Shown here: piece after piece, positions 1 through 64,000 of the stretch | Layout: each line of letters begins with the position of its first letter | Position numbering within the stretch: the first letter of the stretch is position 1 | Source: Candidatus Latescibacterota bacterium | GTDB taxonomy: Bacteria; Latescibacterota; UBA2968; UBA8231 | Assembly: GCA_965197905.1 (NCBI GenBank) | Contig: CBDAOB010000005.1 | Location: forward strand, 480,001 to 544,000 | Reading direction: 5' to 3' | DNA length: 64,000 bases | Program-made: the position numbers and the translations under genes | Notes under the pieces: model-generated | What the model was told of the DNA's origin: nothing | The model's database searches: none | Seen by the model: only the letters and a program-made list of their open reading frames with translations

Positions 1-675
1 CGCGTTCAAGACGACATCGCCGATCCGCTTTACCAGTATGTGTCCAACCCTCTGGTTCAGGGCAACTACGAAATTCGGCTGCAGAGTGATGGTCTAAGCT
101 ATCGCAACAGCTGGGCGAGCTTGAGTTTCATAAAACTCAAATATCTCGGCGTCCAGAATATGAACGTCAATACGACGTGGCGTTATGACCGCAACCGGCG
201 CCTCAAAGAGACCTTCAGAGATGGTGATACGCAGCGAAAAGGAACCGACTGGTCGCTGGCAGTGGTGAATCGCATCGATTACGCCTGGGAGCCCATCACC
301 AACTTTGTCGTTACCCCCATGGCGAAGTTCAGCTATCGTCGTGAGGATTCAGCCATTTTTGACGGCACGATAGCCGACGAAACCACCTTCGCTCCGATAG
401 TTCGCGCTGATTACACGTTGACCGAGAAAACCGTACTGCGGGCCGGTCTTCAGGGCCTGCCGTTTTTCAAACATCGATTCCGCAACGATGCCGCTTCCTT
501 TCGGGACTTCAATGCGTGGCACTACATCTTTGCCTTTCAGAACAACAGTAGCTACATCGGATACGAGGTCAGTATGAATCTGGGCTTCCGGAAGTCGTTC
601 ATCGACAATGTCGGTTCGAAGTCGATCGGCAAGGTCGAGACCTCGGAATTCTTCCTCCAAGTAAGGACGAACTGA
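1..675 (+). CDS. Family A secreted beta-strand-rich protein, 5'-partial (C-terminal part only)
   Basis: Frame is open from base 1 (RVQDDIADP..., matching KRVKDDIPD in the next gene). Carries family motifs PIVRADY..LRAGLQG.P and NNSSYIGYEVSMNLG. Confidence 0.8.
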   Translation, partial: RVQDDIADPLYQYVSNPLVQGNYEIRLQSDGLSYRNSWASLSFIKLKYLGVQNMNVNTTWRYDRNRRLKETFRDGDTQRKGTDWSLAVVNRIDYAWEPITNFVVTPMAKFSYRREDSAIFDGTIADETTFAPIVRADYTLTEKTVLRAGLQGLPFFKHRFRNDAASFRDFNAWHYIFAFQNNSSYIGYEVSMNLGFRKSFIDNVGSKSIGKVETSEFFLQVRTN

Positions 676-679
676 ACCC

Positions 680-3448
680 ATGCTGAGATCAACTATTATC
701 GCGTTTGGTTCGCTGCTCGGCCTGGCGCTTGCTGCCTGGGGCGAGGGCGCGCCCAAGCTTGTCGATCCTCATACGACCGGTTCGCGCCTTTTGCTGTATC
801 GTCCCGGACTGTTGACCTACGACAACTATGGGATCGAAGGCTACAGGCCCTGGCCGCGCAACGTACTGACCCGAACGGCGAATCCGGTATATGACGAATT
901 TGGACAGTTCCTCGTCAACGGCGTCGAGGTATATCGGATGCAAGAGACGCGAAGGTTAGAGAAGAATCCGGTAAGCGCTTTTTTCGAAGGTAGCAACCAC
1001 CTCAAGCCGGCGAATTACGACAGTTATGTAAACCGCCTCATGGTTGCCGATGACAGCTACAACGCCTGGCACACCAGGTTCATTATTGGTGACCGAATCC
1101 GCACGCACTTCTCGCCTTTATATCTCGATCTTGCGGCCCTAAACGGGATTCGTTGGGACTTGGCCAACGAATCCCAGGCCTTTACCGTGGTTTCTTCACG
1201 CATGGATCGACCCCTATTTCGACAGGCTGATGTGGCCGCCCTTGGTACAACGGCGAATGCGGCCTATCTATTAGGTGGGCATTGGCGTGGTAAGTTCAAC
1301 ACTATCGAAGCGGCAGCTTCTTACGTCAATCTCTTTCGAATCGATGCATCTGCCCGGCCGAATTGGAACGGCATGAAAGGCAGGCTGCCTAAAATCAACA
1401 ACGTCATTGATTATCTTGTGGTTCGAGTGGACGATAGCTCCATACGCGATGGAGAAGGTGCACGCGTTTACGACATGCACATGATGATCAACGGCGAGCG
1501 CCGAGACGACCTGCAGCCGTTTGTGACCCTGCACCATCAGGATGTCTTCGATCTCGATTATCCAAACGGCGACCGCCAGTTTCCGCGAGGTCCCGGCTCC
1601 ATTCCGCCCTTCATCGAGGCAATTCAGGCACGAAACGGCATTAATACGATTGACACGTTCGATCCACCGTTCCCAGAGTTTTTTAAAGCGGATGGCAAAG
1701 AGTATGTGCTCTACTGGTTCCCGATACCACAGGAAGAAAACGACATCAAGAAGGCGTCGTTCGAAGCATTGGTAAGTGGCAACTACACCATCAGCATCGC
1801 CGAAGTGTATGCGTTGCAACTTGATGCTCGTCGCGACGATCCCCGGGCTCGAAACGAGTCCACTTACTTCAATGCGGTTGTTGGATCAAATGGCCGTGGC
1901 TCGCCCGGATCGGACATTCGACGGGTGCGCTTTGACTATGGTCGACAGACGGGCGTTACAATAACAGGTGTGGAGCTCAAGACCGCGGTAAAAGGATTCC
2001 AGTTCAAAAGCGAGTGGGCACACAGCTTCAATTATCTGAAGTATCCCGGTGCTAAACCCCTGTGCGACGATTGTCCCAGCGGGGCTCGCCATGACAAGGG
2101 TGGTAGCGCCTGGCTCGTTAACGCAGAGAGGGAGTTGTCGCCAACCGCTGCCTTCGGCGGCGAGTGGTTCCGCCTAGATCCGGAGTATACGACACAGCTG
2201 TCTTCCAATGACCGCAGTCTGTCTCGGTATACGGATCCTCCGGGGCCGTATGCAGGAGACCTTGGCACCGCCAAGACCGGTCTAAACTTTACGTTGGACC
2301 TGAATTCTGTCGACGACAACGACGATAAGGACCCATTCCCAGACGACTTTTTCCTGCGCAGCTTTACGGATCGAAACGGGGTTTTCCCTGGTTTGGACAA
2401 GGATCTTGACGGCACGCCCGACACCAACCGGAACTTCAACAGTGTTCCTGACTATTTTGAGCCGTTTCTGCTGTATGACGTCGATCCGGATGATTTCGAA
2501 TATGGCGAGGATCTGAATAACAATGGAGTCATCGATTACCGCGAGGATGACGCCAAGCCCGACTATCCCTACGATCTGAACCGCAAGGGGTATCACCTCT
2601 TCGTGCGGCTGCGGCCTCAAAGTCGGCTGGAACTGAACGTCGGTCGCTACGACATGGCGGCGATCCGCGGCGGCATGCGCAGCAAAGTCAACTACGTCAA
2701 GGGTGAGTACATCGCCAAATATCCGGCCATTGGACAGCTGCGAATCGTCGACTTTCTCAAGCGAGTGAAGGACGATATTCCGGACGACGTGTCGCGTTAC
2801 GGCGATATCACCAACTTCGATATCTTCACCCCTCGAAGCACCATCGCAGTATTTGCCGAGGACCGGCTGCTGATGCGGAACAGCTGGGTCAATACGACCT
2901 TCGTTGAGTTCTCCTATGTGGGTATCGACAACTTCTTTGCCGATGCCAATGTGCAGTACGAGTTCAACGATCAACAGGGCGGCCGCATGCTGCCTTCGAA
3001 CAAGATCTCTAAGTGGACCTCAGTCATCCGCGCCGATTACAATTGGCACATTGGTGAGTTTCAGATCGCGCCGCGCTACAAGTTCATGTTTCGCAAGCGT
3101 ACCGACGATGAGTTGCAGGTCCACCAGCTGGAGGAGATTTTTTCCTATCCCATGCTTGTGGGGCGATACCAATTCACCGACAACAGTTGGCTTCGCGTAG
3201 GTGTTCAGGGTTTCCCAGGTCTGCCGGCGCTGTATTCAAATCGCATCGACAAGAACCAGAGCTACGACACGAAGGATCTGCTGCTGATGCTGATCAACCG
3301 CTTCGAATATGCCGGCTACGACCAGGTGTTGACCGCGGGATACCGCATCAGCCAAAGAGACATGGAAAATCGTGACCGCTCGGTGCAGGACATCAATTTC
3401 GAGGAATTCTTTGTCAACATCATCGTTGGCCTGGAACCGGTACTGTAA
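680..3448 (+). CDS. Family A secreted protein (922 aa), putative outer-membrane beta-barrel with Asp-rich Ca-binding insertion
   Basis: N-terminal signal peptide; DDNDDKD..GVFPGLDKDLDGTPDTNRNFNSVPDY.EPF..DLNNNG..DYREDD..DYPYD block; alternating hydrophobic strands in the C-terminal third; aligns by eye with 9252, 43732 and 46664. Confidence 0.8.
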   Translation: MLRSTIIAFGSLLGLALAAWGEGAPKLVDPHTTGSRLLLYRPGLLTYDNYGIEGYRPWPRNVLTRTANPVYDEFGQFLVNGVEVYRMQETRRLEKNPVSAFFEGSNHLKPANYDSYVNRLMVADDSYNAWHTRFIIGDRIRTHFSPLYLDLAALNGIRWDLANESQAFTVVSSRMDRPLFRQADVAALGTTANAAYLLGGHWRGKFNTIEAAASYVNLFRIDASARPNWNGMKGRLPKINNVIDYLVVRVDDSSIRDGEGARVYDMHMMINGERRDDLQPFVTLHHQDVFDLDYPNGDRQFPRGPGSIPPFIEAIQARNGINTIDTFDPPFPEFFKADGKEYVLYWFPIPQEENDIKKASFEALVSGNYTISIAEVYALQLDARRDDPRARNESTYFNAVVGSNGRGSPGSDIRRVRFDYGRQTGVTITGVELKTAVKGFQFKSEWAHSFNYLKYPGAKPLCDDCPSGARHDKGGSAWLVNAERELSPTAAFGGEWFRLDPEYTTQLSSNDRSLSRYTDPPGPYAGDLGTAKTGLNFTLDLNSVDDNDDKDPFPDDFFLRSFTDRNGVFPGLDKDLDGTPDTNRNFNSVPDYFEPFLLYDVDPDDFEYGEDLNNNGVIDYREDDAKPDYPYDLNRKGYHLFVRLRPQSRLELNVGRYDMAAIRGGMRSKVNYVKGEYIAKYPAIGQLRIVDFLKRVKDDIPDDVSRYGDITNFDIFTPRSTIAVFAEDRLLMRNSWVNTTFVEFSYVGIDNFFADANVQYEFNDQQGGRMLPSNKISKWTSVIRADYNWHIGEFQIAPRYKFMFRKRTDDELQVHQLEEIFSYPMLVGRYQFTDNSWLRVGVQGFPGLPALYSNRIDKNQSYDTKDLLLMLINRFEYAGYDQVLTAGYRISQRDMENRDRSVQDINFEEFFVNIIVGLEPVL

Positions 3449-3472
3449 GCTAACCTATCGAGTGTAGAGGAA

Positions 3473-6400
3473 ATGGCTACAATTCTGATTATCGCGGCCC
3501 TCGCCGGCCTCATTGCAGGCTCCCGAATGGTGCCGACGCCGGAGGAGATCCGTGCTTCCTTCAAGCAGGGGCAGAAGTTCTATGCTTCGGAAGATTACGA
3601 GCAAGCCATCGAGATGTTCGAGGAGATCACCGGCATCGAGAGCTCGTTGCTTTCTACCGACGAGATCACGGAAGAGATAGGCGAGATCAAAGCTCCGATT
3701 AAGGAGATCGCCCTCTACCAGACAGGCAACTCGTATTTCAAGCAGGGGGAAGAAACGCAGTTCAAGTCGCGGCGGGCCAGGGAACCGAAGCTCAAGGAGG
3801 AACTTTCCGCCGCTGCCAACGAAGATTTCCTCAAGGCGGCCGACTTCTTCAGACGTTCCGAAGCTACTTCTTCGAGCCCCAAGTTGAGGGCACTTGCGCG
3901 CAACCGTCTCGTCAGCACGCTTTACGAGAGCGGCGATTTCGACGGAGTAGGCAAGGAGGGCCAGGTCTTCGAGGAACATTATGCCGACAGTCCGTGGTTG
4001 GTAAACGTTCTTTACAACGTCGGTTGGGCCTATTTCGACACCGAGCGTTATCCCGAATGCATCGAAGTCTACCAGCGTCTCATTCGGCATTTTCCTAAGG
4101 GTTTCCAGGCCGACCGTAGTCTTTTCCAGATCGCCGAAGCGTACTACCGGCAAGAGAATTACGAAAAAGCCATTCCTTGGTATCGCGACGTGGTTGACCG
4201 ACAGGGAATCGAGCAGATGACCGACCGACAGCTTCTGCGCATGCGCCGTGAGAAGCTGGCGGGGCTGGTAGATGAAACGGCGCTGGAGTTGGCGGCCAAA
4301 GCCCAGATCAAGATCGGTGACAGCTATTCACACCTCGGCAACATCGACGAAGCTCTCACGGCATTTGAGAAGGTGATCATCGCTTTCTCCCAAGAGCAGC
4401 GACTCGTGTCTGAGGCTTATATCCGGCTCGCCGACATGTATTACCAAAATGGCGACTTTGACGGCGCGGTGGCCACCTACCAGCGGGCGATCGACAGCAG
4501 CAACAATCGCTACTTCCAAGCCGGCATGCAGTCGTTGCTCGCCGAGCACTACTACAAGACGGAAGATTTTCCCAACGCCATCGCCGAATACAAGCTCTAT
4601 CTGGATGCTTACGCCGACGTTGCTTCCGCTGCCGGATTGTCGGCATCGTGGGCGCAGTACAAGGTTGCTCGCGCCCATTTCGAGCTCGCCGAAGATCATC
4701 GCGAAGCGTCGCGAACAGACAGTGCGAAGATCGAATATGAGCGGTCCATCGATGGCTATCAAACCATCGAAACCAGTTATCCGGAGACCGAGCTCGCTCT
4801 GGCAGCTACCAAATTCAATGTCGCTTTATGTTACCAGATGTTGGGTTTGATGGACGTCGAAGGGGGTACGGATGAAGCCCTGAATATCTACAGTCTCATC
4901 GTAAAGGAAAACCTGGTTCCCGACTACGTGCGGAGCTCTCTTCTGCAGAAAGCGCGCATCCTTTATCAGGGCGGCGAGTTTGCGGGAGCGCTCTCGGCGT
5001 ACGAAAAGATTCTGGCCGATTTTCCGGAGGCTCGCGAGCGCCACGCCGCCAAATTCGAGATGGCACTATGTCATCGCGATCTCGGCAGGGGCGATACGGC
5101 TATTGGCATCTTCCAGGAGATAGAGCCAGAGTCCGGCCTCCTGCCCAAGGCGATGCTTGAAGCCAGCCGGCTGCTGTCGGAAGCGCAGGATTTCCAAGCT
5201 TCCCTCGCGGCACTAGAAAAAGGCCTGAAGAATACGACGGATGCGAGAGAACGGGCGCGCTTCTATTATATGAAGGGGCGCACCCTGATCGAGATCGAAG
5301 AGTTCGAGCAAGCTGTCGACGCGCTCGCTCAAGCGGCATCCCTCACCGATGAGGACGATGTCAGGAGCGGTGCCACATACGGCCGTGGAGTGAGTCTGCT
5401 CAAGCTGAAGAGGTACGCCGAAGCGGTTGCCGATCTGGAACCCCTGCTCGAAAGCGACAACGAGGACCTCGTCAAGTCGGCGCGTCGCATGATAGGACTG
5501 GCAAATCTGGAAATGGGCCGGGAACGGGAGGCCATCGAGGATTACACCGCCCTGGTAGAGAGTTCCACCGATCCTCTCGAGCGGGTCGAGAACATGATCG
5601 TTCTCTCCGAGCTCTATTACAGTCTTGAGAACTTTGCGAAGGTCGAGGAGATCTGTCGCGATATCATCGCAATGGATTTTCCGGACGAGAAGACTGAACT
5701 ACCCTACTTCCTGAAGGAAAAAGCCTACTTCCTCTTGGGAGATACCTACAACCAGCGCAACGATATCACTTCGCTGATCGCCACCTACAGGAAGGCCGTT
5801 GCACGCTATCCCAATTCCTACTACTCCGCGGATATGAACTTCGCTCTAGGTCAGGTCCTCTTCGAAAGGGAAGACCTCGTCGAGACGGTTGATGTATTTA
5901 CGACCTACCTGGAGGGATTTCCGCGCCATCCCAACAGACCTTACGGGCTGTATTATATGGGGTACGCGTTGTTCAACTTGACCCGCTTCGAAGGTGCAGC
6001 CGAAACATTTGGCGACTTGGCGGAGGGTTATCCGGACAGCGAGTTGGCCCCAGACGCGTTGTTCCGCGCAGGAGAGGCCCGTTACAATCTGGGCCAGTTC
6101 GATGGCGCCCTGGGGTATTACGAAACGCTGCTTGAGACAGCGCCCGATGCCGATCTCGCCGACGACGCTTCTTACAACCTGGCCTGGGCGCTGTTGAATC
6201 TGGAGCGCGACAACGACGCCATGGTTGCCTTCGAGAAGATGGCGGTCGATTATCCGAAGAGTCCGCTGGCTCCCAACGCACAGTTCACAGTAGGTGACTT
6301 TCTCTATAATGAGGAGCGCTACAAGGAGGCGATTCGGGCCTATGAAGAGGTGGCTCGACGATTCCCGCGCAGCGACGTCGCCGATCGCGTGCCGGCGCTA

Positions 6401-6730
6401 TTGGATGATTTGAACGAGGTTGTTGCCTACAACGAATACGCCGGCGCAGAGGCGATTTTTGCGTCCGCCTTGGAGACCGACGACAAAGCCAAATTTCGGG
6501 AGGCCATCGGTAGCTTTACAGAGATTGCCCAGAAGTATCCGAAAACCGAAAGCGCCATCGGCGCATTGAGCAATATGGGTGTTTGTTACGAAAGCCTGGG
6601 TGAGTGGACGAAAGCGGTGGAAGTCTACGACCAGGTGCTGGAAAGATTCAGTGACGAAGAGGGCCAGCGCGAAGAAGCGTATCGGTTCGCCCAAATGCAC
6701 AAGGACTGGATTGTTAGCACCCGGTTGTAA
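3473..6730 (+). CDS. Large tetratricopeptide-repeat protein (1085 aa), CpoB/BamD-like repeats
   Basis: N-terminal hydrophobic segment; many ~37 aa repeats of the type A.F..G..YY....Y..A...Y......YP.S; GAGG RBS upstream. Confidence 0.9.
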   Translation: MATILIIAALAGLIAGSRMVPTPEEIRASFKQGQKFYASEDYEQAIEMFEEITGIESSLLSTDEITEEIGEIKAPIKEIALYQTGNSYFKQGEETQFKSRRAREPKLKEELSAAANEDFLKAADFFRRSEATSSSPKLRALARNRLVSTLYESGDFDGVGKEGQVFEEHYADSPWLVNVLYNVGWAYFDTERYPECIEVYQRLIRHFPKGFQADRSLFQIAEAYYRQENYEKAIPWYRDVVDRQGIEQMTDRQLLRMRREKLAGLVDETALELAAKAQIKIGDSYSHLGNIDEALTAFEKVIIAFSQEQRLVSEAYIRLADMYYQNGDFDGAVATYQRAIDSSNNRYFQAGMQSLLAEHYYKTEDFPNAIAEYKLYLDAYADVASAAGLSASWAQYKVARAHFELAEDHREASRTDSAKIEYERSIDGYQTIETSYPETELALAATKFNVALCYQMLGLMDVEGGTDEALNIYSLIVKENLVPDYVRSSLLQKARILYQGGEFAGALSAYEKILADFPEARERHAAKFEMALCHRDLGRGDTAIGIFQEIEPESGLLPKAMLEASRLLSEAQDFQASLAALEKGLKNTTDARERARFYYMKGRTLIEIEEFEQAVDALAQAASLTDEDDVRSGATYGRGVSLLKLKRYAEAVADLEPLLESDNEDLVKSARRMIGLANLEMGREREAIEDYTALVESSTDPLERVENMIVLSELYYSLENFAKVEEICRDIIAMDFPDEKTELPYFLKEKAYFLLGDTYNQRNDITSLIATYRKAVARYPNSYYSADMNFALGQVLFEREDLVETVDVFTTYLEGFPRHPNRPYGLYYMGYALFNLTRFEGAAETFGDLAEGYPDSELAPDALFRAGEARYNLGQFDGALGYYETLLETAPDADLADDASYNLAWALLNLERDNDAMVAFEKMAVDYPKSPLAPNAQFTVGDFLYNEERYKEAIRAYEEVARRFPRSDVADRVPALLDDLNEVVAYNEYAGAEAIFASALETDDKAKFREAIGSFTEIAQKYPKTESAIGALSNMGVCYESLGEWTKAVEVYDQVLERFSDEEGQREEAYRFAQMHKDWIVSTRL

Positions 6731-6753
6731 AACTAAAATAGCAGGAGTTAACC

Positions 6754-7965
6754 TTGACAGAGCGTCTTGACAACATAGCGCAACGTTTTCGGGGTCCGGC
6801 CGATTTTCTAAAGACGGCTGAACTTCTCCGTCTGCGCAGATTCACCTATTGGGGGTTGATTGGTGCGTTCATAATCACCGGAATTCCGGTGATTTATTTG
6901 GCGACCCAGGACCGGGTCAAAAAAGCACCCAAACCTCCCATAATGCACTTGGTGGTCCGCAAGCCACGCATGACGAAACCTTTCGAGTTTGAGAAGCGCA
7001 AGATACCCAAGCGCAAGATGACCCGGCAGGTTACAGCGGCCAAACCTGAGATAACACGCCGGCCGCAGATTCGGCGTCCTGATCTCATCGGAAAGATCAA
7101 GACCTTCCGCTTTGGCGTCGACACAGGGGCCGATCTGGGCCTTGAGGTCGTGCAGCCCGATATCCAGCGCGTTGCGATTACAAGCCCGAAGGACCCCGAA
7201 AAAAGGATAAGCATGCAGGAAGAGTTCCTGGACCTGGATGCGTTGGACATCGGCAAATACAAAGGACTGGTTATTCAGGATCCGACGGACAAGCAGAATA
7301 TTACCGGGTTTGTGTATTTGTCGCTGGCATGGGGTAATGACTGGAAACCAGCCACTCAACGCGCCATCTTCGAGTTGGTCGAGGCGATCAACAATTACAC
7401 GCAGATCAGGGCTGAAGTCGACGACCACCTTTTCCTCGACTCCAGGGACATTTACCGCACGCCTTTCGTTTATATAACGGTTGGCGAAGCCTTTGTTCCG
7501 ACTGAGCGCGAAGTGGAAAATCTCGGGTCCTATCTACGGAACGGTGGTTTCGCGCTGGTGGAAAACGCGACCCCCGACATCGAGTACAGCCCGGCAGAGG
7601 CATCTTTGCGCCAGATGTTGAAGCAATCGCTGGGACGCGACGCTCGCTTCCGGGTGCTACCCAACGATCATCCCATCTACCACAGTTTCTTCGACTTTGA
7701 CGATGGCCCACCGCCGCAAAGGAGCGAGGATCGCATCGACTTTCAGCGCGATTTTCGGCCTGAAGTCCCGTATCTGGAGGGCATCTTCCTGGGTGACCGC
7801 CTCGTGGTGGTTTTCTCCAATAAGGCCTACGGCATAGCGTGGGAGAAGGAATTCCGCAACGAACCGCAGCTGCAAATAGGGATCAACCTCGTGGTCTTCG
7901 CCTTGACGCAGCAGGGCTCCATCGCACAGCAACAGATCGACTTCTTCAAGGAGACTACACAGTGA
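6754..7965 (+). CDS. Membrane-anchored DUF4159-domain protein
   Basis: TTG start after AGGAG; one TM helix, then a Lys/Arg/Pro-rich linker; C-terminal E.ENL..YL..GGF, HPIY.SFF.F, LEGI...DRL.VVFS and GINLVVFALT motifs typical of DUF4159. Confidence 0.75.
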   Translation: MTERLDNIAQRFRGPADFLKTAELLRLRRFTYWGLIGAFIITGIPVIYLATQDRVKKAPKPPIMHLVVRKPRMTKPFEFEKRKIPKRKMTRQVTAAKPEITRRPQIRRPDLIGKIKTFRFGVDTGADLGLEVVQPDIQRVAITSPKDPEKRISMQEEFLDLDALDIGKYKGLVIQDPTDKQNITGFVYLSLAWGNDWKPATQRAIFELVEAINNYTQIRAEVDDHLFLDSRDIYRTPFVYITVGEAFVPTEREVENLGSYLRNGGFALVENATPDIEYSPAEASLRQMLKQSLGRDARFRVLPNDHPIYHSFFDFDDGPPPQRSEDRIDFQRDFRPEVPYLEGIFLGDRLVVVFSNKAYGIAWEKEFRNEPQLQIGINLVVFALTQQGSIAQQQIDFFKETTQ

Positions 7966-9245
7966 GGACCAACACTACTATGATATCAAAGGCTGCAAAG
8001 CGTTGGCTCGGGTTGCTGATACCCGGCGTGGCTTTGTTCGGGGTTGCCGGATGTTTTCTTTTTCCGCCCGCGATCAAATACCAGGCGATTCTCACGCCAA
8101 CCGAGGGTCAAAAAGCTGCACGCGAGGAAGCCCAGTACGTGCCCAGCGAAGACGGAACCGTCTCGTACGAGATTCCGGGAATGCGCATCGAGGTCAAGCC
8201 TATGACGGACGATGAGCTCAACCAGATGTTCCCGGACGAATCGACCCGCGGAAAATATTCCACCAACGCCTATACCTACGGGGATTGGGTAGATCCACGA
8301 CTCGGCTACACCCCCAATCGCTTCTCGGTGTTCAAGGTGACGATCTACAACCGCACCTACCCCAAGGTCATGTTGGATCCAAGCGAGGTGACGCTGGAGA
8401 CGAATCGCGGCCAGTACCTGCAATCCTACGGCATTTCAGCGGCCGCAGACCAGAACAATTTCGAGAATTATTATCGCTCCCGTCGAGGTCAAAGTGGCAA
8501 CGAATTCTATCGCTTCGAGTTGCGCATGGGCGCCGTACGGTCATACAACTATGAGGAAGAGCAGCCAGTTTTCAAGGGCGAGAACTACGGCGGATTTATA
8601 GTTTTCGATCCGGTCGAACAGGAGACCGATTCGGTGACTCTGACCTTGAGCGACTTCACCTTTCGGTTTGGCGCTTTTGACAACCCGATCGACAGTGAGG
8701 ATTTGACGTTTACCTTCAAACATAATATCGAAAAGTCGGAAGTAGAGAGGTTGACAGGACCGGCAGTGGAAGCGGAGCAGTTGATGGTCACCGAGTCCGG
8801 TCCAAGCCGGGTATTGGGTAATCTTCCGGACGATCGCACCCGCAGCGTCAGCGCCATTCAGGCGGTTGCACGTCAGCGTCTTAACGGCTTGAACCGTTGC
8901 TTTACCTCCTACTTCGACAAAGGCGAGGCCCAGGAGGGCCGGGTTGTGGTGAACTTTACCATCGAGGTTGGTGGTGCGATCTCGGAAGTTCGGGTAACTG
9001 AATCCACGGTCGATAACGACGAGGTTTCCCAGTGTATTCGCGGTGACGTGCTGCGTTGGTCCTTGCGCCCGATCGACATAGCCGGGCTGCAGGCGGCGCG
9101 TACGCAAGCGTCCTCCGCGGCGGGCGCCATCGATGGTCCGGGCCTTGGTGCTGCCGCCGGCGGCGGCGTAGCCGTTGCTCAAGTTCGCGTCGTGCCGGTA
9201 ACCGTCACCTACCCATTCGAGTTCAGGGTTCCGGCAGCAAAATAA
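7962..9245 (+). CDS. Lipoprotein with C-terminal TonB-like (AgmX/PglI-type) domain
   Basis: GTG start overlapping the upstream TGA (GTGA) after AAGGAG; lipobox LFGVAGC; C-terminal L..CF.......GRVVVNFTI..GG.ISEVRV.EST.....V.QCI......W...VTVTYPFEF. Confidence 0.75.
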   Translation: MRTNTTMISKAAKRWLGLLIPGVALFGVAGCFLFPPAIKYQAILTPTEGQKAAREEAQYVPSEDGTVSYEIPGMRIEVKPMTDDELNQMFPDESTRGKYSTNAYTYGDWVDPRLGYTPNRFSVFKVTIYNRTYPKVMLDPSEVTLETNRGQYLQSYGISAAADQNNFENYYRSRRGQSGNEFYRFELRMGAVRSYNYEEEQPVFKGENYGGFIVFDPVEQETDSVTLTLSDFTFRFGAFDNPIDSEDLTFTFKHNIEKSEVERLTGPAVEAEQLMVTESGPSRVLGNLPDDRTRSVSAIQAVARQRLNGLNRCFTSYFDKGEAQEGRVVVNFTIEVGGAISEVRVTESTVDNDEVSQCIRGDVLRWSLRPIDIAGLQAARTQASSAAGAIDGPGLGAAAGGGVAVAQVRVVPVTVTYPFEFRVPAAK

Positions 9246-9251
9246 TCACAC

Positions 9252-12212
9252 ATGTTCACGCGGTTTTTTCTTGGGGGTGTACTTTGCCTATTGTGCACCC
9301 CCTTTCTTATTGTTGAATCCACCTTTGCGCAGGAATTGAGGGTTGGACTTGCAGAGGTCGAGTCCATGCGTTCGTTCCTGAAGCAGGAACGTCCTACCTA
9401 CACCAACTACAGCTTCAAGCAATACACCAACTATCCCGACCACAGCCCGCCCTACGCGGACCACCCGACGGCGTTTTACGGCTCCCTGGGGAACTATTTG
9501 ATCACCGGCTACGAATTGTGGGGATGGCGGGAGCAGCGGACGCCCGGGCGACAGTACGGTAGCAGCATTTTCCAGGACCGGCAACCGTGGGTTACGGTCT
9601 TCGACAGCATGGCGATGGCAAAGGACGGGTATGGAGGTTGGGGGTACAGCTTGTACGTTGGAGACGGTCTTCAGGCGAGGTTGAGTCCACTCACCATGTC
9701 AATGGTCGACTTCAACGGTATCCGGTTCGATATGGGCTCTTCCCGGCTGCGGGCGACGGTCATGGCTTCGCGCATTGAACGACCAAAATCGTATGTAGAG
9801 TCGATCCCTGTGTGGGCGATTGATGACGAGCACTTCGCGGACGCCAGTACCCTCCTGCTCGGGTCGCGCCTGGAGACCAACATCGGCAATCTCAATCTCG
9901 GATTGAACGGCGCCAACATTCACGTCTACCAGAGCACGCAGCCGGGGAACGGTTTGAGAGGCAGGCTCCGGCCTACCATGGATCTCATAAACTGGGTAGT
10001 CGTTCGCTTTGCGGACGATTCGCCGGAAGACGGAATAGGCGGACCGGTGGTGCAGGAGGCGGCTCTGGTGGTCGACGGCGAGCGCCGGCCCGACATAAGG
10101 CCGATCGTTGTCCGTCATGTAAAGGGAATCTCGACTCAACTCGGTACGATCTCCAGATCGTCGGGGGATTTTACCCGCACGGTGTATAATACCTTCAAAG
10201 GGTATTACCAGATTCAGCCCAACTACTACCGCGGACGCCGCGAGATTCCACTCTATGCCGATTATCTGCTGCTTGCCGACCACGAGGCGGGTATCGACGT
10301 CTCCGGAGAATCCAATCTTCCCGGCCTATTGAGGGACTTCAAATTAGAGAACCCGGACCTGCCGTTGAGGGCAGACGGCGACGAGATCCTGGTTTATATG
10401 TGGGAGATCACGGACGTGCCCCATGCCGAGTCGGTCGAGGTCGAAGCGCTGGTTGCAAACGACTACCACGTGGAAGTTGCCATCCTCGACCGACCGAACG
10501 AACGGGCGCGAAACAAGGCGGCGGCATTCAAGAGCACCTTCTACAAGACGATAACCCGGGCCCGCGACAATGTGCAGGACCTTTCCAATCTCAAGCGCAT
10601 CCGTATTCCAATTGGCGAACACACTGCACTCTTTACCTATAGCGCCGATATGAACTTCAACCTGGCCGGATTGGAGGTCAATGGGGAGCTTGCTCGGTCC
10701 TCCCTTTACTCCAGGTTTCCGGCGCAAGACAACGGCGCCAAGATCTACGACGAGGGCAAACGTACGGTGGACCACGGCTCCGCGTACTTTGTCAACGCCA
10801 CCCGCTGGTTCGGTCGTTTGAAATTTGGCGCTGAGTATTTCAGGATGAACCCGGATTTCAACACGACCCTGCGTACCTTCGTGCCGTTCGAACTCGGGCT
10901 CACGGAAAGCAACCTCGCTGGTCTTGCCAACAGCACGGTCTACTGGGATCTGGTAGAGGACAACGACGACGGCGATCGGTACCCCGACTTTAGAATCGGC
11001 AATCTTCAAGGATTGCCCAACGATCGGCGCGATTTCGATGTCGACGGAGTATTCCCCGGACAAGACGAGGACGCGGACGGATTTCCCGACACCAACAGAA
11101 ATGGGAACGGCACTCCGGATTACGAAGAACCGTTTCTCATGTACGACGTTGAGCCGATCGAATACGTTTACGGGCTCGACCGGAACAACAACGACGAACC
11201 TGACAAGCGCGAGGACGACTTCGACTTCGATTATCCGTACGACAAGGATCAAGGCGGCATTCACATCTTCAGCCAGTTGGGGCTTACGCGCAACTGGTCG
11301 GCGGCGATCGGCCGTTACTCGGTCGAACAGATCGCCGGCAACGGCCAGAATCGTTCCACCTACATGCTGCTCAACTATACCCAGCAAGGGATCTTTCGGC
11401 TGAAACGAGTTTTCTTCGAGAACAACTTTCGCCGAGTCGAGGATACCGTCGTTGATGAATATACCTTCCTTGACGAAACCCCGGGGCGTGGCTTGATATT
11501 CGGCTATCGCGGCTTCGAGCGCGCACCTGCCGGCGACTCGGGTATTCCCATTTTCACGATCCGGGTTGCCCCAGATCCCCTTTCATATCAGGACAGCTAC
11601 GTCAACGAAACCGTGCTGGAGGGCAAGCTGAACCCCCGGTCTACCCTTTTTATCGAACAGAAGGTCCGCCTTCGGATCAACTGGCAGCAGGAACGGGAAA
11701 CGGTTTTCGGATTCAAACAGCGGGATCGAAGGCTGGACCTCTGGACGTGGGTGAGCAAGATCGAAAACAGTTGGAATATCCACGGTGTGCGAATCATGCC
11801 CCAATACAAGTACCTATTGCTCCGTTTCGAGGATCAAGATGCGGATCGCAAGCCGGGCGGAGGATATTCGAGCCGAGTGCTGCGCGACGAGACCCGTTCC
11901 ATCCCGATTGTTCGCCTGGAGCTTCCAATAATGCACCGGACCAAACTGCAGGCCGGATTTCAAGGGTTTGGACCGCTTGCCTACCGAGTCAAGGACGACG
12001 TTCGTGGGTCGCGAAGTTATAAGGAACGCAACGCGTTCGTGAACCTGATCAATCGTTCCCGCTATTTCGGATATGATCTCTACACCGTCGTCGGCCTCTC
12101 CAAGAACCGCAGAAAGTACGATGATCCGGTTCGCGTGGCGGATGGTTTCGACACGATGGCGTTCTTCATTCGAACCTTGGTCGGTTTTACGGAATACGGA
12201 CGCCCCCTGTAA
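9252..12212 (+). CDS. Family A secreted protein (986 aa)
   Basis: Signal peptide ending AQE; same Asp-rich block at ~10953-11243; ends FFIRTLVGFTEYGRPL. Confidence 0.85.
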   Translation: MFTRFFLGGVLCLLCTPFLIVESTFAQELRVGLAEVESMRSFLKQERPTYTNYSFKQYTNYPDHSPPYADHPTAFYGSLGNYLITGYELWGWREQRTPGRQYGSSIFQDRQPWVTVFDSMAMAKDGYGGWGYSLYVGDGLQARLSPLTMSMVDFNGIRFDMGSSRLRATVMASRIERPKSYVESIPVWAIDDEHFADASTLLLGSRLETNIGNLNLGLNGANIHVYQSTQPGNGLRGRLRPTMDLINWVVVRFADDSPEDGIGGPVVQEAALVVDGERRPDIRPIVVRHVKGISTQLGTISRSSGDFTRTVYNTFKGYYQIQPNYYRGRREIPLYADYLLLADHEAGIDVSGESNLPGLLRDFKLENPDLPLRADGDEILVYMWEITDVPHAESVEVEALVANDYHVEVAILDRPNERARNKAAAFKSTFYKTITRARDNVQDLSNLKRIRIPIGEHTALFTYSADMNFNLAGLEVNGELARSSLYSRFPAQDNGAKIYDEGKRTVDHGSAYFVNATRWFGRLKFGAEYFRMNPDFNTTLRTFVPFELGLTESNLAGLANSTVYWDLVEDNDDGDRYPDFRIGNLQGLPNDRRDFDVDGVFPGQDEDADGFPDTNRNGNGTPDYEEPFLMYDVEPIEYVYGLDRNNNDEPDKREDDFDFDYPYDKDQGGIHIFSQLGLTRNWSAAIGRYSVEQIAGNGQNRSTYMLLNYTQQGIFRLKRVFFENNFRRVEDTVVDEYTFLDETPGRGLIFGYRGFERAPAGDSGIPIFTIRVAPDPLSYQDSYVNETVLEGKLNPRSTLFIEQKVRLRINWQQERETVFGFKQRDRRLDLWTWVSKIENSWNIHGVRIMPQYKYLLLRFEDQDADRKPGGGYSSRVLRDETRSIPIVRLELPIMHRTKLQAGFQGFGPLAYRVKDDVRGSRSYKERNAFVNLINRSRYFGYDLYTVVGLSKNRRKYDDPVRVADGFDTMAFFIRTLVGFTEYGRPL

Positions 12213-12302
12213 GCTCTCGTCCGACACTCGTGAGAGTGCGGAGATAGAGCTATTTGCATTGGAGGTTGCGAGTCCCAATCCACCAAGAGACACCAGATCC
12301 GT

Positions 12303-12330
12303 CCAGAGCAGAGTTGCTCTGGTTTTTTTT
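12303..12330 (+). terminator. Intrinsic (Rho-independent) terminator
   Basis: CCAGAGCA-GAGT-TGCTCTGG 8-bp stem followed by T8. Confidence 0.75.
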
Positions 12331-12343
12331 AAGGGAATAGTAC

Positions 12344-13858
12344 GTGATACACTTCTTTGACGACCAACCCCTCCACTCCATGCAAAGTATCGACAAGGTG
12401 CCCGGTCCTGTCGAAAAGCTGGGGATCGTGCTTAAACCGGATCTGCCGTCCGATGGTCAGCGGGTGATGAGCTTTGCCAGCTCGATGGTGCGGCTCCAGT
12501 CTGGAGCATGGAGACTCTACTACACGGTTTCCACCACGTCCACCATGCGCATCGCGGTGGCCGAGTCGGCGGATGGCTTGCAGTGGGACAAACCGTCTCT
12601 GGGACAGGAACAATTCGAGGGGAAGGATTGCAATCTGTTGGCGATCCAGGGTCTCCCCACCGGAGTGAATAGATACGGGCAGCCGCAGGTTTTTCAACTC
12701 GATGACTCGAACTGGCGCATGTATTTCTGGGTCAACAATCGGCCCTTCCTGCGCTACACGGTGGCCGTCAGCGCCGACGGCCTGAGCTGGGAGGTGCCCG
12801 ATTTCGAGAAGCCCGTGATTTACCATCCGATAGAGTTGGGTTCCTGGATTTGGACGGCAGGGGTGCAGCCCCCCGTAGACGCGAGCTCCAGCGGCCCAGA
12901 CGTGAAGGCGCTGGAGAACTTTGTGCCCGGCTCCAAGGAGGCGAAGTGGGGGCGCATGTTGGCCATCAGCACGGTAGAGGAATTGCTGCATTACAAACGC
13001 ATGCGGGCCAACGACGCGGCGTATGTCTTTCGCGATCCCGACAGTGGGCACTTCGAGTTCTATGCGCCGTGGCCTATGTGCAATGCCGAGGGAAGCTGGC
13101 GGCGGGCGGAACACGACAATGCTCCGTTCATGCTGCGATCGATCTCTCGCCGTACCAGCGTCGACGGTTTGTTGTGGTCGGACGCGGAATTGCTGATTAC
13201 CCCCGATGATGAGGACCGGCCGGACCAGCAGTTCTACTATTTGGCAGTCCACCGCCAGGACGACTGGCGTATCGGCATGATGGGCAGTTACCCGGTGCAC
13301 GACCAGACCATGGATATCGAACTGTGCTTCAGCCGCGACGGACGCCGGTGGGAGCGGCCGGTTCGGACACCCTGGGTCCCCCGGGAGGAACCTCACGAAC
13401 GCGGCATGTTACACGCCCCGAATCGTCTGTTGGACGATGGTGACAACTGGCTCCTGCTTTATTCGGCAAGTCCGCTTCGTCACAATGAAGGCCGCAACGA
13501 CCCCGCCGCCAACCGATCTTCTTACATCTGCGCCGCGAGGTTTCCCAGGAACCGCTTTCTCGGATTGCGTTCCCGGGGTGATGGCATTGCTATGCTGTGG
13601 ACGCGGCCTTTTGTGATGGGTGGCACCCAGCTCTGCATCGATGCCAAGATCGACGGCTGGCTTCGCGCCGAGCTGTGCGATCCGTTTGGGGTGCCGATCG
13701 AAGGGTTTACCAAGGGACGATCGACGGCTGTTTCCGGCGATCGCGTCGATCACACGCTCGGTTGGGAAGGAGTTTCAACCGAGAACTACACCTACAACGC
13801 CGTGAGTTTGAGGCTGGAATACGAACGCGGCGAGATCTACAACATTCACTGGCGGTAG
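12344..13858 (+). CDS. Five-bladed beta-propeller glycoside-hydrolase-like protein (GH32/43/130 fold) with C-terminal beta-sandwich
   Basis: Repeated S.DG..W Asp-box motifs, WRLYY, AESADGLQWDKP.LG; paralog of 13870 and 28304; no signal peptide. Confidence 0.7.
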   Translation: MIHFFDDQPLHSMQSIDKVPGPVEKLGIVLKPDLPSDGQRVMSFASSMVRLQSGAWRLYYTVSTTSTMRIAVAESADGLQWDKPSLGQEQFEGKDCNLLAIQGLPTGVNRYGQPQVFQLDDSNWRMYFWVNNRPFLRYTVAVSADGLSWEVPDFEKPVIYHPIELGSWIWTAGVQPPVDASSSGPDVKALENFVPGSKEAKWGRMLAISTVEELLHYKRMRANDAAYVFRDPDSGHFEFYAPWPMCNAEGSWRRAEHDNAPFMLRSISRRTSVDGLLWSDAELLITPDDEDRPDQQFYYLAVHRQDDWRIGMMGSYPVHDQTMDIELCFSRDGRRWERPVRTPWVPREEPHERGMLHAPNRLLDDGDNWLLLYSASPLRHNEGRNDPAANRSSYICAARFPRNRFLGLRSRGDGIAMLWTRPFVMGGTQLCIDAKIDGWLRAELCDPFGVPIEGFTKGRSTAVSGDRVDHTLGWEGVSTENYTYNAVSLRLEYERGEIYNIHWR

Positions 13859-13869
13859 TGGAGATCGAG

Positions 13870-15366
13870 ATGGCGACCGCCAATGTGTACCCGTTTCTGG
13901 ATTGGATAGACGTCTGGCCCGGGCAAGCGGGTTGCGACGACAGCGGACACACCTTCTATCAGGATGCTGCCCACGGTGTGGAACTCCAGGTGCAGGAAGC
14001 GGCCAAGTCACCGGTATTCCTTTCGCGGGAAGAGCCGTGGGAGCGGATGCGCCTGAATCACGCCATCGTTCGCCGCGATGAAAACCGTTACCGCATGTGG
14101 TACTCGGCGATGGCCTCGAACGATCCGACGGAAAATTTCATCTGTTATGCCGAAAGCGCCGACGGTTTCAACTGGGAGCGACCGGAGCTGGAACTCTACG
14201 AATTTCAAGGATCAAGAGCGAACAACATCCTTTTCGACCACTCGTTTTTCGGCTGCCATTCGATTCTCGTAGATGAGTCGGCGCCGGCGGAGGAGCGCTA
14301 CAAATCGATCGACGGACACCTGCAGCTCTACAAGAAGGGGAAGAGGGTCCCCAGCACTCGGCAGAACAAGCTCGAGATCCGGGAAATCCGCAAAGCGATG
14401 GATGTCCAGGGCTACAAACCGAAAGAGATCGAAGCGGAAGCAGATACCCGCTGGGTAGTCCGCGGAGCAGTGTCGGCCGACGGCCTGCGTTGGAAGCTTC
14501 TGGAGAAACCGCTGGTACAAGTACCGCCCGCTCTCGATACGCAGAATGTCCTCGCCTTCGACGAGGCGGCGGGCGAATATATGGTATACCTCCGGGGCAG
14601 CTTGGAGCGCCGGCGCTCGCTACGCCGTACCGGAGGATCCGAATTCGACAACTGGCCCCAGCCGCGTCTGGTGTTTACGCCGGATCCCCAGGATCCCGTA
14701 AGTGACTCCATCTACAACTCGGCCTACTGCCGCTGTCTGAGCAGCGGACGCCACCTCATGTTTCCGTCCATGTATCATCAGGTTGCCGCGACCACAGACA
14801 TCCAGCTGGCCAGCAGCTGGGACGGCTGGAATTGGACTCGCCCGGAGCGACGCCCGATCATCACCCGCGAAACCGACGAAGGGGAATACAGCTGTATCTA
14901 CGCATCTCCGTGCATCCTCGAGCTGGAGGACGGCTGGGGAGTACCATACCACGGCAACTTCCACCTTCACGACTGGGCTGGATGGCCCGATGCAGAGGTC
15001 TGCGATGGCGAGTTCCGGTGGGCCCGGTGGCAGCCGGATCGTCTGTGCGCCCTCCGAGCCCGGGAGCATGGCTGTTTTACTACGGTAGAGCGGGAATGCC
15101 AGGGCGATCGGCTGCGACTGAATTTCAAATCCGAACCGGGCGGCTGGGTCCGCGCCGCCCTTGTGCAGCGACGACCCGGTACCCCTCCCACGCCGGTACC
15201 GGAGCTGGAGGGTTTCGAGCTTGCTTCCTGCGATCTGCTTTCCGGTGACGAGCTGGCGCAGGAGGTAACCTGGAAAGGGAAGGGCGATCTCGGTTCCCTC
15301 GCCAATCGGCCGTTATCGCTGCGCATCGAAATGGCCAAGACGACGCTGTTTTCCGTCTCCATATAG
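13870..15366 (+). CDS. Five-bladed beta-propeller glycoside-hydrolase-like protein
   Basis: Start moved to the ATG at 13870 (GGAG RBS; MATANVYPFLDW aligns with MGNTYFFLDW of 28304); YRMWY, CYAESADGFNWERP, LDTQN and SWDGWNW motifs. Confidence 0.7.
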   Translation: MATANVYPFLDWIDVWPGQAGCDDSGHTFYQDAAHGVELQVQEAAKSPVFLSREEPWERMRLNHAIVRRDENRYRMWYSAMASNDPTENFICYAESADGFNWERPELELYEFQGSRANNILFDHSFFGCHSILVDESAPAEERYKSIDGHLQLYKKGKRVPSTRQNKLEIREIRKAMDVQGYKPKEIEAEADTRWVVRGAVSADGLRWKLLEKPLVQVPPALDTQNVLAFDEAAGEYMVYLRGSLERRRSLRRTGGSEFDNWPQPRLVFTPDPQDPVSDSIYNSAYCRCLSSGRHLMFPSMYHQVAATTDIQLASSWDGWNWTRPERRPIITRETDEGEYSCIYASPCILELEDGWGVPYHGNFHLHDWAGWPDAEVCDGEFRWARWQPDRLCALRAREHGCFTTVERECQGDRLRLNFKSEPGGWVRAALVQRRPGTPPTPVPELEGFELASCDLLSGDELAQEVTWKGKGDLGSLANRPLSLRIEMAKTTLFSVSI

Positions 15367-15383
15367 CTCTCTGACTTGATCAG

Positions 15384-17360
15384 ATGAAAAACTCTGCTGC
15401 CACCGTGTTGCAACCCGACGTTTCGCTGCCGGATCTGCGTCTTGCCGAAGTGCGCCATACGAAGTCACCGTGGACTTTGCGCTCCTATGCTAGCAGAGAG
15501 ATCTGGGAATCCAGGGCGTCGCAGATCCGCGAGCACATCCTGGTCACCTCCGGACTCTGGCCGCTGCCCCAGCGCACAAGACTCAACGCCCGACTGTTTG
15601 AACCTGCGCAGCGAGACGGGTACTCCATCGAGAAGGTGTACTTCGAGAGTTTCCCCGGGTTCCTGGTATGCGGAAACCTCTACCGTCCGCTTCGCGGCGG
15701 GCTTGCCCCGGCGGTTTTGTGTCCTCATGGTCACTGGAAGCGGGGGCGATTGGAGCATTCGGAAGCGGGTTCGGTCCCTGGTCGCTGTATCAACCTTGCG
15801 CGGCAAGGGCACGTAGCTTTCTCCTATGACATGATCGGCTACAACGACAGCGATCAGATCCGGCACCGGGACCTCGCCGGCCCCCGCGGATCTCTCTGGG
15901 GCATTGGTCTTCTCGGACTGCAGCTCTGGAACAGCATTCGGGCGCTCGACTTTCTCAGCTCCCTTCCAGGCGTGGACAAGAACCGGGTCGGCTGCACCGG
16001 CGCTTCGGGGGGAGGCAGTCAATCCTTTCTCCTGGCCGCCGTCGATGACCGGGTTGCCGCTGCGGCGCCGGCCGTTATGGTGGCAGCCGACTTTCAGGGA
16101 GGATGTGTCTGCGAGAACCAGGGGCATCTACGCCTCGACATCAACAACGTCGAAATCGCCGCGACCATGGCTCCAAAACCCCTCCTATTGGTGGCGGCGA
16201 GCGGCGACTGGACCGTCCACACCATGGAGGTTGAATACCCGGCGATCCGCGAGATCTATCGACTCTACGGGGCGGAGGATCGGGTCCGTGCCGCGATCGT
16301 TGACGCACCCCATAACTTCAATCGAGAAAGTAGAGAGGTGGTCTACGGTTTCTTCAGCAGGTGGTTCCTTAAGCAGAACGGCAGGGTCCGGGAACGGCGA
16401 TTTACCGTCGACGCCGATGAAGAGCTCCGGGTTTTCAGCAGACGATCGAAACCACGCCGGTTACTAAACGAGAGAGGTGTGACAGATTCGCTGATACGCC
16501 GCTCCCATCGCAGTCGGCCCGCGCTGCACGCCGACCGCCCATCGACGCTGCGCGGGTTTAGAGCCTCGGCGAAACCTGGATTGAGCCACGCCCTCGGGGT
16601 CCGCTGTCCGCTGCCAGAGGACCTGTTCCTCAAGGAGATGGGGCGGGAACGTGGCAAAGCCCACACCGCGCAACGCAAGCTTCTCGGACGCAGGGAATCG
16701 GGTGAGCGCGTGCCCGCGATTTTCTACGGGCCTTTGGGGTGCGGCAGACGCGCGCGGGCGGCATTGGTGGTTCACCCCGAAGGGAAAGCAGCCCTGGTCG
16801 ATGCGCGGGGCCGTCCGAAGAAGGAGATTGCGGACCTGCTGAGCGCCGGGATCTGTGCGCTCACCATCGATCCGTTTCTCACGGGCGAGTCAGCGCCGGC
16901 TCCGACCCAAGACGGCGGCGCCTACGTGACGACCTACAATCAGACCTGCGCGGCCCGCAGGGTGCAGGACATCATCACCTCCCTGGCATATCTCAAGAGC
17001 CGGACCGATGTGGGATCCGTTCATCTCGTCGGCCTCGGCGACGCCGGGTTGTGGTGTCTGATGGCACGTGTTTTCTTCAAGGAGGCGGTGCGGACCGCCA
17101 TCGATTTCAATCGCTTCGACGTGGACGACGACGAGAGCTGGTGCTCCCGGTTCTTCGTACCGGCGCTACGCAGTTCGGGGGATGTTCGGTCTGCGCTGAG
17201 CCTGATAGCGCCCGGACAATTGCTCATTCACAACGCCGGGCCCTTCTTCCCCAGGCGGTGGGCGCGCACTGCCTACCGGGCGGCTGGGAGCTCAACCGCG
17301 CTGAAACTCGAAACGGGGCGGCTAAAATGGAGCACGGTAAAGACATGGCTGACAGGATGA
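15384..17360 (+). CDS. Two-domain alpha/beta-hydrolase, acetyl-xylan-esterase-like
   Basis: VEKVYFES.PG..V.GNLY.P-type N-terminus, PHGHW, nucleophile elbow GCTGASGGG, His in APHNF; the second hydrolase-like domain lacks the catalytic Ser (VGLGDAG). Confidence 0.8.
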   Translation: MKNSAATVLQPDVSLPDLRLAEVRHTKSPWTLRSYASREIWESRASQIREHILVTSGLWPLPQRTRLNARLFEPAQRDGYSIEKVYFESFPGFLVCGNLYRPLRGGLAPAVLCPHGHWKRGRLEHSEAGSVPGRCINLARQGHVAFSYDMIGYNDSDQIRHRDLAGPRGSLWGIGLLGLQLWNSIRALDFLSSLPGVDKNRVGCTGASGGGSQSFLLAAVDDRVAAAAPAVMVAADFQGGCVCENQGHLRLDINNVEIAATMAPKPLLLVAASGDWTVHTMEVEYPAIREIYRLYGAEDRVRAAIVDAPHNFNRESREVVYGFFSRWFLKQNGRVRERRFTVDADEELRVFSRRSKPRRLLNERGVTDSLIRRSHRSRPALHADRPSTLRGFRASAKPGLSHALGVRCPLPEDLFLKEMGRERGKAHTAQRKLLGRRESGERVPAIFYGPLGCGRRARAALVVHPEGKAALVDARGRPKKEIADLLSAGICALTIDPFLTGESAPAPTQDGGAYVTTYNQTCAARRVQDIITSLAYLKSRTDVGSVHLVGLGDAGLWCLMARVFFKEAVRTAIDFNRFDVDDDESWCSRFFVPALRSSGDVRSALSLIAPGQLLIHNAGPFFPRRWARTAYRAAGSSTALKLETGRLKWSTVKTWLTG

Positions 17361-18910
17361 GAACGGGCAACGTCAATCCGGGGTTTCTTCGCCGTGTAAG
17401 GGTGCTGGTGGGCCTTCTACTCTGCCTCCGGGGCCGAGACGTTTCCTCTGCTCGGCAATTGATGAACACCCGGTTTGCGGGAGTTGGCCTGCCGCGCCGC
17501 TTTCTCAAGCTGCTGGCCTGGGCGTTCGATGTGATGTGGCGCGAGATCCCCGAGGCAATGCACTTGATCAGTCTCGATAAGGAGCTGTCCACTACGCCGT
17601 ACTGGCTAACCGCTCCGAATCCGCTGGAAAACCACCCCTGGGAATCGGATGCCCAAGCGAAGCTTCCCGAGACCGCGGAGGTCGTTGTGGTTGGTGCCGG
17701 TTTCGGTGGCGCTTCGGTGGCCTACCACTGGTCGAAACACGGGTCGCAACCGCTGGTGGTCCTGGAGCGGAACGAAGCGGCCAGCGGCGCCGCTGGCCGC
17801 AACGGCGGCATTGTGGTGATGGCCGGGGGAAACTACCACGGTTATTACGTTCACGATCCAGTTTTCAATTACATGTCGCAGAAATTTCCTGAACTGTCAG
17901 AGACCGAACGGAAGCAGCGGGCGACAGACTTCGTGGCGGTCTACGTCGACGCGGTCCAGGCCAGTCACGAGATGATCAAACGGACCTTGGCGGAAGAGGG
18001 GATAAACTGTGATTACGAGCAGCGAGGGTGGGTGTTTTTCGCAGACGACGTTACGCACGAGAAACTGGAAACATCTCTGCAGATGGGAGATCGTCTCGAT
18101 CACTCCGATTGGGTACGACGCTCGCCCGCGGAGATCGCCAGCCGCTGCGGCGCCTCTACGGAACTGACCGGAGCCGAATCCGTCGGAAGCGCCACCTGGC
18201 ACCCGGCAAAGTGGGTTTGGGGTTTGCTGCAGAAAGCGATCGAGAAACCCAGTGTCGAACTCTTCACCCGGACCACCGTAACTGCTGTTGAACGGGATGG
18301 GGACAGCTACGTGGTGAAGACCGATCGCGGATCTATACGCGCCCGTCACGTCGTCAACGCGACCGAGTCGCACACCTGCTCAGTCTTTGCGAACTTCACC
18401 AGGGGCATTCCAAACCTGGTTACGCCTCACAAAGAGCAGGGGATGCATGCCAGCGGCGGACCGCCTACCTTGGCGCAGCAGGTGGGGATCAGTGGTCCCC
18501 TGGGTTGGTACACCCGAGTCGCGGCGGGTGGCATGGTTTTCGGGTCCGACCACACGCCGGTCGGCCAGCATCAGGCGGGCATGAACAGTCCTTCACGCTT
18601 CATCACGTTATACAGGGCGGCTGCCTTTGGGGAGAACTGGACACCGGAACCGTTGCGGGTTACCCACGAATGGACCGGAACTACCTCCACCACCCCTGAC
18701 AAATTTCCGATCGTCGGTTTGCTGGACGATCACGGATTGTACATGATCGGTGGGTTTGCCGGTGCCGGCTCAGCGGTCTCGTTCAATGCCGGCAACACGA
18801 TTGTGGAGCGGATCCTGGGCAAGCGAAGTGATCCGGAGTACCATCCTGAGGAGTTCTTTTCAGTGGAGCGTTTCCGGGACAGCGCGCACTACGGCCGCCG
18901 AAGCGATTAG
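17357..18910 (+). CDS. FAD-dependent oxidoreductase (DAO/DadA/PuuB family)
   Basis: VVVVGAGFGG dinucleotide motif, LERNEAASGAAGRNGG, WTG....TPD.FPIVG; ATGA overlap with the upstream stop. True start could be a later ATG (e.g. 17462 or 17558). Confidence 0.8.
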   Translation: MRTGNVNPGFLRRVRVLVGLLLCLRGRDVSSARQLMNTRFAGVGLPRRFLKLLAWAFDVMWREIPEAMHLISLDKELSTTPYWLTAPNPLENHPWESDAQAKLPETAEVVVVGAGFGGASVAYHWSKHGSQPLVVLERNEAASGAAGRNGGIVVMAGGNYHGYYVHDPVFNYMSQKFPELSETERKQRATDFVAVYVDAVQASHEMIKRTLAEEGINCDYEQRGWVFFADDVTHEKLETSLQMGDRLDHSDWVRRSPAEIASRCGASTELTGAESVGSATWHPAKWVWGLLQKAIEKPSVELFTRTTVTAVERDGDSYVVKTDRGSIRARHVVNATESHTCSVFANFTRGIPNLVTPHKEQGMHASGGPPTLAQQVGISGPLGWYTRVAAGGMVFGSDHTPVGQHQAGMNSPSRFITLYRAAAFGENWTPEPLRVTHEWTGTTSTTPDKFPIVGLLDDHGLYMIGGFAGAGSAVSFNAGNTIVERILGKRSDPEYHPEEFFSVERFRDSAHYGRRSD

Positions 18911-18995
18911 CAGGCTGCGTAGGCGCGACGTCGTGACGGACAAAGGTTCGGTAGGATCGCGTGCCGCTGGCTGAAAAACCGTACGAGGAGATACG

Positions 18996-19520
18996 ATGTC
19001 GAAACCGAAGGTGTATCTGAGCTGTCCTCTTCAACCGGAGGTCCGGGAGCTGCTCGCCGAAACCACCGAAGTCGCTTACTAGCCCGAATGGACCCCGGTG
19101 CCGCAGGATATATTGAAGAAGGAATGTGCCGACGCCAGCGGATTGATGATCCAGGTATTCAACACAGTGGATGCCGCACTGTTGGAATCGTCATCAGACA
19201 TGAAGGTCGTCTCCATCGTCGGCAGTGGCACGGAATGCGTCGACATCGAGACAGCGACCCGCAAGGGCATTCCGGTGGGCAATACACCCGGGGCGGCCAG
19301 CAAGGGCACGGCGGACATGGCGATGGCACTGCTTCTGGCCGGAGCTCGTCGCATCGCCGAGATCGACAGGTGGACCCGCGCCGGAAATTGGGAACACGAC
19401 CTTTCCACCATGGATCTGGTGGGGCAGGAGGTGCACGAAAGCACGCTGGGAATCGTGGGTTTGGGAAAGATCGGTGCGGAGATGGCGAAGCGGGCAAAGG
19501 GGTTGGACAGTTGGCGTTGA
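18996..19520 (+). pseudogene. Truncated D-2-hydroxyacid dehydrogenase (glyoxylate-reductase-like)
   Basis: GAGGAG RBS, then MSKPKVY...; in-frame TAG at 19080-19082; GIPVGNTPG..TADMAMALLLA.ARR; ends just after the GIVGLGKIG Rossmann motif. Confidence 0.8.
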
Positions 19521-19529
19521 GCAGTTCGG

Positions 19530-19902
19530 AGGTGAATCGAGCTTTGCCACCAGAGAAGACAAACGGAGAGAGAAGGTGGGGCAGGGCACACCGGTAAAGC
19601 TCCACTTCCAGGTGGGTGAAGACCCTTCGTCGAGCAGGTCGTTGAACGTCCGGTTCCACCTCTGGGAGCTCACCGCCAAAGACGAACTCCGAATAACCCT
19701 CAATGGCAACCCGCTGACAGGCCTAAGGCCCTCCGTGCAGCTGGGGGCGGACCCTTCAGGGTGCTGGCTTGAAGAATCGATTGCGAAGGATATGGTGCGG
19801 GCCGGGAACAACGAGGTCGAGGTTGTTCTCGAGCAGCGCAACGAAGCCGTGAGCTCGGAGCTGGTACTCGATGCCGTGCAGCTGGATATGCGGTGTTCCT
19901 GA
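19530..19902 (+). pseudogene. Orphan C-terminal beta-sandwich fragment of an unrelated gene
   Basis: LHFQVGED...LRITLNG..L...VRAGNNEVEVVL..RN.....LVLDAVQL reads as real protein but has no start or RBS, and abuts the truncated dehydrogenase. Confidence 0.5.
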
Positions 19903-19956
19903 AGCGGTAGAAATCGCTCGCAGTGGGTAACGTTCCGCGCTGTCACGATAACCCAC

Positions 19957-22548
19957 TCAGTCGATCGCTTCCATTTCCACTGTTTCCACGGGTCGATCGG
20001 ATCGTTCCAAGATATATGTGGCCCCCGCCTTCGTCGGCGTCTCCAGCGTCCATCTGCCGCTCTGGTCTGCCGCCAGGTCCACCGTTTTGGCGTCCTGCCT
20101 TGAGAACCGACAGACCATCGCTTCGAATACCACCTCACCGTTGTCCAGACACCGCAACCTGACAAGCAGTGGCTCGCCCTCGCCGAACGGCGAGGCGATG
20201 CGGAGGTTCTGGCCGGCCAGGCTGTGGACAACGGCGTACGGAATCTCCGATCCCCGCTTCTCGGACGTAATCAGAAATGCGCCGGCGGTACGCAATGAGT
20301 GGAAGCGAGCGGACACGTCCCGGGGAACGCCGGGGAAAAGGTGAATGGTGCCTCCCAGACTCAGCAACAACATGTCGTTGAGGGCGCGTCCCATCCCCGG
20401 CGCGTGATCGACCATGAACTTGGGGTTCTCCCAGCTGCGACGGAAGCCAAGGGTCGGCTCCGCCGCGATTCGCGCCAACCTCTGAGCCTCCTCGGGCAAT
20501 CCCAGTCGAACGGCATTGGCCGTGAAATAACCACACCAGTCGCGTTCCATGTCGAAGAGCGAGATTCCATGTTCGCGCTCTTGGTGAGCGGCGGCGACCG
20601 CTCTTTCATACCACTGTCGCGATCCGTGATACAAACTCACCTGCTCGAACGGAAAGACGGGACAGGTCAGCCAGGGCCCATGAGCTTTTTTGAAGAGGGG
20701 AGGTTTGTCTTCGAACGCCTTCCAGGCGTTTGTCTCGACATCGACCGGAAAGTCGGGCAAGCGTGCCAGACGCCGCGTCCAACGCCCGCGGTCGGATGTG
20801 TCGTTGCCCAGTATTTCCGCCGCCGCGAGTGTTAGCTCCCACAGTCGTCGCACGGCCGCCAGGTCGTACTGAGAATTCACCCCCCAGCCCTCCAGACTGC
20901 CGGTATTTACCTCCCAGCAGATGGATGGGGCGATCCTTCCCCGGTCGTCGTGGAACGACAGGTAGTCTTCCGAGAACCGAGTAACCTCTCGCAGCAGTGG
21001 ATATCCCCATTCCTGCAGATAATCCAAGTCACCGCTGTACTCGTAGTAGTCCCAGAACAGGGACGCCAGCCAGCATGCCGGACTCATGGAGGCGAGGAGG
21101 GGGAGGACCGTCGCGTTGCCGGTGGGGTTTCCGAAGACGTCGCAGGAGTGCGGCAAGTACGACCCTTCCATCTCGAAGAACTCCCGCGTGTCGCGCTGGC
21201 ACCGGGGCAGGATACTCAGGTAGAACGCCAGCAATGGCTCCACGAGGTCGAGCCGGTTGGCGGTGAAGCAGCTCCAGTAGGTCGCCTGGATATTGAGGTT
21301 GGCGTGGTAGTCAGCGCGCCAAGCCGGTTGGTGCTCCTTGATCCAGGCTCCTTGCAGACCAGGAGAGTGTTTACCGGCACGCAGACATGACCCGCAGATG
21401 TACAGGGCCCGGTACCAGCCTCGCTCTGCATCTTCGTCGTCGATGGCCACGTAACCACGGTTCCAGTAAAACCTCCACCATTCAGCATGGCGTTTTTCCA
21501 CCTCGTCCGCACCGTCCTCGACTGCGGTTTGCAATCTGCTGCCAGCCAGGGCCGCCGGGTCTTGGGCGTCAAGTTCCGTGACAACCGTCGAATAGATAAC
21601 CAGTTCGCCGTCTGCCAGATCAACGTCCCCAAGAAAGCGGTGGCCGGCCTGCTGCCAGTTCAGATCGTGGTCGCCCCGGATTCCGATTACGTAGGAATCG
21701 CCGGCGGGCAAACGATAACGGAGCAAAAGGGTGGAATCTGCGACGGAAACCTCCGGCGCCGGCACGTCTGCCTCGGGGCTGCGGGAGTATTCGATTCCCA
21801 CCGGTCCCAGCGGATAGACGCCGGGTGTCAGGCGAGTGAGTAAAACCTCGTGCGGCTGGGATACCAACGCGCGGATAGTGGTCGGCGCGCCTCGCGCCCG
21901 CTGACCTTGCTGGTATTGGCCGGCGGGCAAGAACGTGGTTTCGCTGGTTGCGCGGTAAAGGTTGTGGTGTTGGGAACAACGGGCGTTGATAGCAGCTTCG
22001 GCGACTCGCAGTCGCAGCACCCCTGCTGGCATAAAGCAGGGCAACGGATAGGTGGGCAGGGTGGCAGCCAAGCGCAGATACTCTTCCTCATCTTGCGACT
22101 CGTAACACCGACGCAACTCTGCGAACGTGCACTGGGGCAGGAATCCGCGGCCGGGATCTCGTCGGTCCCACAAGTCCGTTTTGCCGAACACCATCGACAG
22201 GTTGTCTGGAAAGCCGTGAACCGCCACGCCCAGATCACCGTTACCAAGCATCGCACCACGGGTCCAATCCGCCGAAGGTCCGTACGGCTCGCCCCAGGTT
22301 AGATCGTGTCGTCCAACTCTCGACTCCAGATCAAGGGTCCAGCGCGCCTGCTTTTGCGGGAGCGTTTCCGTGGGAAGGGATCGCACAATCAGAGGCCGTG
22401 GGGTTTGCGGCAGGTTTCCGGCAGCGAATTCGTTGGCCGCCGCGCCTTGGATAGCACGTCGCAACATCTCCGTGCGACCGGAGTCTGTCGGCAGGGCACG
22501 TCGGGCGCGCTCACTCCACTGGCGTACGAGGTCAGCTTTGGAGGTCAT
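19957..22548 (-). CDS. Glycoside hydrolase family 95-like (alpha-L-fucosidase/galactosidase fold)
   Basis: MLGNGDLG, DLWD, PGLQGAW..W.ADYHANLNIQ..YW....N, WDYYEYSGD..YL...YPLL, LLLS..G.IHLFP; no signal peptide. Confidence 0.8.
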   Translation of the reverse strand: MTSKADLVRQWSERARRALPTDSGRTEMLRRAIQGAAANEFAAGNLPQTPRPLIVRSLPTETLPQKQARWTLDLESRVGRHDLTWGEPYGPSADWTRGAMLGNGDLGVAVHGFPDNLSMVFGKTDLWDRRDPGRGFLPQCTFAELRRCYESQDEEEYLRLAATLPTYPLPCFMPAGVLRLRVAEAAINARCSQHHNLYRATSETTFLPAGQYQQGQRARGAPTTIRALVSQPHEVLLTRLTPGVYPLGPVGIEYSRSPEADVPAPEVSVADSTLLLRYRLPAGDSYVIGIRGDHDLNWQQAGHRFLGDVDLADGELVIYSTVVTELDAQDPAALAGSRLQTAVEDGADEVEKRHAEWWRFYWNRGYVAIDDEDAERGWYRALYICGSCLRAGKHSPGLQGAWIKEHQPAWRADYHANLNIQATYWSCFTANRLDLVEPLLAFYLSILPRCQRDTREFFEMEGSYLPHSCDVFGNPTGNATVLPLLASMSPACWLASLFWDYYEYSGDLDYLQEWGYPLLREVTRFSEDYLSFHDDRGRIAPSICWEVNTGSLEGWGVNSQYDLAAVRRLWELTLAAAEILGNDTSDRGRWTRRLARLPDFPVDVETNAWKAFEDKPPLFKKAHGPWLTCPVFPFEQVSLYHGSRQWYERAVAAAHQEREHGISLFDMERDWCGYFTANAVRLGLPEEAQRLARIAAEPTLGFRRSWENPKFMVDHAPGMGRALNDMLLLSLGGTIHLFPGVPRDVSARFHSLRTAGAFLITSEKRGSEIPYAVVHSLAGQNLRIASPFGEGEPLLVRLRCLDNGEVVFEAMVCRFSRQDAKTVDLAADQSGRWTLETPTKAGATYILERSDRPVETVEMEAID

Positions 22549-22561
22549 CTTCGAGCCGTTG

Positions 22562-22591
22562 TTGGAAGTCGCGCATACGACTTAGTATAAT
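22562..22591 (+). promoter_or_regulatory. Possible sigma70-type promoter of the sulfatase-family gene
   Basis: TTGGAA-N18-TATAAT, 44 nt upstream of the ATG at 22636. Confidence 0.4.
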
Positions 22592-22635
22592 TCAACAATT
22601 CCCCTGTTCCCACCATTCCAGCGAGACTCGACCCA

Positions 22636-24147
22636 ATGGCCAAACCGAAGAATGTGCTACTCATCATCGCAGACCAGTGGCGTGCAGACTGTTTGGGGAG
22701 CGCGGGCAACAGGGTGATTCAAACACCGAACCTCGACAGATTGGCAGCTGAAGGCACGCACTTTACCTCCTGCTTCAATCAAACGGCGCCGTGCGGCCCC
22801 AGTCGCATGTGTATCTATACCGGTCGTTACATGTGTTCAACGCGTTCGGCTCACAACTGCACGCCGCTGGAGAACGCCGAAGAGAATTTCGGTTTCGTGC
22901 TGCGCAGCGCCGGTTACGATCCGGGTCTCATCGGCTACAACGACTATGGCATCGATCCGTCGATCTTGCCGGATAGCGATTTTCGCACCCATTCCTTGAA
23001 CTATGCAAACGTCCTACCGGGCATCGAACGGGTGCTCTATCACGAGTACGACAGTCCCGAGTATTTCGCGTCACTGCGGCAGAAGGGGTATCCGGAAGAG
23101 TTGCTCAATCACAGAGCGATCCACCTCCCGAACGTGCCCGCCGAAGGTCCAAGCGAGCATCTGGACTCTTATTTTCCGGCAAAATACAAGAGGGAAGACA
23201 GCGAGTGCCGTTACCTGACCGAAACGGCCATCGAGTACGTAACGCAGCGCGGGGAACGGGGAGACGCCCGAGGTTGGGCGCTGAGTCTCAACTACATCAA
23301 ACCCCACCCTCCCAACGTCTGCTGCGATCCGTACCATCGCATGTACATGGATGCAGATTTTCCAGCTGCCGCCCGCAACCCACGGGAGATCGAGACACCC
23401 CACCCCTACTGGCAATTTCATTGGAACAAACTGAGTGAGCCCGATCTGACCAACGAGCGTCATCGGCACGAGTATGCCGCCGCCTACTACGGCATGATCA
23501 GCGAGGTCGACGAAAATCTAGGGTTGCTCTTCCAAACTTTGAAGGATTCGGGCCAATGGGAAGACACCTTGATCGTGTTTACATCGGACCATGGGGAATA
23601 CTTGGGAGACCATTACTTGACTGGCAAGGGTCATTTCTACGACGGCTCCCTGCACATTCCGTGTCTGGTTCGAGATCCCTCACCAGCGGCCGACGGTACC
23701 CGCGGCCAGCACCTGGATCCCTTGGTGGAATCCGTCGATGTTGCTCCCACCATTCTCCAGTGGACCGGTACCGAGATTCCCGATGTGGTGCAGGGGCGAA
23801 GTCTGCTGCCAGCGGTTCGCGGAGAGCCATATGTCGAGAAAACTGAAGTCTTCCACGAATACGATTACCGGCAGGGGGTGCTGCGGGTGGACCGGAGCGC
23901 GGATCCGGATAAACACATGGCCTGGGTGGTGCGCGACCGGGCGGTCAAATACGTGCAGTTCGCCGACCCGGACATGCCCCCATTGCTATTCGACCTAGCC
24001 GCCGATCCAGCCGAACTAGAGAATCTGGCAGCCAGGGAAAGTCACACACCCACCGTGGCAACCTATTGTCAGAAACTGTTGCGCTGGCGCATGTACAACG
24101 AAGACCAGCGCATGGAACACTGGGCGCAACAGCTCTGGTTCCAATAA
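22636..24147 (+). CDS. Formylglycine-dependent sulfatase-superfamily hydrolase, phosphonate monoester hydrolase-like
   Basis: ADQWRAD, TPNLDRLA.EG, CGPSR...YTG, GYDP.LIGY, PHPP, TSDHGE.LGDH...GK, KYV.FA...PPLLFDL.ADP.E. Confidence 0.85.
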   Translation: MAKPKNVLLIIADQWRADCLGSAGNRVIQTPNLDRLAAEGTHFTSCFNQTAPCGPSRMCIYTGRYMCSTRSAHNCTPLENAEENFGFVLRSAGYDPGLIGYNDYGIDPSILPDSDFRTHSLNYANVLPGIERVLYHEYDSPEYFASLRQKGYPEELLNHRAIHLPNVPAEGPSEHLDSYFPAKYKREDSECRYLTETAIEYVTQRGERGDARGWALSLNYIKPHPPNVCCDPYHRMYMDADFPAAARNPREIETPHPYWQFHWNKLSEPDLTNERHRHEYAAAYYGMISEVDENLGLLFQTLKDSGQWEDTLIVFTSDHGEYLGDHYLTGKGHFYDGSLHIPCLVRDPSPAADGTRGQHLDPLVESVDVAPTILQWTGTEIPDVVQGRSLLPAVRGEPYVEKTEVFHEYDYRQGVLRVDRSADPDKHMAWVVRDRAVKYVQFADPDMPPLLFDLAADPAELENLAARESHTPTVATYCQKLLRWRMYNEDQRMEHWAQQLWFQ

Positions 24148-24218
24148 GCCACTCGCGTTGCAGCCGGATTTCGCGACAATTCCTCGGCCTCGCGACAAAA
24201 CGCATTTCACCACGCCCC

Positions 24219-25135
24219 CTAGGCAAGCCACTCCGGGTAGCGGTCCCGCATGTTCTTCATGACCGCTTCGTACACCTCCATATCGAAGCACTTGTACGGC
24301 GATAGCAGGCGCAGCGGCATATCGATGCCGCTGCCGCGCACGATCATCTTGTCGTAACAGCCGTCGATACCCTCACGGGCAAGCGTCGGCACGTCGAAGT
24401 CAGTCATCACCCGTTCGTACTCCGCCAGCATCGGAAACAGTTTGTCCCAGTTCTTGTCGACACCGTACTGAAAGAACTCCTTGGTCTTGCTGGGAAACAG
24501 TCCGCCGTAGGAGCTCAATAGGGAACACTCACCGTAAAGGCAGCCAATGGGAAATCCCAACTCCCCGTAAAAGTGCTGCAACTCGGGCGCATTGGTGGCG
24601 AGGTTTGCCACGTCGCCGATGTCCGAGCGACAGTTCTTGGTGCCGGCGATATTCGGAATGGCATCGGCCAGGCGCCGGTAGTCCTCGCCCCGCAGCAGCC
24701 TCCGGCCTCGGGGCAAGTTGTAATGAATGAAGCGACAATCCGGAAACGTTCCGCACACGTCGCCGAAGTAGATCATGTATTCCTCGTCGTCCAGTTCACC
24801 CCACGGCGTCAGGGCGATTTGAAACGTGCGGATTCCCAGGTCGTGGGCAAAAGAAATGCGCTCTACCACCTGGCCCGTGGACATGCCAATGATGCCTACC
24901 ATCGGATATACGTCTGGTTTGTCCACCTCCTCTTGAAAGATCTCCACGATCTGCTTGAACTGCGACAGGGTTACGGCATACCCTTCGCCCGCCGTACCAA
25001 AGATGTACAGGTGATTGAAACCCTTGTTGAGTGTCGCCCTGACCTCGCTGCGAAAGACTCCTCCAGGAGCTCTTCGTTGTCGTTCCACGGGATTTCGCAA
25101 CTGACCAGCAGCGCCTGAGGGTAGCGCATCTCCAT
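24219..25135 (-). pseudogene. Dihydrodipicolinate synthase/N-acetylneuraminate lyase family aldolase, split by a 1-nt deletion (or sequencing error)
   Basis: GGAGG RBS, then MEMRYPQALLVSCEIPW...EELLE; continues in another frame as VFRSEV...FGTAGEG..IHYNLP..GTKN; shift at ~25058-25063. Confidence 0.75.
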
Positions 25136-25473
25136 TGTGACCTCCGCTTTAACGAGTTTTAGAACCGACCGGAATATAACATCCGCCTCTCCGTGATCCA
25201 GAAAGGGTTTTCGTCCGGGGTTCCATTGTTTTCGGGCCAATCTTGTTCCTATTTTCAACAGAGCGCCCCAAAACAGAGATCAGATGCGCGATAGAATACT
25301 CTTCCTGCTGCTACTGACACCGCCGATTGTTCATGCAAGCGAGGCCGTCGACTATCCGGATCTGCAGCAAGTATCGACGCGCAACCTACTCCTGAAACGG
25401 CAACTGCCCAGCTACCAGGTTTCCGGACGCCCCGATAGGGCACAACATTTCCGCCGGCCGTAATGCGGTCTCC

Positions 25474-26319
25474 GTGGATGCCACCGGGGTTTTCCCGGGC
25501 CAGGATGAGGATCAGGATGGCTGGCCCGACACCAACCGCAACTTCGACGAGATTCCGGATTATGACGAGCCGTTTCTCATGTTCTATGTGGAACCGAACG
25601 AATACGTCTACGGCCTCGACCGCAACAACAATACTGAACCGGACGTGCGCGAGGACGACCGCGAGGTGGATTATCCGTACGATCCGCTGGCCTTCCAGAA
25701 AAGCTTCGTGAACGATACCTACCTCGAAGGTGTGTTCGAGCCGCTGCCGTTGCTTTATTTGACTCAGAAATGGCGTTTGCGGCTGAACTGGCAGAAAGGC
25801 GGCGAGCTACCTGGCGGCGCTACCCAGCGCCGCCGGCGCCTGGACTTCGGCACCTCCGTAAGCAAGCTGCAGTACTCCCTGCATTTCGGTCGCTTGGAGA
25901 TTTCTCCGCAGTTCAAGCTGCTCTTCTTGAAGCTGATCGACCGGGATGCGGACCGCCGACCGAACGGGGGCTACAGTAGCCGCGACCTGCGCTCCGAATA
26001 CCACCTCATACCTATCGTTCGCCTGCGATACGCGCTGCTCGAGCGCACCAGCTTGCGCCTCGGAATCCAGGGGATTGGGCCACTGCCCTATCGCCTGAAG
26101 GATTCGGTCCGCTCCCGGGAGAGTCTGGAGCGCCGCACCACTACGCTCACCCTCACTAACCGATCCCGATACTTCGGCTACGACCTCTACACGATCGTGG
26201 GCATGGGCCGCGATCAACGAGAGTTCGCCGACACCTTTCGCCGCGCCGAGGAATTCGATCGCCTCAACATCTTCGTCCGCGCGCTCATCGGGTTCACCGG
26301 ATACGGGGTGCTCCTTTGA
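25474..26319 (+). pseudogene. Family A remnant lacking the N-terminal part, with an in-frame internal deletion
   Basis: Begins inside the Asp-rich block; YPYD is joined directly to PLAFQ (about 111 codons missing relative to 9252); no signal peptide. Confidence 0.75.
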
Positions 26320-26320
26320 G

Positions 26321-28264
26321 GTGCGTTTGAACAGCGACGCACCGTTGAGCCAAAATCGCTCAATTACCCTGCGCGCTTTTCTGCTGGGTCTGATCACATG
26401 CGCCGGGATTCTCTACTTCATCATCCAGGTGGGCCAGGGCTTGAAGTCGGGCAACTTCGTCAAGTCCCAGTACCCCATCGTAGCGTTCATGCCATTCGTG
26501 TTGTGGCTCTTTCTCAATACCTTGCTCAAACGGTTGTGGCCTTTCGTAGCGCTGCGCCAGGGGGAGCTGCTGGCGATCTTTGCCATGCTGTGGGTGGTGG
26601 GTACCATGCCGCAGCTGGGCTGGGCCACCTACTGGACGAGCACCCTAGCGCATCCCGTCTTTCATGCTACGCCGGAGAATCGATATGCCGAACTCCTCCT
26701 GCAGTACCTTCCCTGGCACGTGCTCCCCGACGCGTCACCGAGGGTGACCGAGCGGCTCTGGCTCGGGCTTCCGGAAGGTATGGATATTCCGTGGGACGGG
26801 TGGTACCGTCCCTTGGGACATTGGCTGGCAGTCTCAGTGGCGATGGTTGTGTTCGGATTCTGTCTGATGGTTCTGTTCCAGAAGCAGTGGGAGCACGTGG
26901 AAAAGCTGGCCTTCCCCCTGGCCCAGATGCCGCGGGATTTGACAGAAGGATTCGACGGATCAGGACGCATGCCAGAGTTGTTCCGATCGCGGCTGTTCTG
27001 GATCGGATTCGCCGTGGTTTTCTCGGTTTTCTGCTACAACATCATCACGTATTTCACGCCGGGTATGACGCCGGCCACCATCTACTGGAAGCGCTACAGC
27101 CTGGAATTCGGGGAGTACCACCCGGTGTCGATCCGGATCCAGCCGCTGGTGATGGCGTTTACCTACCTGTGCCCGCTAGACATCCTTGCCAGCCTGATCC
27201 TGTTCTATTTGATCCACATGCTCAAATTCGGATTCATGCAACGATTCGGCGTGGCGCTTGGAGAGGCTGGTCAGGAGCTCCCACCGTGGGAGATTCTGTC
27301 GTTGGAAGCGAACGGCGCTCTTTTCCTGGTGGCAGTGTGGTCGATCTGGATCGCCCGCGGGCACCTAAGCCAGGTCTGGCACCTGGTGAGAACGGGGAGG
27401 GGCGAAAAGCATGAGGTCATTCGCTATCGGCTCGCTCTCGCGGGAATACTGCTATCGGCACTGTTCACGATCGCCTGGGGCGTCAATCTGGGAATGAGCG
27501 CTTCGACGGCGACCCTGGCATTTGGCCTCATCGCCCTATCCTATTTCGTGACGGTGAAGCTGATCGCCGCCACTGGTTTTGGACCCGCTTTTCCGCGTTA
27601 CGAAAAAGGCACCCTGATCGTCGAGGATTTGATCGGCTCAAGCCACCTTTCGCCGCGGGGGTTGGTGGCCTTCGAACTGTTCTCCAGCCCCGCTTTTTTT
27701 GGTGGTGGCCGTATCCAAACCTGGACGACTATTACACACTACCTGCGATTGTTCTCTCTGCGCCGGCAGCCCGTGTGGGTGCCGCTGGCGATTCTGGCGA
27801 CCTTTGTGTTCGGGTTTCTGGTAGCCGTCGGCAATACCATATCACTGGCGTACAACGACGGCGGGGCACTTCACCTCCATGCCCACGGACAGGGGGTGTA
27901 CGACCACATGGTGAGACTTCTGGAGAATCCCAAGTCATCCGATCTGGCAAAGTGGGGAGTTTGGTTGTGGGGCTTTTTCGAAGCGGGCATCCTTGCGTTC
28001 ATGCGCAGTCGTTTCCATTGGTTTCCGTTCCATCCGATCGGATTGGCCCTGCAAAACAGCATCGGCTCCCAACTCTACTGGGTCCCCTTGGCGCTGGTTC
28101 TGGTCGTAAAGGCGATTCTGTTGCGCTATGGTGGTGTTCAGGCATTCGTGGCCGGCAAGCCTTTCTTCTACGGTTTGGGAGTAGCATACGTCGCCGGTGT
28201 CGTCGCTTCCCTTTGCGTCGATCTAGTCTGGTTCCCTGTCGGCCACGTCGTGCACGGGTGGTAG
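26321..28264 (+). CDS. DUF6785/DUF6784-like polytopic membrane protein (putative transporter), copy 1
   Basis: 647 aa with many TM helices; ITLRAFLLG, ATPEN, KQW...EKL.FPLAQ.P, WFPFHPIG, LRYGG.......PFF.GL motifs. Confidence 0.75.
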   Translation: MRLNSDAPLSQNRSITLRAFLLGLITCAGILYFIIQVGQGLKSGNFVKSQYPIVAFMPFVLWLFLNTLLKRLWPFVALRQGELLAIFAMLWVVGTMPQLGWATYWTSTLAHPVFHATPENRYAELLLQYLPWHVLPDASPRVTERLWLGLPEGMDIPWDGWYRPLGHWLAVSVAMVVFGFCLMVLFQKQWEHVEKLAFPLAQMPRDLTEGFDGSGRMPELFRSRLFWIGFAVVFSVFCYNIITYFTPGMTPATIYWKRYSLEFGEYHPVSIRIQPLVMAFTYLCPLDILASLILFYLIHMLKFGFMQRFGVALGEAGQELPPWEILSLEANGALFLVAVWSIWIARGHLSQVWHLVRTGRGEKHEVIRYRLALAGILLSALFTIAWGVNLGMSASTATLAFGLIALSYFVTVKLIAATGFGPAFPRYEKGTLIVEDLIGSSHLSPRGLVAFELFSSPAFFGGGRIQTWTTITHYLRLFSLRRQPVWVPLAILATFVFGFLVAVGNTISLAYNDGGALHLHAHGQGVYDHMVRLLENPKSSDLAKWGVWLWGFFEAGILAFMRSRFHWFPFHPIGLALQNSIGSQLYWVPLALVLVVKAILLRYGGVQAFVAGKPFFYGLGVAYVAGVVASLCVDLVWFPVGHVVHGW

Positions 28265-28303
28265 GCTTCGCGTCAATGAGGTGTCTATCGAGTCTGCGTG
28301 ACG

Positions 28304-29824
28304 CTAGGCGAAGCGGTAGCCAAAAATCTTGGCGCTACAAAGCCGAATGCGCAGCTGCAGGTCCTTGCCCTCCAGTTCGGAAAGATTCTCTTTGCCCTTC
28401 CAACGGCAGCACGTCCAGATCTCGTCGCCGCGAATCGGAACGTGATCGTCGAAGGTGAATCCCACCACCGGCTTACTGACGCGGCGGTCCACCGCTTCCC
28501 ACAGCTCCACTTCCACGCTGCCCACCTGTTTGGTGCGGGCATTGATCTCGATATGACCGCCCTCGTACGTCACCCGTTGAGTGAAGAACTCGCCCTGGCT
28601 CGCGGCTTCGATGCCCGCCAGCCGACCCTCCTCCCACATAGCCCAGGCGAAACGCGCCGGGGACTCAATGTCTTCGTAGAATTGCCTGAAGCTCTCGTTG
28701 TGGGTCTCGCCCTCTCCTCGGTACGGCATCGCCAGAACGCCGTCCGGCAAACGGACGAGGTTGGGACACATGTAGACGGCGCCGCTGTCCCATTCCCCCA
28801 ACCTGCCTGGCTCCACGATCGGCTCATACGAGACCCAGTTGAACAACTTGCCGTCCGGACTGGTTGCCAGCCGGGTGTCCACCAGATCGCTGTCGTGATG
28901 ATAGATGGCTGAAAACAGGAACTTGACGGAGGGGTCGTCTGGGTACCAGGTAAACCCGTTGGTGTAGTAGTCGTCTGCTGGCGAGTCCATCGGCGTCGGA
29001 CAGATAACGACCTGGGCGGCGGGCCATTGGCGAAAGTCATCCGTCTCGCTGCGGCTTATCGCTCTGCCGTTCAATTTGCCTCGAACGAAGGCGACGTACT
29101 TCTTCAAGGTCGGATCCCAGCAACCGACGTTATGGGTGTCGTGGAAATCTCGCAGGAGCGGCTCGGGTAGTCGCGTCCAGTGATACCCGTCGGCGGAAAC
29201 ACAGCCGTACAAGCCGTATTTGAATTGAGGCTCGGTATCCTCAGGAACGTCGTGCAATCTGTCCCAGTGGAACGCCTTGTAGCGTTCGTCGGCAGGACCC
29301 GAATCGTCCCGGAATACGGCGGAAGAACCGCCATAGGGCGACACTATGTTGTTGGTTTTCGCTCCGCCGAAGGTGAAGATACCGAGTGAAGGCTTGACCC
29401 AATGTAAACCGTCTTCGCTTTCGGCGTAACACAACGCACCGCTACCGAAGTCCATCTCCTGCTCGCCGGCCATCACACGTCTGGCATCAGCCGCATCTTC
29501 CTTAGGGAATTTCACCAAGTACCAGCACCGAAACTTGCCATCTTCCTCGATTACGGTAAGCCAATTGATCGAGTCCTCCCACGGCTGATCAGCTTCCAGC
29601 CAGGGCGCCGACTTCGTGGCCTTTTCCACCGCGATCTGGACGCCGAAGGGGATCCTTAGGCGTTTCATCCCGTGACCGGAAAAGTCGCGATAGATGTCCC
29701 ACTCGCGCTCGTACCTCTCGACGAACTCCTTGCCCGCCTTCGACAGTCGATCGGCATCCAGGGTCACATCCATACGTCCCTTGTCCACGTGAACCCAGTC
29801 CAGAAAGAAGTAGGTGTTTCCCAT
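28304..29824 (-). CDS. Five-bladed beta-propeller glycoside-hydrolase-like protein
   Basis: FRCWY, CYAESEDGLHWVKP.LG, SADGYHW, HDTHN; paralog of 13870. Confidence 0.7.
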   Translation of the reverse strand: MGNTYFFLDWVHVDKGRMDVTLDADRLSKAGKEFVERYEREWDIYRDFSGHGMKRLRIPFGVQIAVEKATKSAPWLEADQPWEDSINWLTVIEEDGKFRCWYLVKFPKEDAADARRVMAGEQEMDFGSGALCYAESEDGLHWVKPSLGIFTFGGAKTNNIVSPYGGSSAVFRDDSGPADERYKAFHWDRLHDVPEDTEPQFKYGLYGCVSADGYHWTRLPEPLLRDFHDTHNVGCWDPTLKKYVAFVRGKLNGRAISRSETDDFRQWPAAQVVICPTPMDSPADDYYTNGFTWYPDDPSVKFLFSAIYHHDSDLVDTRLATSPDGKLFNWVSYEPIVEPGRLGEWDSGAVYMCPNLVRLPDGVLAMPYRGEGETHNESFRQFYEDIESPARFAWAMWEEGRLAGIEAASQGEFFTQRVTYEGGHIEINARTKQVGSVEVELWEAVDRRVSKPVVGFTFDDHVPIRGDEIWTCCRWKGKENLSELEGKDLQLRIRLCSAKIFGYRFA

Positions 29825-29959
29825 ATCTGATTCTCGCTTTTTTCGAGGTGTTGAGCACGGTACAGCTGAAAAGTTAGATTATATCGAATACGTAGTAAGT
29901 CAATGAATGGGCCTTGCTTCGCGGGCACCACGCTGTGGCTGGACGCTCCGTCTTACGGA

Positions 29960-30210
29960 TATACCTTCCTGGACGATCCCCGATTCTTTGAGAACTTCGG
30001 AGGTTTTGAGCCGGACGACACACAGCTCCGTCGGCGCCTCGATTTCAGTATCGATGAGCCGGATGCACTACACCCCTGCGTTTGGATCAATGGGAGATTT
30101 GGCCGCAATTCAAACTGCCCTATTTGAAGTTGATCGACGCGGATGCGGACCACCTCAACATCTTCGTCGGCGCGCTCATCGGGTTCACCTAATACGGGGT
30201 ACTCTTTTGA
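29960..30210 (+). pseudogene. Heavily decayed family A 3' remnant
   Basis: Fragments YTFLDDP..GFE, RRRLDF, EIWPQFKLPYLKLIDADAD and LNIFVGALIGFT*YGVLF*, with frameshifts and TAA at 30190; nucleotide similarity to 25830-25953 and 26260-26319. Confidence 0.7.
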
Positions 30211-30211
30211 G

Positions 30212-32155
30212 GTGCGTTTGAACAGCGATGCACCTTTGAGCCAGCATCGCTCAATCACCCTGCGCGCCTTTCTGTTGGGGCTGCTCACCTGCGCCGGGAT
30301 TCTCTACTTCATCATCCAGGTGGGCCAGGGCATGAAGTCGGGCAGCTTCGTCAAGTCCCAATACCCCATCGTGGCGTTCATGCCGTTCGTGCTGTGGTTG
30401 TTCCTCAACACCGCGCTCAAGCGGCTGTGGCCCTTCGTGGCCCTGCGCCAGGGAGAGCTGCTGGCGATCTTTGCCATGCTCTGGGTGGTGGGTACCATGC
30501 CGCAGCTGGGCTGGGTCACCTACTGGACGAGCACAGTAGCGGGTCCCGCGTACCACGCGACGCCCGAGAACAGATGGGCAGACCTGCTCTACGACTACAT
30601 CCCCTGGCACGTGTTGCCGGATACTTCGCAGCGGGTCACCGAACTCCTCTGGTTGGGCTTGCCGGAGGGCATGGAGATTCCTTGGGACGGCTGGATCCGT
30701 CCCATCTTCCATTGGCTTGGTGTGTCGGTTGCGATGGTCATCTTCGGCTTCTGTCTGATGATGCTCTTTCAGAAGCAGTGGCAGGATGGCGAGAAGTTGA
30801 ATTTTCCACTGGCGATGATGCCGCGAGACCTGACGCAGGGATTCGACGGTGAAGGCAGGATGCCGGAGATCTTCCGCTCGCGCCTGTTCTGGATCGGCTT
30901 TTTGGTGGTTTTCCTGGTCTACGCCTACAACATAGTCACCTATTTCACGCCGGGGATGACGGCGACCACCATCTACCTGGAACGCTATGACTGGGAGCTC
31001 GGAGAGTTCCATTCGGTGATCATTCGGGTTCAGCCATTGGTGATGGCGTTCACCTACCTGTGCCCGGTGGATATCCTCGCCAGCCTGATTCTGATCTACC
31101 TGATCTACATGCTGAAATACGGTTTCATGCGGCGATTCGGCGTGGCGATCGGGGAAGAGGGTCAGGAGCTCAAATCGTGGGAAATCCTGTCGCTGGAGGC
31201 GAACGGCGCGCTCTTTCTGATCGCGTTCTGGTCCATCTGGCTTGCCCGCGGCCACCTGCGTCGGGCCTGGCGATCGGCACGGTTCGGCGAGGGAGCTGAT
31301 GTGGATGTGACGCGGTATCGGTGGGCGATCGTCGGCATGGTTCTTTCGGCGATCTTTGTTATCGGCTGGGGGGTCAGTATCGGCATGGACATCGGTACGG
31401 CGACGCTTGCGTTCACCCTGATCGCTCTGACCTATTTCGTCACGGTCAAGCTGATCGCCGCCACCGGCTTTGGTCCCACCTTTCCCAAAGACTCCAAGGG
31501 GATACTGATCGTCGAGGATCTGATCGGTTCCAGCCAACTTGCCCCGCGCAGTCTGGTGGCGTTCAAGATATTCTCCAGTCACGCTTTCTTTGGCGGCGGG
31601 CGAGTACAGGCATGGAACGCGATCGCCCACCATCTTCATCTGTTCTCGGTGTCTCGCCAACCGATCTGGGTTCCGACGCTGATCGTGGCGACCTTCGCCT
31701 TCGGATTCCTAGTAGCCGCCGGCAACACGATCTCGCTGGCCTACCACGAAAGCGGATCGCTCTACCTCTACAACGCCGGGCACGAGATCTACGACCAGAT
31801 GGTGAAGCTGCTCGACAATCCGAAATCCTCCGGTCTGGCGACGCGGGGGGTATGGCTCTGGGGGTTCTTCGAGGCAGGGGCTCTGGCGTTCATTCGCAGC
31901 CGTTTCCACTGGTTTCCCTTCCACCCGATCGGTATCGCACTGCAGACCAGCCTAGGCAGCGCGGTTTACTGGTTCAGCCTGCTTCTCGTGCTGATTGCAA
32001 AGGTGATTCTACTGCGCTACGGCGGCGTTCAGGCGTTTGTGGCCGGCAAGCCGCTCTTCTACGGGCTGGGGGTCGGGTATGTTACCGGCGTCGCCGTTTC
32101 GCTCTGCGTCGATCTGATCTGGTTTCCAGTGGGACACCGTGTGCATGACTGGTGA
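30212..32155 (+). CDS. DUF6785/DUF6784-like membrane protein, copy 2 (close duplicate of 26321)
   Basis: GTG start equivalent to 26321; same 1944-nt length; collinear. Confidence 0.78.
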   Translation: MRLNSDAPLSQHRSITLRAFLLGLLTCAGILYFIIQVGQGMKSGSFVKSQYPIVAFMPFVLWLFLNTALKRLWPFVALRQGELLAIFAMLWVVGTMPQLGWVTYWTSTVAGPAYHATPENRWADLLYDYIPWHVLPDTSQRVTELLWLGLPEGMEIPWDGWIRPIFHWLGVSVAMVIFGFCLMMLFQKQWQDGEKLNFPLAMMPRDLTQGFDGEGRMPEIFRSRLFWIGFLVVFLVYAYNIVTYFTPGMTATTIYLERYDWELGEFHSVIIRVQPLVMAFTYLCPVDILASLILIYLIYMLKYGFMRRFGVAIGEEGQELKSWEILSLEANGALFLIAFWSIWLARGHLRRAWRSARFGEGADVDVTRYRWAIVGMVLSAIFVIGWGVSIGMDIGTATLAFTLIALTYFVTVKLIAATGFGPTFPKDSKGILIVEDLIGSSQLAPRSLVAFKIFSSHAFFGGGRVQAWNAIAHHLHLFSVSRQPIWVPTLIVATFAFGFLVAAGNTISLAYHESGSLYLYNAGHEIYDQMVKLLDNPKSSGLATRGVWLWGFFEAGALAFIRSRFHWFPFHPIGIALQTSLGSAVYWFSLLLVLIAKVILLRYGGVQAFVAGKPLFYGLGVGYVTGVAVSLCVDLIWFPVGHRVHDW

Positions 32156-35100
32156 TCCGCACAAAGAGTCCAGATCGTTGATAGATCGCAATCGGCTCGA
32201 TCGCCGATCCCAGTCGTGCAGGTGCGCGGCGGCAATCGCCTGCTTGCTGCTGCTCTATGGATTGCCGGCGAAGGCCGCGACCGATCGAATTGAAACGACT
32301 ATTCGCCACCTCAGCGGAATGGGATCCCGGGTCGCCGGATATCCCGGTTGCGACAGCGCCGCTGCGTTCATAGAGGCGGAATTTCGCGCCATGGGACTGG
32401 AGCGCGTACGCCGCGAGCAATTCCCGATCACCGTGCCCATGGACAAAGGGGGGCGACTGCGAGTGGGGGACGAGGAGATTCCACTCTACGGTTTGTGGCC
32501 GAACCTGGTCCGCACGTCCACGGTGCCGCCCGACGGGTTGAACGCGCCGATGATCTACGGCGGCAATGGGGATTGGACCGATTTCGACGGTAAAGAGATG
32601 GAGGGACGTCTCGTCCTTCTGGAGTTCAACAGCGAGGATCGCTGGTTGCACGCGGGTGCGCTGGGTGCGCGGGCGGTGGTATTCATCGAGCCGGAGACGA
32701 GCACCTGGCTGCAGGCGAACGAGAAATACATCGACCTACCGCTCGATTTGCCTCGATACTGGATCGACCGGGCCAGCGGTATCGCATTGCGTCAGGAGCT
32801 TCGCGAGGCGGAAGCCCCAGTCAGTCTCTACGGAAGAATGGATTGGGAGGAGCGATCTGCCTGGAATGTCCTGGGCCAGATCTCCGGAACCGATCCCGTT
32901 CTGCGTGACGAGCTCGTGGTTGTTCAAGCGTATTACGACGGCAATTCCGTGGTGCCGGCGCTGGCACCCGCGGCCGAAGCGGCAGCGGGCATCGCCGCTC
33001 TGCTCGAGCTCGGCCGTTATCTTCGCAAGCATCCCCCGGCAAGATCGGTGATTCTACTGGCGACCTCTGCACATTTCCAGCACATGCAAGGTGCGGTGGC
33101 GTTTATGGAACGTCACGCGCGCTTCCATAAAAAATTCGTCGACCGCGTCCCGGAGCCGCTGCCGGTGAAGCTGTTCCTCAGCCTCGATCTTTCCACGCGC
33201 AGCGACCAGCTGGCGATCTGGGGCGGCCACAACAAGCCCGATCTGCGCCGTTTCTACGCTCCGTTCGGCCGTCGCTTCACCGAGTACGCCAGCCAGATCG
33301 CGCCAACGGTGGGCATCGACCCGGAGAGCGCGCTGGTCAACGGGATAAGTCCGATCCGCGGGCTCGAATGGAAGAACTTCGTGCCGGAGGGAATGCCGTC
33401 CGATGCCCAGATGACCCACATCGGCGGTCTCATGTCGCTGGTATTCGCAACTGTTTTCGACGGGCGCTTCCAGCTCGACACCCCTCTCGATCTTCCGGAA
33501 TTCGTCGACTACGGGAGTCTTCGGCGGCAAACGTCGTTGTTACTGCCGCTTGTTAGCAAGGGTCTCAACGACCCGCGTTTATTCACCGATCTAAAGCGGT
33601 TCGGCGCACTGATGACGGACAGATTGCGTCACGACAACCGCAAGCAAAGTGTGGTCCTTGGAGATGGCTTCCGTGACCTGAAGGTGGAGGCGCGCAGATT
33701 CCCGAGAAAGAGCCAGTTACCGGACCAGCCGGTCAAGGACGCGCTGGTGGTTGTCATGCCTGGGGGGCATTACACCACCGAATCGCTGAAAGGAGTTCGT
33801 TTCCCCCGTCTGGCGTATACCGACGACAACGGGAATCTCAACGCTGTGGGGTTTCCGACGGGCGGGAGGAACCTCTCCGCCTACCAGCTGGACCCGGTAA
33901 GCGGCGATGTGTTGATGGCTCCGGATTTGAGTAAACGGTCCGAGGTCCACAACGGCAAAGCGAACGCCGGGGGGGGCTTAAATCTCAACATCCGCTACAA
34001 GCTGAATGAAAAGCTGGTTGTGCTGTTTCCCGCGGTTTCGCAACCGCTTTACAACCTCATCGAACCCCGCTTCGTCGTTCCCATGCTCAAGCTGAAAGCG
34101 CTGGATCCGGCAGGTCGACCCGCACGCCAATTCGGATATGCCCTGCGCGGATCCAGCCGCGAAGGAGCTGGGGTGGTGTTCGGACCACGTGGCGTCGAGC
34201 ATGCGGACCGGCTCAAGCTAGTGGTGGGCCGCGGTCGCATGTTGCTCACCAACAGTCAAGGGGTCGAAAGCGAGGCGCAGTCACGGGGGATCGGTTATCT
34301 CCTGTCCGCAGAGACCCTGGGTCATGCGGCGTGGCTGGGGTTGAGGGACATGTGGTCACTAACCGAAAGCCGACTGCGCACTATGCGACGGCACGCGATC
34401 GAGAACCGACGCCTTTCACATCTACACGAACGGGCCGGTCAGCTTATGGCCGCCGCCGAGGATGCGCGTCTCAACCTGCGATGGTCCGACTACGTGGCCC
34501 ATCTGCGGGCGGCGATCGGCACCGAGGCGCGGGCGTATCCCGACGCTCTCGGCACTCTCAACGACGTCATCAAAGGGCTGGTGTTTTTCCTCGCTCTGGT
34601 CATACCGGCGGCGTTTTTCGCCGAACGTCTGCTGCTGGCGGCGGCAGACATCCGCCGGCAACTGCTCGGGTTCGGACTGCTGCTGCTACTTGTATGGCTA
34701 ATCATTTCGCAGATCCATCCAGCCTTCGCGATCGCCAACCCGATCGTCATTCTCCTGGCCTTCGCGATCATGGCGATGTCGTTCTTCGTACTGACCATGG
34801 TGGTCGGTCGCTTCAATCGCTATATGCGCGACTATCAGCTGAGTGCGGCGCAGGTGCACGAGGCGGATATAAGCCGGGGCGGTGCGCTCTACACCGCGTT
34901 TATGCTTGGAATATCCAACATGCGGCGCCGCAAGCTGCGCACTTGGCTAACCTTCACTACCCTGACCCTGCTCACTTTTACCGTGCTCTCCTTCTCGTCC
35001 TACCGGGACCGAATCCAGTTTTACGGTTTCGGGCTTTGGCGCAGCGGCGCCTACCACGGCGCCCTGGTTCGCAATTGGGATTGGTACGGGCTGGATCTCA

Positions 35101-36659
35101 CCCTGCTGGAATACGTGCGTTCGCACTTCGGGAGCCACGCCCTGCTTAGTCCACGGTGTTGGTACGTGGTGGACTCCCCCGAAGGAGGCAGCACCATGTC
35201 GGTCAACTACGGCGCCGAATCGGTGCAGGCAGGAGGACTCTACGGCGTCAGCGTGGCCGAGTCGGAACTCACCCGATTTGATGCGGCTGTGGTGGCGGGC
35301 TCATGGTTTGAACGCGACGACGAGGCCACCTGTCTGGTCCCAGTCCAAATGGCAAAAAATCTCGGGATAGGCGCCGACGAAATAGGGCGCGCGACGGTCC
35401 AGGTATTCGGCCGCGAGGTGCTGGTCAGGGGGGTAGTCGACGAAAATCGGGTCAAACAAATCTTCGATCTGGACGGAGAGATCCTGACTCCTGTCGATTT
35501 CCACATCCCTACCCAGGATGTCGGCATTGCACAAGAGGAAGCGGAGCGTGCAACCGACCAGTTCTTCGATTTCATGGAACCCCTCGATCACATACCTCCG
35601 GAACAGGTTCTGTATCTTCCGTATCAGACCCTCATGGACTCTGGCGGGGAGCTGCATTCCATTGCGCTTGGGTTCCACGACGGGACGGATGGACTGGGTC
35701 TGGTGAAAGCCTTTCTGCAACGCGTGGACACGACCCTCTTTGCCGGATTCCCTGAACCGGGCACCGATGAGATTCGGGTATACTCCTACGGCTCTGCGGG
35801 GATGACCTCCATTGAAGGGCTGGGGAAGCTGGTCATACCGATGGTGATCGCCGCCCTCATAGTTTTGAACACGATGCTGGGAGCGGTGTACGAACGCAGT
35901 CGCGAGATCGGTATCTACTCTTCGGTAGGGCTTGCGCCGGCTCACATAGCCATGCTTTTCATCGCCGAAGCCTGTGTCTATGCGGTGCTGGGAATAACGG
36001 CCGGTTACATCCTTGGGCAGGGGACGGGGAAGCTGCTACTGGCGGCTGGTCTCTCCACCGGCGTCAACCTCAACTACTCCTCGCTGGCCGCCGTTGCTTC
36101 GGCGCTGTTGGTGATGGCCATCGTGCTGCTCTCGACCGTCTATCCCGCGCGCCTCGCGGCGCGAGCGGCGGTGCCGGACGTTGTGCGCCGGTGGAAGCCG
36201 CCAGCTACCGACGGCGACCGTTGGAGCTTCCAGTTCCCATTCATGGTCAACGCCGCCGAGGTCGTGGGCGTCTGCGGATTTCTGCACAGCTACTTCTCGG
36301 CCTACAGCGAGGAATCGTTGGGTACCTTCTACGCCGACAAGACGCGTATCGTTGGCGAGACTGGCGAACTCGGCGAAGAGTTCGGGCTGCAGATGGTGAT
36401 CTGGCTGGCGCCCTTCGACATGGGGGTGAGTCAGTACTTGCAGATCGCTTTTGCGCCGACGGATTCTGCCTCGATTTGTTCTATCGAGATTTTCATACAG
36501 CGCATCAGCGGCCAGGATGCGTTCTGGAAAAGCACCAACCAGCGTTTCATGAACGGCCTGCGTAAGGAGTTTCTCATCTGGCACACCCTCGACGCCAGAT
36601 CCAAGGAAGAACACCGGCAAACGGCACTGCACCAGCTTGCCCTTGCGGAGGCGAGATGA
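32145..36659 (+). CDS. Fusion of degenerate M28 peptidase/PA domain with FtsX/MacB-type permease (~1500 aa)
   Basis: Signal-peptide-like segment; SRVAGYPG, NVLGQISG.DP.L.DE.VVV.A.YD; TM block; SNMRRRKLRT; FtsX motif VYERSREIGIYSSVG...I...FIAEA. Start codon uncertain. Confidence 0.8.
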   Translation: MTGDPHKESRSLIDRNRLDRRSQSCRCAAAIACLLLLYGLPAKAATDRIETTIRHLSGMGSRVAGYPGCDSAAAFIEAEFRAMGLERVRREQFPITVPMDKGGRLRVGDEEIPLYGLWPNLVRTSTVPPDGLNAPMIYGGNGDWTDFDGKEMEGRLVLLEFNSEDRWLHAGALGARAVVFIEPETSTWLQANEKYIDLPLDLPRYWIDRASGIALRQELREAEAPVSLYGRMDWEERSAWNVLGQISGTDPVLRDELVVVQAYYDGNSVVPALAPAAEAAAGIAALLELGRYLRKHPPARSVILLATSAHFQHMQGAVAFMERHARFHKKFVDRVPEPLPVKLFLSLDLSTRSDQLAIWGGHNKPDLRRFYAPFGRRFTEYASQIAPTVGIDPESALVNGISPIRGLEWKNFVPEGMPSDAQMTHIGGLMSLVFATVFDGRFQLDTPLDLPEFVDYGSLRRQTSLLLPLVSKGLNDPRLFTDLKRFGALMTDRLRHDNRKQSVVLGDGFRDLKVEARRFPRKSQLPDQPVKDALVVVMPGGHYTTESLKGVRFPRLAYTDDNGNLNAVGFPTGGRNLSAYQLDPVSGDVLMAPDLSKRSEVHNGKANAGGGLNLNIRYKLNEKLVVLFPAVSQPLYNLIEPRFVVPMLKLKALDPAGRPARQFGYALRGSSREGAGVVFGPRGVEHADRLKLVVGRGRMLLTNSQGVESEAQSRGIGYLLSAETLGHAAWLGLRDMWSLTESRLRTMRRHAIENRRLSHLHERAGQLMAAAEDARLNLRWSDYVAHLRAAIGTEARAYPDALGTLNDVIKGLVFFLALVIPAAFFAERLLLAAADIRRQLLGFGLLLLLVWLIISQIHPAFAIANPIVILLAFAIMAMSFFVLTMVVGRFNRYMRDYQLSAAQVHEADISRGGALYTAFMLGISNMRRRKLRTWLTFTTLTLLTFTVLSFSSYRDRIQFYGFGLWRSGAYHGALVRNWDWYGLDLTLLEYVRSHFGSHALLSPRCWYVVDSPEGGSTMSVNYGAESVQAGGLYGVSVAESELTRFDAAVVAGSWFERDDEATCLVPVQMAKNLGIGADEIGRATVQVFGREVLVRGVVDENRVKQIFDLDGEILTPVDFHIPTQDVGIAQEEAERATDQFFDFMEPLDHIPPEQVLYLPYQTLMDSGGELHSIALGFHDGTDGLGLVKAFLQRVDTTLFAGFPEPGTDEIRVYSYGSAGMTSIEGLGKLVIPMVIAALIVLNTMLGAVYERSREIGIYSSVGLAPAHIAMLFIAEACVYAVLGITAGYILGQGTGKLLLAAGLSTGVNLNYSSLAAVASALLVMAIVLLSTVYPARLAARAAVPDVVRRWKPPATDGDRWSFQFPFMVNAAEVVGVCGFLHSYFSAYSEESLGTFYADKTRIVGETGELGEEFGLQMVIWLAPFDMGVSQYLQIAFAPTDSASICSIEIFIQRISGQDAFWKSTNQRFMNGLRKEFLIWHTLDARSKEEHRQTALHQLALAEAR

Positions 36660-36723
36660 TCGGCAGTGGCAGCCGAGACCTACCGTGTCGTGGACCCGCC
36701 CCAGCCTCGCGGGAGCCCTAACC

Positions 36724-39387
36724 ATGGCACGTCGCGATCGCAAGATGCGTCAATGGGAGGAGGTGGAGGAGTACCGCGGCCTGCTGGAGGCGCCCAACCG
36801 CTTCGAGACCGGGTTCACCCTGCGCACAGTTATCGGGGTTCTCTTCATCTCCCTGATCATGACACCCGGAGAGATGTATCTCGGCCTGGTTACCGGCGGC
36901 AGCATCGGGGCAGCCGCTCAATGGGTTACCGTGATTCTGTTCCTGGAGGTGGCCAAACGCTCGTTCACCTCGCTGCGGCGGCAGGAGATCTATCTCCTGG
37001 TCTACGTGGCGTCGGCGTTAGTGGCGCGCGAGGAGGGGGCGTTTCTCGATCTGCTATGGCGTCAGTATTTCGTCACCTCGGCGGAAGCCGATCAGTTCGG
37101 CATCTCCCGCCTTCTTCCCTGGTGGTGGGTCCCAGACCCGGATTCGGAGGCGATCGCCGAACGCACCTTTCTGCATAGCGACTGGCTCGTTCCGATCCTG
37201 CTCCTGATCATGGGCACGATCGTCGGTCGCATCGCCTGGTTTACCTCCGGGTACATGCTGTTCCGTCTGACCTCCGATAAGGAGCAGCTCCCTTTTCCCA
37301 CCGCCCCCATGTCAGCGCTCTCCTCCATGGCGTTGGCGGAAGAGAGCGGTGATGAGAGGGAGTCCTGGAAATGGCCGGTTTTCAGTATCGGTGGCGCCAT
37401 TGGCGCGGTATTCGGAGTGGTATACGTAGGGATTCCCACGGTCACCGAGATCATGGGCAAGAAGTCGACCCTGATTCCGATTCCGTTTGCCGACTTCACC
37501 CCTTATTTCGGCAATTTCATACCCGCGGCCCCACTGGGCATCACCTTGCATCTGGGGCCTATCTTTGCCGGTCTGCTAATGCCGTTCTGGGCGGTGATCG
37601 GCTCTTTTGCGGGCGTCGTCGCACACATCGCCGCCAGTCCCTTCCTTTACGACATGGGGTTGCTGCCGCGGTGGGAGGTGGGCATGGACACGATCCGCAC
37701 CCAGATCGCCACCGGGATCGATTTCTGGCGCGCCTTCTCCATCGGCGTCACCATCGCCGTCACCATCATCAGTTTCTATCAACTTTTCGCCACTGGGCGC
37801 GAGAAGCGGTTGGAGGTCCGCGAAAAGCTGGAAGGAGAGCGCTCGAGCTACCCCGACACCTGCCAGCACGATGGGTGCTCTCGTCCTTCCAAGGTGCGGG
37901 GTCTCTGTCTAACTCACCTGGGCCGCGGTGACTTCAACCTGTGGGCGTGCGCTGCCTTGTTTTGCGTGGCCGCCATCTATCCAATCATCCTCGCAAAAGC
38001 TCTTTTTCCGACCCTAATGAGCGTCGGAATGCTGGTGACCTTCGTGCTGATCGCCTTCCTCTATGCTCCGATCATGTCGTTCGTGAGCGCCCGGCTGGAC
38101 GGGCTTATCGGACGCGAGGTCGCCGTACCCTACATCAACGAAGCGGTGATCTTCCTGACCGGTTATCGCGGCGTGGATGTCTGGTTCGTGCCCTTTCCAA
38201 CCCGCAACTACGGCGGCCACGCGGAAGGTTTCCGCGTGGTTGAGCTCACCGGTATGCGCTTTACCAGCCTGCTCAAGGCGGAGCTGTTCATGATTCCAAT
38301 CGTCTTCGGCGTCAGCCTGATGTACTGGACCTTTCTCTGGCGTCTGGCGCCGATTCCCTCCGACAGCTACCCGTACGCCCAAATGATGTGGCCGCTGCGG
38401 GCGTTTGATCAGGCGCTGTTCTTTTCGAGCACGATGTATTCCCGCAACTGGCGTGCGGGTGAGGAGGTGGAGGGTGAGGTGCTCGGCAGTGGGCATGCGG
38501 CTTGGAGCCCGAGTAATCTCCAGGATCGGCGGTGGTGGTACTGGCGCGCACGCTGTACCACTGATGTCCACATACCTGATCCGCAGAAACGCACTTACGG
38601 CAAGTGGTCGAAGATCGGTTATTTCTACACCGACCTGGACCGCAGCGGTCCTCCTGAACGGATCGCTGTGCCGTTAAAGGGGGGACTCCAAGAATTCACT
38701 CCGGAGACCAAATCCGCGGCGGAGCCAGCGGTGGTGGTTGGTGAGCTTGCTGCGCCACGCCTGCTGTGGCCCCCTGATGGCAGCGGCGTGGCCACCGTAA
38801 ACCCGAATTTTCGCGTGCAGGCCGCGCTAGCTCGCAACGACAGCATCGAGTTTTACTTCGAGGTGGATCGAGTCCCCACCTTCGACGGCCAGTTCCGTTC
38901 CAATTCCGCTGAGCGCCCGCTCCTCTTCCAGGTGCTTTGGGAGGACCTGAAGTATACCGGCGATCTGCGCGACGACGACGGCGACGGTCGCGTCGATGAG
39001 GAGGTGGTAAACGGGAGAGACGACGACGGCGACAAGCTGATCGACGAGGATGTCCATCATCCCTTCGGAGGACTCAAATGGCCAATCATCGCCATCGGGG
39101 CCGGATTCGGGCTGTTCGCCTACTTCCTGCTCTCCTTCTTCGGCATGCCGATATTTCTGATCTGGGGGTACGTGCAGAGTGTCAACGGCATACCTCACAC
39201 CTTGCTGCCCCAGATCATCGGCGCTTTGCTGGCCCGATTCTATTTCTGGAAGCGGTACGGAAAACAGGAGTGGCGGCGCTACGCCATGGTGCTGGCGGTC
39301 GGTTTCGGGGTAGGCATGGCCTTGATCGGCATGTTCTGCGCCGCTCTGGCGATGATCAGCAAGGCGGTCTCCTCCCTTTCCTATTGA
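36724..39387 (+). CDS. OPT-family-like peptide transporter with zinc-finger motif and large soluble insertion
   Basis: Start moved to ATG 36724 (GGGAG upstream); GFTLRTVIG, YL.L..G, E.LPFP.A motifs resemble the OPT/YSL-like fold; many TM helices. Confidence 0.65.
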   Translation: MARRDRKMRQWEEVEEYRGLLEAPNRFETGFTLRTVIGVLFISLIMTPGEMYLGLVTGGSIGAAAQWVTVILFLEVAKRSFTSLRRQEIYLLVYVASALVAREEGAFLDLLWRQYFVTSAEADQFGISRLLPWWWVPDPDSEAIAERTFLHSDWLVPILLLIMGTIVGRIAWFTSGYMLFRLTSDKEQLPFPTAPMSALSSMALAEESGDERESWKWPVFSIGGAIGAVFGVVYVGIPTVTEIMGKKSTLIPIPFADFTPYFGNFIPAAPLGITLHLGPIFAGLLMPFWAVIGSFAGVVAHIAASPFLYDMGLLPRWEVGMDTIRTQIATGIDFWRAFSIGVTIAVTIISFYQLFATGREKRLEVREKLEGERSSYPDTCQHDGCSRPSKVRGLCLTHLGRGDFNLWACAALFCVAAIYPIILAKALFPTLMSVGMLVTFVLIAFLYAPIMSFVSARLDGLIGREVAVPYINEAVIFLTGYRGVDVWFVPFPTRNYGGHAEGFRVVELTGMRFTSLLKAELFMIPIVFGVSLMYWTFLWRLAPIPSDSYPYAQMMWPLRAFDQALFFSSTMYSRNWRAGEEVEGEVLGSGHAAWSPSNLQDRRWWYWRARCTTDVHIPDPQKRTYGKWSKIGYFYTDLDRSGPPERIAVPLKGGLQEFTPETKSAAEPAVVVGELAAPRLLWPPDGSGVATVNPNFRVQAALARNDSIEFYFEVDRVPTFDGQFRSNSAERPLLFQVLWEDLKYTGDLRDDDGDGRVDEEVVNGRDDDGDKLIDEDVHHPFGGLKWPIIAIGAGFGLFAYFLLSFFGMPIFLIWGYVQSVNGIPHTLLPQIIGALLARFYFWKRYGKQEWRRYAMVLAVGFGVGMALIGMFCAALAMISKAVSSLSY

Positions 39388-39406
39388 TTCCGCGGCTACC
39401 CATTCC

Positions 39407-41551
39407 ATGAACAAACAGATTCCCGAACACCTGCGCGCCTCTAGCAGCGAAACGGACGCATCGGTCGACCGCAAGGGTTCTGCGGATAACGTGGGCCAGC
39501 TGCGACTACGCGCTTTGCTCGTGGGCTTACTGCTGATCTCGTTCCTCACGGTGGGAGCAGCTCACGTCGAGATCCTTCTGCGCAGCGCCTACATGACTGT
39601 TAACGCCAGTACCGTCGGTGCCTTCGCCCTGCTGTTTTTTCTCGTCGGTGGTTTGAATGTTCTCTTGAAGGTGGGGTCGAGCCTGCGAGCGGCTACACTC
39701 ATGGCATGCGCCGCATGGGGCCTCCTCATGGTGAACTACTGGCCCTTTACCGACTTCGATCTGAGCTCACCCCATCCACTCTTCTGGGTGATGTTGGCAA
39801 CCCTCGCCCTGGCTAATCTCTTCAACGTCGGCCGCGGTAGGGATCTGATCCTCAATCGCTCTGAGCTGGTTCTCATCTATTTCATGTTGCTGGTCGCATC
39901 GGCCGTCTGCACCATGGGTTTGAGCGCCCCGCTATTATCACTGCTGCCGTCACCGTACTACTTTGCCAGCCGCGACAATCTGTGGGCGCAAAAGCTGTTT
40001 CCGCTGTTTCCGGAGCATCGGCTGTTCGTTGACGATGGTTCGGAGAACGTGGCCTTTTACGAAGGCCTGGAGGCTGGCTCCGCGGTTCCCTACGTTGCCT
40101 GGCTCGAACCGTTAGTCTGGTGGGGTGTATTCGTACTTGCAGTGTGTACGACGCTGGTCTGCCTGATGGTGATCGTCCGGCGCCAGTGGATAGAGCACGA
40201 GCGTTTGCCGTATCCTGTGGCTCAGGTGCCGATGTCATTGATCGGCGGGGAACAGAAGGGGCGGCTGCTCAACGATTTTTTCCGCCGCGGCACCATGTGG
40301 TTCGGATGCGCCATACCGATGGTCGTTGGAAGTATGCAGGCGATGTATTGGTACGACCCATCAGTGCCGATGGTACGACTCACCTGGATCTTCAAGTTTT
40401 TTGATACTGAGATACTATCTTGCCATCTCAACTTCCTGCTGCTGGGTTTCTCCTACCTGATCAATACGCAGATCGCCGCCTCCATCTGGATCTTCCACCT
40501 GCTTTACAAAGTGGAGTCTCTGTTGCTTCCAACAAGCGGATTTTTTTCGATCGCCGACGGCAGCGGAGGTACAGGAACTCTCATCGAATTGCAGGGAGGT
40601 GGGGCTTTGCTGGCTATGGCGGCAGCCGGTCTCTGGTTGGCCCGCGATCACCTGCGGTCGGTCGCGGCCGAAGTCCGGAGAAAAAGCGAATCCCCCGGAG
40701 CTGACCGCGAAATCATCTCCTATCGGGCCGCCATTTTCGGTGCGGGTGCGGGCGCCGTTCTGATGACTTGCTGGCTTTGGGTAATGGGTACACCCATGCT
40801 GTTCGCCGTGCTGCTGGTCGTCTTGGGCATGCTCATCTTGTTCGGGATTGCACGCTACGTCAGCGAGACCGGGCTGGTGCTGGCGCGTTCGCCGGTGAGC
40901 GCCCATGGGGTAATCCTGCAATCTGCCGGGAGCGGTCTTCTGGGACCCAGCGGGGTCATGGGGATCTACCTGTCAAGTCTGTGCTGGCAGTCCTATCTGA
41001 TGACAACCTGCGCTACCGGTTTGAAGCTGGTGTCCGAGATGGACCCGTCCAGTCGCCGCCAGGTCTTCAGGGCGTTGGCACTGGCTCTGATCTTCGGCCT
41101 CGCCCTGGGCGCGTATATGATGATTGAGCTGGCCTACCGCTACGGAGGGGTTAACCTTCACGGGAATCTGTTCATCAACGCTCCCAGAAATATCTTCGGA
41201 GACATCCTGCAGAACGCTGAGCCAACCGGTCCGAGTCTGCTCGGCATCGGGTTTCTGGCTAGCGGCGCGGCTACCATGTTGATGTTGATCTGGGCGCGAA
41301 TGCATATTTCCTGGTGGACGCTGAATCCTCTCGGGTTTCCCCTGAGCATGACCCTCGGCGCGGCCTGGTTCAGCGTATTTCTGGCGTGGCTGTTGAAGCG
41401 CCTGATTCTCCGCTACGGCGGGGCTTCCGCGTATCGCCGCCTGCAGCCCTTCTTCCTCGGCCTGATCGTCGGTCAATCTCTATGCATGGTGCTTTGGGTT
41501 GCGATCGGCACGTTTACCGGCCAGACCCAGGTAACGCCGTTCCGCTTCTAG
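39407..41551 (+). CDS. DUF6785/DUF6784-like membrane protein, copy 3
   Basis: LRALLVG, RRQW.EHERL.YP.AQ.P, W..LNPLGF, LRYGG...YRR.QPFF.GL. Confidence 0.75.
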   Translation: MNKQIPEHLRASSSETDASVDRKGSADNVGQLRLRALLVGLLLISFLTVGAAHVEILLRSAYMTVNASTVGAFALLFFLVGGLNVLLKVGSSLRAATLMACAAWGLLMVNYWPFTDFDLSSPHPLFWVMLATLALANLFNVGRGRDLILNRSELVLIYFMLLVASAVCTMGLSAPLLSLLPSPYYFASRDNLWAQKLFPLFPEHRLFVDDGSENVAFYEGLEAGSAVPYVAWLEPLVWWGVFVLAVCTTLVCLMVIVRRQWIEHERLPYPVAQVPMSLIGGEQKGRLLNDFFRRGTMWFGCAIPMVVGSMQAMYWYDPSVPMVRLTWIFKFFDTEILSCHLNFLLLGFSYLINTQIAASIWIFHLLYKVESLLLPTSGFFSIADGSGGTGTLIELQGGGALLAMAAAGLWLARDHLRSVAAEVRRKSESPGADREIISYRAAIFGAGAGAVLMTCWLWVMGTPMLFAVLLVVLGMLILFGIARYVSETGLVLARSPVSAHGVILQSAGSGLLGPSGVMGIYLSSLCWQSYLMTTCATGLKLVSEMDPSSRRQVFRALALALIFGLALGAYMMIELAYRYGGVNLHGNLFINAPRNIFGDILQNAEPTGPSLLGIGFLASGAATMLMLIWARMHISWWTLNPLGFPLSMTLGAAWFSVFLAWLLKRLILRYGGASAYRRLQPFFLGLIVGQSLCMVLWVAIGTFTGQTQVTPFRF

Positions 41552-41571
41552 CAGCCTAAGACGAAGAATCC

Positions 41572-43731
41572 ATGAGACACGAGATTCCCGACTATATTCG
41601 TTCCTTTCTGAATCCGGGATTCGGCGGGGACACAACTACCGAATTCGACAAGTCGAGGATCCGACCGCGAGCCTTTCTGGTTGGTAGCACCTTCAGCTTC
41701 TTCCTCGCCATCGGCGCCCCATACGGCAACATGCTGGTGAAGGGTGCCTACGTCGCCCAGGATGCCACTGCCCCGGGTGCCTTTCTGGTCTTTCTGTTCG
41801 TAGTGGGCTGCCTCAACATGCTCTTCAAGCTCGAAGCTCGCGGCCCGGCCACTGCGCAGAAAGTCGCCGGAGCATCGATTCTACTCTTCATCTGGGCGTT
41901 CTGGCCGCTAGACAGTTTCGATCCGTACTCCCCGCACCTGATCTTCTCCTGTTTGGTTCTTGGTTTGTTGTTGCTCAACGCAGCTCTGGTAATAGGGCGA
42001 GGGAGCGGTCTGACGTTGAATCGTTCGGAGCTGGTATTGGTGTTCATCATGCTGGTGGTGGTGTCGGTCGTCTGCACGCTGGGTCTGAGCTCGACCCTCC
42101 TACCCACCATAACCGGCTTCTACTATTTCGCCACCCCTTCAAATCGATGGTTGAGTCTCGCTCCGCATCTGCCCTCCCACCGGATCCTGGTGGATGACGG
42201 AAACCGCAACACCTCCTTCTACGAAGGACTGGAAGAAGGCGCCGTACCCCCGTACGGGGCCTGGATCGAGCCACTATTGTGGTGGGCGATTCTGATCGGC
42301 GCGGTCTACTGCGTCATGGTCTCGGCGGCGGTGATCCTGCGCCGGCAGTGGATGGATCGGGAGCGCCTTCCGTATCCGCTTGCTCAGGTGCCGCTGGCGC
42401 TTCTCGGCGAGGAGCGCGAGGACCGACTGGTGAACCGCTATCTCAAGAGCCGAATGATGTGGGCCGGGGCCGCCTTGCCTTTGGTGATCGGCAGCTTGAA
42501 GGCATGGTCGGTCTATAATCCGGCAATACTGCGTCCAACCGTCTTCTGGATGTTCAACCCGTTCGACATCTATCACTTCTTCATCATCCAGATCAGCTTC
42601 ATCTGGATCGGCTTCAGCTATTTCATCAACACCAAAATCGCCGCCTCCCTGTGGATCTTCCACCTGCTGTCGAAGCTGGAGGTTCTGGCGATGGTGGGGT
42701 TGGATCTGGACCGCGGCCTGTCCTATGTGCGCGGTTTCAGCCTGGTGCCGTTCATAGGTTACCAGGGATTCGGCGCCCTGATGGCGATGGTCCTGACCGG
42801 GTTGTGGATCGCGCGGGGGCATCTGCGCGAGGTATGGCGCAAGGCCCTGGGCGGTGTCGGGGAGGTCGATGACGCGACCGAGGTTCTTAGCTATCGAAAG
42901 GCGGTTGTAGGCACGATTCTCGGGCTTTCAGTGGCCGTCGTCTGGTTCTGGATCATGGGCATGCCGCTCTGGATCGCCTCGTTGTTCATCGGGATCCTGT
43001 TTCTGACCTTGATCGGCATCAGTCGCTACGTCGCCGAAGCCGGCCTGGTCAGAGTATCTTCGCCGGTGGCCCCTCCCGAGCTGATCTTGAAAACGGTGGG
43101 GACCACCCTAGTGGGGGGTCCGGGCGTGCTTCTGCTGCCTCTCAGCTACGCCTGGGCCCTTACCAACACCAACAACCTGATGAGCGTATTTGCGAGCGGC
43201 CTGCGACTCACCAGCGAAGTGGAGGTCAGGAGTCGTAGATATCTGGCGATCGCCGTCGTACTGGCATTGATCGTGGGCATTGGGGGGGCGTTCTGGATGA
43301 ACATGCACCTGGCCTACCGCTACGGCGGGATCAATCTTCATGGGTCCTATTTTATCAGGTTCCCCGCCGACCATTTCAATATATCAGTGGCGAATCTTGC
43401 GCCAGCGGGTGTCTATTGGGATGGACTCGTATTTGTCGCTGCGGGGGCGGGGATCATGCTGTTGTTGATCCTGGCACAGATGCGGCTGCCGTGGTGGCCG
43501 CTGCACCCGATCGGGTTTCCCGTCGGCATGACCTTGTACTACCCCTGGTTCAACATCTTCGTGGCTTGGCTCGTGAAGGTGTTGGTGCTGAGATATGGAG
43601 GGGCAGCGGCTTACCGGCGAACCCAGCCGTTCTTCTTCGGTCTCATCACCGGACACTGCCTCTGTATAGTGGGATGGATCATCATCGATTCGTTCACCGG
43701 TCAAACCTGGAACATCACGCTGCAGATGTGA
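41572..43731 (+). CDS. DUF6785/DUF6784-like membrane protein, copy 4
   Basis: Same motifs as 39407; WWPLHPIGF; tandem paralog. Confidence 0.75.
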   Translation: MRHEIPDYIRSFLNPGFGGDTTTEFDKSRIRPRAFLVGSTFSFFLAIGAPYGNMLVKGAYVAQDATAPGAFLVFLFVVGCLNMLFKLEARGPATAQKVAGASILLFIWAFWPLDSFDPYSPHLIFSCLVLGLLLLNAALVIGRGSGLTLNRSELVLVFIMLVVVSVVCTLGLSSTLLPTITGFYYFATPSNRWLSLAPHLPSHRILVDDGNRNTSFYEGLEEGAVPPYGAWIEPLLWWAILIGAVYCVMVSAAVILRRQWMDRERLPYPLAQVPLALLGEEREDRLVNRYLKSRMMWAGAALPLVIGSLKAWSVYNPAILRPTVFWMFNPFDIYHFFIIQISFIWIGFSYFINTKIAASLWIFHLLSKLEVLAMVGLDLDRGLSYVRGFSLVPFIGYQGFGALMAMVLTGLWIARGHLREVWRKALGGVGEVDDATEVLSYRKAVVGTILGLSVAVVWFWIMGMPLWIASLFIGILFLTLIGISRYVAEAGLVRVSSPVAPPELILKTVGTTLVGGPGVLLLPLSYAWALTNTNNLMSVFASGLRLTSEVEVRSRRYLAIAVVLALIVGIGGAFWMNMHLAYRYGGINLHGSYFIRFPADHFNISVANLAPAGVYWDGLVFVAAGAGIMLLLILAQMRLPWWPLHPIGFPVGMTLYYPWFNIFVAWLVKVLVLRYGGAAAYRRTQPFFFGLITGHCLCIVGWIIIDSFTGQTWNITLQM

Positions 43732-46659
43732 CTATATCACCCGTCCGTATTCGGTAAACCCTATCAGGGCGCGCAAGAAGAAGGCCCAGGTGTTGGCATT
43801 TGAGCTCTTCCTGAACGGGTCGTCAAAGCTCCGTTTGTTCCGCTCCAGGCCTATCGTCGTATGGAGATCGTAGCCGAAATAGAGTGAGCGATTGGCCACG
43901 GTGAAAAAACCAATGCGCTGCTCGAAGCTCCTAGTTTTATCCACCTGATCCTCGACGCGGTACGGCGCCGGTCCCAACCCCTGCAGCCCAAGCTTGAGAT
44001 CGGTGCGCAGCATAATAGGATACGAGACCAGCAGGATCGGAATCACCCGGTATTCCGAGATGAGCCGGCGGGAGGTGTAACCACCGCCTTGTTTGCGGTC
44101 CGCATCCTGATCTACGAGTCGCAGCAGCATCAGCTTCAACCGCGGTCGCACCATTAGTCGGCCCCAATGCCAGGTGTAGGTGGCGCGGCTGATGGTGGTC
44201 CAGTAATCGAGCCGGCGGGCGCGCCGAGAAATGCCGCCGGGCAGGTCAGACTCTCGCTGCCAGTTCAGGCGGAGGCGAAGTCGCTGGCTCAGCCCCAGGC
44301 CCGGCAACGGCCGCAGGTCGGCTTCCAGGTTGGTCTCGTTTACCACACTGTTCTGATACAGCAGGAAATCGGTTTGGGCGCGGACGCCCTGAAAGATCAG
44401 CGCCTGCTGGATGGCGCCACGAACCGCCTCGTACCCCCGGTAATCGAAATACAGACCAAGGGTCGGTCGCTGAGTGCTCGAGACGTGCGGATCCTGGATG
44501 TTGTCTTTCACGCGCCGCAGATTGTTCTCGAAAAACAGGCGCCGAACCCGGCCCAGGTCCCGGCGTAGGTAGGTCACCAGGCCATAGACCACATGGTTGC
44601 GGCCGGGACCGGCGATCTGTCGCGCCTGGTAGCGACCGAAGCCTGCGGACCAGTGCTCCGTCGGATGGAGCTGGCCAAACAGATGAATATCGCGCTGGTC
44701 GGCGTCGTAGGGGTAGTCCGCGTCACCGTCGTCTTCTCGCTGATCCGGCTCGTCGTTATTGTTCCGATCCAGGCCGTAGGAGTACTCGTTCGGATCGGCA
44801 TCGAACATGAAAAACGGCTCGTCCCAGTCAGGTGTGCCGTTGAAGTTCCGGTTGGTGTCGGGGATCCCGTCGTTGTCCACGTCCTGGTTCAGGAAAACCC
44901 CATTGAGGTCGCCACCGTTCGACGGAGTGCCGATAGGTCGGTGTCCGTTCTCGGACATCTGGTCCCCGTCGTCGTTGTCTTCCACCAGGTCGATGGTGAA
45001 CATGCCGCTGCGGCCGACGCCGACGTATTCGTTGCGACTCTCCCCGTCGCGACGGCTGAACATGCGGGTTTTGTACTCGGGGTTGAGGGCAAACAGCTCA
45101 GCACCGAGCACCCCGCTTTTGAAGTTTCTGGTAGCGTTGACGAAGTAGGCGGAACCGTGCTCCACGGCATGAGGAGCCTTGCGGAACACGGGGGTTTCTC
45201 CGTCAAAGGAGGGATAGCGCGAGAACTGAGCCGAGCGCGCATACTCTGCCTTGATCTCCAGGTTTCGCAGCTTGAGCTTGGCGTCGGCACTGTAGGTGAA
45301 CAGACCGGTGGTTTCGCCAAAGCTGAAACGCACCCGTTCGAGATTGCTCAGGTCCTGAATGTTCCCCGGCGCGCGCAGGCGATTGATCCACGAACTGGTG
45401 GCCCAACGCCTAGCCTCGTCCTTGGCCCGTTCCGAAATAACCGTCAGGAAGAAGACGTCGATCCGATAATCGTTTGCCACCAACGCCTCGATCTCGATCT
45501 CCTCGATAACCGGCACCTCCCGCAGATCGTAGAGGGCGATGACCCAGTCTTCGCCATCGGCTTGGAGAACCGATCCTGGCGGACGCATGACGAAGGTGTT
45601 CTGTAATAACTCGATGTTGGCGTTGGCGCTGACGTCGATCCCTTGCTCGTGCTGGATCCGATAAAGTAGTCGGCATAGAACGAAAGGCCGGAACGGCCGC
45701 GGTAGCTCAATGCGCGGAACTCTCCAGTGGCGCTGGAGATAGTGCCGACGGCCGTTTTCACCAGGCTGTTGTGTTTGATGAGATGATTGGTGATGTCGGA
45801 ACGCTCCACGCCGTTGACGATGATCTTCAGATCCTGCACCACCGCTCCGCCCTGTCCGTCCACCGGCGAATCGTCGGAAAACCGCACGCCGAGCCAGCCG
45901 ATGCGGGGATAGGTAGGCCGAATGACTCCCTTGAGAGAATTGCCCGGCTGAGTGCTCTGATAGACATGCAGGTTGGCACCGTTGAGCCCGAGTCTTAAGG
46001 CGCCAATCTGTGTCTGTGCCCGGGCGCCGAGCATCATCGTGCTGGTGTCAGCCAAATGTACATCTTCCACCATCCACGGAGCTGGAATCTCGGTCCAATG
46101 CCAGGGCCGCTCGAAGCGGGACCCAAGCAAGGTGAACTGCAAACGCGGCAAATGTGCGTCCAGCCTGACTCCGTGGAACGCGGCTTTGGAAAGGGTGAGG
46201 GGGGTGAAGCGGGCGATCATGTCATCAGCCACGATCAGGCTGTACCCCCAGTCCCCGTAGCCGTCCCTCCCTACCAGGGCGTGATCGAAGATCGGTCGAA
46301 AAACATCGATGTCCTTGAAGAGGGCACTGCCGTGCTCCTCGTCGAAACCACGGTTTTCGGTCCAGGAAAAGAGTTCGTAACCGCTAATGAGGTGATTGCC
46401 CATGGCACCGAAATAAGCCCGAGGATGGTCCGCGTAAGGAGGGGCGTGGTTGGGGGTAGTTGACGAAGGGTTGGTGGGCGTAGTTGACGTATTGGGGAGT
46501 CTCGGCGCGCAGCAGCAAGCGGGTGCGCGCGATCTCGCCGAGGCCGACCGACGGTCCGAGATCAGGTTCGGCGCCGAATGCTGGCGACAGAACAACCAAG
46601 ATGTAGGTCGAGCTGAGGAGCAGACGGAAACGGAAGCGTGCCGCTTTACGATTCAGCAC
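43732..46659 (-). pseudogene. Family A protein (~975 aa) interrupted by two single-base frameshifts (or sequencing errors)
   Basis: Three ORF pieces join into one protein collinear with 46664; extra base in the G5 run at 46452-46456 and a missing base at ~45663-45666. Confidence 0.8.
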
Positions 46660-46663
46660 GAAA

Positions 46664-49603
46664 CTAAATGACCCGGCCGTACTCGGTAAACCCGATCAGG
46701 GCGCGTACGAAGAACGAGAAGTTGTCGCTGTCGGAGCTTCTACGAAGAGGATCGTCAAAATGTCGTCTGTTGCGTTGGAAGCCGATCGTGGTGTAGAGAT
46801 CGTAGCCGAAATAGAGCGAGCGATTGGTTGCCGTCAAGAAACCGACGCGCTCTTCAAAGCTCCGGGATTCGTCCACCTGATCCCGAACCTGGTAGGGGAG
46901 CGGTCCAAACCCGTGCAGGCCAAGTTTCAGCTCGGTGCGCGGGAGCACAGGATACGAGGCCAGGAGGATCGGAATGATCCGGTACTCCGAGAGGAGCCGA
47001 CGGGAAGCATATCTGCCGCCTGCAACGCGGTCTGCATCCTGGTCCACCAGGCGCAGGAGCATGAGCTTGAGTTTCGGCTGCATCTTGATGCGGCCCCAAT
47101 GCCACACATAGCTGCCGCGACCGATGATCGTCCAGTAGTCCAAACGTCGCTGTCGCTGAGAGAGACCCCCAGCAGAGTCCCCTTCGCGTTGCCAGTTCAA
47201 GCGCAGGCGAAACCTCTGATTGAGCTCCAGGCCGGGAAGCGGCCTCAGATCTGCTTCCAGGTACGTTTCGTTTACGAAGCTGTTCTGATACATCAGGAAA
47301 TCGGTGCGCGTGTTGGCGCTCCTGAATATCAAAGCCTGCTGAATCGAGCCGCGCACCGCTTCATATCCGCGGTGATCGAAGTAGAGGCCGATCGTTGGAC
47401 GCTGGTTGTTCGAAACGTACGGGTCCTGGATGTCGTCCTTGACGCGCCGAAGCTGGTTCTCGAAGAAGATATGGCGCAGCGGTCCCCTCACCGAGCGCCG
47501 CCGGTAGTTCAATAAACCGTATGTAACGCGGTTGCGCCCCCTGCTTGCCACTTGACGCGCTCGGTAACGGCCAAATCCGACGGACCATTCTTTCGTCAGA
47601 TTGAGCTGGCCGAACAGATGATAACCACGCTGGTCGGCATCGTAAGGTAGATCGCTCTGACTGTCGTCCTCGCGGTGGTCCGGTTCGTCGTTGTTGTTTG
47701 CGTCGAGACCGTAGGCGTATTCGTTCGGGTCGGCGTGGAACATGAAAAACGGCTCGTCCCAGTCGGGGGTTCCGTTGAAGTTCCTGTTGGTGTCCGGAAT
47801 TCCGTCGTTGTCTTCATCCTGATTCGGGAAAACGCCGTCGATATCGCCGCCCAGCGATGGCTGTGAGATCGGTCGTGGGCCGCCATCGGCCAGGTGATCG
47901 CCGTCGTCGTTGTCCTGGATGAGACTGACGCCGAACCCGTTAGCGCGGTTCACCCCGAACAGCTCGCCGGCCGCCCGCGACTCGCGGTGTCCGATCAGGG
48001 ACGTTTTGAAATCGGGATTGATGGAAAACAGCTCGGCGCCGACGAGACCGCGATCGAACCAGCGGCTCGCGTTCACGAAATAGGCGGATCCGTGCTCCCC
48101 TCGTGGGGACGACTGGCCGAATGCCGGCTCGTCGCCATCGAAAGCGGGATAGCGCAGGAAGATGGACGAGCCGGCATACTCGGCATTCAATTCGAAGCCG
48201 GGAAGAGCCAACTTCAAATCGGCGCTGTAGGTAAACAGGCCGGTCTGTTCGCCGAATGTGAATCGCGCCCGGCGTAGATTGCTCAGATCCTGCACGTTTC
48301 CGGGTGAGCGCAAGCGATTGAGCCAGGTACTGGTCCTCCATCGCCGTGCCTCGTTATCGGCGCGATCGTTGATCTTGGTGAGAAAGAAAACGTCGACGCG
48401 GTAATCGTTCCCCAGCAATACCTCGAATTCAGCAGACTCGATGACCGGTACGTTGCGCAGATCGTAGAGGGCGATGACCCAATCCTCGCCGTCGGCCTGC
48501 AACACCTCGTCCGGCGGAGGCATGACAAACGTGTTTATAAGAACGTCTACATTGGCGAAATCGTTAACATCGACGCCTTGCTCGTGCTGGATGCGGTAGA
48601 GGTAATCGGCAAAGAACGAGAGGCCAGATCGCCCGCGGTAACTCAATGACTGGAATTCGCCGGTGCGCGAGGAAACCGAGCCGATGGAGGTTTTGACCAG
48701 GCTGTTGTGTTTGATCACGTGCCCGACAATGTCACTACGTTCCTCCCCGTTGATGAATAGCTTTATCTCCTGGACCACCGCGCCGCCACGACCATCGATG
48801 GGGGAATCGTCGGAGAAACGCAGGCCGAGCCAGTCGAGGCGAGGAAAATCCGGGCGAATGACTCCCTTTAGCGAGTTGTCCGATCCGGTGCTGTGAAAGA
48901 TGTGCAGGTTTGCCCCGTTGAGGCCCAGCCGGGCTGTTCCCACCTGCGTCTGCAGGCGCCCTCCCAGAAGCATGGTGCTGGCGTCGGCGGAATGGACGCG
49001 GTCCGCCATCCATTCTTCGATGTTGCTGCCCTCGACCCAGTGCCATGGGCGTTCGTAGCGGGAGGCCATGACGCTGAATTGGAGCCGCGGCAAGTGAGCG
49101 TCCAGGCGAGTGCCGTTGAAGGTCACTTGCGACAGGGTGAGCGGCGACAGGTGAGCGATCATATCGTCTCCCACCATCATGCTGTAGCCCCAATTCCCGT
49201 AACCGTCACGCCCGACAATAAGGTGTTCGAAAATGGGTCGAAAAACATTGATGTCTTTGAAGATTGCGCTGCCGTACTGTCCGCCCACACCGCGCTGTTC
49301 CCTCCAGGAAAAAATCTCGTAGCCCGAAATAAGTTGATTGCCCAGCGCACCAAAATACACGCTTGGATGATCGGAGTATGGTGTGGTGTGGTCGCGGTAG
49401 TTGACGTAACGACGGTGGGCGTAATTGGCATAGAGACGCGTAGGCATCCTCAATGCCAGCCGCGAGGGCGGTATCTGCGGCAGGCCAAGCGCTGCCTCGT
49501 CGACCTGATCGCCGTGCACATGGGGGATCAATGCTGCTTGAAGGAGGGTGCCTAGTGCGATTGCAACGAGAAACATCCAACCCATAACTGTATTAAAGGG
49601 CAT
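46664..49603 (-). CDS. Family A secreted protein (979 aa)
   Basis: Signal peptide; Asp-rich block at ~47638-47921; ends FFVRALIGFTEYGRVI. Confidence 0.85.
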   Translation of the reverse strand: MPFNTVMGWMFLVAIALGTLLQAALIPHVHGDQVDEAALGLPQIPPSRLALRMPTRLYANYAHRRYVNYRDHTTPYSDHPSVYFGALGNQLISGYEIFSWREQRGVGGQYGSAIFKDINVFRPIFEHLIVGRDGYGNWGYSMMVGDDMIAHLSPLTLSQVTFNGTRLDAHLPRLQFSVMASRYERPWHWVEGSNIEEWMADRVHSADASTMLLGGRLQTQVGTARLGLNGANLHIFHSTGSDNSLKGVIRPDFPRLDWLGLRFSDDSPIDGRGGAVVQEIKLFINGEERSDIVGHVIKHNSLVKTSIGSVSSRTGEFQSLSYRGRSGLSFFADYLYRIQHEQGVDVNDFANVDVLINTFVMPPPDEVLQADGEDWVIALYDLRNVPVIESAEFEVLLGNDYRVDVFFLTKINDRADNEARRWRTSTWLNRLRSPGNVQDLSNLRRARFTFGEQTGLFTYSADLKLALPGFELNAEYAGSSIFLRYPAFDGDEPAFGQSSPRGEHGSAYFVNASRWFDRGLVGAELFSINPDFKTSLIGHRESRAAGELFGVNRANGFGVSLIQDNDDGDHLADGGPRPISQPSLGGDIDGVFPNQDEDNDGIPDTNRNFNGTPDWDEPFFMFHADPNEYAYGLDANNNDEPDHREDDSQSDLPYDADQRGYHLFGQLNLTKEWSVGFGRYRARQVASRGRNRVTYGLLNYRRRSVRGPLRHIFFENQLRRVKDDIQDPYVSNNQRPTIGLYFDHRGYEAVRGSIQQALIFRSANTRTDFLMYQNSFVNETYLEADLRPLPGLELNQRFRLRLNWQREGDSAGGLSQRQRRLDYWTIIGRGSYVWHWGRIKMQPKLKLMLLRLVDQDADRVAGGRYASRRLLSEYRIIPILLASYPVLPRTELKLGLHGFGPLPYQVRDQVDESRSFEERVGFLTATNRSLYFGYDLYTTIGFQRNRRHFDDPLRRSSDSDNFSFFVRALIGFTEYGRVI

Positions 49604-49646
49604 GTAGCAGGGCGGGTAAAGATAAGAGGTCCGCGATTAGGTTTTC

Positions 49647-49675
49647 TTGACCGTCGCCTATTGAAAAAGTAGTTT
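49647..49675 (+). promoter_or_regulatory. Possible sigma70-type promoter in divergent intergenic region
   Basis: TTGACC-N17-TAGTTT upstream of 49737. Confidence 0.35.
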
Positions 49676-49736
49676 CCCACCAGATGCCCCGCCCCGTGCA
49701 TTATGCCGCCGATGCGCGCGCCAAAGCGAGGTTGCC

Positions 49737-51599
49737 ATGTTGACATTGCGCCAAACGCTGGTCGCCGTAATCCTCCTCGGCGTCCTCGAAATCCGCGCCC
49801 AAACCTACCCGCCACTGCCGGTGTTCGACGGGGTCTACGACCTTCCCGAACTGTCCGGAGAATTCCGTCCTCTGCGCATTCAGGTGAGCGACGTGCAATG
49901 GGACGGCTCCTCCCTGTTGCGCATTCCGTTCAACATCAACCAGCGGTCGACGGTTTGGCTGGCCGTCTATAAGGTGGACCCGGAGAGCGGGGAGACGGGG
50001 CCGGGGCTGGCGTGGCTGCATCTGACGCCCCAACCAAAGCTGGTGTCAATCAGTGACGGGCGCGATTTCCAGCGGGGCTCCAATACAATTACCTGGGAGG
50101 GGCGCGACTGGCGCGGTGAGGCGGTGCCCGCCGGCGATTTCGAGTTCGACGTGATCGCCATCAACAATCTCGACAAGGCGGTCCTCGCCGGACCCAGCGC
50201 ACGCACCGGATTCGGACGCAATATCATCGATACTCGTCATGATCCACCAGAGATCTGGATTCAGGAGTACGATCGCCGGGCTGAGGCCTGGGGCCGACAC
50301 AAAGCCGGAGATGTCATTCGCGGATTTCTGGGCACGGACTACCTGATCAACCCTTCGGGTTGGGAGCGTTGGGAGTACAATGACGACGTATTCGATTTCG
50401 CCGACGCGCGCACCACGTCGGGACTGCGCTTCGACGATGTGGATGAACAGGTGTTCTGGACGACTCACTGGCGCGGGTCCCGCGGCGGTCTCTACAAGAT
50501 GAAAATCGATCGCACCCGAAGATCCTGGACGCGGGATCAATCGTTCGCCATCAATGGGTTCTCCCCCAACCGAGAAGATCGCATCATGGATATCGCGCCA
50601 TGGAAGCAGGTGGTGTACGCCGCCCACTGGAGTCGCGGATCGGTGCCGTATTCCACCATTGAGCTGTGGGACAAAAGCAGCGGTGAGGTACTCAACGAAT
50701 TCGACGTTACCGAATTCTTTTCCCTGGCAATCAGCGACGAGCAAGGTCGCTTAATATTGACCAGCAGAGGCCCCTCCCAACTGGAGGTCAATGACCGGGG
50801 CATCTGGTCCGATAGCTGGGGTACGCCCCATATCGTACACCTGGATCACGAGGGGGAGATTCGCTGGGTCAACCGCAATGGAGATGTACTGGGCGACAAT
50901 ATCTCGAATGAATCTGCCGTCGATCTGGGCATGAGGCGGGGCGCCCGCGGCAACAATTTGCAAATGGCCGCCGACGGCAGCGGTCGGGTGGTTTTCGTCG
51001 CCACATATAAGAACGAACGAGGCTCCCAGTTTTGTGCCTTCGGCAGGGACGGCAGCGGACTGTTCGATGTCTACTTGCGCAGTACCCTTGGACCGTTCCG
51101 CAACGACACGACCTGGTACCTCACCGTCGTCGATGACGATGGAGGCGACTTCGATGGAATATATTACGGCACCCATTTAAGCATGATGGTGCTCAACTTC
51201 GATTTCCCGCAGGGGCGCAAATTCGGCCCCGGGATGCTGCTGTACATCCCTTACGATCTAGGCTCCGGTCGCATCACCCCGGTCGCGACCGCAATCACCG
51301 CAGGTGAATCCCTCCGTCCCAACGGATTTCGGCTGGATCCAGCCTATCCCAATCCGTTCAACGGGGCAACCACCATCCCGTTTACCATACCCACCCCGCA
51401 ACGGGTGACATTGCGGATCTTTGATGCCACTGGTGGCACGGTCGCAACACTCATAGATCGTGACCTGGATGCCGGCCGCTACGAGGTTCAGTGGCGCCCG
51501 CTGGACGACGACTCGCGGCCGGCTGCGAGTGGTGTATATTTCGCACGCATCGCCGGGGCGGCCAGTACGGCGACCCGGACCCTGCTTCACTTGAAATAA
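49737..51599 (+). CDS. Secreted protein with FlgD-Ig-like N-domain, probable beta-propeller and T9SS type A/FlgD-type C-terminal domain
   Basis: Signal peptide; NTITWEGRD..G..VPAG.F; C-terminal AYPNPFN..TTI.F..IFD..G..V.TL....L.AG.Y...W...ASGVYF.R...TR.L..LK. Confidence 0.8.
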   Translation: MLTLRQTLVAVILLGVLEIRAQTYPPLPVFDGVYDLPELSGEFRPLRIQVSDVQWDGSSLLRIPFNINQRSTVWLAVYKVDPESGETGPGLAWLHLTPQPKLVSISDGRDFQRGSNTITWEGRDWRGEAVPAGDFEFDVIAINNLDKAVLAGPSARTGFGRNIIDTRHDPPEIWIQEYDRRAEAWGRHKAGDVIRGFLGTDYLINPSGWERWEYNDDVFDFADARTTSGLRFDDVDEQVFWTTHWRGSRGGLYKMKIDRTRRSWTRDQSFAINGFSPNREDRIMDIAPWKQVVYAAHWSRGSVPYSTIELWDKSSGEVLNEFDVTEFFSLAISDEQGRLILTSRGPSQLEVNDRGIWSDSWGTPHIVHLDHEGEIRWVNRNGDVLGDNISNESAVDLGMRRGARGNNLQMAADGSGRVVFVATYKNERGSQFCAFGRDGSGLFDVYLRSTLGPFRNDTTWYLTVVDDDGGDFDGIYYGTHLSMMVLNFDFPQGRKFGPGMLLYIPYDLGSGRITPVATAITAGESLRPNGFRLDPAYPNPFNGATTIPFTIPTPQRVTLRIFDATGGTVATLIDRDLDAGRYEVQWRPLDDDSRPAASGVYFARIAGAASTATRTLLHLK

Positions 51600-51669
51600 T
51601 TCCACGGAAGAGCGAACCTGCGCTCGTTTGCGACCGCGCTGGCACGCTGTCGGGTAAGGACTGTTCTGA

Positions 51670-52905
51670 GTGTCTAAGTTGGCCATACTGGGGGGCGTTC
51701 CCGTGCGCACGGCGGAATGGCCGCGTTACCCCGTTCTAGGTGGCGAAGAGGAGGAGGCGGTGCTGGCCGTGGTAAGGAGCAACGACCTATCGTCCCAGAT
51801 GGGCGACACGGTGCAGCGCTTCGAAAACGAATTCGCCACGTATACCGGCGCCTCCCACGCAGTGGCTACCAGCAGCGGCACAACGGCTCTGCACACTGCG
51901 CTCGTCGCAGCGGGTATCGGCGTCGGTGACGACGTCATCGTGCCGCCGTACACCTTCTTCTCCACCGCCACGAGTGTACTCATGCAGAACGCAATTCCCA
52001 TATTCGCAGACATCGAAACCGATAGCCTCGGGTTGGATCCGACTGCAGTGGAGCGGAGAATAACCGACCGCACGCGGGCATTGATGGTCGTTCATATGAA
52101 CGGCTATCCGGCAGACTTGGACGGTCTGATGTCGGTGGCACAGCGTCACGAGCTGGTCGTGATCGAAGATTGTTCCCACGCCCATGGAGCAACACATCGG
52201 GGCCGACATGTGGGCACCATAGGACACATGGGTGTGTTCAGCTTCCAGCAGAAGAAGAACCTGTCGCTGGGTGAAGGGGGTATGCTCATCACCAACGACG
52301 CCGAGCTCGCGGACAAAGCCCGCGCCATCTACAGTTTCGGCAAGGTGCCGCTGGCCTACAACTACCGCATGCCGGAGCTGCACGGAGCCATTGGCAGCGT
52401 GCGGCTCAAACGCCTGGATGCGGAAAACGAGAAACGCAACCGCTACGCCCGCTACCTCGACGAGGAGTTTGCCCGCATTCCCTGGATAGAACCTCAAAAG
52501 GTGCGGCCCGACGCGCGGGCGGCGTATTACAACTACGTGCTGCATTACCATCAGGAGAGGATGGGCCTGGAGCGCGACCGGTTCGTGGCGGCGGTCCAGG
52601 CGGAGGGGATCCCGGTGCCGCAGCTCTACGATCCGGTCTACCGCCACCATACCTTCCAGGTCCGGGACCCGTACGGTCAGGGGTTTCCATTCGAGTCTCC
52701 GTTCTACGCGGCGACGCCCGGCCGCGAGCCGAGCTACGAGGACGGATCCTGTCCGGTAGCGGAGGATTACTGCAGCAGACGCAACATCGAACTGAAGATC
52801 CACCCCACCGCCGATGCCGAAGATATCGCACAGATAGCCGCCGCTTTTCACAAGGTGGCGGATCAGGTGGAGCAGCTCAAGGCCGCCGCGGCAGCCCTTT
52901 CCTGA
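51670..52905 (+). CDS. DegT/DnrJ/EryC1/StrS family PLP-dependent aminotransferase
   Basis: SSGTTALH.AL, VIVPPYTF..T, VIEDCSHAHG, FSFQQKKN...GEGG, NYRM. Confidence 0.92.
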   Translation: MSKLAILGGVPVRTAEWPRYPVLGGEEEEAVLAVVRSNDLSSQMGDTVQRFENEFATYTGASHAVATSSGTTALHTALVAAGIGVGDDVIVPPYTFFSTATSVLMQNAIPIFADIETDSLGLDPTAVERRITDRTRALMVVHMNGYPADLDGLMSVAQRHELVVIEDCSHAHGATHRGRHVGTIGHMGVFSFQQKKNLSLGEGGMLITNDAELADKARAIYSFGKVPLAYNYRMPELHGAIGSVRLKRLDAENEKRNRYARYLDEEFARIPWIEPQKVRPDARAAYYNYVLHYHQERMGLERDRFVAAVQAEGIPVPQLYDPVYRHHTFQVRDPYGQGFPFESPFYAATPGREPSYEDGSCPVAEDYCSRRNIELKIHPTADAEDIAQIAAAFHKVADQVEQLKAAAAALS

Positions 52906-52916
52906 CGGAGGTTTTC

Positions 52917-53726
52917 ATGTTTGCCATCGACGTGCACGGGCATTACGGCACCCACAATCCCAGGGGACGCACAGGGCTTGAAACCGAGATGCGCAGCGCC
53001 TCCATCGAAGAGGTGCGGGAGCGGGCGCAGCAGGTGGATATCTGTTTGACGGTCGTTTCGCCGTTGCAGGCCTTGCACCCGTATGGGGGCGACGTAACTC
53101 GCGCCAACGAGGATGCCCGCGAGAAGGCGGAGCGCTACCCTGACATTCGGTTCTGGGCGGTGCTCGATCCTTGCCGCCAACCCACCTTCAAGCAGGTGGA
53201 GCAGCTGCTCGATCACGGTCGCTGCAAGGGGATCAAGATTCACCCTGTAAACCACGAGTACGAGATCCGCGACCGGGGCGAGGCCATTTTCGAGTTCGCC
53301 GCTGCCCACCAGGCGCTGGTGCTCACGCACAGTGGCTGCCCCGGGAGTTACCCCGAGGATTTCGTGCCCTTCATCGAGAAACACCCCGAAAAAACAACCC
53401 TCATTCTTGCCCATCTCGGCAACAGCGCGGATGGGCACCTCGGCCGCCAGGTCTACGCCATTCAACATGCCGCTACCGACAATCTCTTCGTCGATACCTC
53501 CTCCGTTAAATCGATGACGCCGCGGCTGGTGGAGTGGGCCGTGGAACAGCTCGGCGTGGACAAGATCCTCTTCGGCACCGACACACCGGTCTACGTTGCC
53601 TCCAGCCAGAAAGCCCGCATCGAGTACGCCGACCTCGCCGAAGACGAAAAACGCGCGATCCTGTTCGACAACGCCGTCAGGTTGCTTGGCGAGATGCCGG
53701 CAGCCGCGGCGGACGCGGCGGGCTGA
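52917..53726 (+). CDS. Amidohydrolase_2 family metal-dependent hydrolase
   Basis: IDVHGH, GIKIHP, THSG, ILAHLG, NLFVDTS, ILFGTD.P. Confidence 0.88.
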   Translation: MFAIDVHGHYGTHNPRGRTGLETEMRSASIEEVRERAQQVDICLTVVSPLQALHPYGGDVTRANEDAREKAERYPDIRFWAVLDPCRQPTFKQVEQLLDHGRCKGIKIHPVNHEYEIRDRGEAIFEFAAAHQALVLTHSGCPGSYPEDFVPFIEKHPEKTTLILAHLGNSADGHLGRQVYAIQHAATDNLFVDTSSVKSMTPRLVEWAVEQLGVDKILFGTDTPVYVASSQKARIEYADLAEDEKRAILFDNAVRLLGEMPAAAADAAG

Positions 53727-53773
53727 GCTCGTTTCCCGGCGTCGAGCTCCTGCATTCGCAATCGAAAGGAAAA

Positions 53774-54640
53774 ATGATGAACGAAAAACTGCGCTTGTTA
53801 GTCGTCGGCGCCCATCCCGCCGACATATTCGACCAATCGGGTGGCACCATGGCCCATCACACCAGCCGTGGTGACTACGTGGGCTGCGTCGTCTTGACCC
53901 ACGGGGCACGGGTGCATGACGAGGTGATGAGCGACAGGATGTTTCACCAGGACGAGGTGCCAGATGCGGACGAACTGAAGAATCTCATGGAGGAGCGGGC
54001 CGATGTGAAAACCAAGGAGGTGCGCAAGGCATGTCAGATCCTGGGTGTGGAAGACCTCTATTTCTTCGGTGCCGACGACGCGGTTCTACTGGTTACCGAG
54101 GAGAATGTTCGCCGTTTGGCACGGCTGCTCCGCGAGCTCAAGCCCGACATCGTCATCACCCAGTTCCCCAAGGAGATGGACGGCCTCGCCAACCCCCACG
54201 CCATTACCGGTCAGATCGTCTTGCATGCCCTGACGCTCGCGTGCGGCGTCGATCCCGGGGATCGCCATCCTCCACATCGGGTAGCCCAGGTTTTCTACAT
54301 GGGCAGTGGCGCAGCCGCCATTCCGAGAATGGTTTGGGATGCCGAGGGGGGCTATTACAATGACGTGTTTATCGACATAACGGACGTAATCGAGAAGAAG
54401 CTGGCGGCGATGGATTGTCTGGTCAGCCAGGGGTACGCTGGCGCCTACGTGCGCAAGCGGATCGAGACCAGCGACGGCGCGTTCGGGATGTACGGGAATT
54501 GTGCTTACGCAGAGGGTTACATCAAGCAAAGCGCCGAAACCCACTACTACCTGCCGTTGACGGAAAATGCCTTCCAGGCCACCCGCATGTCAGATCACGA
54601 ACTCATCGCCAAGAAGTCGTATCGGGTGCCCATCGAATAA
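53774..54640 (+). CDS. PIG-L/LmbE family protein with HPAD variant motif
   Basis: Start moved to ATG 53774 or 53777 after AAGGA; LLVVGAHPAD, E...AC.ILG, R..KPDIVIT, FIDITDVIEKK..A....SQ, YAEG. Confidence 0.82.
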   Translation: MMNEKLRLLVVGAHPADIFDQSGGTMAHHTSRGDYVGCVVLTHGARVHDEVMSDRMFHQDEVPDADELKNLMEERADVKTKEVRKACQILGVEDLYFFGADDAVLLVTEENVRRLARLLRELKPDIVITQFPKEMDGLANPHAITGQIVLHALTLACGVDPGDRHPPHRVAQVFYMGSGAAAIPRMVWDAEGGYYNDVFIDITDVIEKKLAAMDCLVSQGYAGAYVRKRIETSDGAFGMYGNCAYAEGYIKQSAETHYYLPLTENAFQATRMSDHELIAKKSYRVPIE

Positions 54641-54653
54641 CGAGGAACAGACC

Positions 54654-55664
54654 ATGAGACAGGCGATTCTTCACGGACCCCGCGACCTGCGCGTGCAAGA
54701 GATGGAGCTGGACACAGACCATCTGGAGCCGGATCAGCTTTGGGTGGAGGTCGAGGTGAGCGCGCTTTCCACCGGAACCGATCGCGGCAACTACGAAGGT
54801 GCCGAGCAGATTCCAGGCGCGCCAGGTTATCCGCGATGGGTTGGCTACAGCAACGTCGGTACCGTCCGCAAGGTTGGATCTGCGGTTCAGCGTTTCGGCC
54901 CCGGCGATCGGGTGTTTTCCACCACCTCCCACGCCTCCGATTACATCGGTCAAGAGTGGGATCTCATAGCCAAGGTCCCCGATGGGGTCTCCTCCGAGGA
55001 AGCCGCAATGGCGATGCTCTACTTCATGGGTTTCCACTCCCTCCAGAGGGGTCATTTCGAGGCAGGAGAGGTGGTGGCGGTCATCGGACTCGGCATCCTG
55101 GGGCTGACCTCCGTCGAGCTGACCCGCGCTTGGGGTGGACGAGTTATCGCCCTCGGCAATGACGCGGCGCGGCTTCAACGAGCCCAGGAGGTTGGTGCCC
55201 ACCTCTGTCTGCGCTCGGACGACGATGCTCTCGAGCAGAAGCTGGAGGAGTTCACCAACGGCATCGGGGTGGATTTGGTGGTCCTCGCGGCCAATCCCTG
55301 GCCGGCGTATCGGGTCGGCGTGGATATCCTGCGGGAAAACGGCCGCATGGCTGTTCTCAGCCTCCCTGGCCGCGGTGAAGAGGCACTGGATTTCAATCCA
55401 TTGGCGCTCGAGTGGTTCTATGGCAAGGCGCTGACCATCATCGCGGTAAACGGTCAGGCTCCCTATCGCTACCCGATCGAGGAGGAGCGTTTCTCCCTGC
55501 TGCGGAGCTGCGAACAGATTCTCGCCATGATGCAGGACGAGTCGCTGCAGCCGGGCAGGTTGATCACCCATCGGTTGCCACCCGAGCGCATGACCGAGGC
55601 GTATGAGATGGCGTATCGCAGAGAGAAATCGATGGTAGGGGTGGTTTTCGAGTGGCAAAAATAA
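54654..55664 (+). CDS. Medium-chain dehydrogenase/reductase (BchC-like subfamily lacking the usual Zn ligands)
   Basis: ATG after GAGGA; STGTD and GYS in place of CGTD and GHE; VIGLGILG Rossmann motif; LITHR. Confidence 0.85.
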   Translation: MRQAILHGPRDLRVQEMELDTDHLEPDQLWVEVEVSALSTGTDRGNYEGAEQIPGAPGYPRWVGYSNVGTVRKVGSAVQRFGPGDRVFSTTSHASDYIGQEWDLIAKVPDGVSSEEAAMAMLYFMGFHSLQRGHFEAGEVVAVIGLGILGLTSVELTRAWGGRVIALGNDAARLQRAQEVGAHLCLRSDDDALEQKLEEFTNGIGVDLVVLAANPWPAYRVGVDILRENGRMAVLSLPGRGEEALDFNPLALEWFYGKALTIIAVNGQAPYRYPIEEERFSLLRSCEQILAMMQDESLQPGRLITHRLPPERMTEAYEMAYRREKSMVGVVFEWQK

Positions 55665-55739
55665 TGAGGCAACCACCCCTATTCCGGAATCGGCTATTAG
55701 GTTCGTTTTTTCAGCTTCGCACCTGAACGGGAGACACCC

Positions 55740-56399
55740 ATGATCGACCTCAGCAATTATCGCATTATCGACCTCTCATACGAACTGATCCCCGGCGAGC
55801 TCAAGATCGACGGTACCTACACCCATGGCACCACCTGGGTCGACCGGCCGATCGAGGTCCAGGAATTCATGGCGTACGGCGCGCGCATGCACTTTATCCA
55901 GGCGCAAACCCATTTGGGGACCCACTGCGAAGCAGCGTACAAATATCTCGACGACGGTCCCGACGCAGCTGGCATGCCGCTGGAAGCGTTTCTGGGTGAA
56001 GCGGTGTTCTGCGACTTCTCCGATCGCAAAGGGGGTGAGGCCATCACCGCCGAGGATTTCGACAGGGAGGGAGTAAAGGCGGGGGATGGCGTGCTGATTC
56101 GCACGGACGCGGAGCTGCGCGGCGATCTACCCCACATGACCAATGAATCCATCGATTGGCTCATCAAAACCGGGATCAAGTTGCTCGCCTCGGGGGGCAA
56201 TCTGTTATACGGAGCGACCTATCCAGACCATCTCGACGCAGAGCGAAAACTGCTCGAGCGCGGCATACCCACCATCGACGCGCTCTACAACCTGGCGGAG
56301 ATCCGCAAGAAGAGGGTGTTCTTCATCGCACTCCCGGTGAAGATGCAGCGCGTCACCGCCTCGTGGACCCGGGCGATCGCACTCGAAGATAAGGACTGA
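55740..56399 (+). CDS. Cyclase/kynurenine formamidase family metallohydrolase
   Basis: IIDLS, THLGTHCEA, F.GEAV..D, LIRT, LP.K.....AS..RAIA. Confidence 0.8.
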   Translation: MIDLSNYRIIDLSYELIPGELKIDGTYTHGTTWVDRPIEVQEFMAYGARMHFIQAQTHLGTHCEAAYKYLDDGPDAAGMPLEAFLGEAVFCDFSDRKGGEAITAEDFDREGVKAGDGVLIRTDAELRGDLPHMTNESIDWLIKTGIKLLASGGNLLYGATYPDHLDAERKLLERGIPTIDALYNLAEIRKKRVFFIALPVKMQRVTASWTRAIALEDKD

Positions 56400-56407
56400 G
56401 CGAGCCC

Positions 56408-58138
56408 ATGCTTCGCTGGGTGGCTTTTGTCGGGTTTCTATCTCTGGTGGGCGGCACCGAAGCAGAGGAGATCCAACCACACTTCGTGGATGTCACGACC
56501 GAGGCCGGTCTGGCGTTTCGCAACTGGTACGGCGACAGTTTCGCCAAAACCTTGTTGGAGACCACCGGGACCGGAGCCGCATTCTGCGACTTCGACGACG
56601 ACGGCGATCTCGATGTCTACCTGGTGAACGGCCCTGTGGGATTCGATCATCCTCGCATCAAACCCCTGCCCCACGACCAGGTCCCCCCGGCAAACGGTTC
56701 GGTACCGCGCAATGGCCTGTTTCGGAATAACGGCGACGGCACCTTCACCGAGGCGACGGAGGCGGCCGGCGTCGGCCACAGCGGATGGGGCGGAGGATGC
56801 GTCTGCGGCGACTACGACAACGATGGCGATCGGGATCTGTTCATCAGCTACTGGGGGCCAAACGTCCTTTATCGCAACGAGGGCAACGGCACCTTTACAG
56901 ACGTCTCGGCGGCCGCCGGGGTAGATGACGAGCGTTACGGCTTGGGCGCGGCATTCGGAGACTATGACCAAGACGGTCTGCTTGATTTGTTCGTGACCAA
57001 CTACACCGAATTTTCGCCGGAGACCGCGGTGCTGCCGGGAGAGCGCAAAGGAACCATCTATGGGGCGATGCGGGGCGTACCCTCCATGGCGCCTCCGGAA
57101 GCCCATGAGCCGGAGGAGGACATCCTGTACCGCAATCGCGGCGATGGGACCTTCGAGGACGTCAGCAGCAAGGTCGGTGTTCGGGCAGGCGTGCCCCAGA
57201 GGGGGATGGGTGTGGTGTTCTGGGACATGGACGACGATGGCGACCAGGACATATTCGTAGCTAATGACGCCGGCCCCAACAATCTGTATGTCAACGATGG
57301 CAAGGGTGCGTTTTCAGACCGGGCCGCTGCTCTGGAGGTTGCCCACGACATCGACGGGGTCAACGAGGGAAGCATGGGTGTGTCCCCTGCGGATTTCGAC
57401 CGCGACGGGCGGCTGGACCTGGTGGTGACCAACTATGAGGCTCAGACGACAACGGTGCACGGCAATCGAGGCGATTACTTCGCCGATCTCTCCTACGACC
57501 GTGGAATCGCCGCCCCCACTATCATGCCGGTCCAGTGGGGGGTCGTCGCCTTTGACTACGACCTGGACGGCGACGAGGATCTCTATGTCGCCAGCGGTCA
57601 CCTCTCAACCGCCCTGGACAACGAGTACCCGCAGTCCAGCTTCGCCCAGCGCAATCAGCTTTTTCGCAACGACGGCGACCGGTTCGCCGACGTCACCAGC
57701 CGCGCCGGCCCGGGATTGCTGCAGGTGCGTTCGAGTCGCGGTTTGGCGGCCGGGGACTACGACGGAGACGGAGACGAAGATCTGCTGGTGGTCAACAAGA
57801 ATGACCTTCCCAGCTTACTGCGGAACGACACCAGGAGCGGTCACCACTGGTTGGCGTTGCGTGCGGAGGGGTCGACGAGCAATCGGGACGGCATCGGGGC
57901 GCGCGTCCGGGTGGTGACCGGCGATCGGGTCCAGATCCGCGAGGTCCGCGCCGGAGCCAGCTATCTCTCCCACAATAGCTTGTGGCTCACCTTCGGACTT
58001 GGAGAAAGCACCGGCGCCGACTCGATCGTGGTTCGCTGGCCCAGTGGAGTGGTGCAGCGTTTCGCCCAGGTGTCCGCCGATCGAATGTGGCACGTAGGAG
58101 AAGCGGCCGCCGCGCCCGCGGAGGTCCGCGCTCGCTGA
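56408..58138 (+). CDS. CRTAC1 family protein (FG-GAP/VCBS repeats plus ASPIC/UnbV domain)
   Basis: Signal peptide; repeated D.D.DG..DL.V and LYRN.GDG.F.DV; SNRDGIGARV, S.....FGLG..V.WPSG. Confidence 0.9.
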   Translation: MLRWVAFVGFLSLVGGTEAEEIQPHFVDVTTEAGLAFRNWYGDSFAKTLLETTGTGAAFCDFDDDGDLDVYLVNGPVGFDHPRIKPLPHDQVPPANGSVPRNGLFRNNGDGTFTEATEAAGVGHSGWGGGCVCGDYDNDGDRDLFISYWGPNVLYRNEGNGTFTDVSAAAGVDDERYGLGAAFGDYDQDGLLDLFVTNYTEFSPETAVLPGERKGTIYGAMRGVPSMAPPEAHEPEEDILYRNRGDGTFEDVSSKVGVRAGVPQRGMGVVFWDMDDDGDQDIFVANDAGPNNLYVNDGKGAFSDRAAALEVAHDIDGVNEGSMGVSPADFDRDGRLDLVVTNYEAQTTTVHGNRGDYFADLSYDRGIAAPTIMPVQWGVVAFDYDLDGDEDLYVASGHLSTALDNEYPQSSFAQRNQLFRNDGDRFADVTSRAGPGLLQVRSSRGLAAGDYDGDGDEDLLVVNKNDLPSLLRNDTRSGHHWLALRAEGSTSNRDGIGARVRVVTGDRVQIREVRAGASYLSHNSLWLTFGLGESTGADSIVVRWPSGVVQRFAQVSADRMWHVGEAAAAPAEVRAR

Positions 58139-58186
58139 TCGGCATTCGAGCAGATCAGGGTTACCTACCGGGTCGGCGCCCGAGCA

Positions 58187-59293
58187 TTACGGGGTTTCAC
58201 CCATAGCGCGCAGTATCTTGCGGGAGATCCGGACCAGGTGATCGTCGTCGCCGGATTGAACGATCGTTCGATACTGTTCAATCGCTTCGGCGTTTTTGCC
58301 TGCATCTCTGAGCAACGTGGCCAAACCGAATCGGGGACTGGCAAAATCCGAGGCGTGGAGGATGGCCAATCGGTATTCCACCATCGCCTCCTCTGTACTG
58401 CCTTCTTCCGTCAGCAACACGGCCAAGCTGTTGTGTGCCCGGCTGTGATCGGGGGCAAGGCGGATGGCCTGACGAAGAGCACGGGCGGCGGCGCTCACAT
58501 CTCCGGCCATCTTGAGGGTGTTTGCCATGTTGTATAAGGCGTTGGCATGCTGCGGGCGAAGGCTCAGAACGGCACGATATTCAGCAATCGCTTCTTCGAG
58601 TTCCGACCGGTCCCGCAGGGCATGGGCTAGCTGATAGTGGGCGTTCACGTGACTGGGATCTAGCTCGATCGCCTTGCGCAGTGCCGCAAGCGCTTCTTCG
58701 AGATGTAGCTTCCGTCTCAACGCCGACCCAAGGTTGGCGTGGGTATTGGCGTTGGCCGCCCCGCTCCCAATGCCTCGACGATATAGGGCGATGGCGCTGT
58801 CTGCCCTTTCCGTCTCGCTAAACAACCCGCCCAGATTGTTGTACGCCCTGGCTTTCTCGGGCTCGAGCTCGGTGCTGCGCCTGAACGCTTCCTCGGCGCC
58901 CGGCAGGTCGCCCAACCTCTTGAGGGCGTGTCCCAGATTGTACTGAGCGTCGCCGTGTGTGGGGTCCAGCTCGAGGGTCTTGCGGTAGGCCTCCACAGCG
59001 GGTCGAAGCTCCCCGCGCTGGTAGTAGAGCGACCCAAGACTGTAGAATGCCGGCGCGTAGCGGGGATCGATCCGCGTCGCGTGGCGAAAGGACCGCAGGG
59101 CTCCGGCCTTGTCGCCGCGACTGAATCGGGCCGTACCGTCCTCCACGTAATGAGCTGCCGTCTGGAGATCGAAGCGCGGTCCTGGCTCGGTTGCCGGACC
59201 GGTTTCGGGGGCTTCTCCGCAGCAGACAAAAAACACGGTACAGCTGCTGGCGATCGCCCCAAAAACTGCTATAAGATTATTTTTTTCAAACAC
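58187..59293 (-). CDS. Tetratricopeptide-repeat protein, possibly a lipoprotein
   Basis: Regular 34-aa TPRs (A.YNLG..L...G....A...YR.A....P); hydrophobic N-terminus ending VCCG. Confidence 0.85.
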   Translation of the reverse strand: MFEKNNLIAVFGAIASSCTVFFVCCGEAPETGPATEPGPRFDLQTAAHYVEDGTARFSRGDKAGALRSFRHATRIDPRYAPAFYSLGSLYYQRGELRPAVEAYRKTLELDPTHGDAQYNLGHALKRLGDLPGAEEAFRRSTELEPEKARAYNNLGGLFSETERADSAIALYRRGIGSGAANANTHANLGSALRRKLHLEEALAALRKAIELDPSHVNAHYQLAHALRDRSELEEAIAEYRAVLSLRPQHANALYNMANTLKMAGDVSAAARALRQAIRLAPDHSRAHNSLAVLLTEEGSTEEAMVEYRLAILHASDFASPRFGLATLLRDAGKNAEAIEQYRTIVQSGDDDHLVRISRKILRAMGETP

Positions 59294-59498
59294 TTATGAG
59301 ATCTTTCGTGAAGCGATGAATACAGCTTCGGCGCTCCCGGGCGGCGGATCTGGTTTAGAATAGGGGAATCCTGCCAATGTTCCAGGGGTCTGAAACGCTT
59401 TTCCGCCAGGATCTGCCGACTTCGATGACTCTTGCAACCCCAAGTCCTGGTTTGAGGTTAGAGCGGGACGGCAACTCGCTCTCACCTTAAAAATATAT

Positions 59499-59527
59499 TT
59501 GACTTTCGACTCCTCCATTCTTACAAT
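59499..59527 (+). promoter_or_regulatory. Near-consensus sigma70 promoter
   Basis: TTGACT-N17-TACAAT preceded by an AT-rich tract (TTAAAAATATAT). Confidence 0.65.
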
Positions 59528-59686
59528 CTTCACAGATATACTTTTAGTTTTTCAGGCGCAAACATATACAACCTGATGGAAGGAGGTGAAAAAGCAAAGA
59601 GATTGAACGACGAGTTTTTGTTTGAAACGCCTGAACTTTAAATTCGCGTGGTTAAGTCGCACGTACCTTATGGAGGAAACCACAGC

Positions 59687-61624
59687 ATGAAGTTGCAAAA
59701 AATCTTGGTGCTAACATTGGCTGTAACCTTTGTGGCCGTCGGCTCCGGGTTCGCGCAGGAGCTTACCGGTCTCCCGGCACAGCCCAGTTTCGAAGGCGTG
59801 TATTACAAGCCCACCAGCGTTGATATCAATCCGCTGATCATCACCACTCAGGACATCAGCTGGGATGGTAGCGGCAGTGTGGATTTCAATTTTAATTTGA
59901 ACCAGCGCGCTCGCGTCTGGGTTGCCGTCTATCGCAAGGGCAGCACCGAGACCGGCGAACGTGGTCCATTCGGTGCCTGGCTGCGCTTGCAGCCCCAGGA
60001 TCTCTACATCTGGAGCAGTCCCACCAACACCGGCCACGATATGGAGTCCGGCAACAACACGATCACCTGGGACGGCAATGATTTCGAAGGCAACGCCGCC
60101 GGTGCCGGAAGCTACGAGTTCGACATCATCGGTTGGAACGTTCTCGATCCATCCTCCCTCGCCGGGGTTATGGGCCGAGGTTTTGGCGATAACATCCTCG
60201 ATGTGCGCTACGACCCACCCGAAGTCTGGAGCCAGGAGTACGATCGCGATGCGCCGCAGTACGGCGGGCACAAAATAGGTGACATCATGCATAGCACCCT
60301 GGGTGACGATTTCATATCCAATCCGAACGCCTGGGAGCGCTGGGACTACAACAGCGTCGTAGATTTCGAGGGTGCCCAAACCTTGAGCGGCATGCGCGCC
60401 GATCCCGAGGATTTAGACAACTTCTACACCAGCAATCGTTCTGGCGAGCAGGCCGGTATCTACAACATGACCATCAACCGCGCCGCCAAGGCGTGGGATA
60501 GGAACACGGACTGGGCCGATAACGGTTTTGCCGCCGTCGCCGATCCTCAGATCCGAATGTATCAGATGGAAATCTATAACGACATGATCATAAATCCGAA
60601 CTGGAGCACTGCCGACGTACCCGCCAGCTCCATTGAGGTTTTCGACAAAGCCTCCGGTGAAGTCACCCAGCAGTTCGACATCGCCGAGTGGTTCACGAAC
60701 GTTGGTGTCGACGATGAAGGCAACGAGACGTTGGGCGCCGGCGGACCCGGCAACCTCTCCGCCGACGAGTCCGGTATCTGGACCTCGGGTTGGGCCTCGA
60801 CCAATCTGGTCAAGCTCGACTGGGACGGCAACATCATCTTCGTCAACCGCGCTGGCGATCTGGTCGGCGACCGCGTGACTTACGAGACGGCGGCGGAGAC
60901 CGGTCTGACCCCAGAATCTTCCTACCCGATTCGTTTCAACAGCGACATCAACGGCAACTCTGCGATATTCAGCCCGCGGCACAACTCGCTGGGTAATGTC
61001 TACTCTGCTGTGGGTCGCGACGGCACGGGGCTTTATCATATTTTCGTAGATGCGGCAACGGTCGTACCCAAGAATACGGGCAGCGGAACGTATATATGCA
61101 TGATCCAGAACGACGGCTACAGGACAGGCGGAACTCCGTTGCGGGGAGCGGGCTACGGCAGCCGCGGCAAGTGGGACGGACTCTACACAGAATCCGAGGT
61201 TGAGCTCCTCACATTAGAACCAGGGCAAGCCACGGAAACGAAGTTTGGTCCGAAGGCAATGTTCTTCTTGCCCTACGACGCGGTTGAGGGTAAGCTGGGC
61301 ACTGGCGTGACCGCCGTCGAAGAGGTGGAGAGCGCCGGAACGCCGGACAGCTATTCGCTGAGCGATGCCTACCCGAACCCGTTCAATCCCGAGACCACCA
61401 TCGAGTTCGGCCTGCCGACCGATGGTTACGTCAAGGTTGACGTTTACAACACAGCCGGTCAGTTGGTCAACAGCCTGGTGGACAAGGACCTCTCCGCCGG
61501 CGCTTATAAGACCACCTGGGATGCTATGACTGAGGAGGGCCAGCAGGTCTCCAGCGGTGTCTATTTCTACAGAATGGAAGCCGGTGATTTCACCGACACC
61601 CGTTCCATGACGCTGCTGAAGTAA
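59687..61624 (+). CDS. Secreted protein, paralog of 49737, with T9SS type A/FlgD-type C-terminal domain
   Basis: GGAGG RBS, then MKLQK... signal peptide ending FAQE; AYPNPFNPETTI.F...SGVYFYRM.AG.FT.TR.MTLLK. Confidence 0.85.
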   Translation: MKLQKILVLTLAVTFVAVGSGFAQELTGLPAQPSFEGVYYKPTSVDINPLIITTQDISWDGSGSVDFNFNLNQRARVWVAVYRKGSTETGERGPFGAWLRLQPQDLYIWSSPTNTGHDMESGNNTITWDGNDFEGNAAGAGSYEFDIIGWNVLDPSSLAGVMGRGFGDNILDVRYDPPEVWSQEYDRDAPQYGGHKIGDIMHSTLGDDFISNPNAWERWDYNSVVDFEGAQTLSGMRADPEDLDNFYTSNRSGEQAGIYNMTINRAAKAWDRNTDWADNGFAAVADPQIRMYQMEIYNDMIINPNWSTADVPASSIEVFDKASGEVTQQFDIAEWFTNVGVDDEGNETLGAGGPGNLSADESGIWTSGWASTNLVKLDWDGNIIFVNRAGDLVGDRVTYETAAETGLTPESSYPIRFNSDINGNSAIFSPRHNSLGNVYSAVGRDGTGLYHIFVDAATVVPKNTGSGTYICMIQNDGYRTGGTPLRGAGYGSRGKWDGLYTESEVELLTLEPGQATETKFGPKAMFFLPYDAVEGKLGTGVTAVEEVESAGTPDSYSLSDAYPNPFNPETTIEFGLPTDGYVKVDVYNTAGQLVNSLVDKDLSAGAYKTTWDAMTEEGQQVSSGVYFYRMEAGDFTDTRSMTLLK

Positions 61625-61649
61625 GCCTTACCTTTTTCACAGTTTCGCG

Positions 61650-61691
61650 CTACAGGGGTGGATTCGCAGAATCCACCCCTGTAGTTTTTTT
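61650..61691 (+). terminator. Strong intrinsic terminator
   Basis: Perfect 16-bp stem CTACAGGGGTGGATTC/GAATCCACCCCTGTAG, 3-nt loop, T7 tail. Confidence 0.92.
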
Positions 61692-61951
61692 ATGCCTATT
61701 CTGATGTGAACTTCGGGCAAGTCGAATCCAGCCAGACTTGCTCAAACCTTTCATCTCGCGTCGATGAACGACCCATCTCCATGGAATTTCCTAACCTCCG
61801 GCCTGGGGATCGGCTACGTCGATACGCCAGGCGAAAACTCCTCCGTTTGAAACGATCGCCGGCGCGCACGGGTGTGGCCGCTGCCCTGTCGACTGCCCGT
61901 GATGCCACTGAACCATCCTTGCACGGCCCTCGTGGCGGTACGACCAGGTAG

Positions 61952-63925
61952 ATGAATCCACAGAATTTCGAATTCGACCAAGAGCCAGCGCCCTCGCGCA
62001 TCACCGTTCGGGCTCTCCTTCTGGGCCTGGCGACGATCCTGGCGACCTTCTACTACGTTATCCAGATAGCCCAGCGGCAGGGTTCCGGGACGTATGTGCA
62101 AGCCCAGTACCCCATGGCAGCCTTCATGCCGTTCGTGGCCTGGCTGTTTCTAAATATCCTGCTGAAAATGGCCTGCCCGCGTTTCGCCCTCAAGCGGGGT
62201 GAGATGCTGACCCTCTTTGCCATGACCTGGGTAGTGGCCACCATACCGGCATGGATCGGTCCATGGGTTTCAATATTATCCTCCCCGGCCCAGTTTGCCA
62301 CCGCCGAAAACCAGTGGGCAGTTACCATCTTCGGCCATCTGCCGTGGCATCTGTTCCCGGCAGCGACATCCCATGTCATCGATCACCTCTGGTACGGACT
62401 GCCTCCGGGGATGTCCGTTCCTTGGGGCGAATGGATCTGGATCATTGCGGCCTGGCTCGGAGCCGCGGTTGCGGTGGTGATCTTCGGGTTCTGCCTCTTC
62501 ATCCTGTTCCAGAAGCAGTGGCAGGAGGCGGAGAAGCTCACCTATCCCCTGGCCCAGATGCCGCTGGACCTCACCGCGGGATTCGACGGGCCCCGCAGCC
62601 TCCCGCAGACCTTCCGGACGAAAACCTTTTGGATCGGGTTCGGGGTTGTTTTTGCGCCCCAACTATACAACATAGCCACCTATTTCTCGCCCGGTCTGCC
62701 CGCAATCGGGCTGTTCTGGACCTATTACATGTTTCAATTCGAAGACGGGTTGTTCACCGGTTACATTCGCGTAATGCCGTTGATGTTGATGGTGATCTAT
62801 CTGTGCCCGGTAGACATTCTCGGCAGTATGGTTCTGTTCCACTGGATCGCCTTCTTCAAAGGTGCTGCAATGACGCGCTTCGGCACGCCGGATCTCGGGT
62901 TTTCCGGGGTGAGCGCCGCCGGCCGTTTCAGCGAGGGACAGCTAATATTGAAGACCGAGAGCCACGGTGCTCTGGTTTTCCTTTTCGTATGGTCGCTCTG
63001 GATAGCACGCCAGCATCTGCGATCTGTGTGGGTGCAGGTTCGCACCGGAAAAGGGGACCTCAGCGAGGTTGCCCTGTACCGGGTTGCCACTATCGGCATG
63101 CTGGTATCTGCTGCCGGCGTGATTCTCTTCGCCGCATACATGGGGGTGAGCGTCCCGCTGGCCATGGGTGTATTCGGACTGATGGTGATCGCCTACTTCA
63201 TGACCGTAAAGCTATTGGCGGCCAGCGGCATCGCTTACATATATCCGGATCGCCCGTACATGAAAGGAGAGTCTTTCTTCACCGAATTAATCGGATCCAT
63301 CTACATCTCACCACAGAGGCTGGTGCCCTTCAAGATCTTCACCAGCTACCTCTTCTTCGGGCATTTCACCATCCCCGCGTGGCCCGCAATGGGACACCTG
63401 TCCCGGATCTTCTCCTTCCGAAAGCAGTTGGGATGGGTAGTGGCAGTGGTATTTTGCGCCTTTCCACTCGGATTCATCGTCGCAGCATGGGCGATACTCG
63501 ATCTCTCCTATGACGAGGGAGGGACCCTGTTTCTCGGCGAACGCCACACTTGGTTCTTCGACGGAATCACCTACCTCGTGCAAAACCCGGTCGTTCCCAA
63601 TCTGGGGAAATGGCTGCTGTGGGTCGGCGGTTTTGCCGAGGCCGGGCTCATAACCCTGCTGCGGGCACGACTCCACTGGTTCTCGATTCACCCCATCGGG
63701 CTGATTTTCCAAAGCACCCACGCGGCCTGGTGGTACTGGATCAATTTCCTGTTGATCTGGATCATCAAAATGACCTTGCTGCGCTACGGTGGGGTCAGGG
63801 CCTACCTGGCGGGAAAGCCGTTTTTTTACGGACTTGGCATCGGCTATGTGGTCGGCGTGATCCTCTCCACCTTCGTGGATACGATCTGGTTTCCCTCGGC
63901 GGGTCACCGGGTGCACTGGTGGTAA
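61952..63925 (+). CDS. DUF6785/DUF6784-like membrane protein, copy 5
   Basis: Collinear with 26321 and 30212 (QYP..AFMPFV.WLFLN, QKQW...EKL.YPLAQMP.DLT.GFDG, HPIG, GH.VH.W). Confidence 0.78.
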   Translation: MNPQNFEFDQEPAPSRITVRALLLGLATILATFYYVIQIAQRQGSGTYVQAQYPMAAFMPFVAWLFLNILLKMACPRFALKRGEMLTLFAMTWVVATIPAWIGPWVSILSSPAQFATAENQWAVTIFGHLPWHLFPAATSHVIDHLWYGLPPGMSVPWGEWIWIIAAWLGAAVAVVIFGFCLFILFQKQWQEAEKLTYPLAQMPLDLTAGFDGPRSLPQTFRTKTFWIGFGVVFAPQLYNIATYFSPGLPAIGLFWTYYMFQFEDGLFTGYIRVMPLMLMVIYLCPVDILGSMVLFHWIAFFKGAAMTRFGTPDLGFSGVSAAGRFSEGQLILKTESHGALVFLFVWSLWIARQHLRSVWVQVRTGKGDLSEVALYRVATIGMLVSAAGVILFAAYMGVSVPLAMGVFGLMVIAYFMTVKLLAASGIAYIYPDRPYMKGESFFTELIGSIYISPQRLVPFKIFTSYLFFGHFTIPAWPAMGHLSRIFSFRKQLGWVVAVVFCAFPLGFIVAAWAILDLSYDEGGTLFLGERHTWFFDGITYLVQNPVVPNLGKWLLWVGGFAEAGLITLLRARLHWFSIHPIGLIFQSTHAAWWYWINFLLIWIIKMTLLRYGGVRAYLAGKPFFYGLGIGYVVGVILSTFVDTIWFPSAGHRVHWW

Positions 63926-64000
63926 CGGCGAAGGTGTGGTTCTTTTAGGTTTTCCGAGATTCGTTTCGTATATTTCCCCGAATATGGCCGCAACCTGAAT

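What the first reader, a model, noticed from the sequence alone, without database searches (positions are those of the whole stretch)
32145..36659. Pseudo-peptidase receptor fused to an FtsX/MacB permease
Seen: the M28-like domain has QAYYD, APAAEAAAGIAALLEL and TSAHFQ. Established: active M28 enzymes have GAHxD, GAxDNxSG and AEE at these positions; transferrin receptor and nicastrin are M28-fold proteins that lost these ligands and became binding domains. Inference: a bacterial nicastrin/TfR-like peptide- or protein-binding ectodomain joined to a helical linker, extra TM helices, a MacB-like periplasmic domain and an FtsX core, i.e. a cargo receptor or sensor rather than a protease.
Basis: partly seen in the sequence, partly recalled or inferred. 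Interest (0 to 1): 0.75.

Follow-up and report, generated by a model that had tools for sequence, protein, structure and literature searches.

The report
Rebuilt peptidase head on ABC motor
A 1,500-residue bacterial membrane protein joins an aminopeptidase-like outer domain, which has lost the usual two-zinc site but keeps a different conserved set of pocket residues, to a MacB/FtsX-type permease, and its gene neighbourhoods indicate that it likely works with a dedicated ATPase and oligopeptide-transporter-like membrane proteins as an unstudied, probably nutrient-importing machine.

Summary
Observation confirmed: one 1504-aa ORF with an M28/PA aminopeptidase fold (AF2 pLDDT 93), a beta-sandwich and helical linker, three extra TM helices, a MacB-type 4-TM core with periplasmic domain, and a cytoplasmic tail. 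The canonical dizinc site is gone: none of 360 homologs keeps the base Glu or the last His, while 18 of 18 control M28 proteins do. But the pocket is rebuilt, not decayed: His310 (357 of 360), an acid at 278 (356), Asp or His at 348 (357) and Arg441 (360) are conserved, so 'receptor, not enzyme' is unproven. It is not shown to be nicastrin- or TfR-like: PA-containing aminopeptidases score higher. The protein is not stand-alone. A single-copy small FtsX plus ATPase pair occurs in 82 of the 88 genomes that have it and 0 of the 13 that lack it. The pair shares its operon in several lineages, along with OPT-superfamily proteins (sometimes fused) and a PqqD-like protein. Best reading: the large subunit of an ATP-driven type VII ABC machine serving OPT-fold importers. 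Physical binding is untested. The scan found this system before on other DNA (ten notes); no paper on it was found.

The parts
32145..36659 (+). Gene for the 1504-aa M28-like/FtsX large subunit
   Evidence: 666 full-length homologs among 8000 candidates scored
32145..32282 (+). Signal-peptide-like N-terminus (basic stretch, hydrophobic core, small-residue end); export inferred
   Evidence: hydropathy; similar N-termini in homologs; no signal-peptide predictor was run
32277..33602 (+). M28-fold domain with inserted PA domain (PA about 32457-32834), residues 45-486
   Evidence: AF2 pLDDT 93, pTM 0.93; 6hc6 Z 31.7, rmsd 5.4, 376 aligned; 1amp Z 28.6, rmsd 2.4, 256 aligned
32931..33479 (+). Rebuilt pocket: Y263 (for His), D265, E278 (at or beside the bridging Asp), H310 (for the base Glu), F311 (for Glu), D348 (kept), R441, D445 (for His)
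   Evidence: register; conservation; coordinates
33660..34319 (+). Transthyretin/CnaB-like beta-sandwich (about residues 506-630) and a second beta-rich domain without a fold match (about 631-725)
   Evidence: 3irp Z 9.9, rmsd 2.7, 106 aligned; 1qmu Z 9.5, rmsd 1.8, 79 aligned; CarboxypepD_reg weak in homologs
34326..34850 (+). Helical linker running into three extra predicted TM helices (residues about 728-902)
34875..36179 (+). MacB/FtsX core: amphipathic helix, TM1, periplasmic domain (35025-35804), TM2, coupling helix (35886-35960), TM3, TM4
   Evidence: 3ftj Z 14.5, rmsd 3.6, 180 aligned; coupling-helix conservation
36213..36593 (+). C-terminal, predicted cytoplasmic alpha/beta domain, weakly helix-grip (START/Aha1-like)
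   Evidence: Z 7.9-8.4 to 1vjh, 3ni8, 8z3j, 4xzv, 6cay; borderline
30143..32155 (+). Upstream DUF6785/DUF6784 membrane protein; its stop overlaps the start of the large gene
   Evidence: distant OPT similarity; fused to the large subunit in 11 of 360 homologs
36637..39387 (+). Downstream OPT-superfamily membrane protein (start probably near 36724); one beside each of the 3 large-subunit paralogs in this genome
   Evidence: C-terminus scores over the PF03169 cut-off (27.8 against 25.8 bits); a relative matches PF03169 117-620 at E 2.8e-12
39407..41551 (+). DUF6785/DUF6784 paralog, same run of genes
41572..43731 (+). DUF6785/DUF6784 paralog, same run of genes
26321..28264 (+). DUF6785/DUF6784 paralog, 76% identical to the upstream neighbour

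Best explanation
The protein is likely the large membrane subunit of an unstudied type VII ABC machine: its M28-like head has lost the canonical dizinc site and likely captures or senses a ligand outside the membrane, while its MacB-type base is predicted to pair with a separately encoded small FtsX protein and ATPase and to pass ATP-driven movement to OPT-fold partner proteins that would form the import path. Shown: fold, loss of ligands, a different conserved residue set, gene linkage and fusions. Inferred: binding of the subunits, a non-catalytic head, direction of transport and cargo (peptide or oligomeric nutrient most likely). One ATPase/small-FtsX pair would serve 3 large subunits and about 38 DUF6785 proteins in this genome. 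Confidence in the narrower claim 'not a canonical dizinc aminopeptidase' is about 0.95, and in 'ATPase-coupled with OPT-fold partners' about 0.75.
For: Ligand loss: base Glu kept in 0 of 360 homologs, last His in 0, first His in 20; at most 3 of 5 ligand-type residues kept. Control: 18 of 18 intact M28 domains keep both His and the acids. Small FtsX: one copy in 82 of 101 genomes, all among the 88 with the large subunit; 0 of the 13 without it; the 6 misses are 60-89% complete. An ATPase lies next to it in 30 of 30 genome loci and 70 of 80 metagenome loci, partial hits included; Walker A/B, signature, Q- and H-loop are intact in this genome's copy. All parts lie in one operon in G003, G005, G011, G016, G035, and the large gene is in 11 of 80 small-FtsX metagenome loci, in at least three gene orders. 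The coupling-helix region has many positions invariant in 103 of 103. OPT-like neighbour in 10 of 13 loci, DUF6785 in 10 of 13; DUF6785 fused in 11 of 360. MacB-type proteins do work outside the membrane rather than carry cargo through it, and heterodimers exist (PMC5985334 passages). DUF6785 genes sit among catabolic genes here.
Against: No physical interaction was tested: the complex predictor was not available. In this genome the ATPase pair lies on another contig among unrelated genes. The co-occurrence rests on one lineage lacking both, so it is about one independent event. The large subunit's coupling helix lacks the basic residue present in the small FtsX. The near-invariant His310, acid 278 and Asp/His348 fit a metal or catalytic site as well as a binding site. 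One of 13 loci (L010) has neither partner nearby. The OPT assignment of DUF6785 is moderate (76%); the OPT-like profile gave only 6% against the same OPT alignment, and neither profile hit a solved OPT structure. The PqqD-like and 293-aa genes are not explained by an import model.
Confidence: 0.45

Rival explanations
1. The head is a rebuilt enzyme, not a passive receptor: Glu278, His310, Asp348 and Asp445 (Asp, Glu, His, His in Desulfobacterota) hold one metal or form a His-acid catalytic pair, and the ABC base feeds it substrate, as YbbAP is proposed to feed TesA; products then enter through the OPT-fold partners.
For: His310 in 357 of 360 and 146 of 150 cluster representatives; acid at 278 in 356 of 360 and 132 of 150; Asp/His at 348 in 357 of 360; Lys194, Arg204 and Arg441 nearly invariant at 26-33% domain identity. 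In Desulfobacterota 348 changes to another metal-capable residue, His (119 of 120). The PDB title of 2anp calls a Glu151-to-His mutant of the Aeromonas aminopeptidase functional (title only). Glutaminyl cyclases share the fold (Z 24-26); that they use one zinc is recalled. YbbAP-TesA precedent: PMC12646458 abstract and Discussion.
Against: Both His ligands are lost in 340 of 360; 445 is Gly in 122 of 360; 278 is non-acidic in 18 of 150 representatives. No side-chain geometry could be read from the model.
Confidence: 0.27
2. The machine exports or matures a peptide or protein: the PqqD-like subunit binds a peptide in the cytoplasm, and the head is a chaperone-like docking site, or it helps fold the many OPT-fold membrane proteins, as nicalin does in the multipass translocon (role recalled).
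For: PqqD hits at E 7.5e-12 to 1.7e-10, linked to the small FtsX or OPT gene in several lineages, one copy per genome like the ATPase. Nicalin matches the core motif with the same loop length (E 1.3e-6). Known type VII systems export, extract or activate rather than import.
Against: No precursor peptide or modifying enzyme was noted in the operons examined (not searched for specifically). Nicalin is not among the 50 best fold matches listed and scores about the same as active enzymes by profile. Known OPT members are importers (recalled).
Confidence: 0.15
3. The machine acts on the cell wall, FtsEX-style: it binds peptidoglycan fragments and recycles them through the OPT-fold partners, or regulates a wall hydrolase.
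For: LysM or Ig-like N-terminal extensions in 6 of the 12 long relatives scanned (LysM 2, Big_5 4); LysM on 19% of members of one Atlas cluster; near-universal presence in the phylum sample (88 of 101).
Against: No wall or division genes were noted next to the operon; the window protein has no LysM; 38 DUF6785 paralogs point to many cargoes.
Confidence: 0.09
4. It is an ordinary membrane-anchored M28 aminopeptidase, as database names such as 'M28 family peptidase' imply.
For: Fold and Pfam match; source names.
Against: Three of five zinc ligands and the base Glu are replaced in this protein, and no homolog keeps the full set.
Confidence: 0.04

Closest known systems
Type VII ABC transporters: MacB, LolCDE, FtsEX, YtrEF, HrtBA, BceAB
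   Same: Amphipathic helix, four TM helices, large periplasmic domain between TM1 and TM2, coupling helix between TM2 and TM3; a separate ATPase gene and a second permease, as in LolCDE.
   Different: An 800-residue N-terminal ectodomain, three extra TM helices, a C-terminal alpha/beta domain, a partner permease of 229 aa with almost no periplasmic domain, and OPT-fold partners.
YbbAP-TesA (E. coli)
   Same: A type VII ABC paired with an extracytoplasmic hydrolase-type domain (PMC12646458).
   Different: TesA is a separate, active esterase; here the hydrolase-fold domain is fused, M28-type, and lacks its canonical site.
PA-domain M28 aminopeptidases (B. subtilis 6hc6, Aneurinibacillus 2ek8, P. 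aeruginosa PaAP; Aeromonas 1amp for the core)
   Same: Best fold and profile matches over the whole head, PA insert included.
   Different: His, Glu-Glu and His of the dizinc site are replaced by Tyr, His-Phe and Asp; fused to a polytopic permease.
Nicalin, transferrin receptor 1, nicastrin (non-catalytic M28-fold ectodomains; their roles are recalled)
   Same: M28 fold with lost zinc ligands; nicalin shares the loop length after the first-ligand motif (E 1.3e-6); TfR E 2e-4 and Z 25.9, rmsd 7.0, 385 aligned; nicastrin E 0.6.
   Different: They are eukaryotic single-pass proteins; the substitutions differ; none outranks the best active aminopeptidases; orthology was not tested.
OPT/YSL transporters (PF03169)
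   Same: The downstream neighbour and, more weakly, DUF6785 belong to this superfamily.
   Different: Known OPTs are proton-coupled and work without an ABC partner (recalled); here they are linked or fused to a type VII ABC subunit.
ECF transporters with a shared energising module (recalled)
   Same: Logic only: one ATPase module and many candidate substrate-specific membrane subunits (1: 3: 38 in this genome).
   Different: No sequence or fold relation was found or tested; sharing of the module is inferred.

Membership tests
M28 dizinc aminopeptidases | Zn-exopeptidase alpha/beta fold | tested here: met
   1amp Z 28.6, rmsd 2.4, 256 aligned; 6hc6 Z 31.7, rmsd 5.4, 376 aligned
M28 dizinc aminopeptidases | First His ligand (HxD) | tested here: not met
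   Y263; His in 20 of 360 homologs
M28 dizinc aminopeptidases | Bridging Asp (GAxD) | tested here: inconclusive
   E278 with a one-residue deletion; register differs by one between alignments; Glu 239, Asp 117 of 360
M28 dizinc aminopeptidases | Glu-Glu (general base and ligand) | tested here: not met
   H310-F311; base Glu in 0 of 360 and 0 of 150
M28 dizinc aminopeptidases | Strand-end Asp/Glu ligand | tested here: met
   D348; Asp 238, His 119 of 360
M28 dizinc aminopeptidases | Last His ligand | tested here: not met
   D445; His in 0 of 360; 1 of 150, in a fragment whose match ends before this column
M28 dizinc aminopeptidases | Metal binding and peptidase activity | not testable with these tools
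Nicastrin / nicalin / transferrin receptor | Match to Pfam Nicastrin over its cut-off | tested here: not met
   no hit in the window protein; 1 of 16 at E 0.13; 2 of 7 divergent large subunits at E 0.0034 and 0.039, below cut-off and below M28
Nicastrin / nicalin / transferrin receptor | Closer by fold to these than to active M28 enzymes | tested here: inconclusive
   TfR Z 25.9 against 27-30 for aminopeptidases; no tree was built
Nicastrin / nicalin / transferrin receptor | Single-pass membrane topology | tested here: not met
   seven predicted TM helices after the ectodomain
Nicastrin / nicalin / transferrin receptor | Non-catalytic binding of a protein or peptide | not testable with these tools
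   needs binding assay
Type VII ABC (MacB/FtsX) permeases | 4-TM core with large periplasmic domain between TM1 and TM2 | tested here: met
   3ftj Z 14.5, rmsd 3.6, 180 aligned
Type VII ABC (MacB/FtsX) permeases | Coupling helix between TM2 and TM3 | tested here: met
   model helix at residues 1252-1260; flanking motif conserved in 103 homologs
Type VII ABC (MacB/FtsX) permeases | A cognate ABC ATPase gene with intact motifs | tested here: met
   same operon in 5 genomes and several metagenome loci; on another contig in this genome; gene-level evidence only
Type VII ABC (MacB/FtsX) permeases | Dimer of permease units engaging two ATPase subunits | not tested
Type VII ABC (MacB/FtsX) permeases | ATP-driven mechanotransmission | not testable with these tools
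   needs structures or assays
OPT superfamily (neighbour 36637-39387) | Match to PF03169 | tested here: met
   C-terminal stretch over cut-off in the genome search, though the full-library scans did not list it; relative L121 E 2.8e-12 over profile 117-620
OPT superfamily (DUF6785 neighbours) | Full-length homology to OPT proteins | tested here: inconclusive
   hhalign 76%, E 2.2e-5, 442 columns; 92% to the OPT-like neighbour over 198 columns; no fold was predicted

The most novel reading that the evidence does not exclude
A new class of modular importer: one type VII ABC motor (ATPase, small FtsX, large pseudo-peptidase subunit) drives dozens of interchangeable OPT-fold carriers, turning a secondary-transporter fold into ATP-powered, receptor-fed uptake units; the rebuilt M28 head is a bacterial counterpart of nicalin-type ectodomains.
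Probability: 0.25. Interest if true: 0.88.

Novelty: new variant of a known kind. Interest (0 to 1): 0.62.

Why it matters
Type VII ABC proteins are known as exporters, extractors and enzyme activators, and OPT proteins as stand-alone carriers; a machine that couples the two was not found in the papers searched. The family is large (1100 proteins, one per 50%-identity cluster, at E up to 1e-30 with the head-domain profile; how many are full family members was checked only for the best 150). It is near-universal in the Latescibacterota sample, where the partner family is expanded to about 38 genes in this genome, so it could account for much of their nutrient uptake. Databases call many members 'M28 family peptidase', which the residues do not support. 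It is testable: cultured Desulfococcus multivorans DSM 2059 and Desulfonema ishimotonii encode the large subunit.

Tried and rejected
Rejected: sequencing artefact or lone decayed gene (666 full-length homologs, same substitutions). Rejected: canonical M28 activity. Rejected: 'ATPase-less'. Not supported: specific kinship with nicastrin; nicastrin and nicalin are absent from the 50 rows listed in both VIA searches, which is inconclusive, not exclusion. No verdict: prediction of the complex between the large subunit's membrane part and the small FtsX was not available. No ATPase, small-FtsX, PqqD or OPT-like fusion was found among 150 representatives; no OPT-like fusion among the proteins held. 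PDB sequence searches with the OPT-like and DUF6785 profiles found nothing relevant. hhalign of the OPT-like alignment against bona fide OPTs was weak (6%). No match in plasmids at E 1e-15. The GTDB contig scan with the single protein gave only 2 loci. The 293-aa operon protein has no Pfam match. Literature: DUF6785, 0 papers; Latescibacter/M28/FtsX, 4 papers with two of three terms, none on this by listing; nicalin plus prokaryote terms, 0; nicalin/aminopeptidase/zinc, 6 irrelevant by listing; oligopeptide transporter/FtsX/PqqD, 0; type VII terms, 46 papers, 15 listed, none on this by title and abstract start; Latescibacterota transporter terms, 1, listing only; D. multivorans proteome terms, 4, listing only. 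PMC5109826: no term found in the main text or the one supplement held as text; other supplements and subscription journals were not visible and could mention the operon.


Full report
Observation. The interval is one ORF on the + strand, ATG 32145 to stop 36659, 1504 aa. The three quoted motifs start at residues 261, 274 and 307. Pfam finds Peptidase_M28 (241-378, E 1e-8) and FtsX (1232-1340, E 1.3e-12), both over cut-off. The protein has 666 full-length relatives among the 8000 candidates scored; the named ones are mostly Latescibacterota. This genome holds three paralogs.

Anatomy. An AF2 model of residues 45-486 (90 sequences, pLDDT 93, pTM 0.93) matches PA-domain M28 aminopeptidases best: 6hc6 Z 31.7 (rmsd 5.4, 376 aligned), 2ek8 Z 30.1 (7.8, 384), and the core of 1amp Z 28.6 (2.4, 256). 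A model of residues 487-1504 (104 sequences, pLDDT 85.8, pTM 0.78) shows, in order: a transthyretin/CnaB-like beta-sandwich (Z 9-10), a second beta-rich domain without a fold match, three helices running into three extra TM helices, then a full MacB unit, and a C-terminal alpha/beta domain with borderline helix-grip matches (Z about 8). The MacB unit has the amphipathic helix, TM1, periplasmic domain (3ftj Z 14.5, rmsd 3.6, 180 aligned), TM2, coupling helix, TM3 and TM4. A signal-like N-terminus and an odd number of extra helices place the head outside the cytoplasm (inference).

The active site. A profile of 16 diverse heads aligns to 18 intact M28 domains at 99.05%. Y263 stands at the first His, H310-F311 at Glu-Glu, D348 at the strand-end Asp and D445 at the last His. 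E278 stands at the bridging Asp or next to it, because the loop is one residue shorter. The two-zinc core with one His and one terminal carboxylate per metal and a bridging Asp is described in PMC4320195 (passages); PMC3426542 (passages) states that these residues are conserved across M28. In 360 homologs from three searches (the best 120 of each) the base Glu is kept in 0, the last His in 0 and the first His in 20; none keeps more than 3 of 5 ligand-type residues. The control set keeps both His in 18 of 18. In the 150 best 50%-identity representatives the base Glu is again absent; one last-His call falls outside that fragment's matched stretch. The canonical site is lost.

His310 is kept in 357 of 360 and 146 of 150, an acid at 278 in 356 of 360 and 132 of 150, Asp or His at 348 in 357 of 360, Arg441 and Trp409 in 360 of 360, and Lys194 and Arg204 of the PA region in 358 and 351. 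Median column conservation in the first 240 was 0.51. In the Desulfobacterota-type group (26-33% identical in this domain) the set becomes Asp278, Glu279, His310, His348, Gly445. That is as compatible with one metal or a His-acid pair as with a binding site. The PDB title of 2anp calls the Glu-to-His change at this position functional in the Aeromonas enzyme (title only).

Nicastrin or TfR? The head profile ranks 2ek8 (5e-14), 6hc6 (5e-10), 2anp (7e-7), nicalin (1.3e-6), wild-type Aeromonas enzyme (3e-5), TfR (2e-4) and nicastrin (0.6). Pfam Nicastrin is hit by 1 of 16 heads at E 0.13 and by 2 of 7 divergent large subunits below cut-off. TfR scores Z 25.9, under the aminopeptidases. So it may work like these ectodomains but is not shown to belong with them. 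The nicalin match, with the same loop length after the first-ligand motif, is a lead for a tree that I did not build.

The system. In the window the gene overlaps the stop of a DUF6785/6784 gene and is followed by a 916-aa membrane protein and two more DUF6785 genes. The 916-aa protein scores over the OPT cut-off at its C-terminus, a relative matches most of the OPT profile (E 2.8e-12), and it is homologous to DUF6785 (92%). DUF6785 against true OPTs gives 76% over 442 columns; the 916-aa family against the same set gives only 6%. Of 13 fetched loci with the large gene, 10 have the OPT-like gene, 10 a DUF6785 gene and 1 neither. DUF6785 is fused to the large subunit in 11 of 360 homologs.

The motor. 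In G003, G005, G011, G016 and G035 the operon continues with a 293-aa unknown, a PqqD-family protein, a 228-aa FtsX protein and an ABC ATPase. The small FtsX is single-copy in 82 of 101 genomes of the phylum sample. All 82 are among the 88 genomes with the large subunit; the 13 genomes of family f9 have neither (best E for the large subunit 1.5e-8 to 1.5e-5); the 6 other misses are 60-89% complete. This is about one independent loss, so it is support, not a statistic. The ATPase follows the small FtsX in 30 of 30 genome loci and 70 of 80 metagenome loci, partial hits included. The large gene is present in 11 of those 80, many of which are short contigs, in at least three gene orders. This genome's pair lies at C4:1.906-1.908 Mb among unrelated genes, with intact ATPase motifs. 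Counts here: 1 ATPase pair, 1 PqqD-like, 3 large subunits, 3 OPT-like, 38 DUF6785 ORFs scoring over 200 bits among 43 hits. The family extends to Desulfobacterota, including two cultured species, and to a record named as Planctomycetes.

Mechanism. MacB-type proteins use ATP to do work on the outer side and do not carry cargo across their own membrane; heterodimers such as LolCE exist (PMC5985334, passages). I therefore infer a heterodimer of large and small FtsX on an ATPase dimer, whose movement is passed to OPT-fold partners that form the path, with the head capturing or sensing cargo (0.45). Rivals: a rebuilt enzyme fed by the ABC base, as proposed for YbbAP-TesA (PMC12646458, abstract and Discussion) (0.27); peptide export or membrane-protein assembly, which would explain PqqD and the nicalin likeness (0.15); a cell-wall role, suggested by LysM extensions in some relatives (0.09); a canonical peptidase (0.04). 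Cargo and direction are inferred from the OPT fold and from neighbouring sulfatase, glycoside-hydrolase-like and aldolase-family genes.

Novelty. The searches found no paper on this system (listings only, except as noted). PMC4454575 (passages) mentions M28 only as a peptidase family, and PMC5109826 has none of the terms in its text or in the one supplement held. Subscription journals were not searched. The scan's own notes describe the same system on other DNA ten times; three call it ATPase-less or without a nearby ATPase, and one infers an ATPase elsewhere, which my tests agree with. Recalled, not from a call: the roles of nicalin, nicastrin and TfR, the single zinc of glutaminyl cyclases, proton coupling of OPTs, peptide binding by PqqD-like domains, and shared ECF modules. 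Verdict: real, widespread and unstudied; a new variant of type VII ABC systems, with a 0.25 chance of being a new class of modular importer. Interest 0.62.

Noticed in passing
window 680-3448, 9252-12212, 46664-49603 (-), pieces at 43732-46595 (-) and 25474-26319: A family of about 980-aa, probably secreted proteins with no Pfam hit over cut-off (weak SlpA beta-barrel); 65 ORF frames in the genome. 18 of 38 DUF6785 genes lie within 15 kb of one, against a mean of 6.7 and maximum of 15 in 1000 random placements (clustered genes are not independent). Possibly outer-membrane partners of the DUF6785 carriers.
   Followed up: partly
window 43732-46595 (-): One copy of that family is split over two ORFs in different frames (618 and 383 aa): frameshift or assembly error.
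   Followed up: no
L007:10001-10648: A close relative's genome keeps only residues 47-262 of the large subunit at this locus and lacks the OPT-like and two DUF6785 genes that follow in the window: apparent deletion.
   Followed up: no
window 36637-39387: The OPT-like protein carries inserts: a Cys3-His zinc-finger-like stretch (residues 409-427, E 0.008) and Asp-rich repeats near residues 780-805 resembling calcium-binding loops; a homolog (L019) has PDZ domains there.
   Followed up: no
P0399, P0415, P0453, P0396, P0473, P0461: Relatives up to 3053 aa with Ig-like (Big_5) or LysM extensions in front of the M28-like head.
   Followed up: partly
L008:6210-7569 (G000:C5 about 2.455-2.457 Mb): This genome's only PqqD-like gene and the 336-aa homolog of the 293-aa unknown follow a second large-subunit operon, whose DUF6785 gene is split in two ORFs.
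   Followed up: partly
L014:5520-6233, L015:12609-13319: A TPR protein lies between DUF6785 and the large gene in the complete operons of two lineages.
   Followed up: no
window 19957-29824: Catabolic neighbours: GH95-like (19957-22548), sulfatase (22636-24147), DHDPS-family aldolase (24219-25100) and a 506-aa protein without a Pfam hit that has 48 related ORFs in the genome.
   Followed up: no
window 49737-51599 and 59648-61624: Two proteins with FlgD-Ig/T9SS-like C-terminal sorting domains; 17 related ORFs in the genome.
   Followed up: no
window 3473-9245: A long TPR-like protein, a DUF4159 protein and a protein with a weak TonB C-terminal match (E 0.013) lie between two of the 980-aa genes.
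   Followed up: no
ESM Atlas rows: Archaeal (Thermoproteota) FtsX clusters of 965-1076 aa without an M28 family, and a 1109-aa M28 cluster without FtsX, score 0.77-0.84: possible split or related forms, leads only.
   Followed up: no
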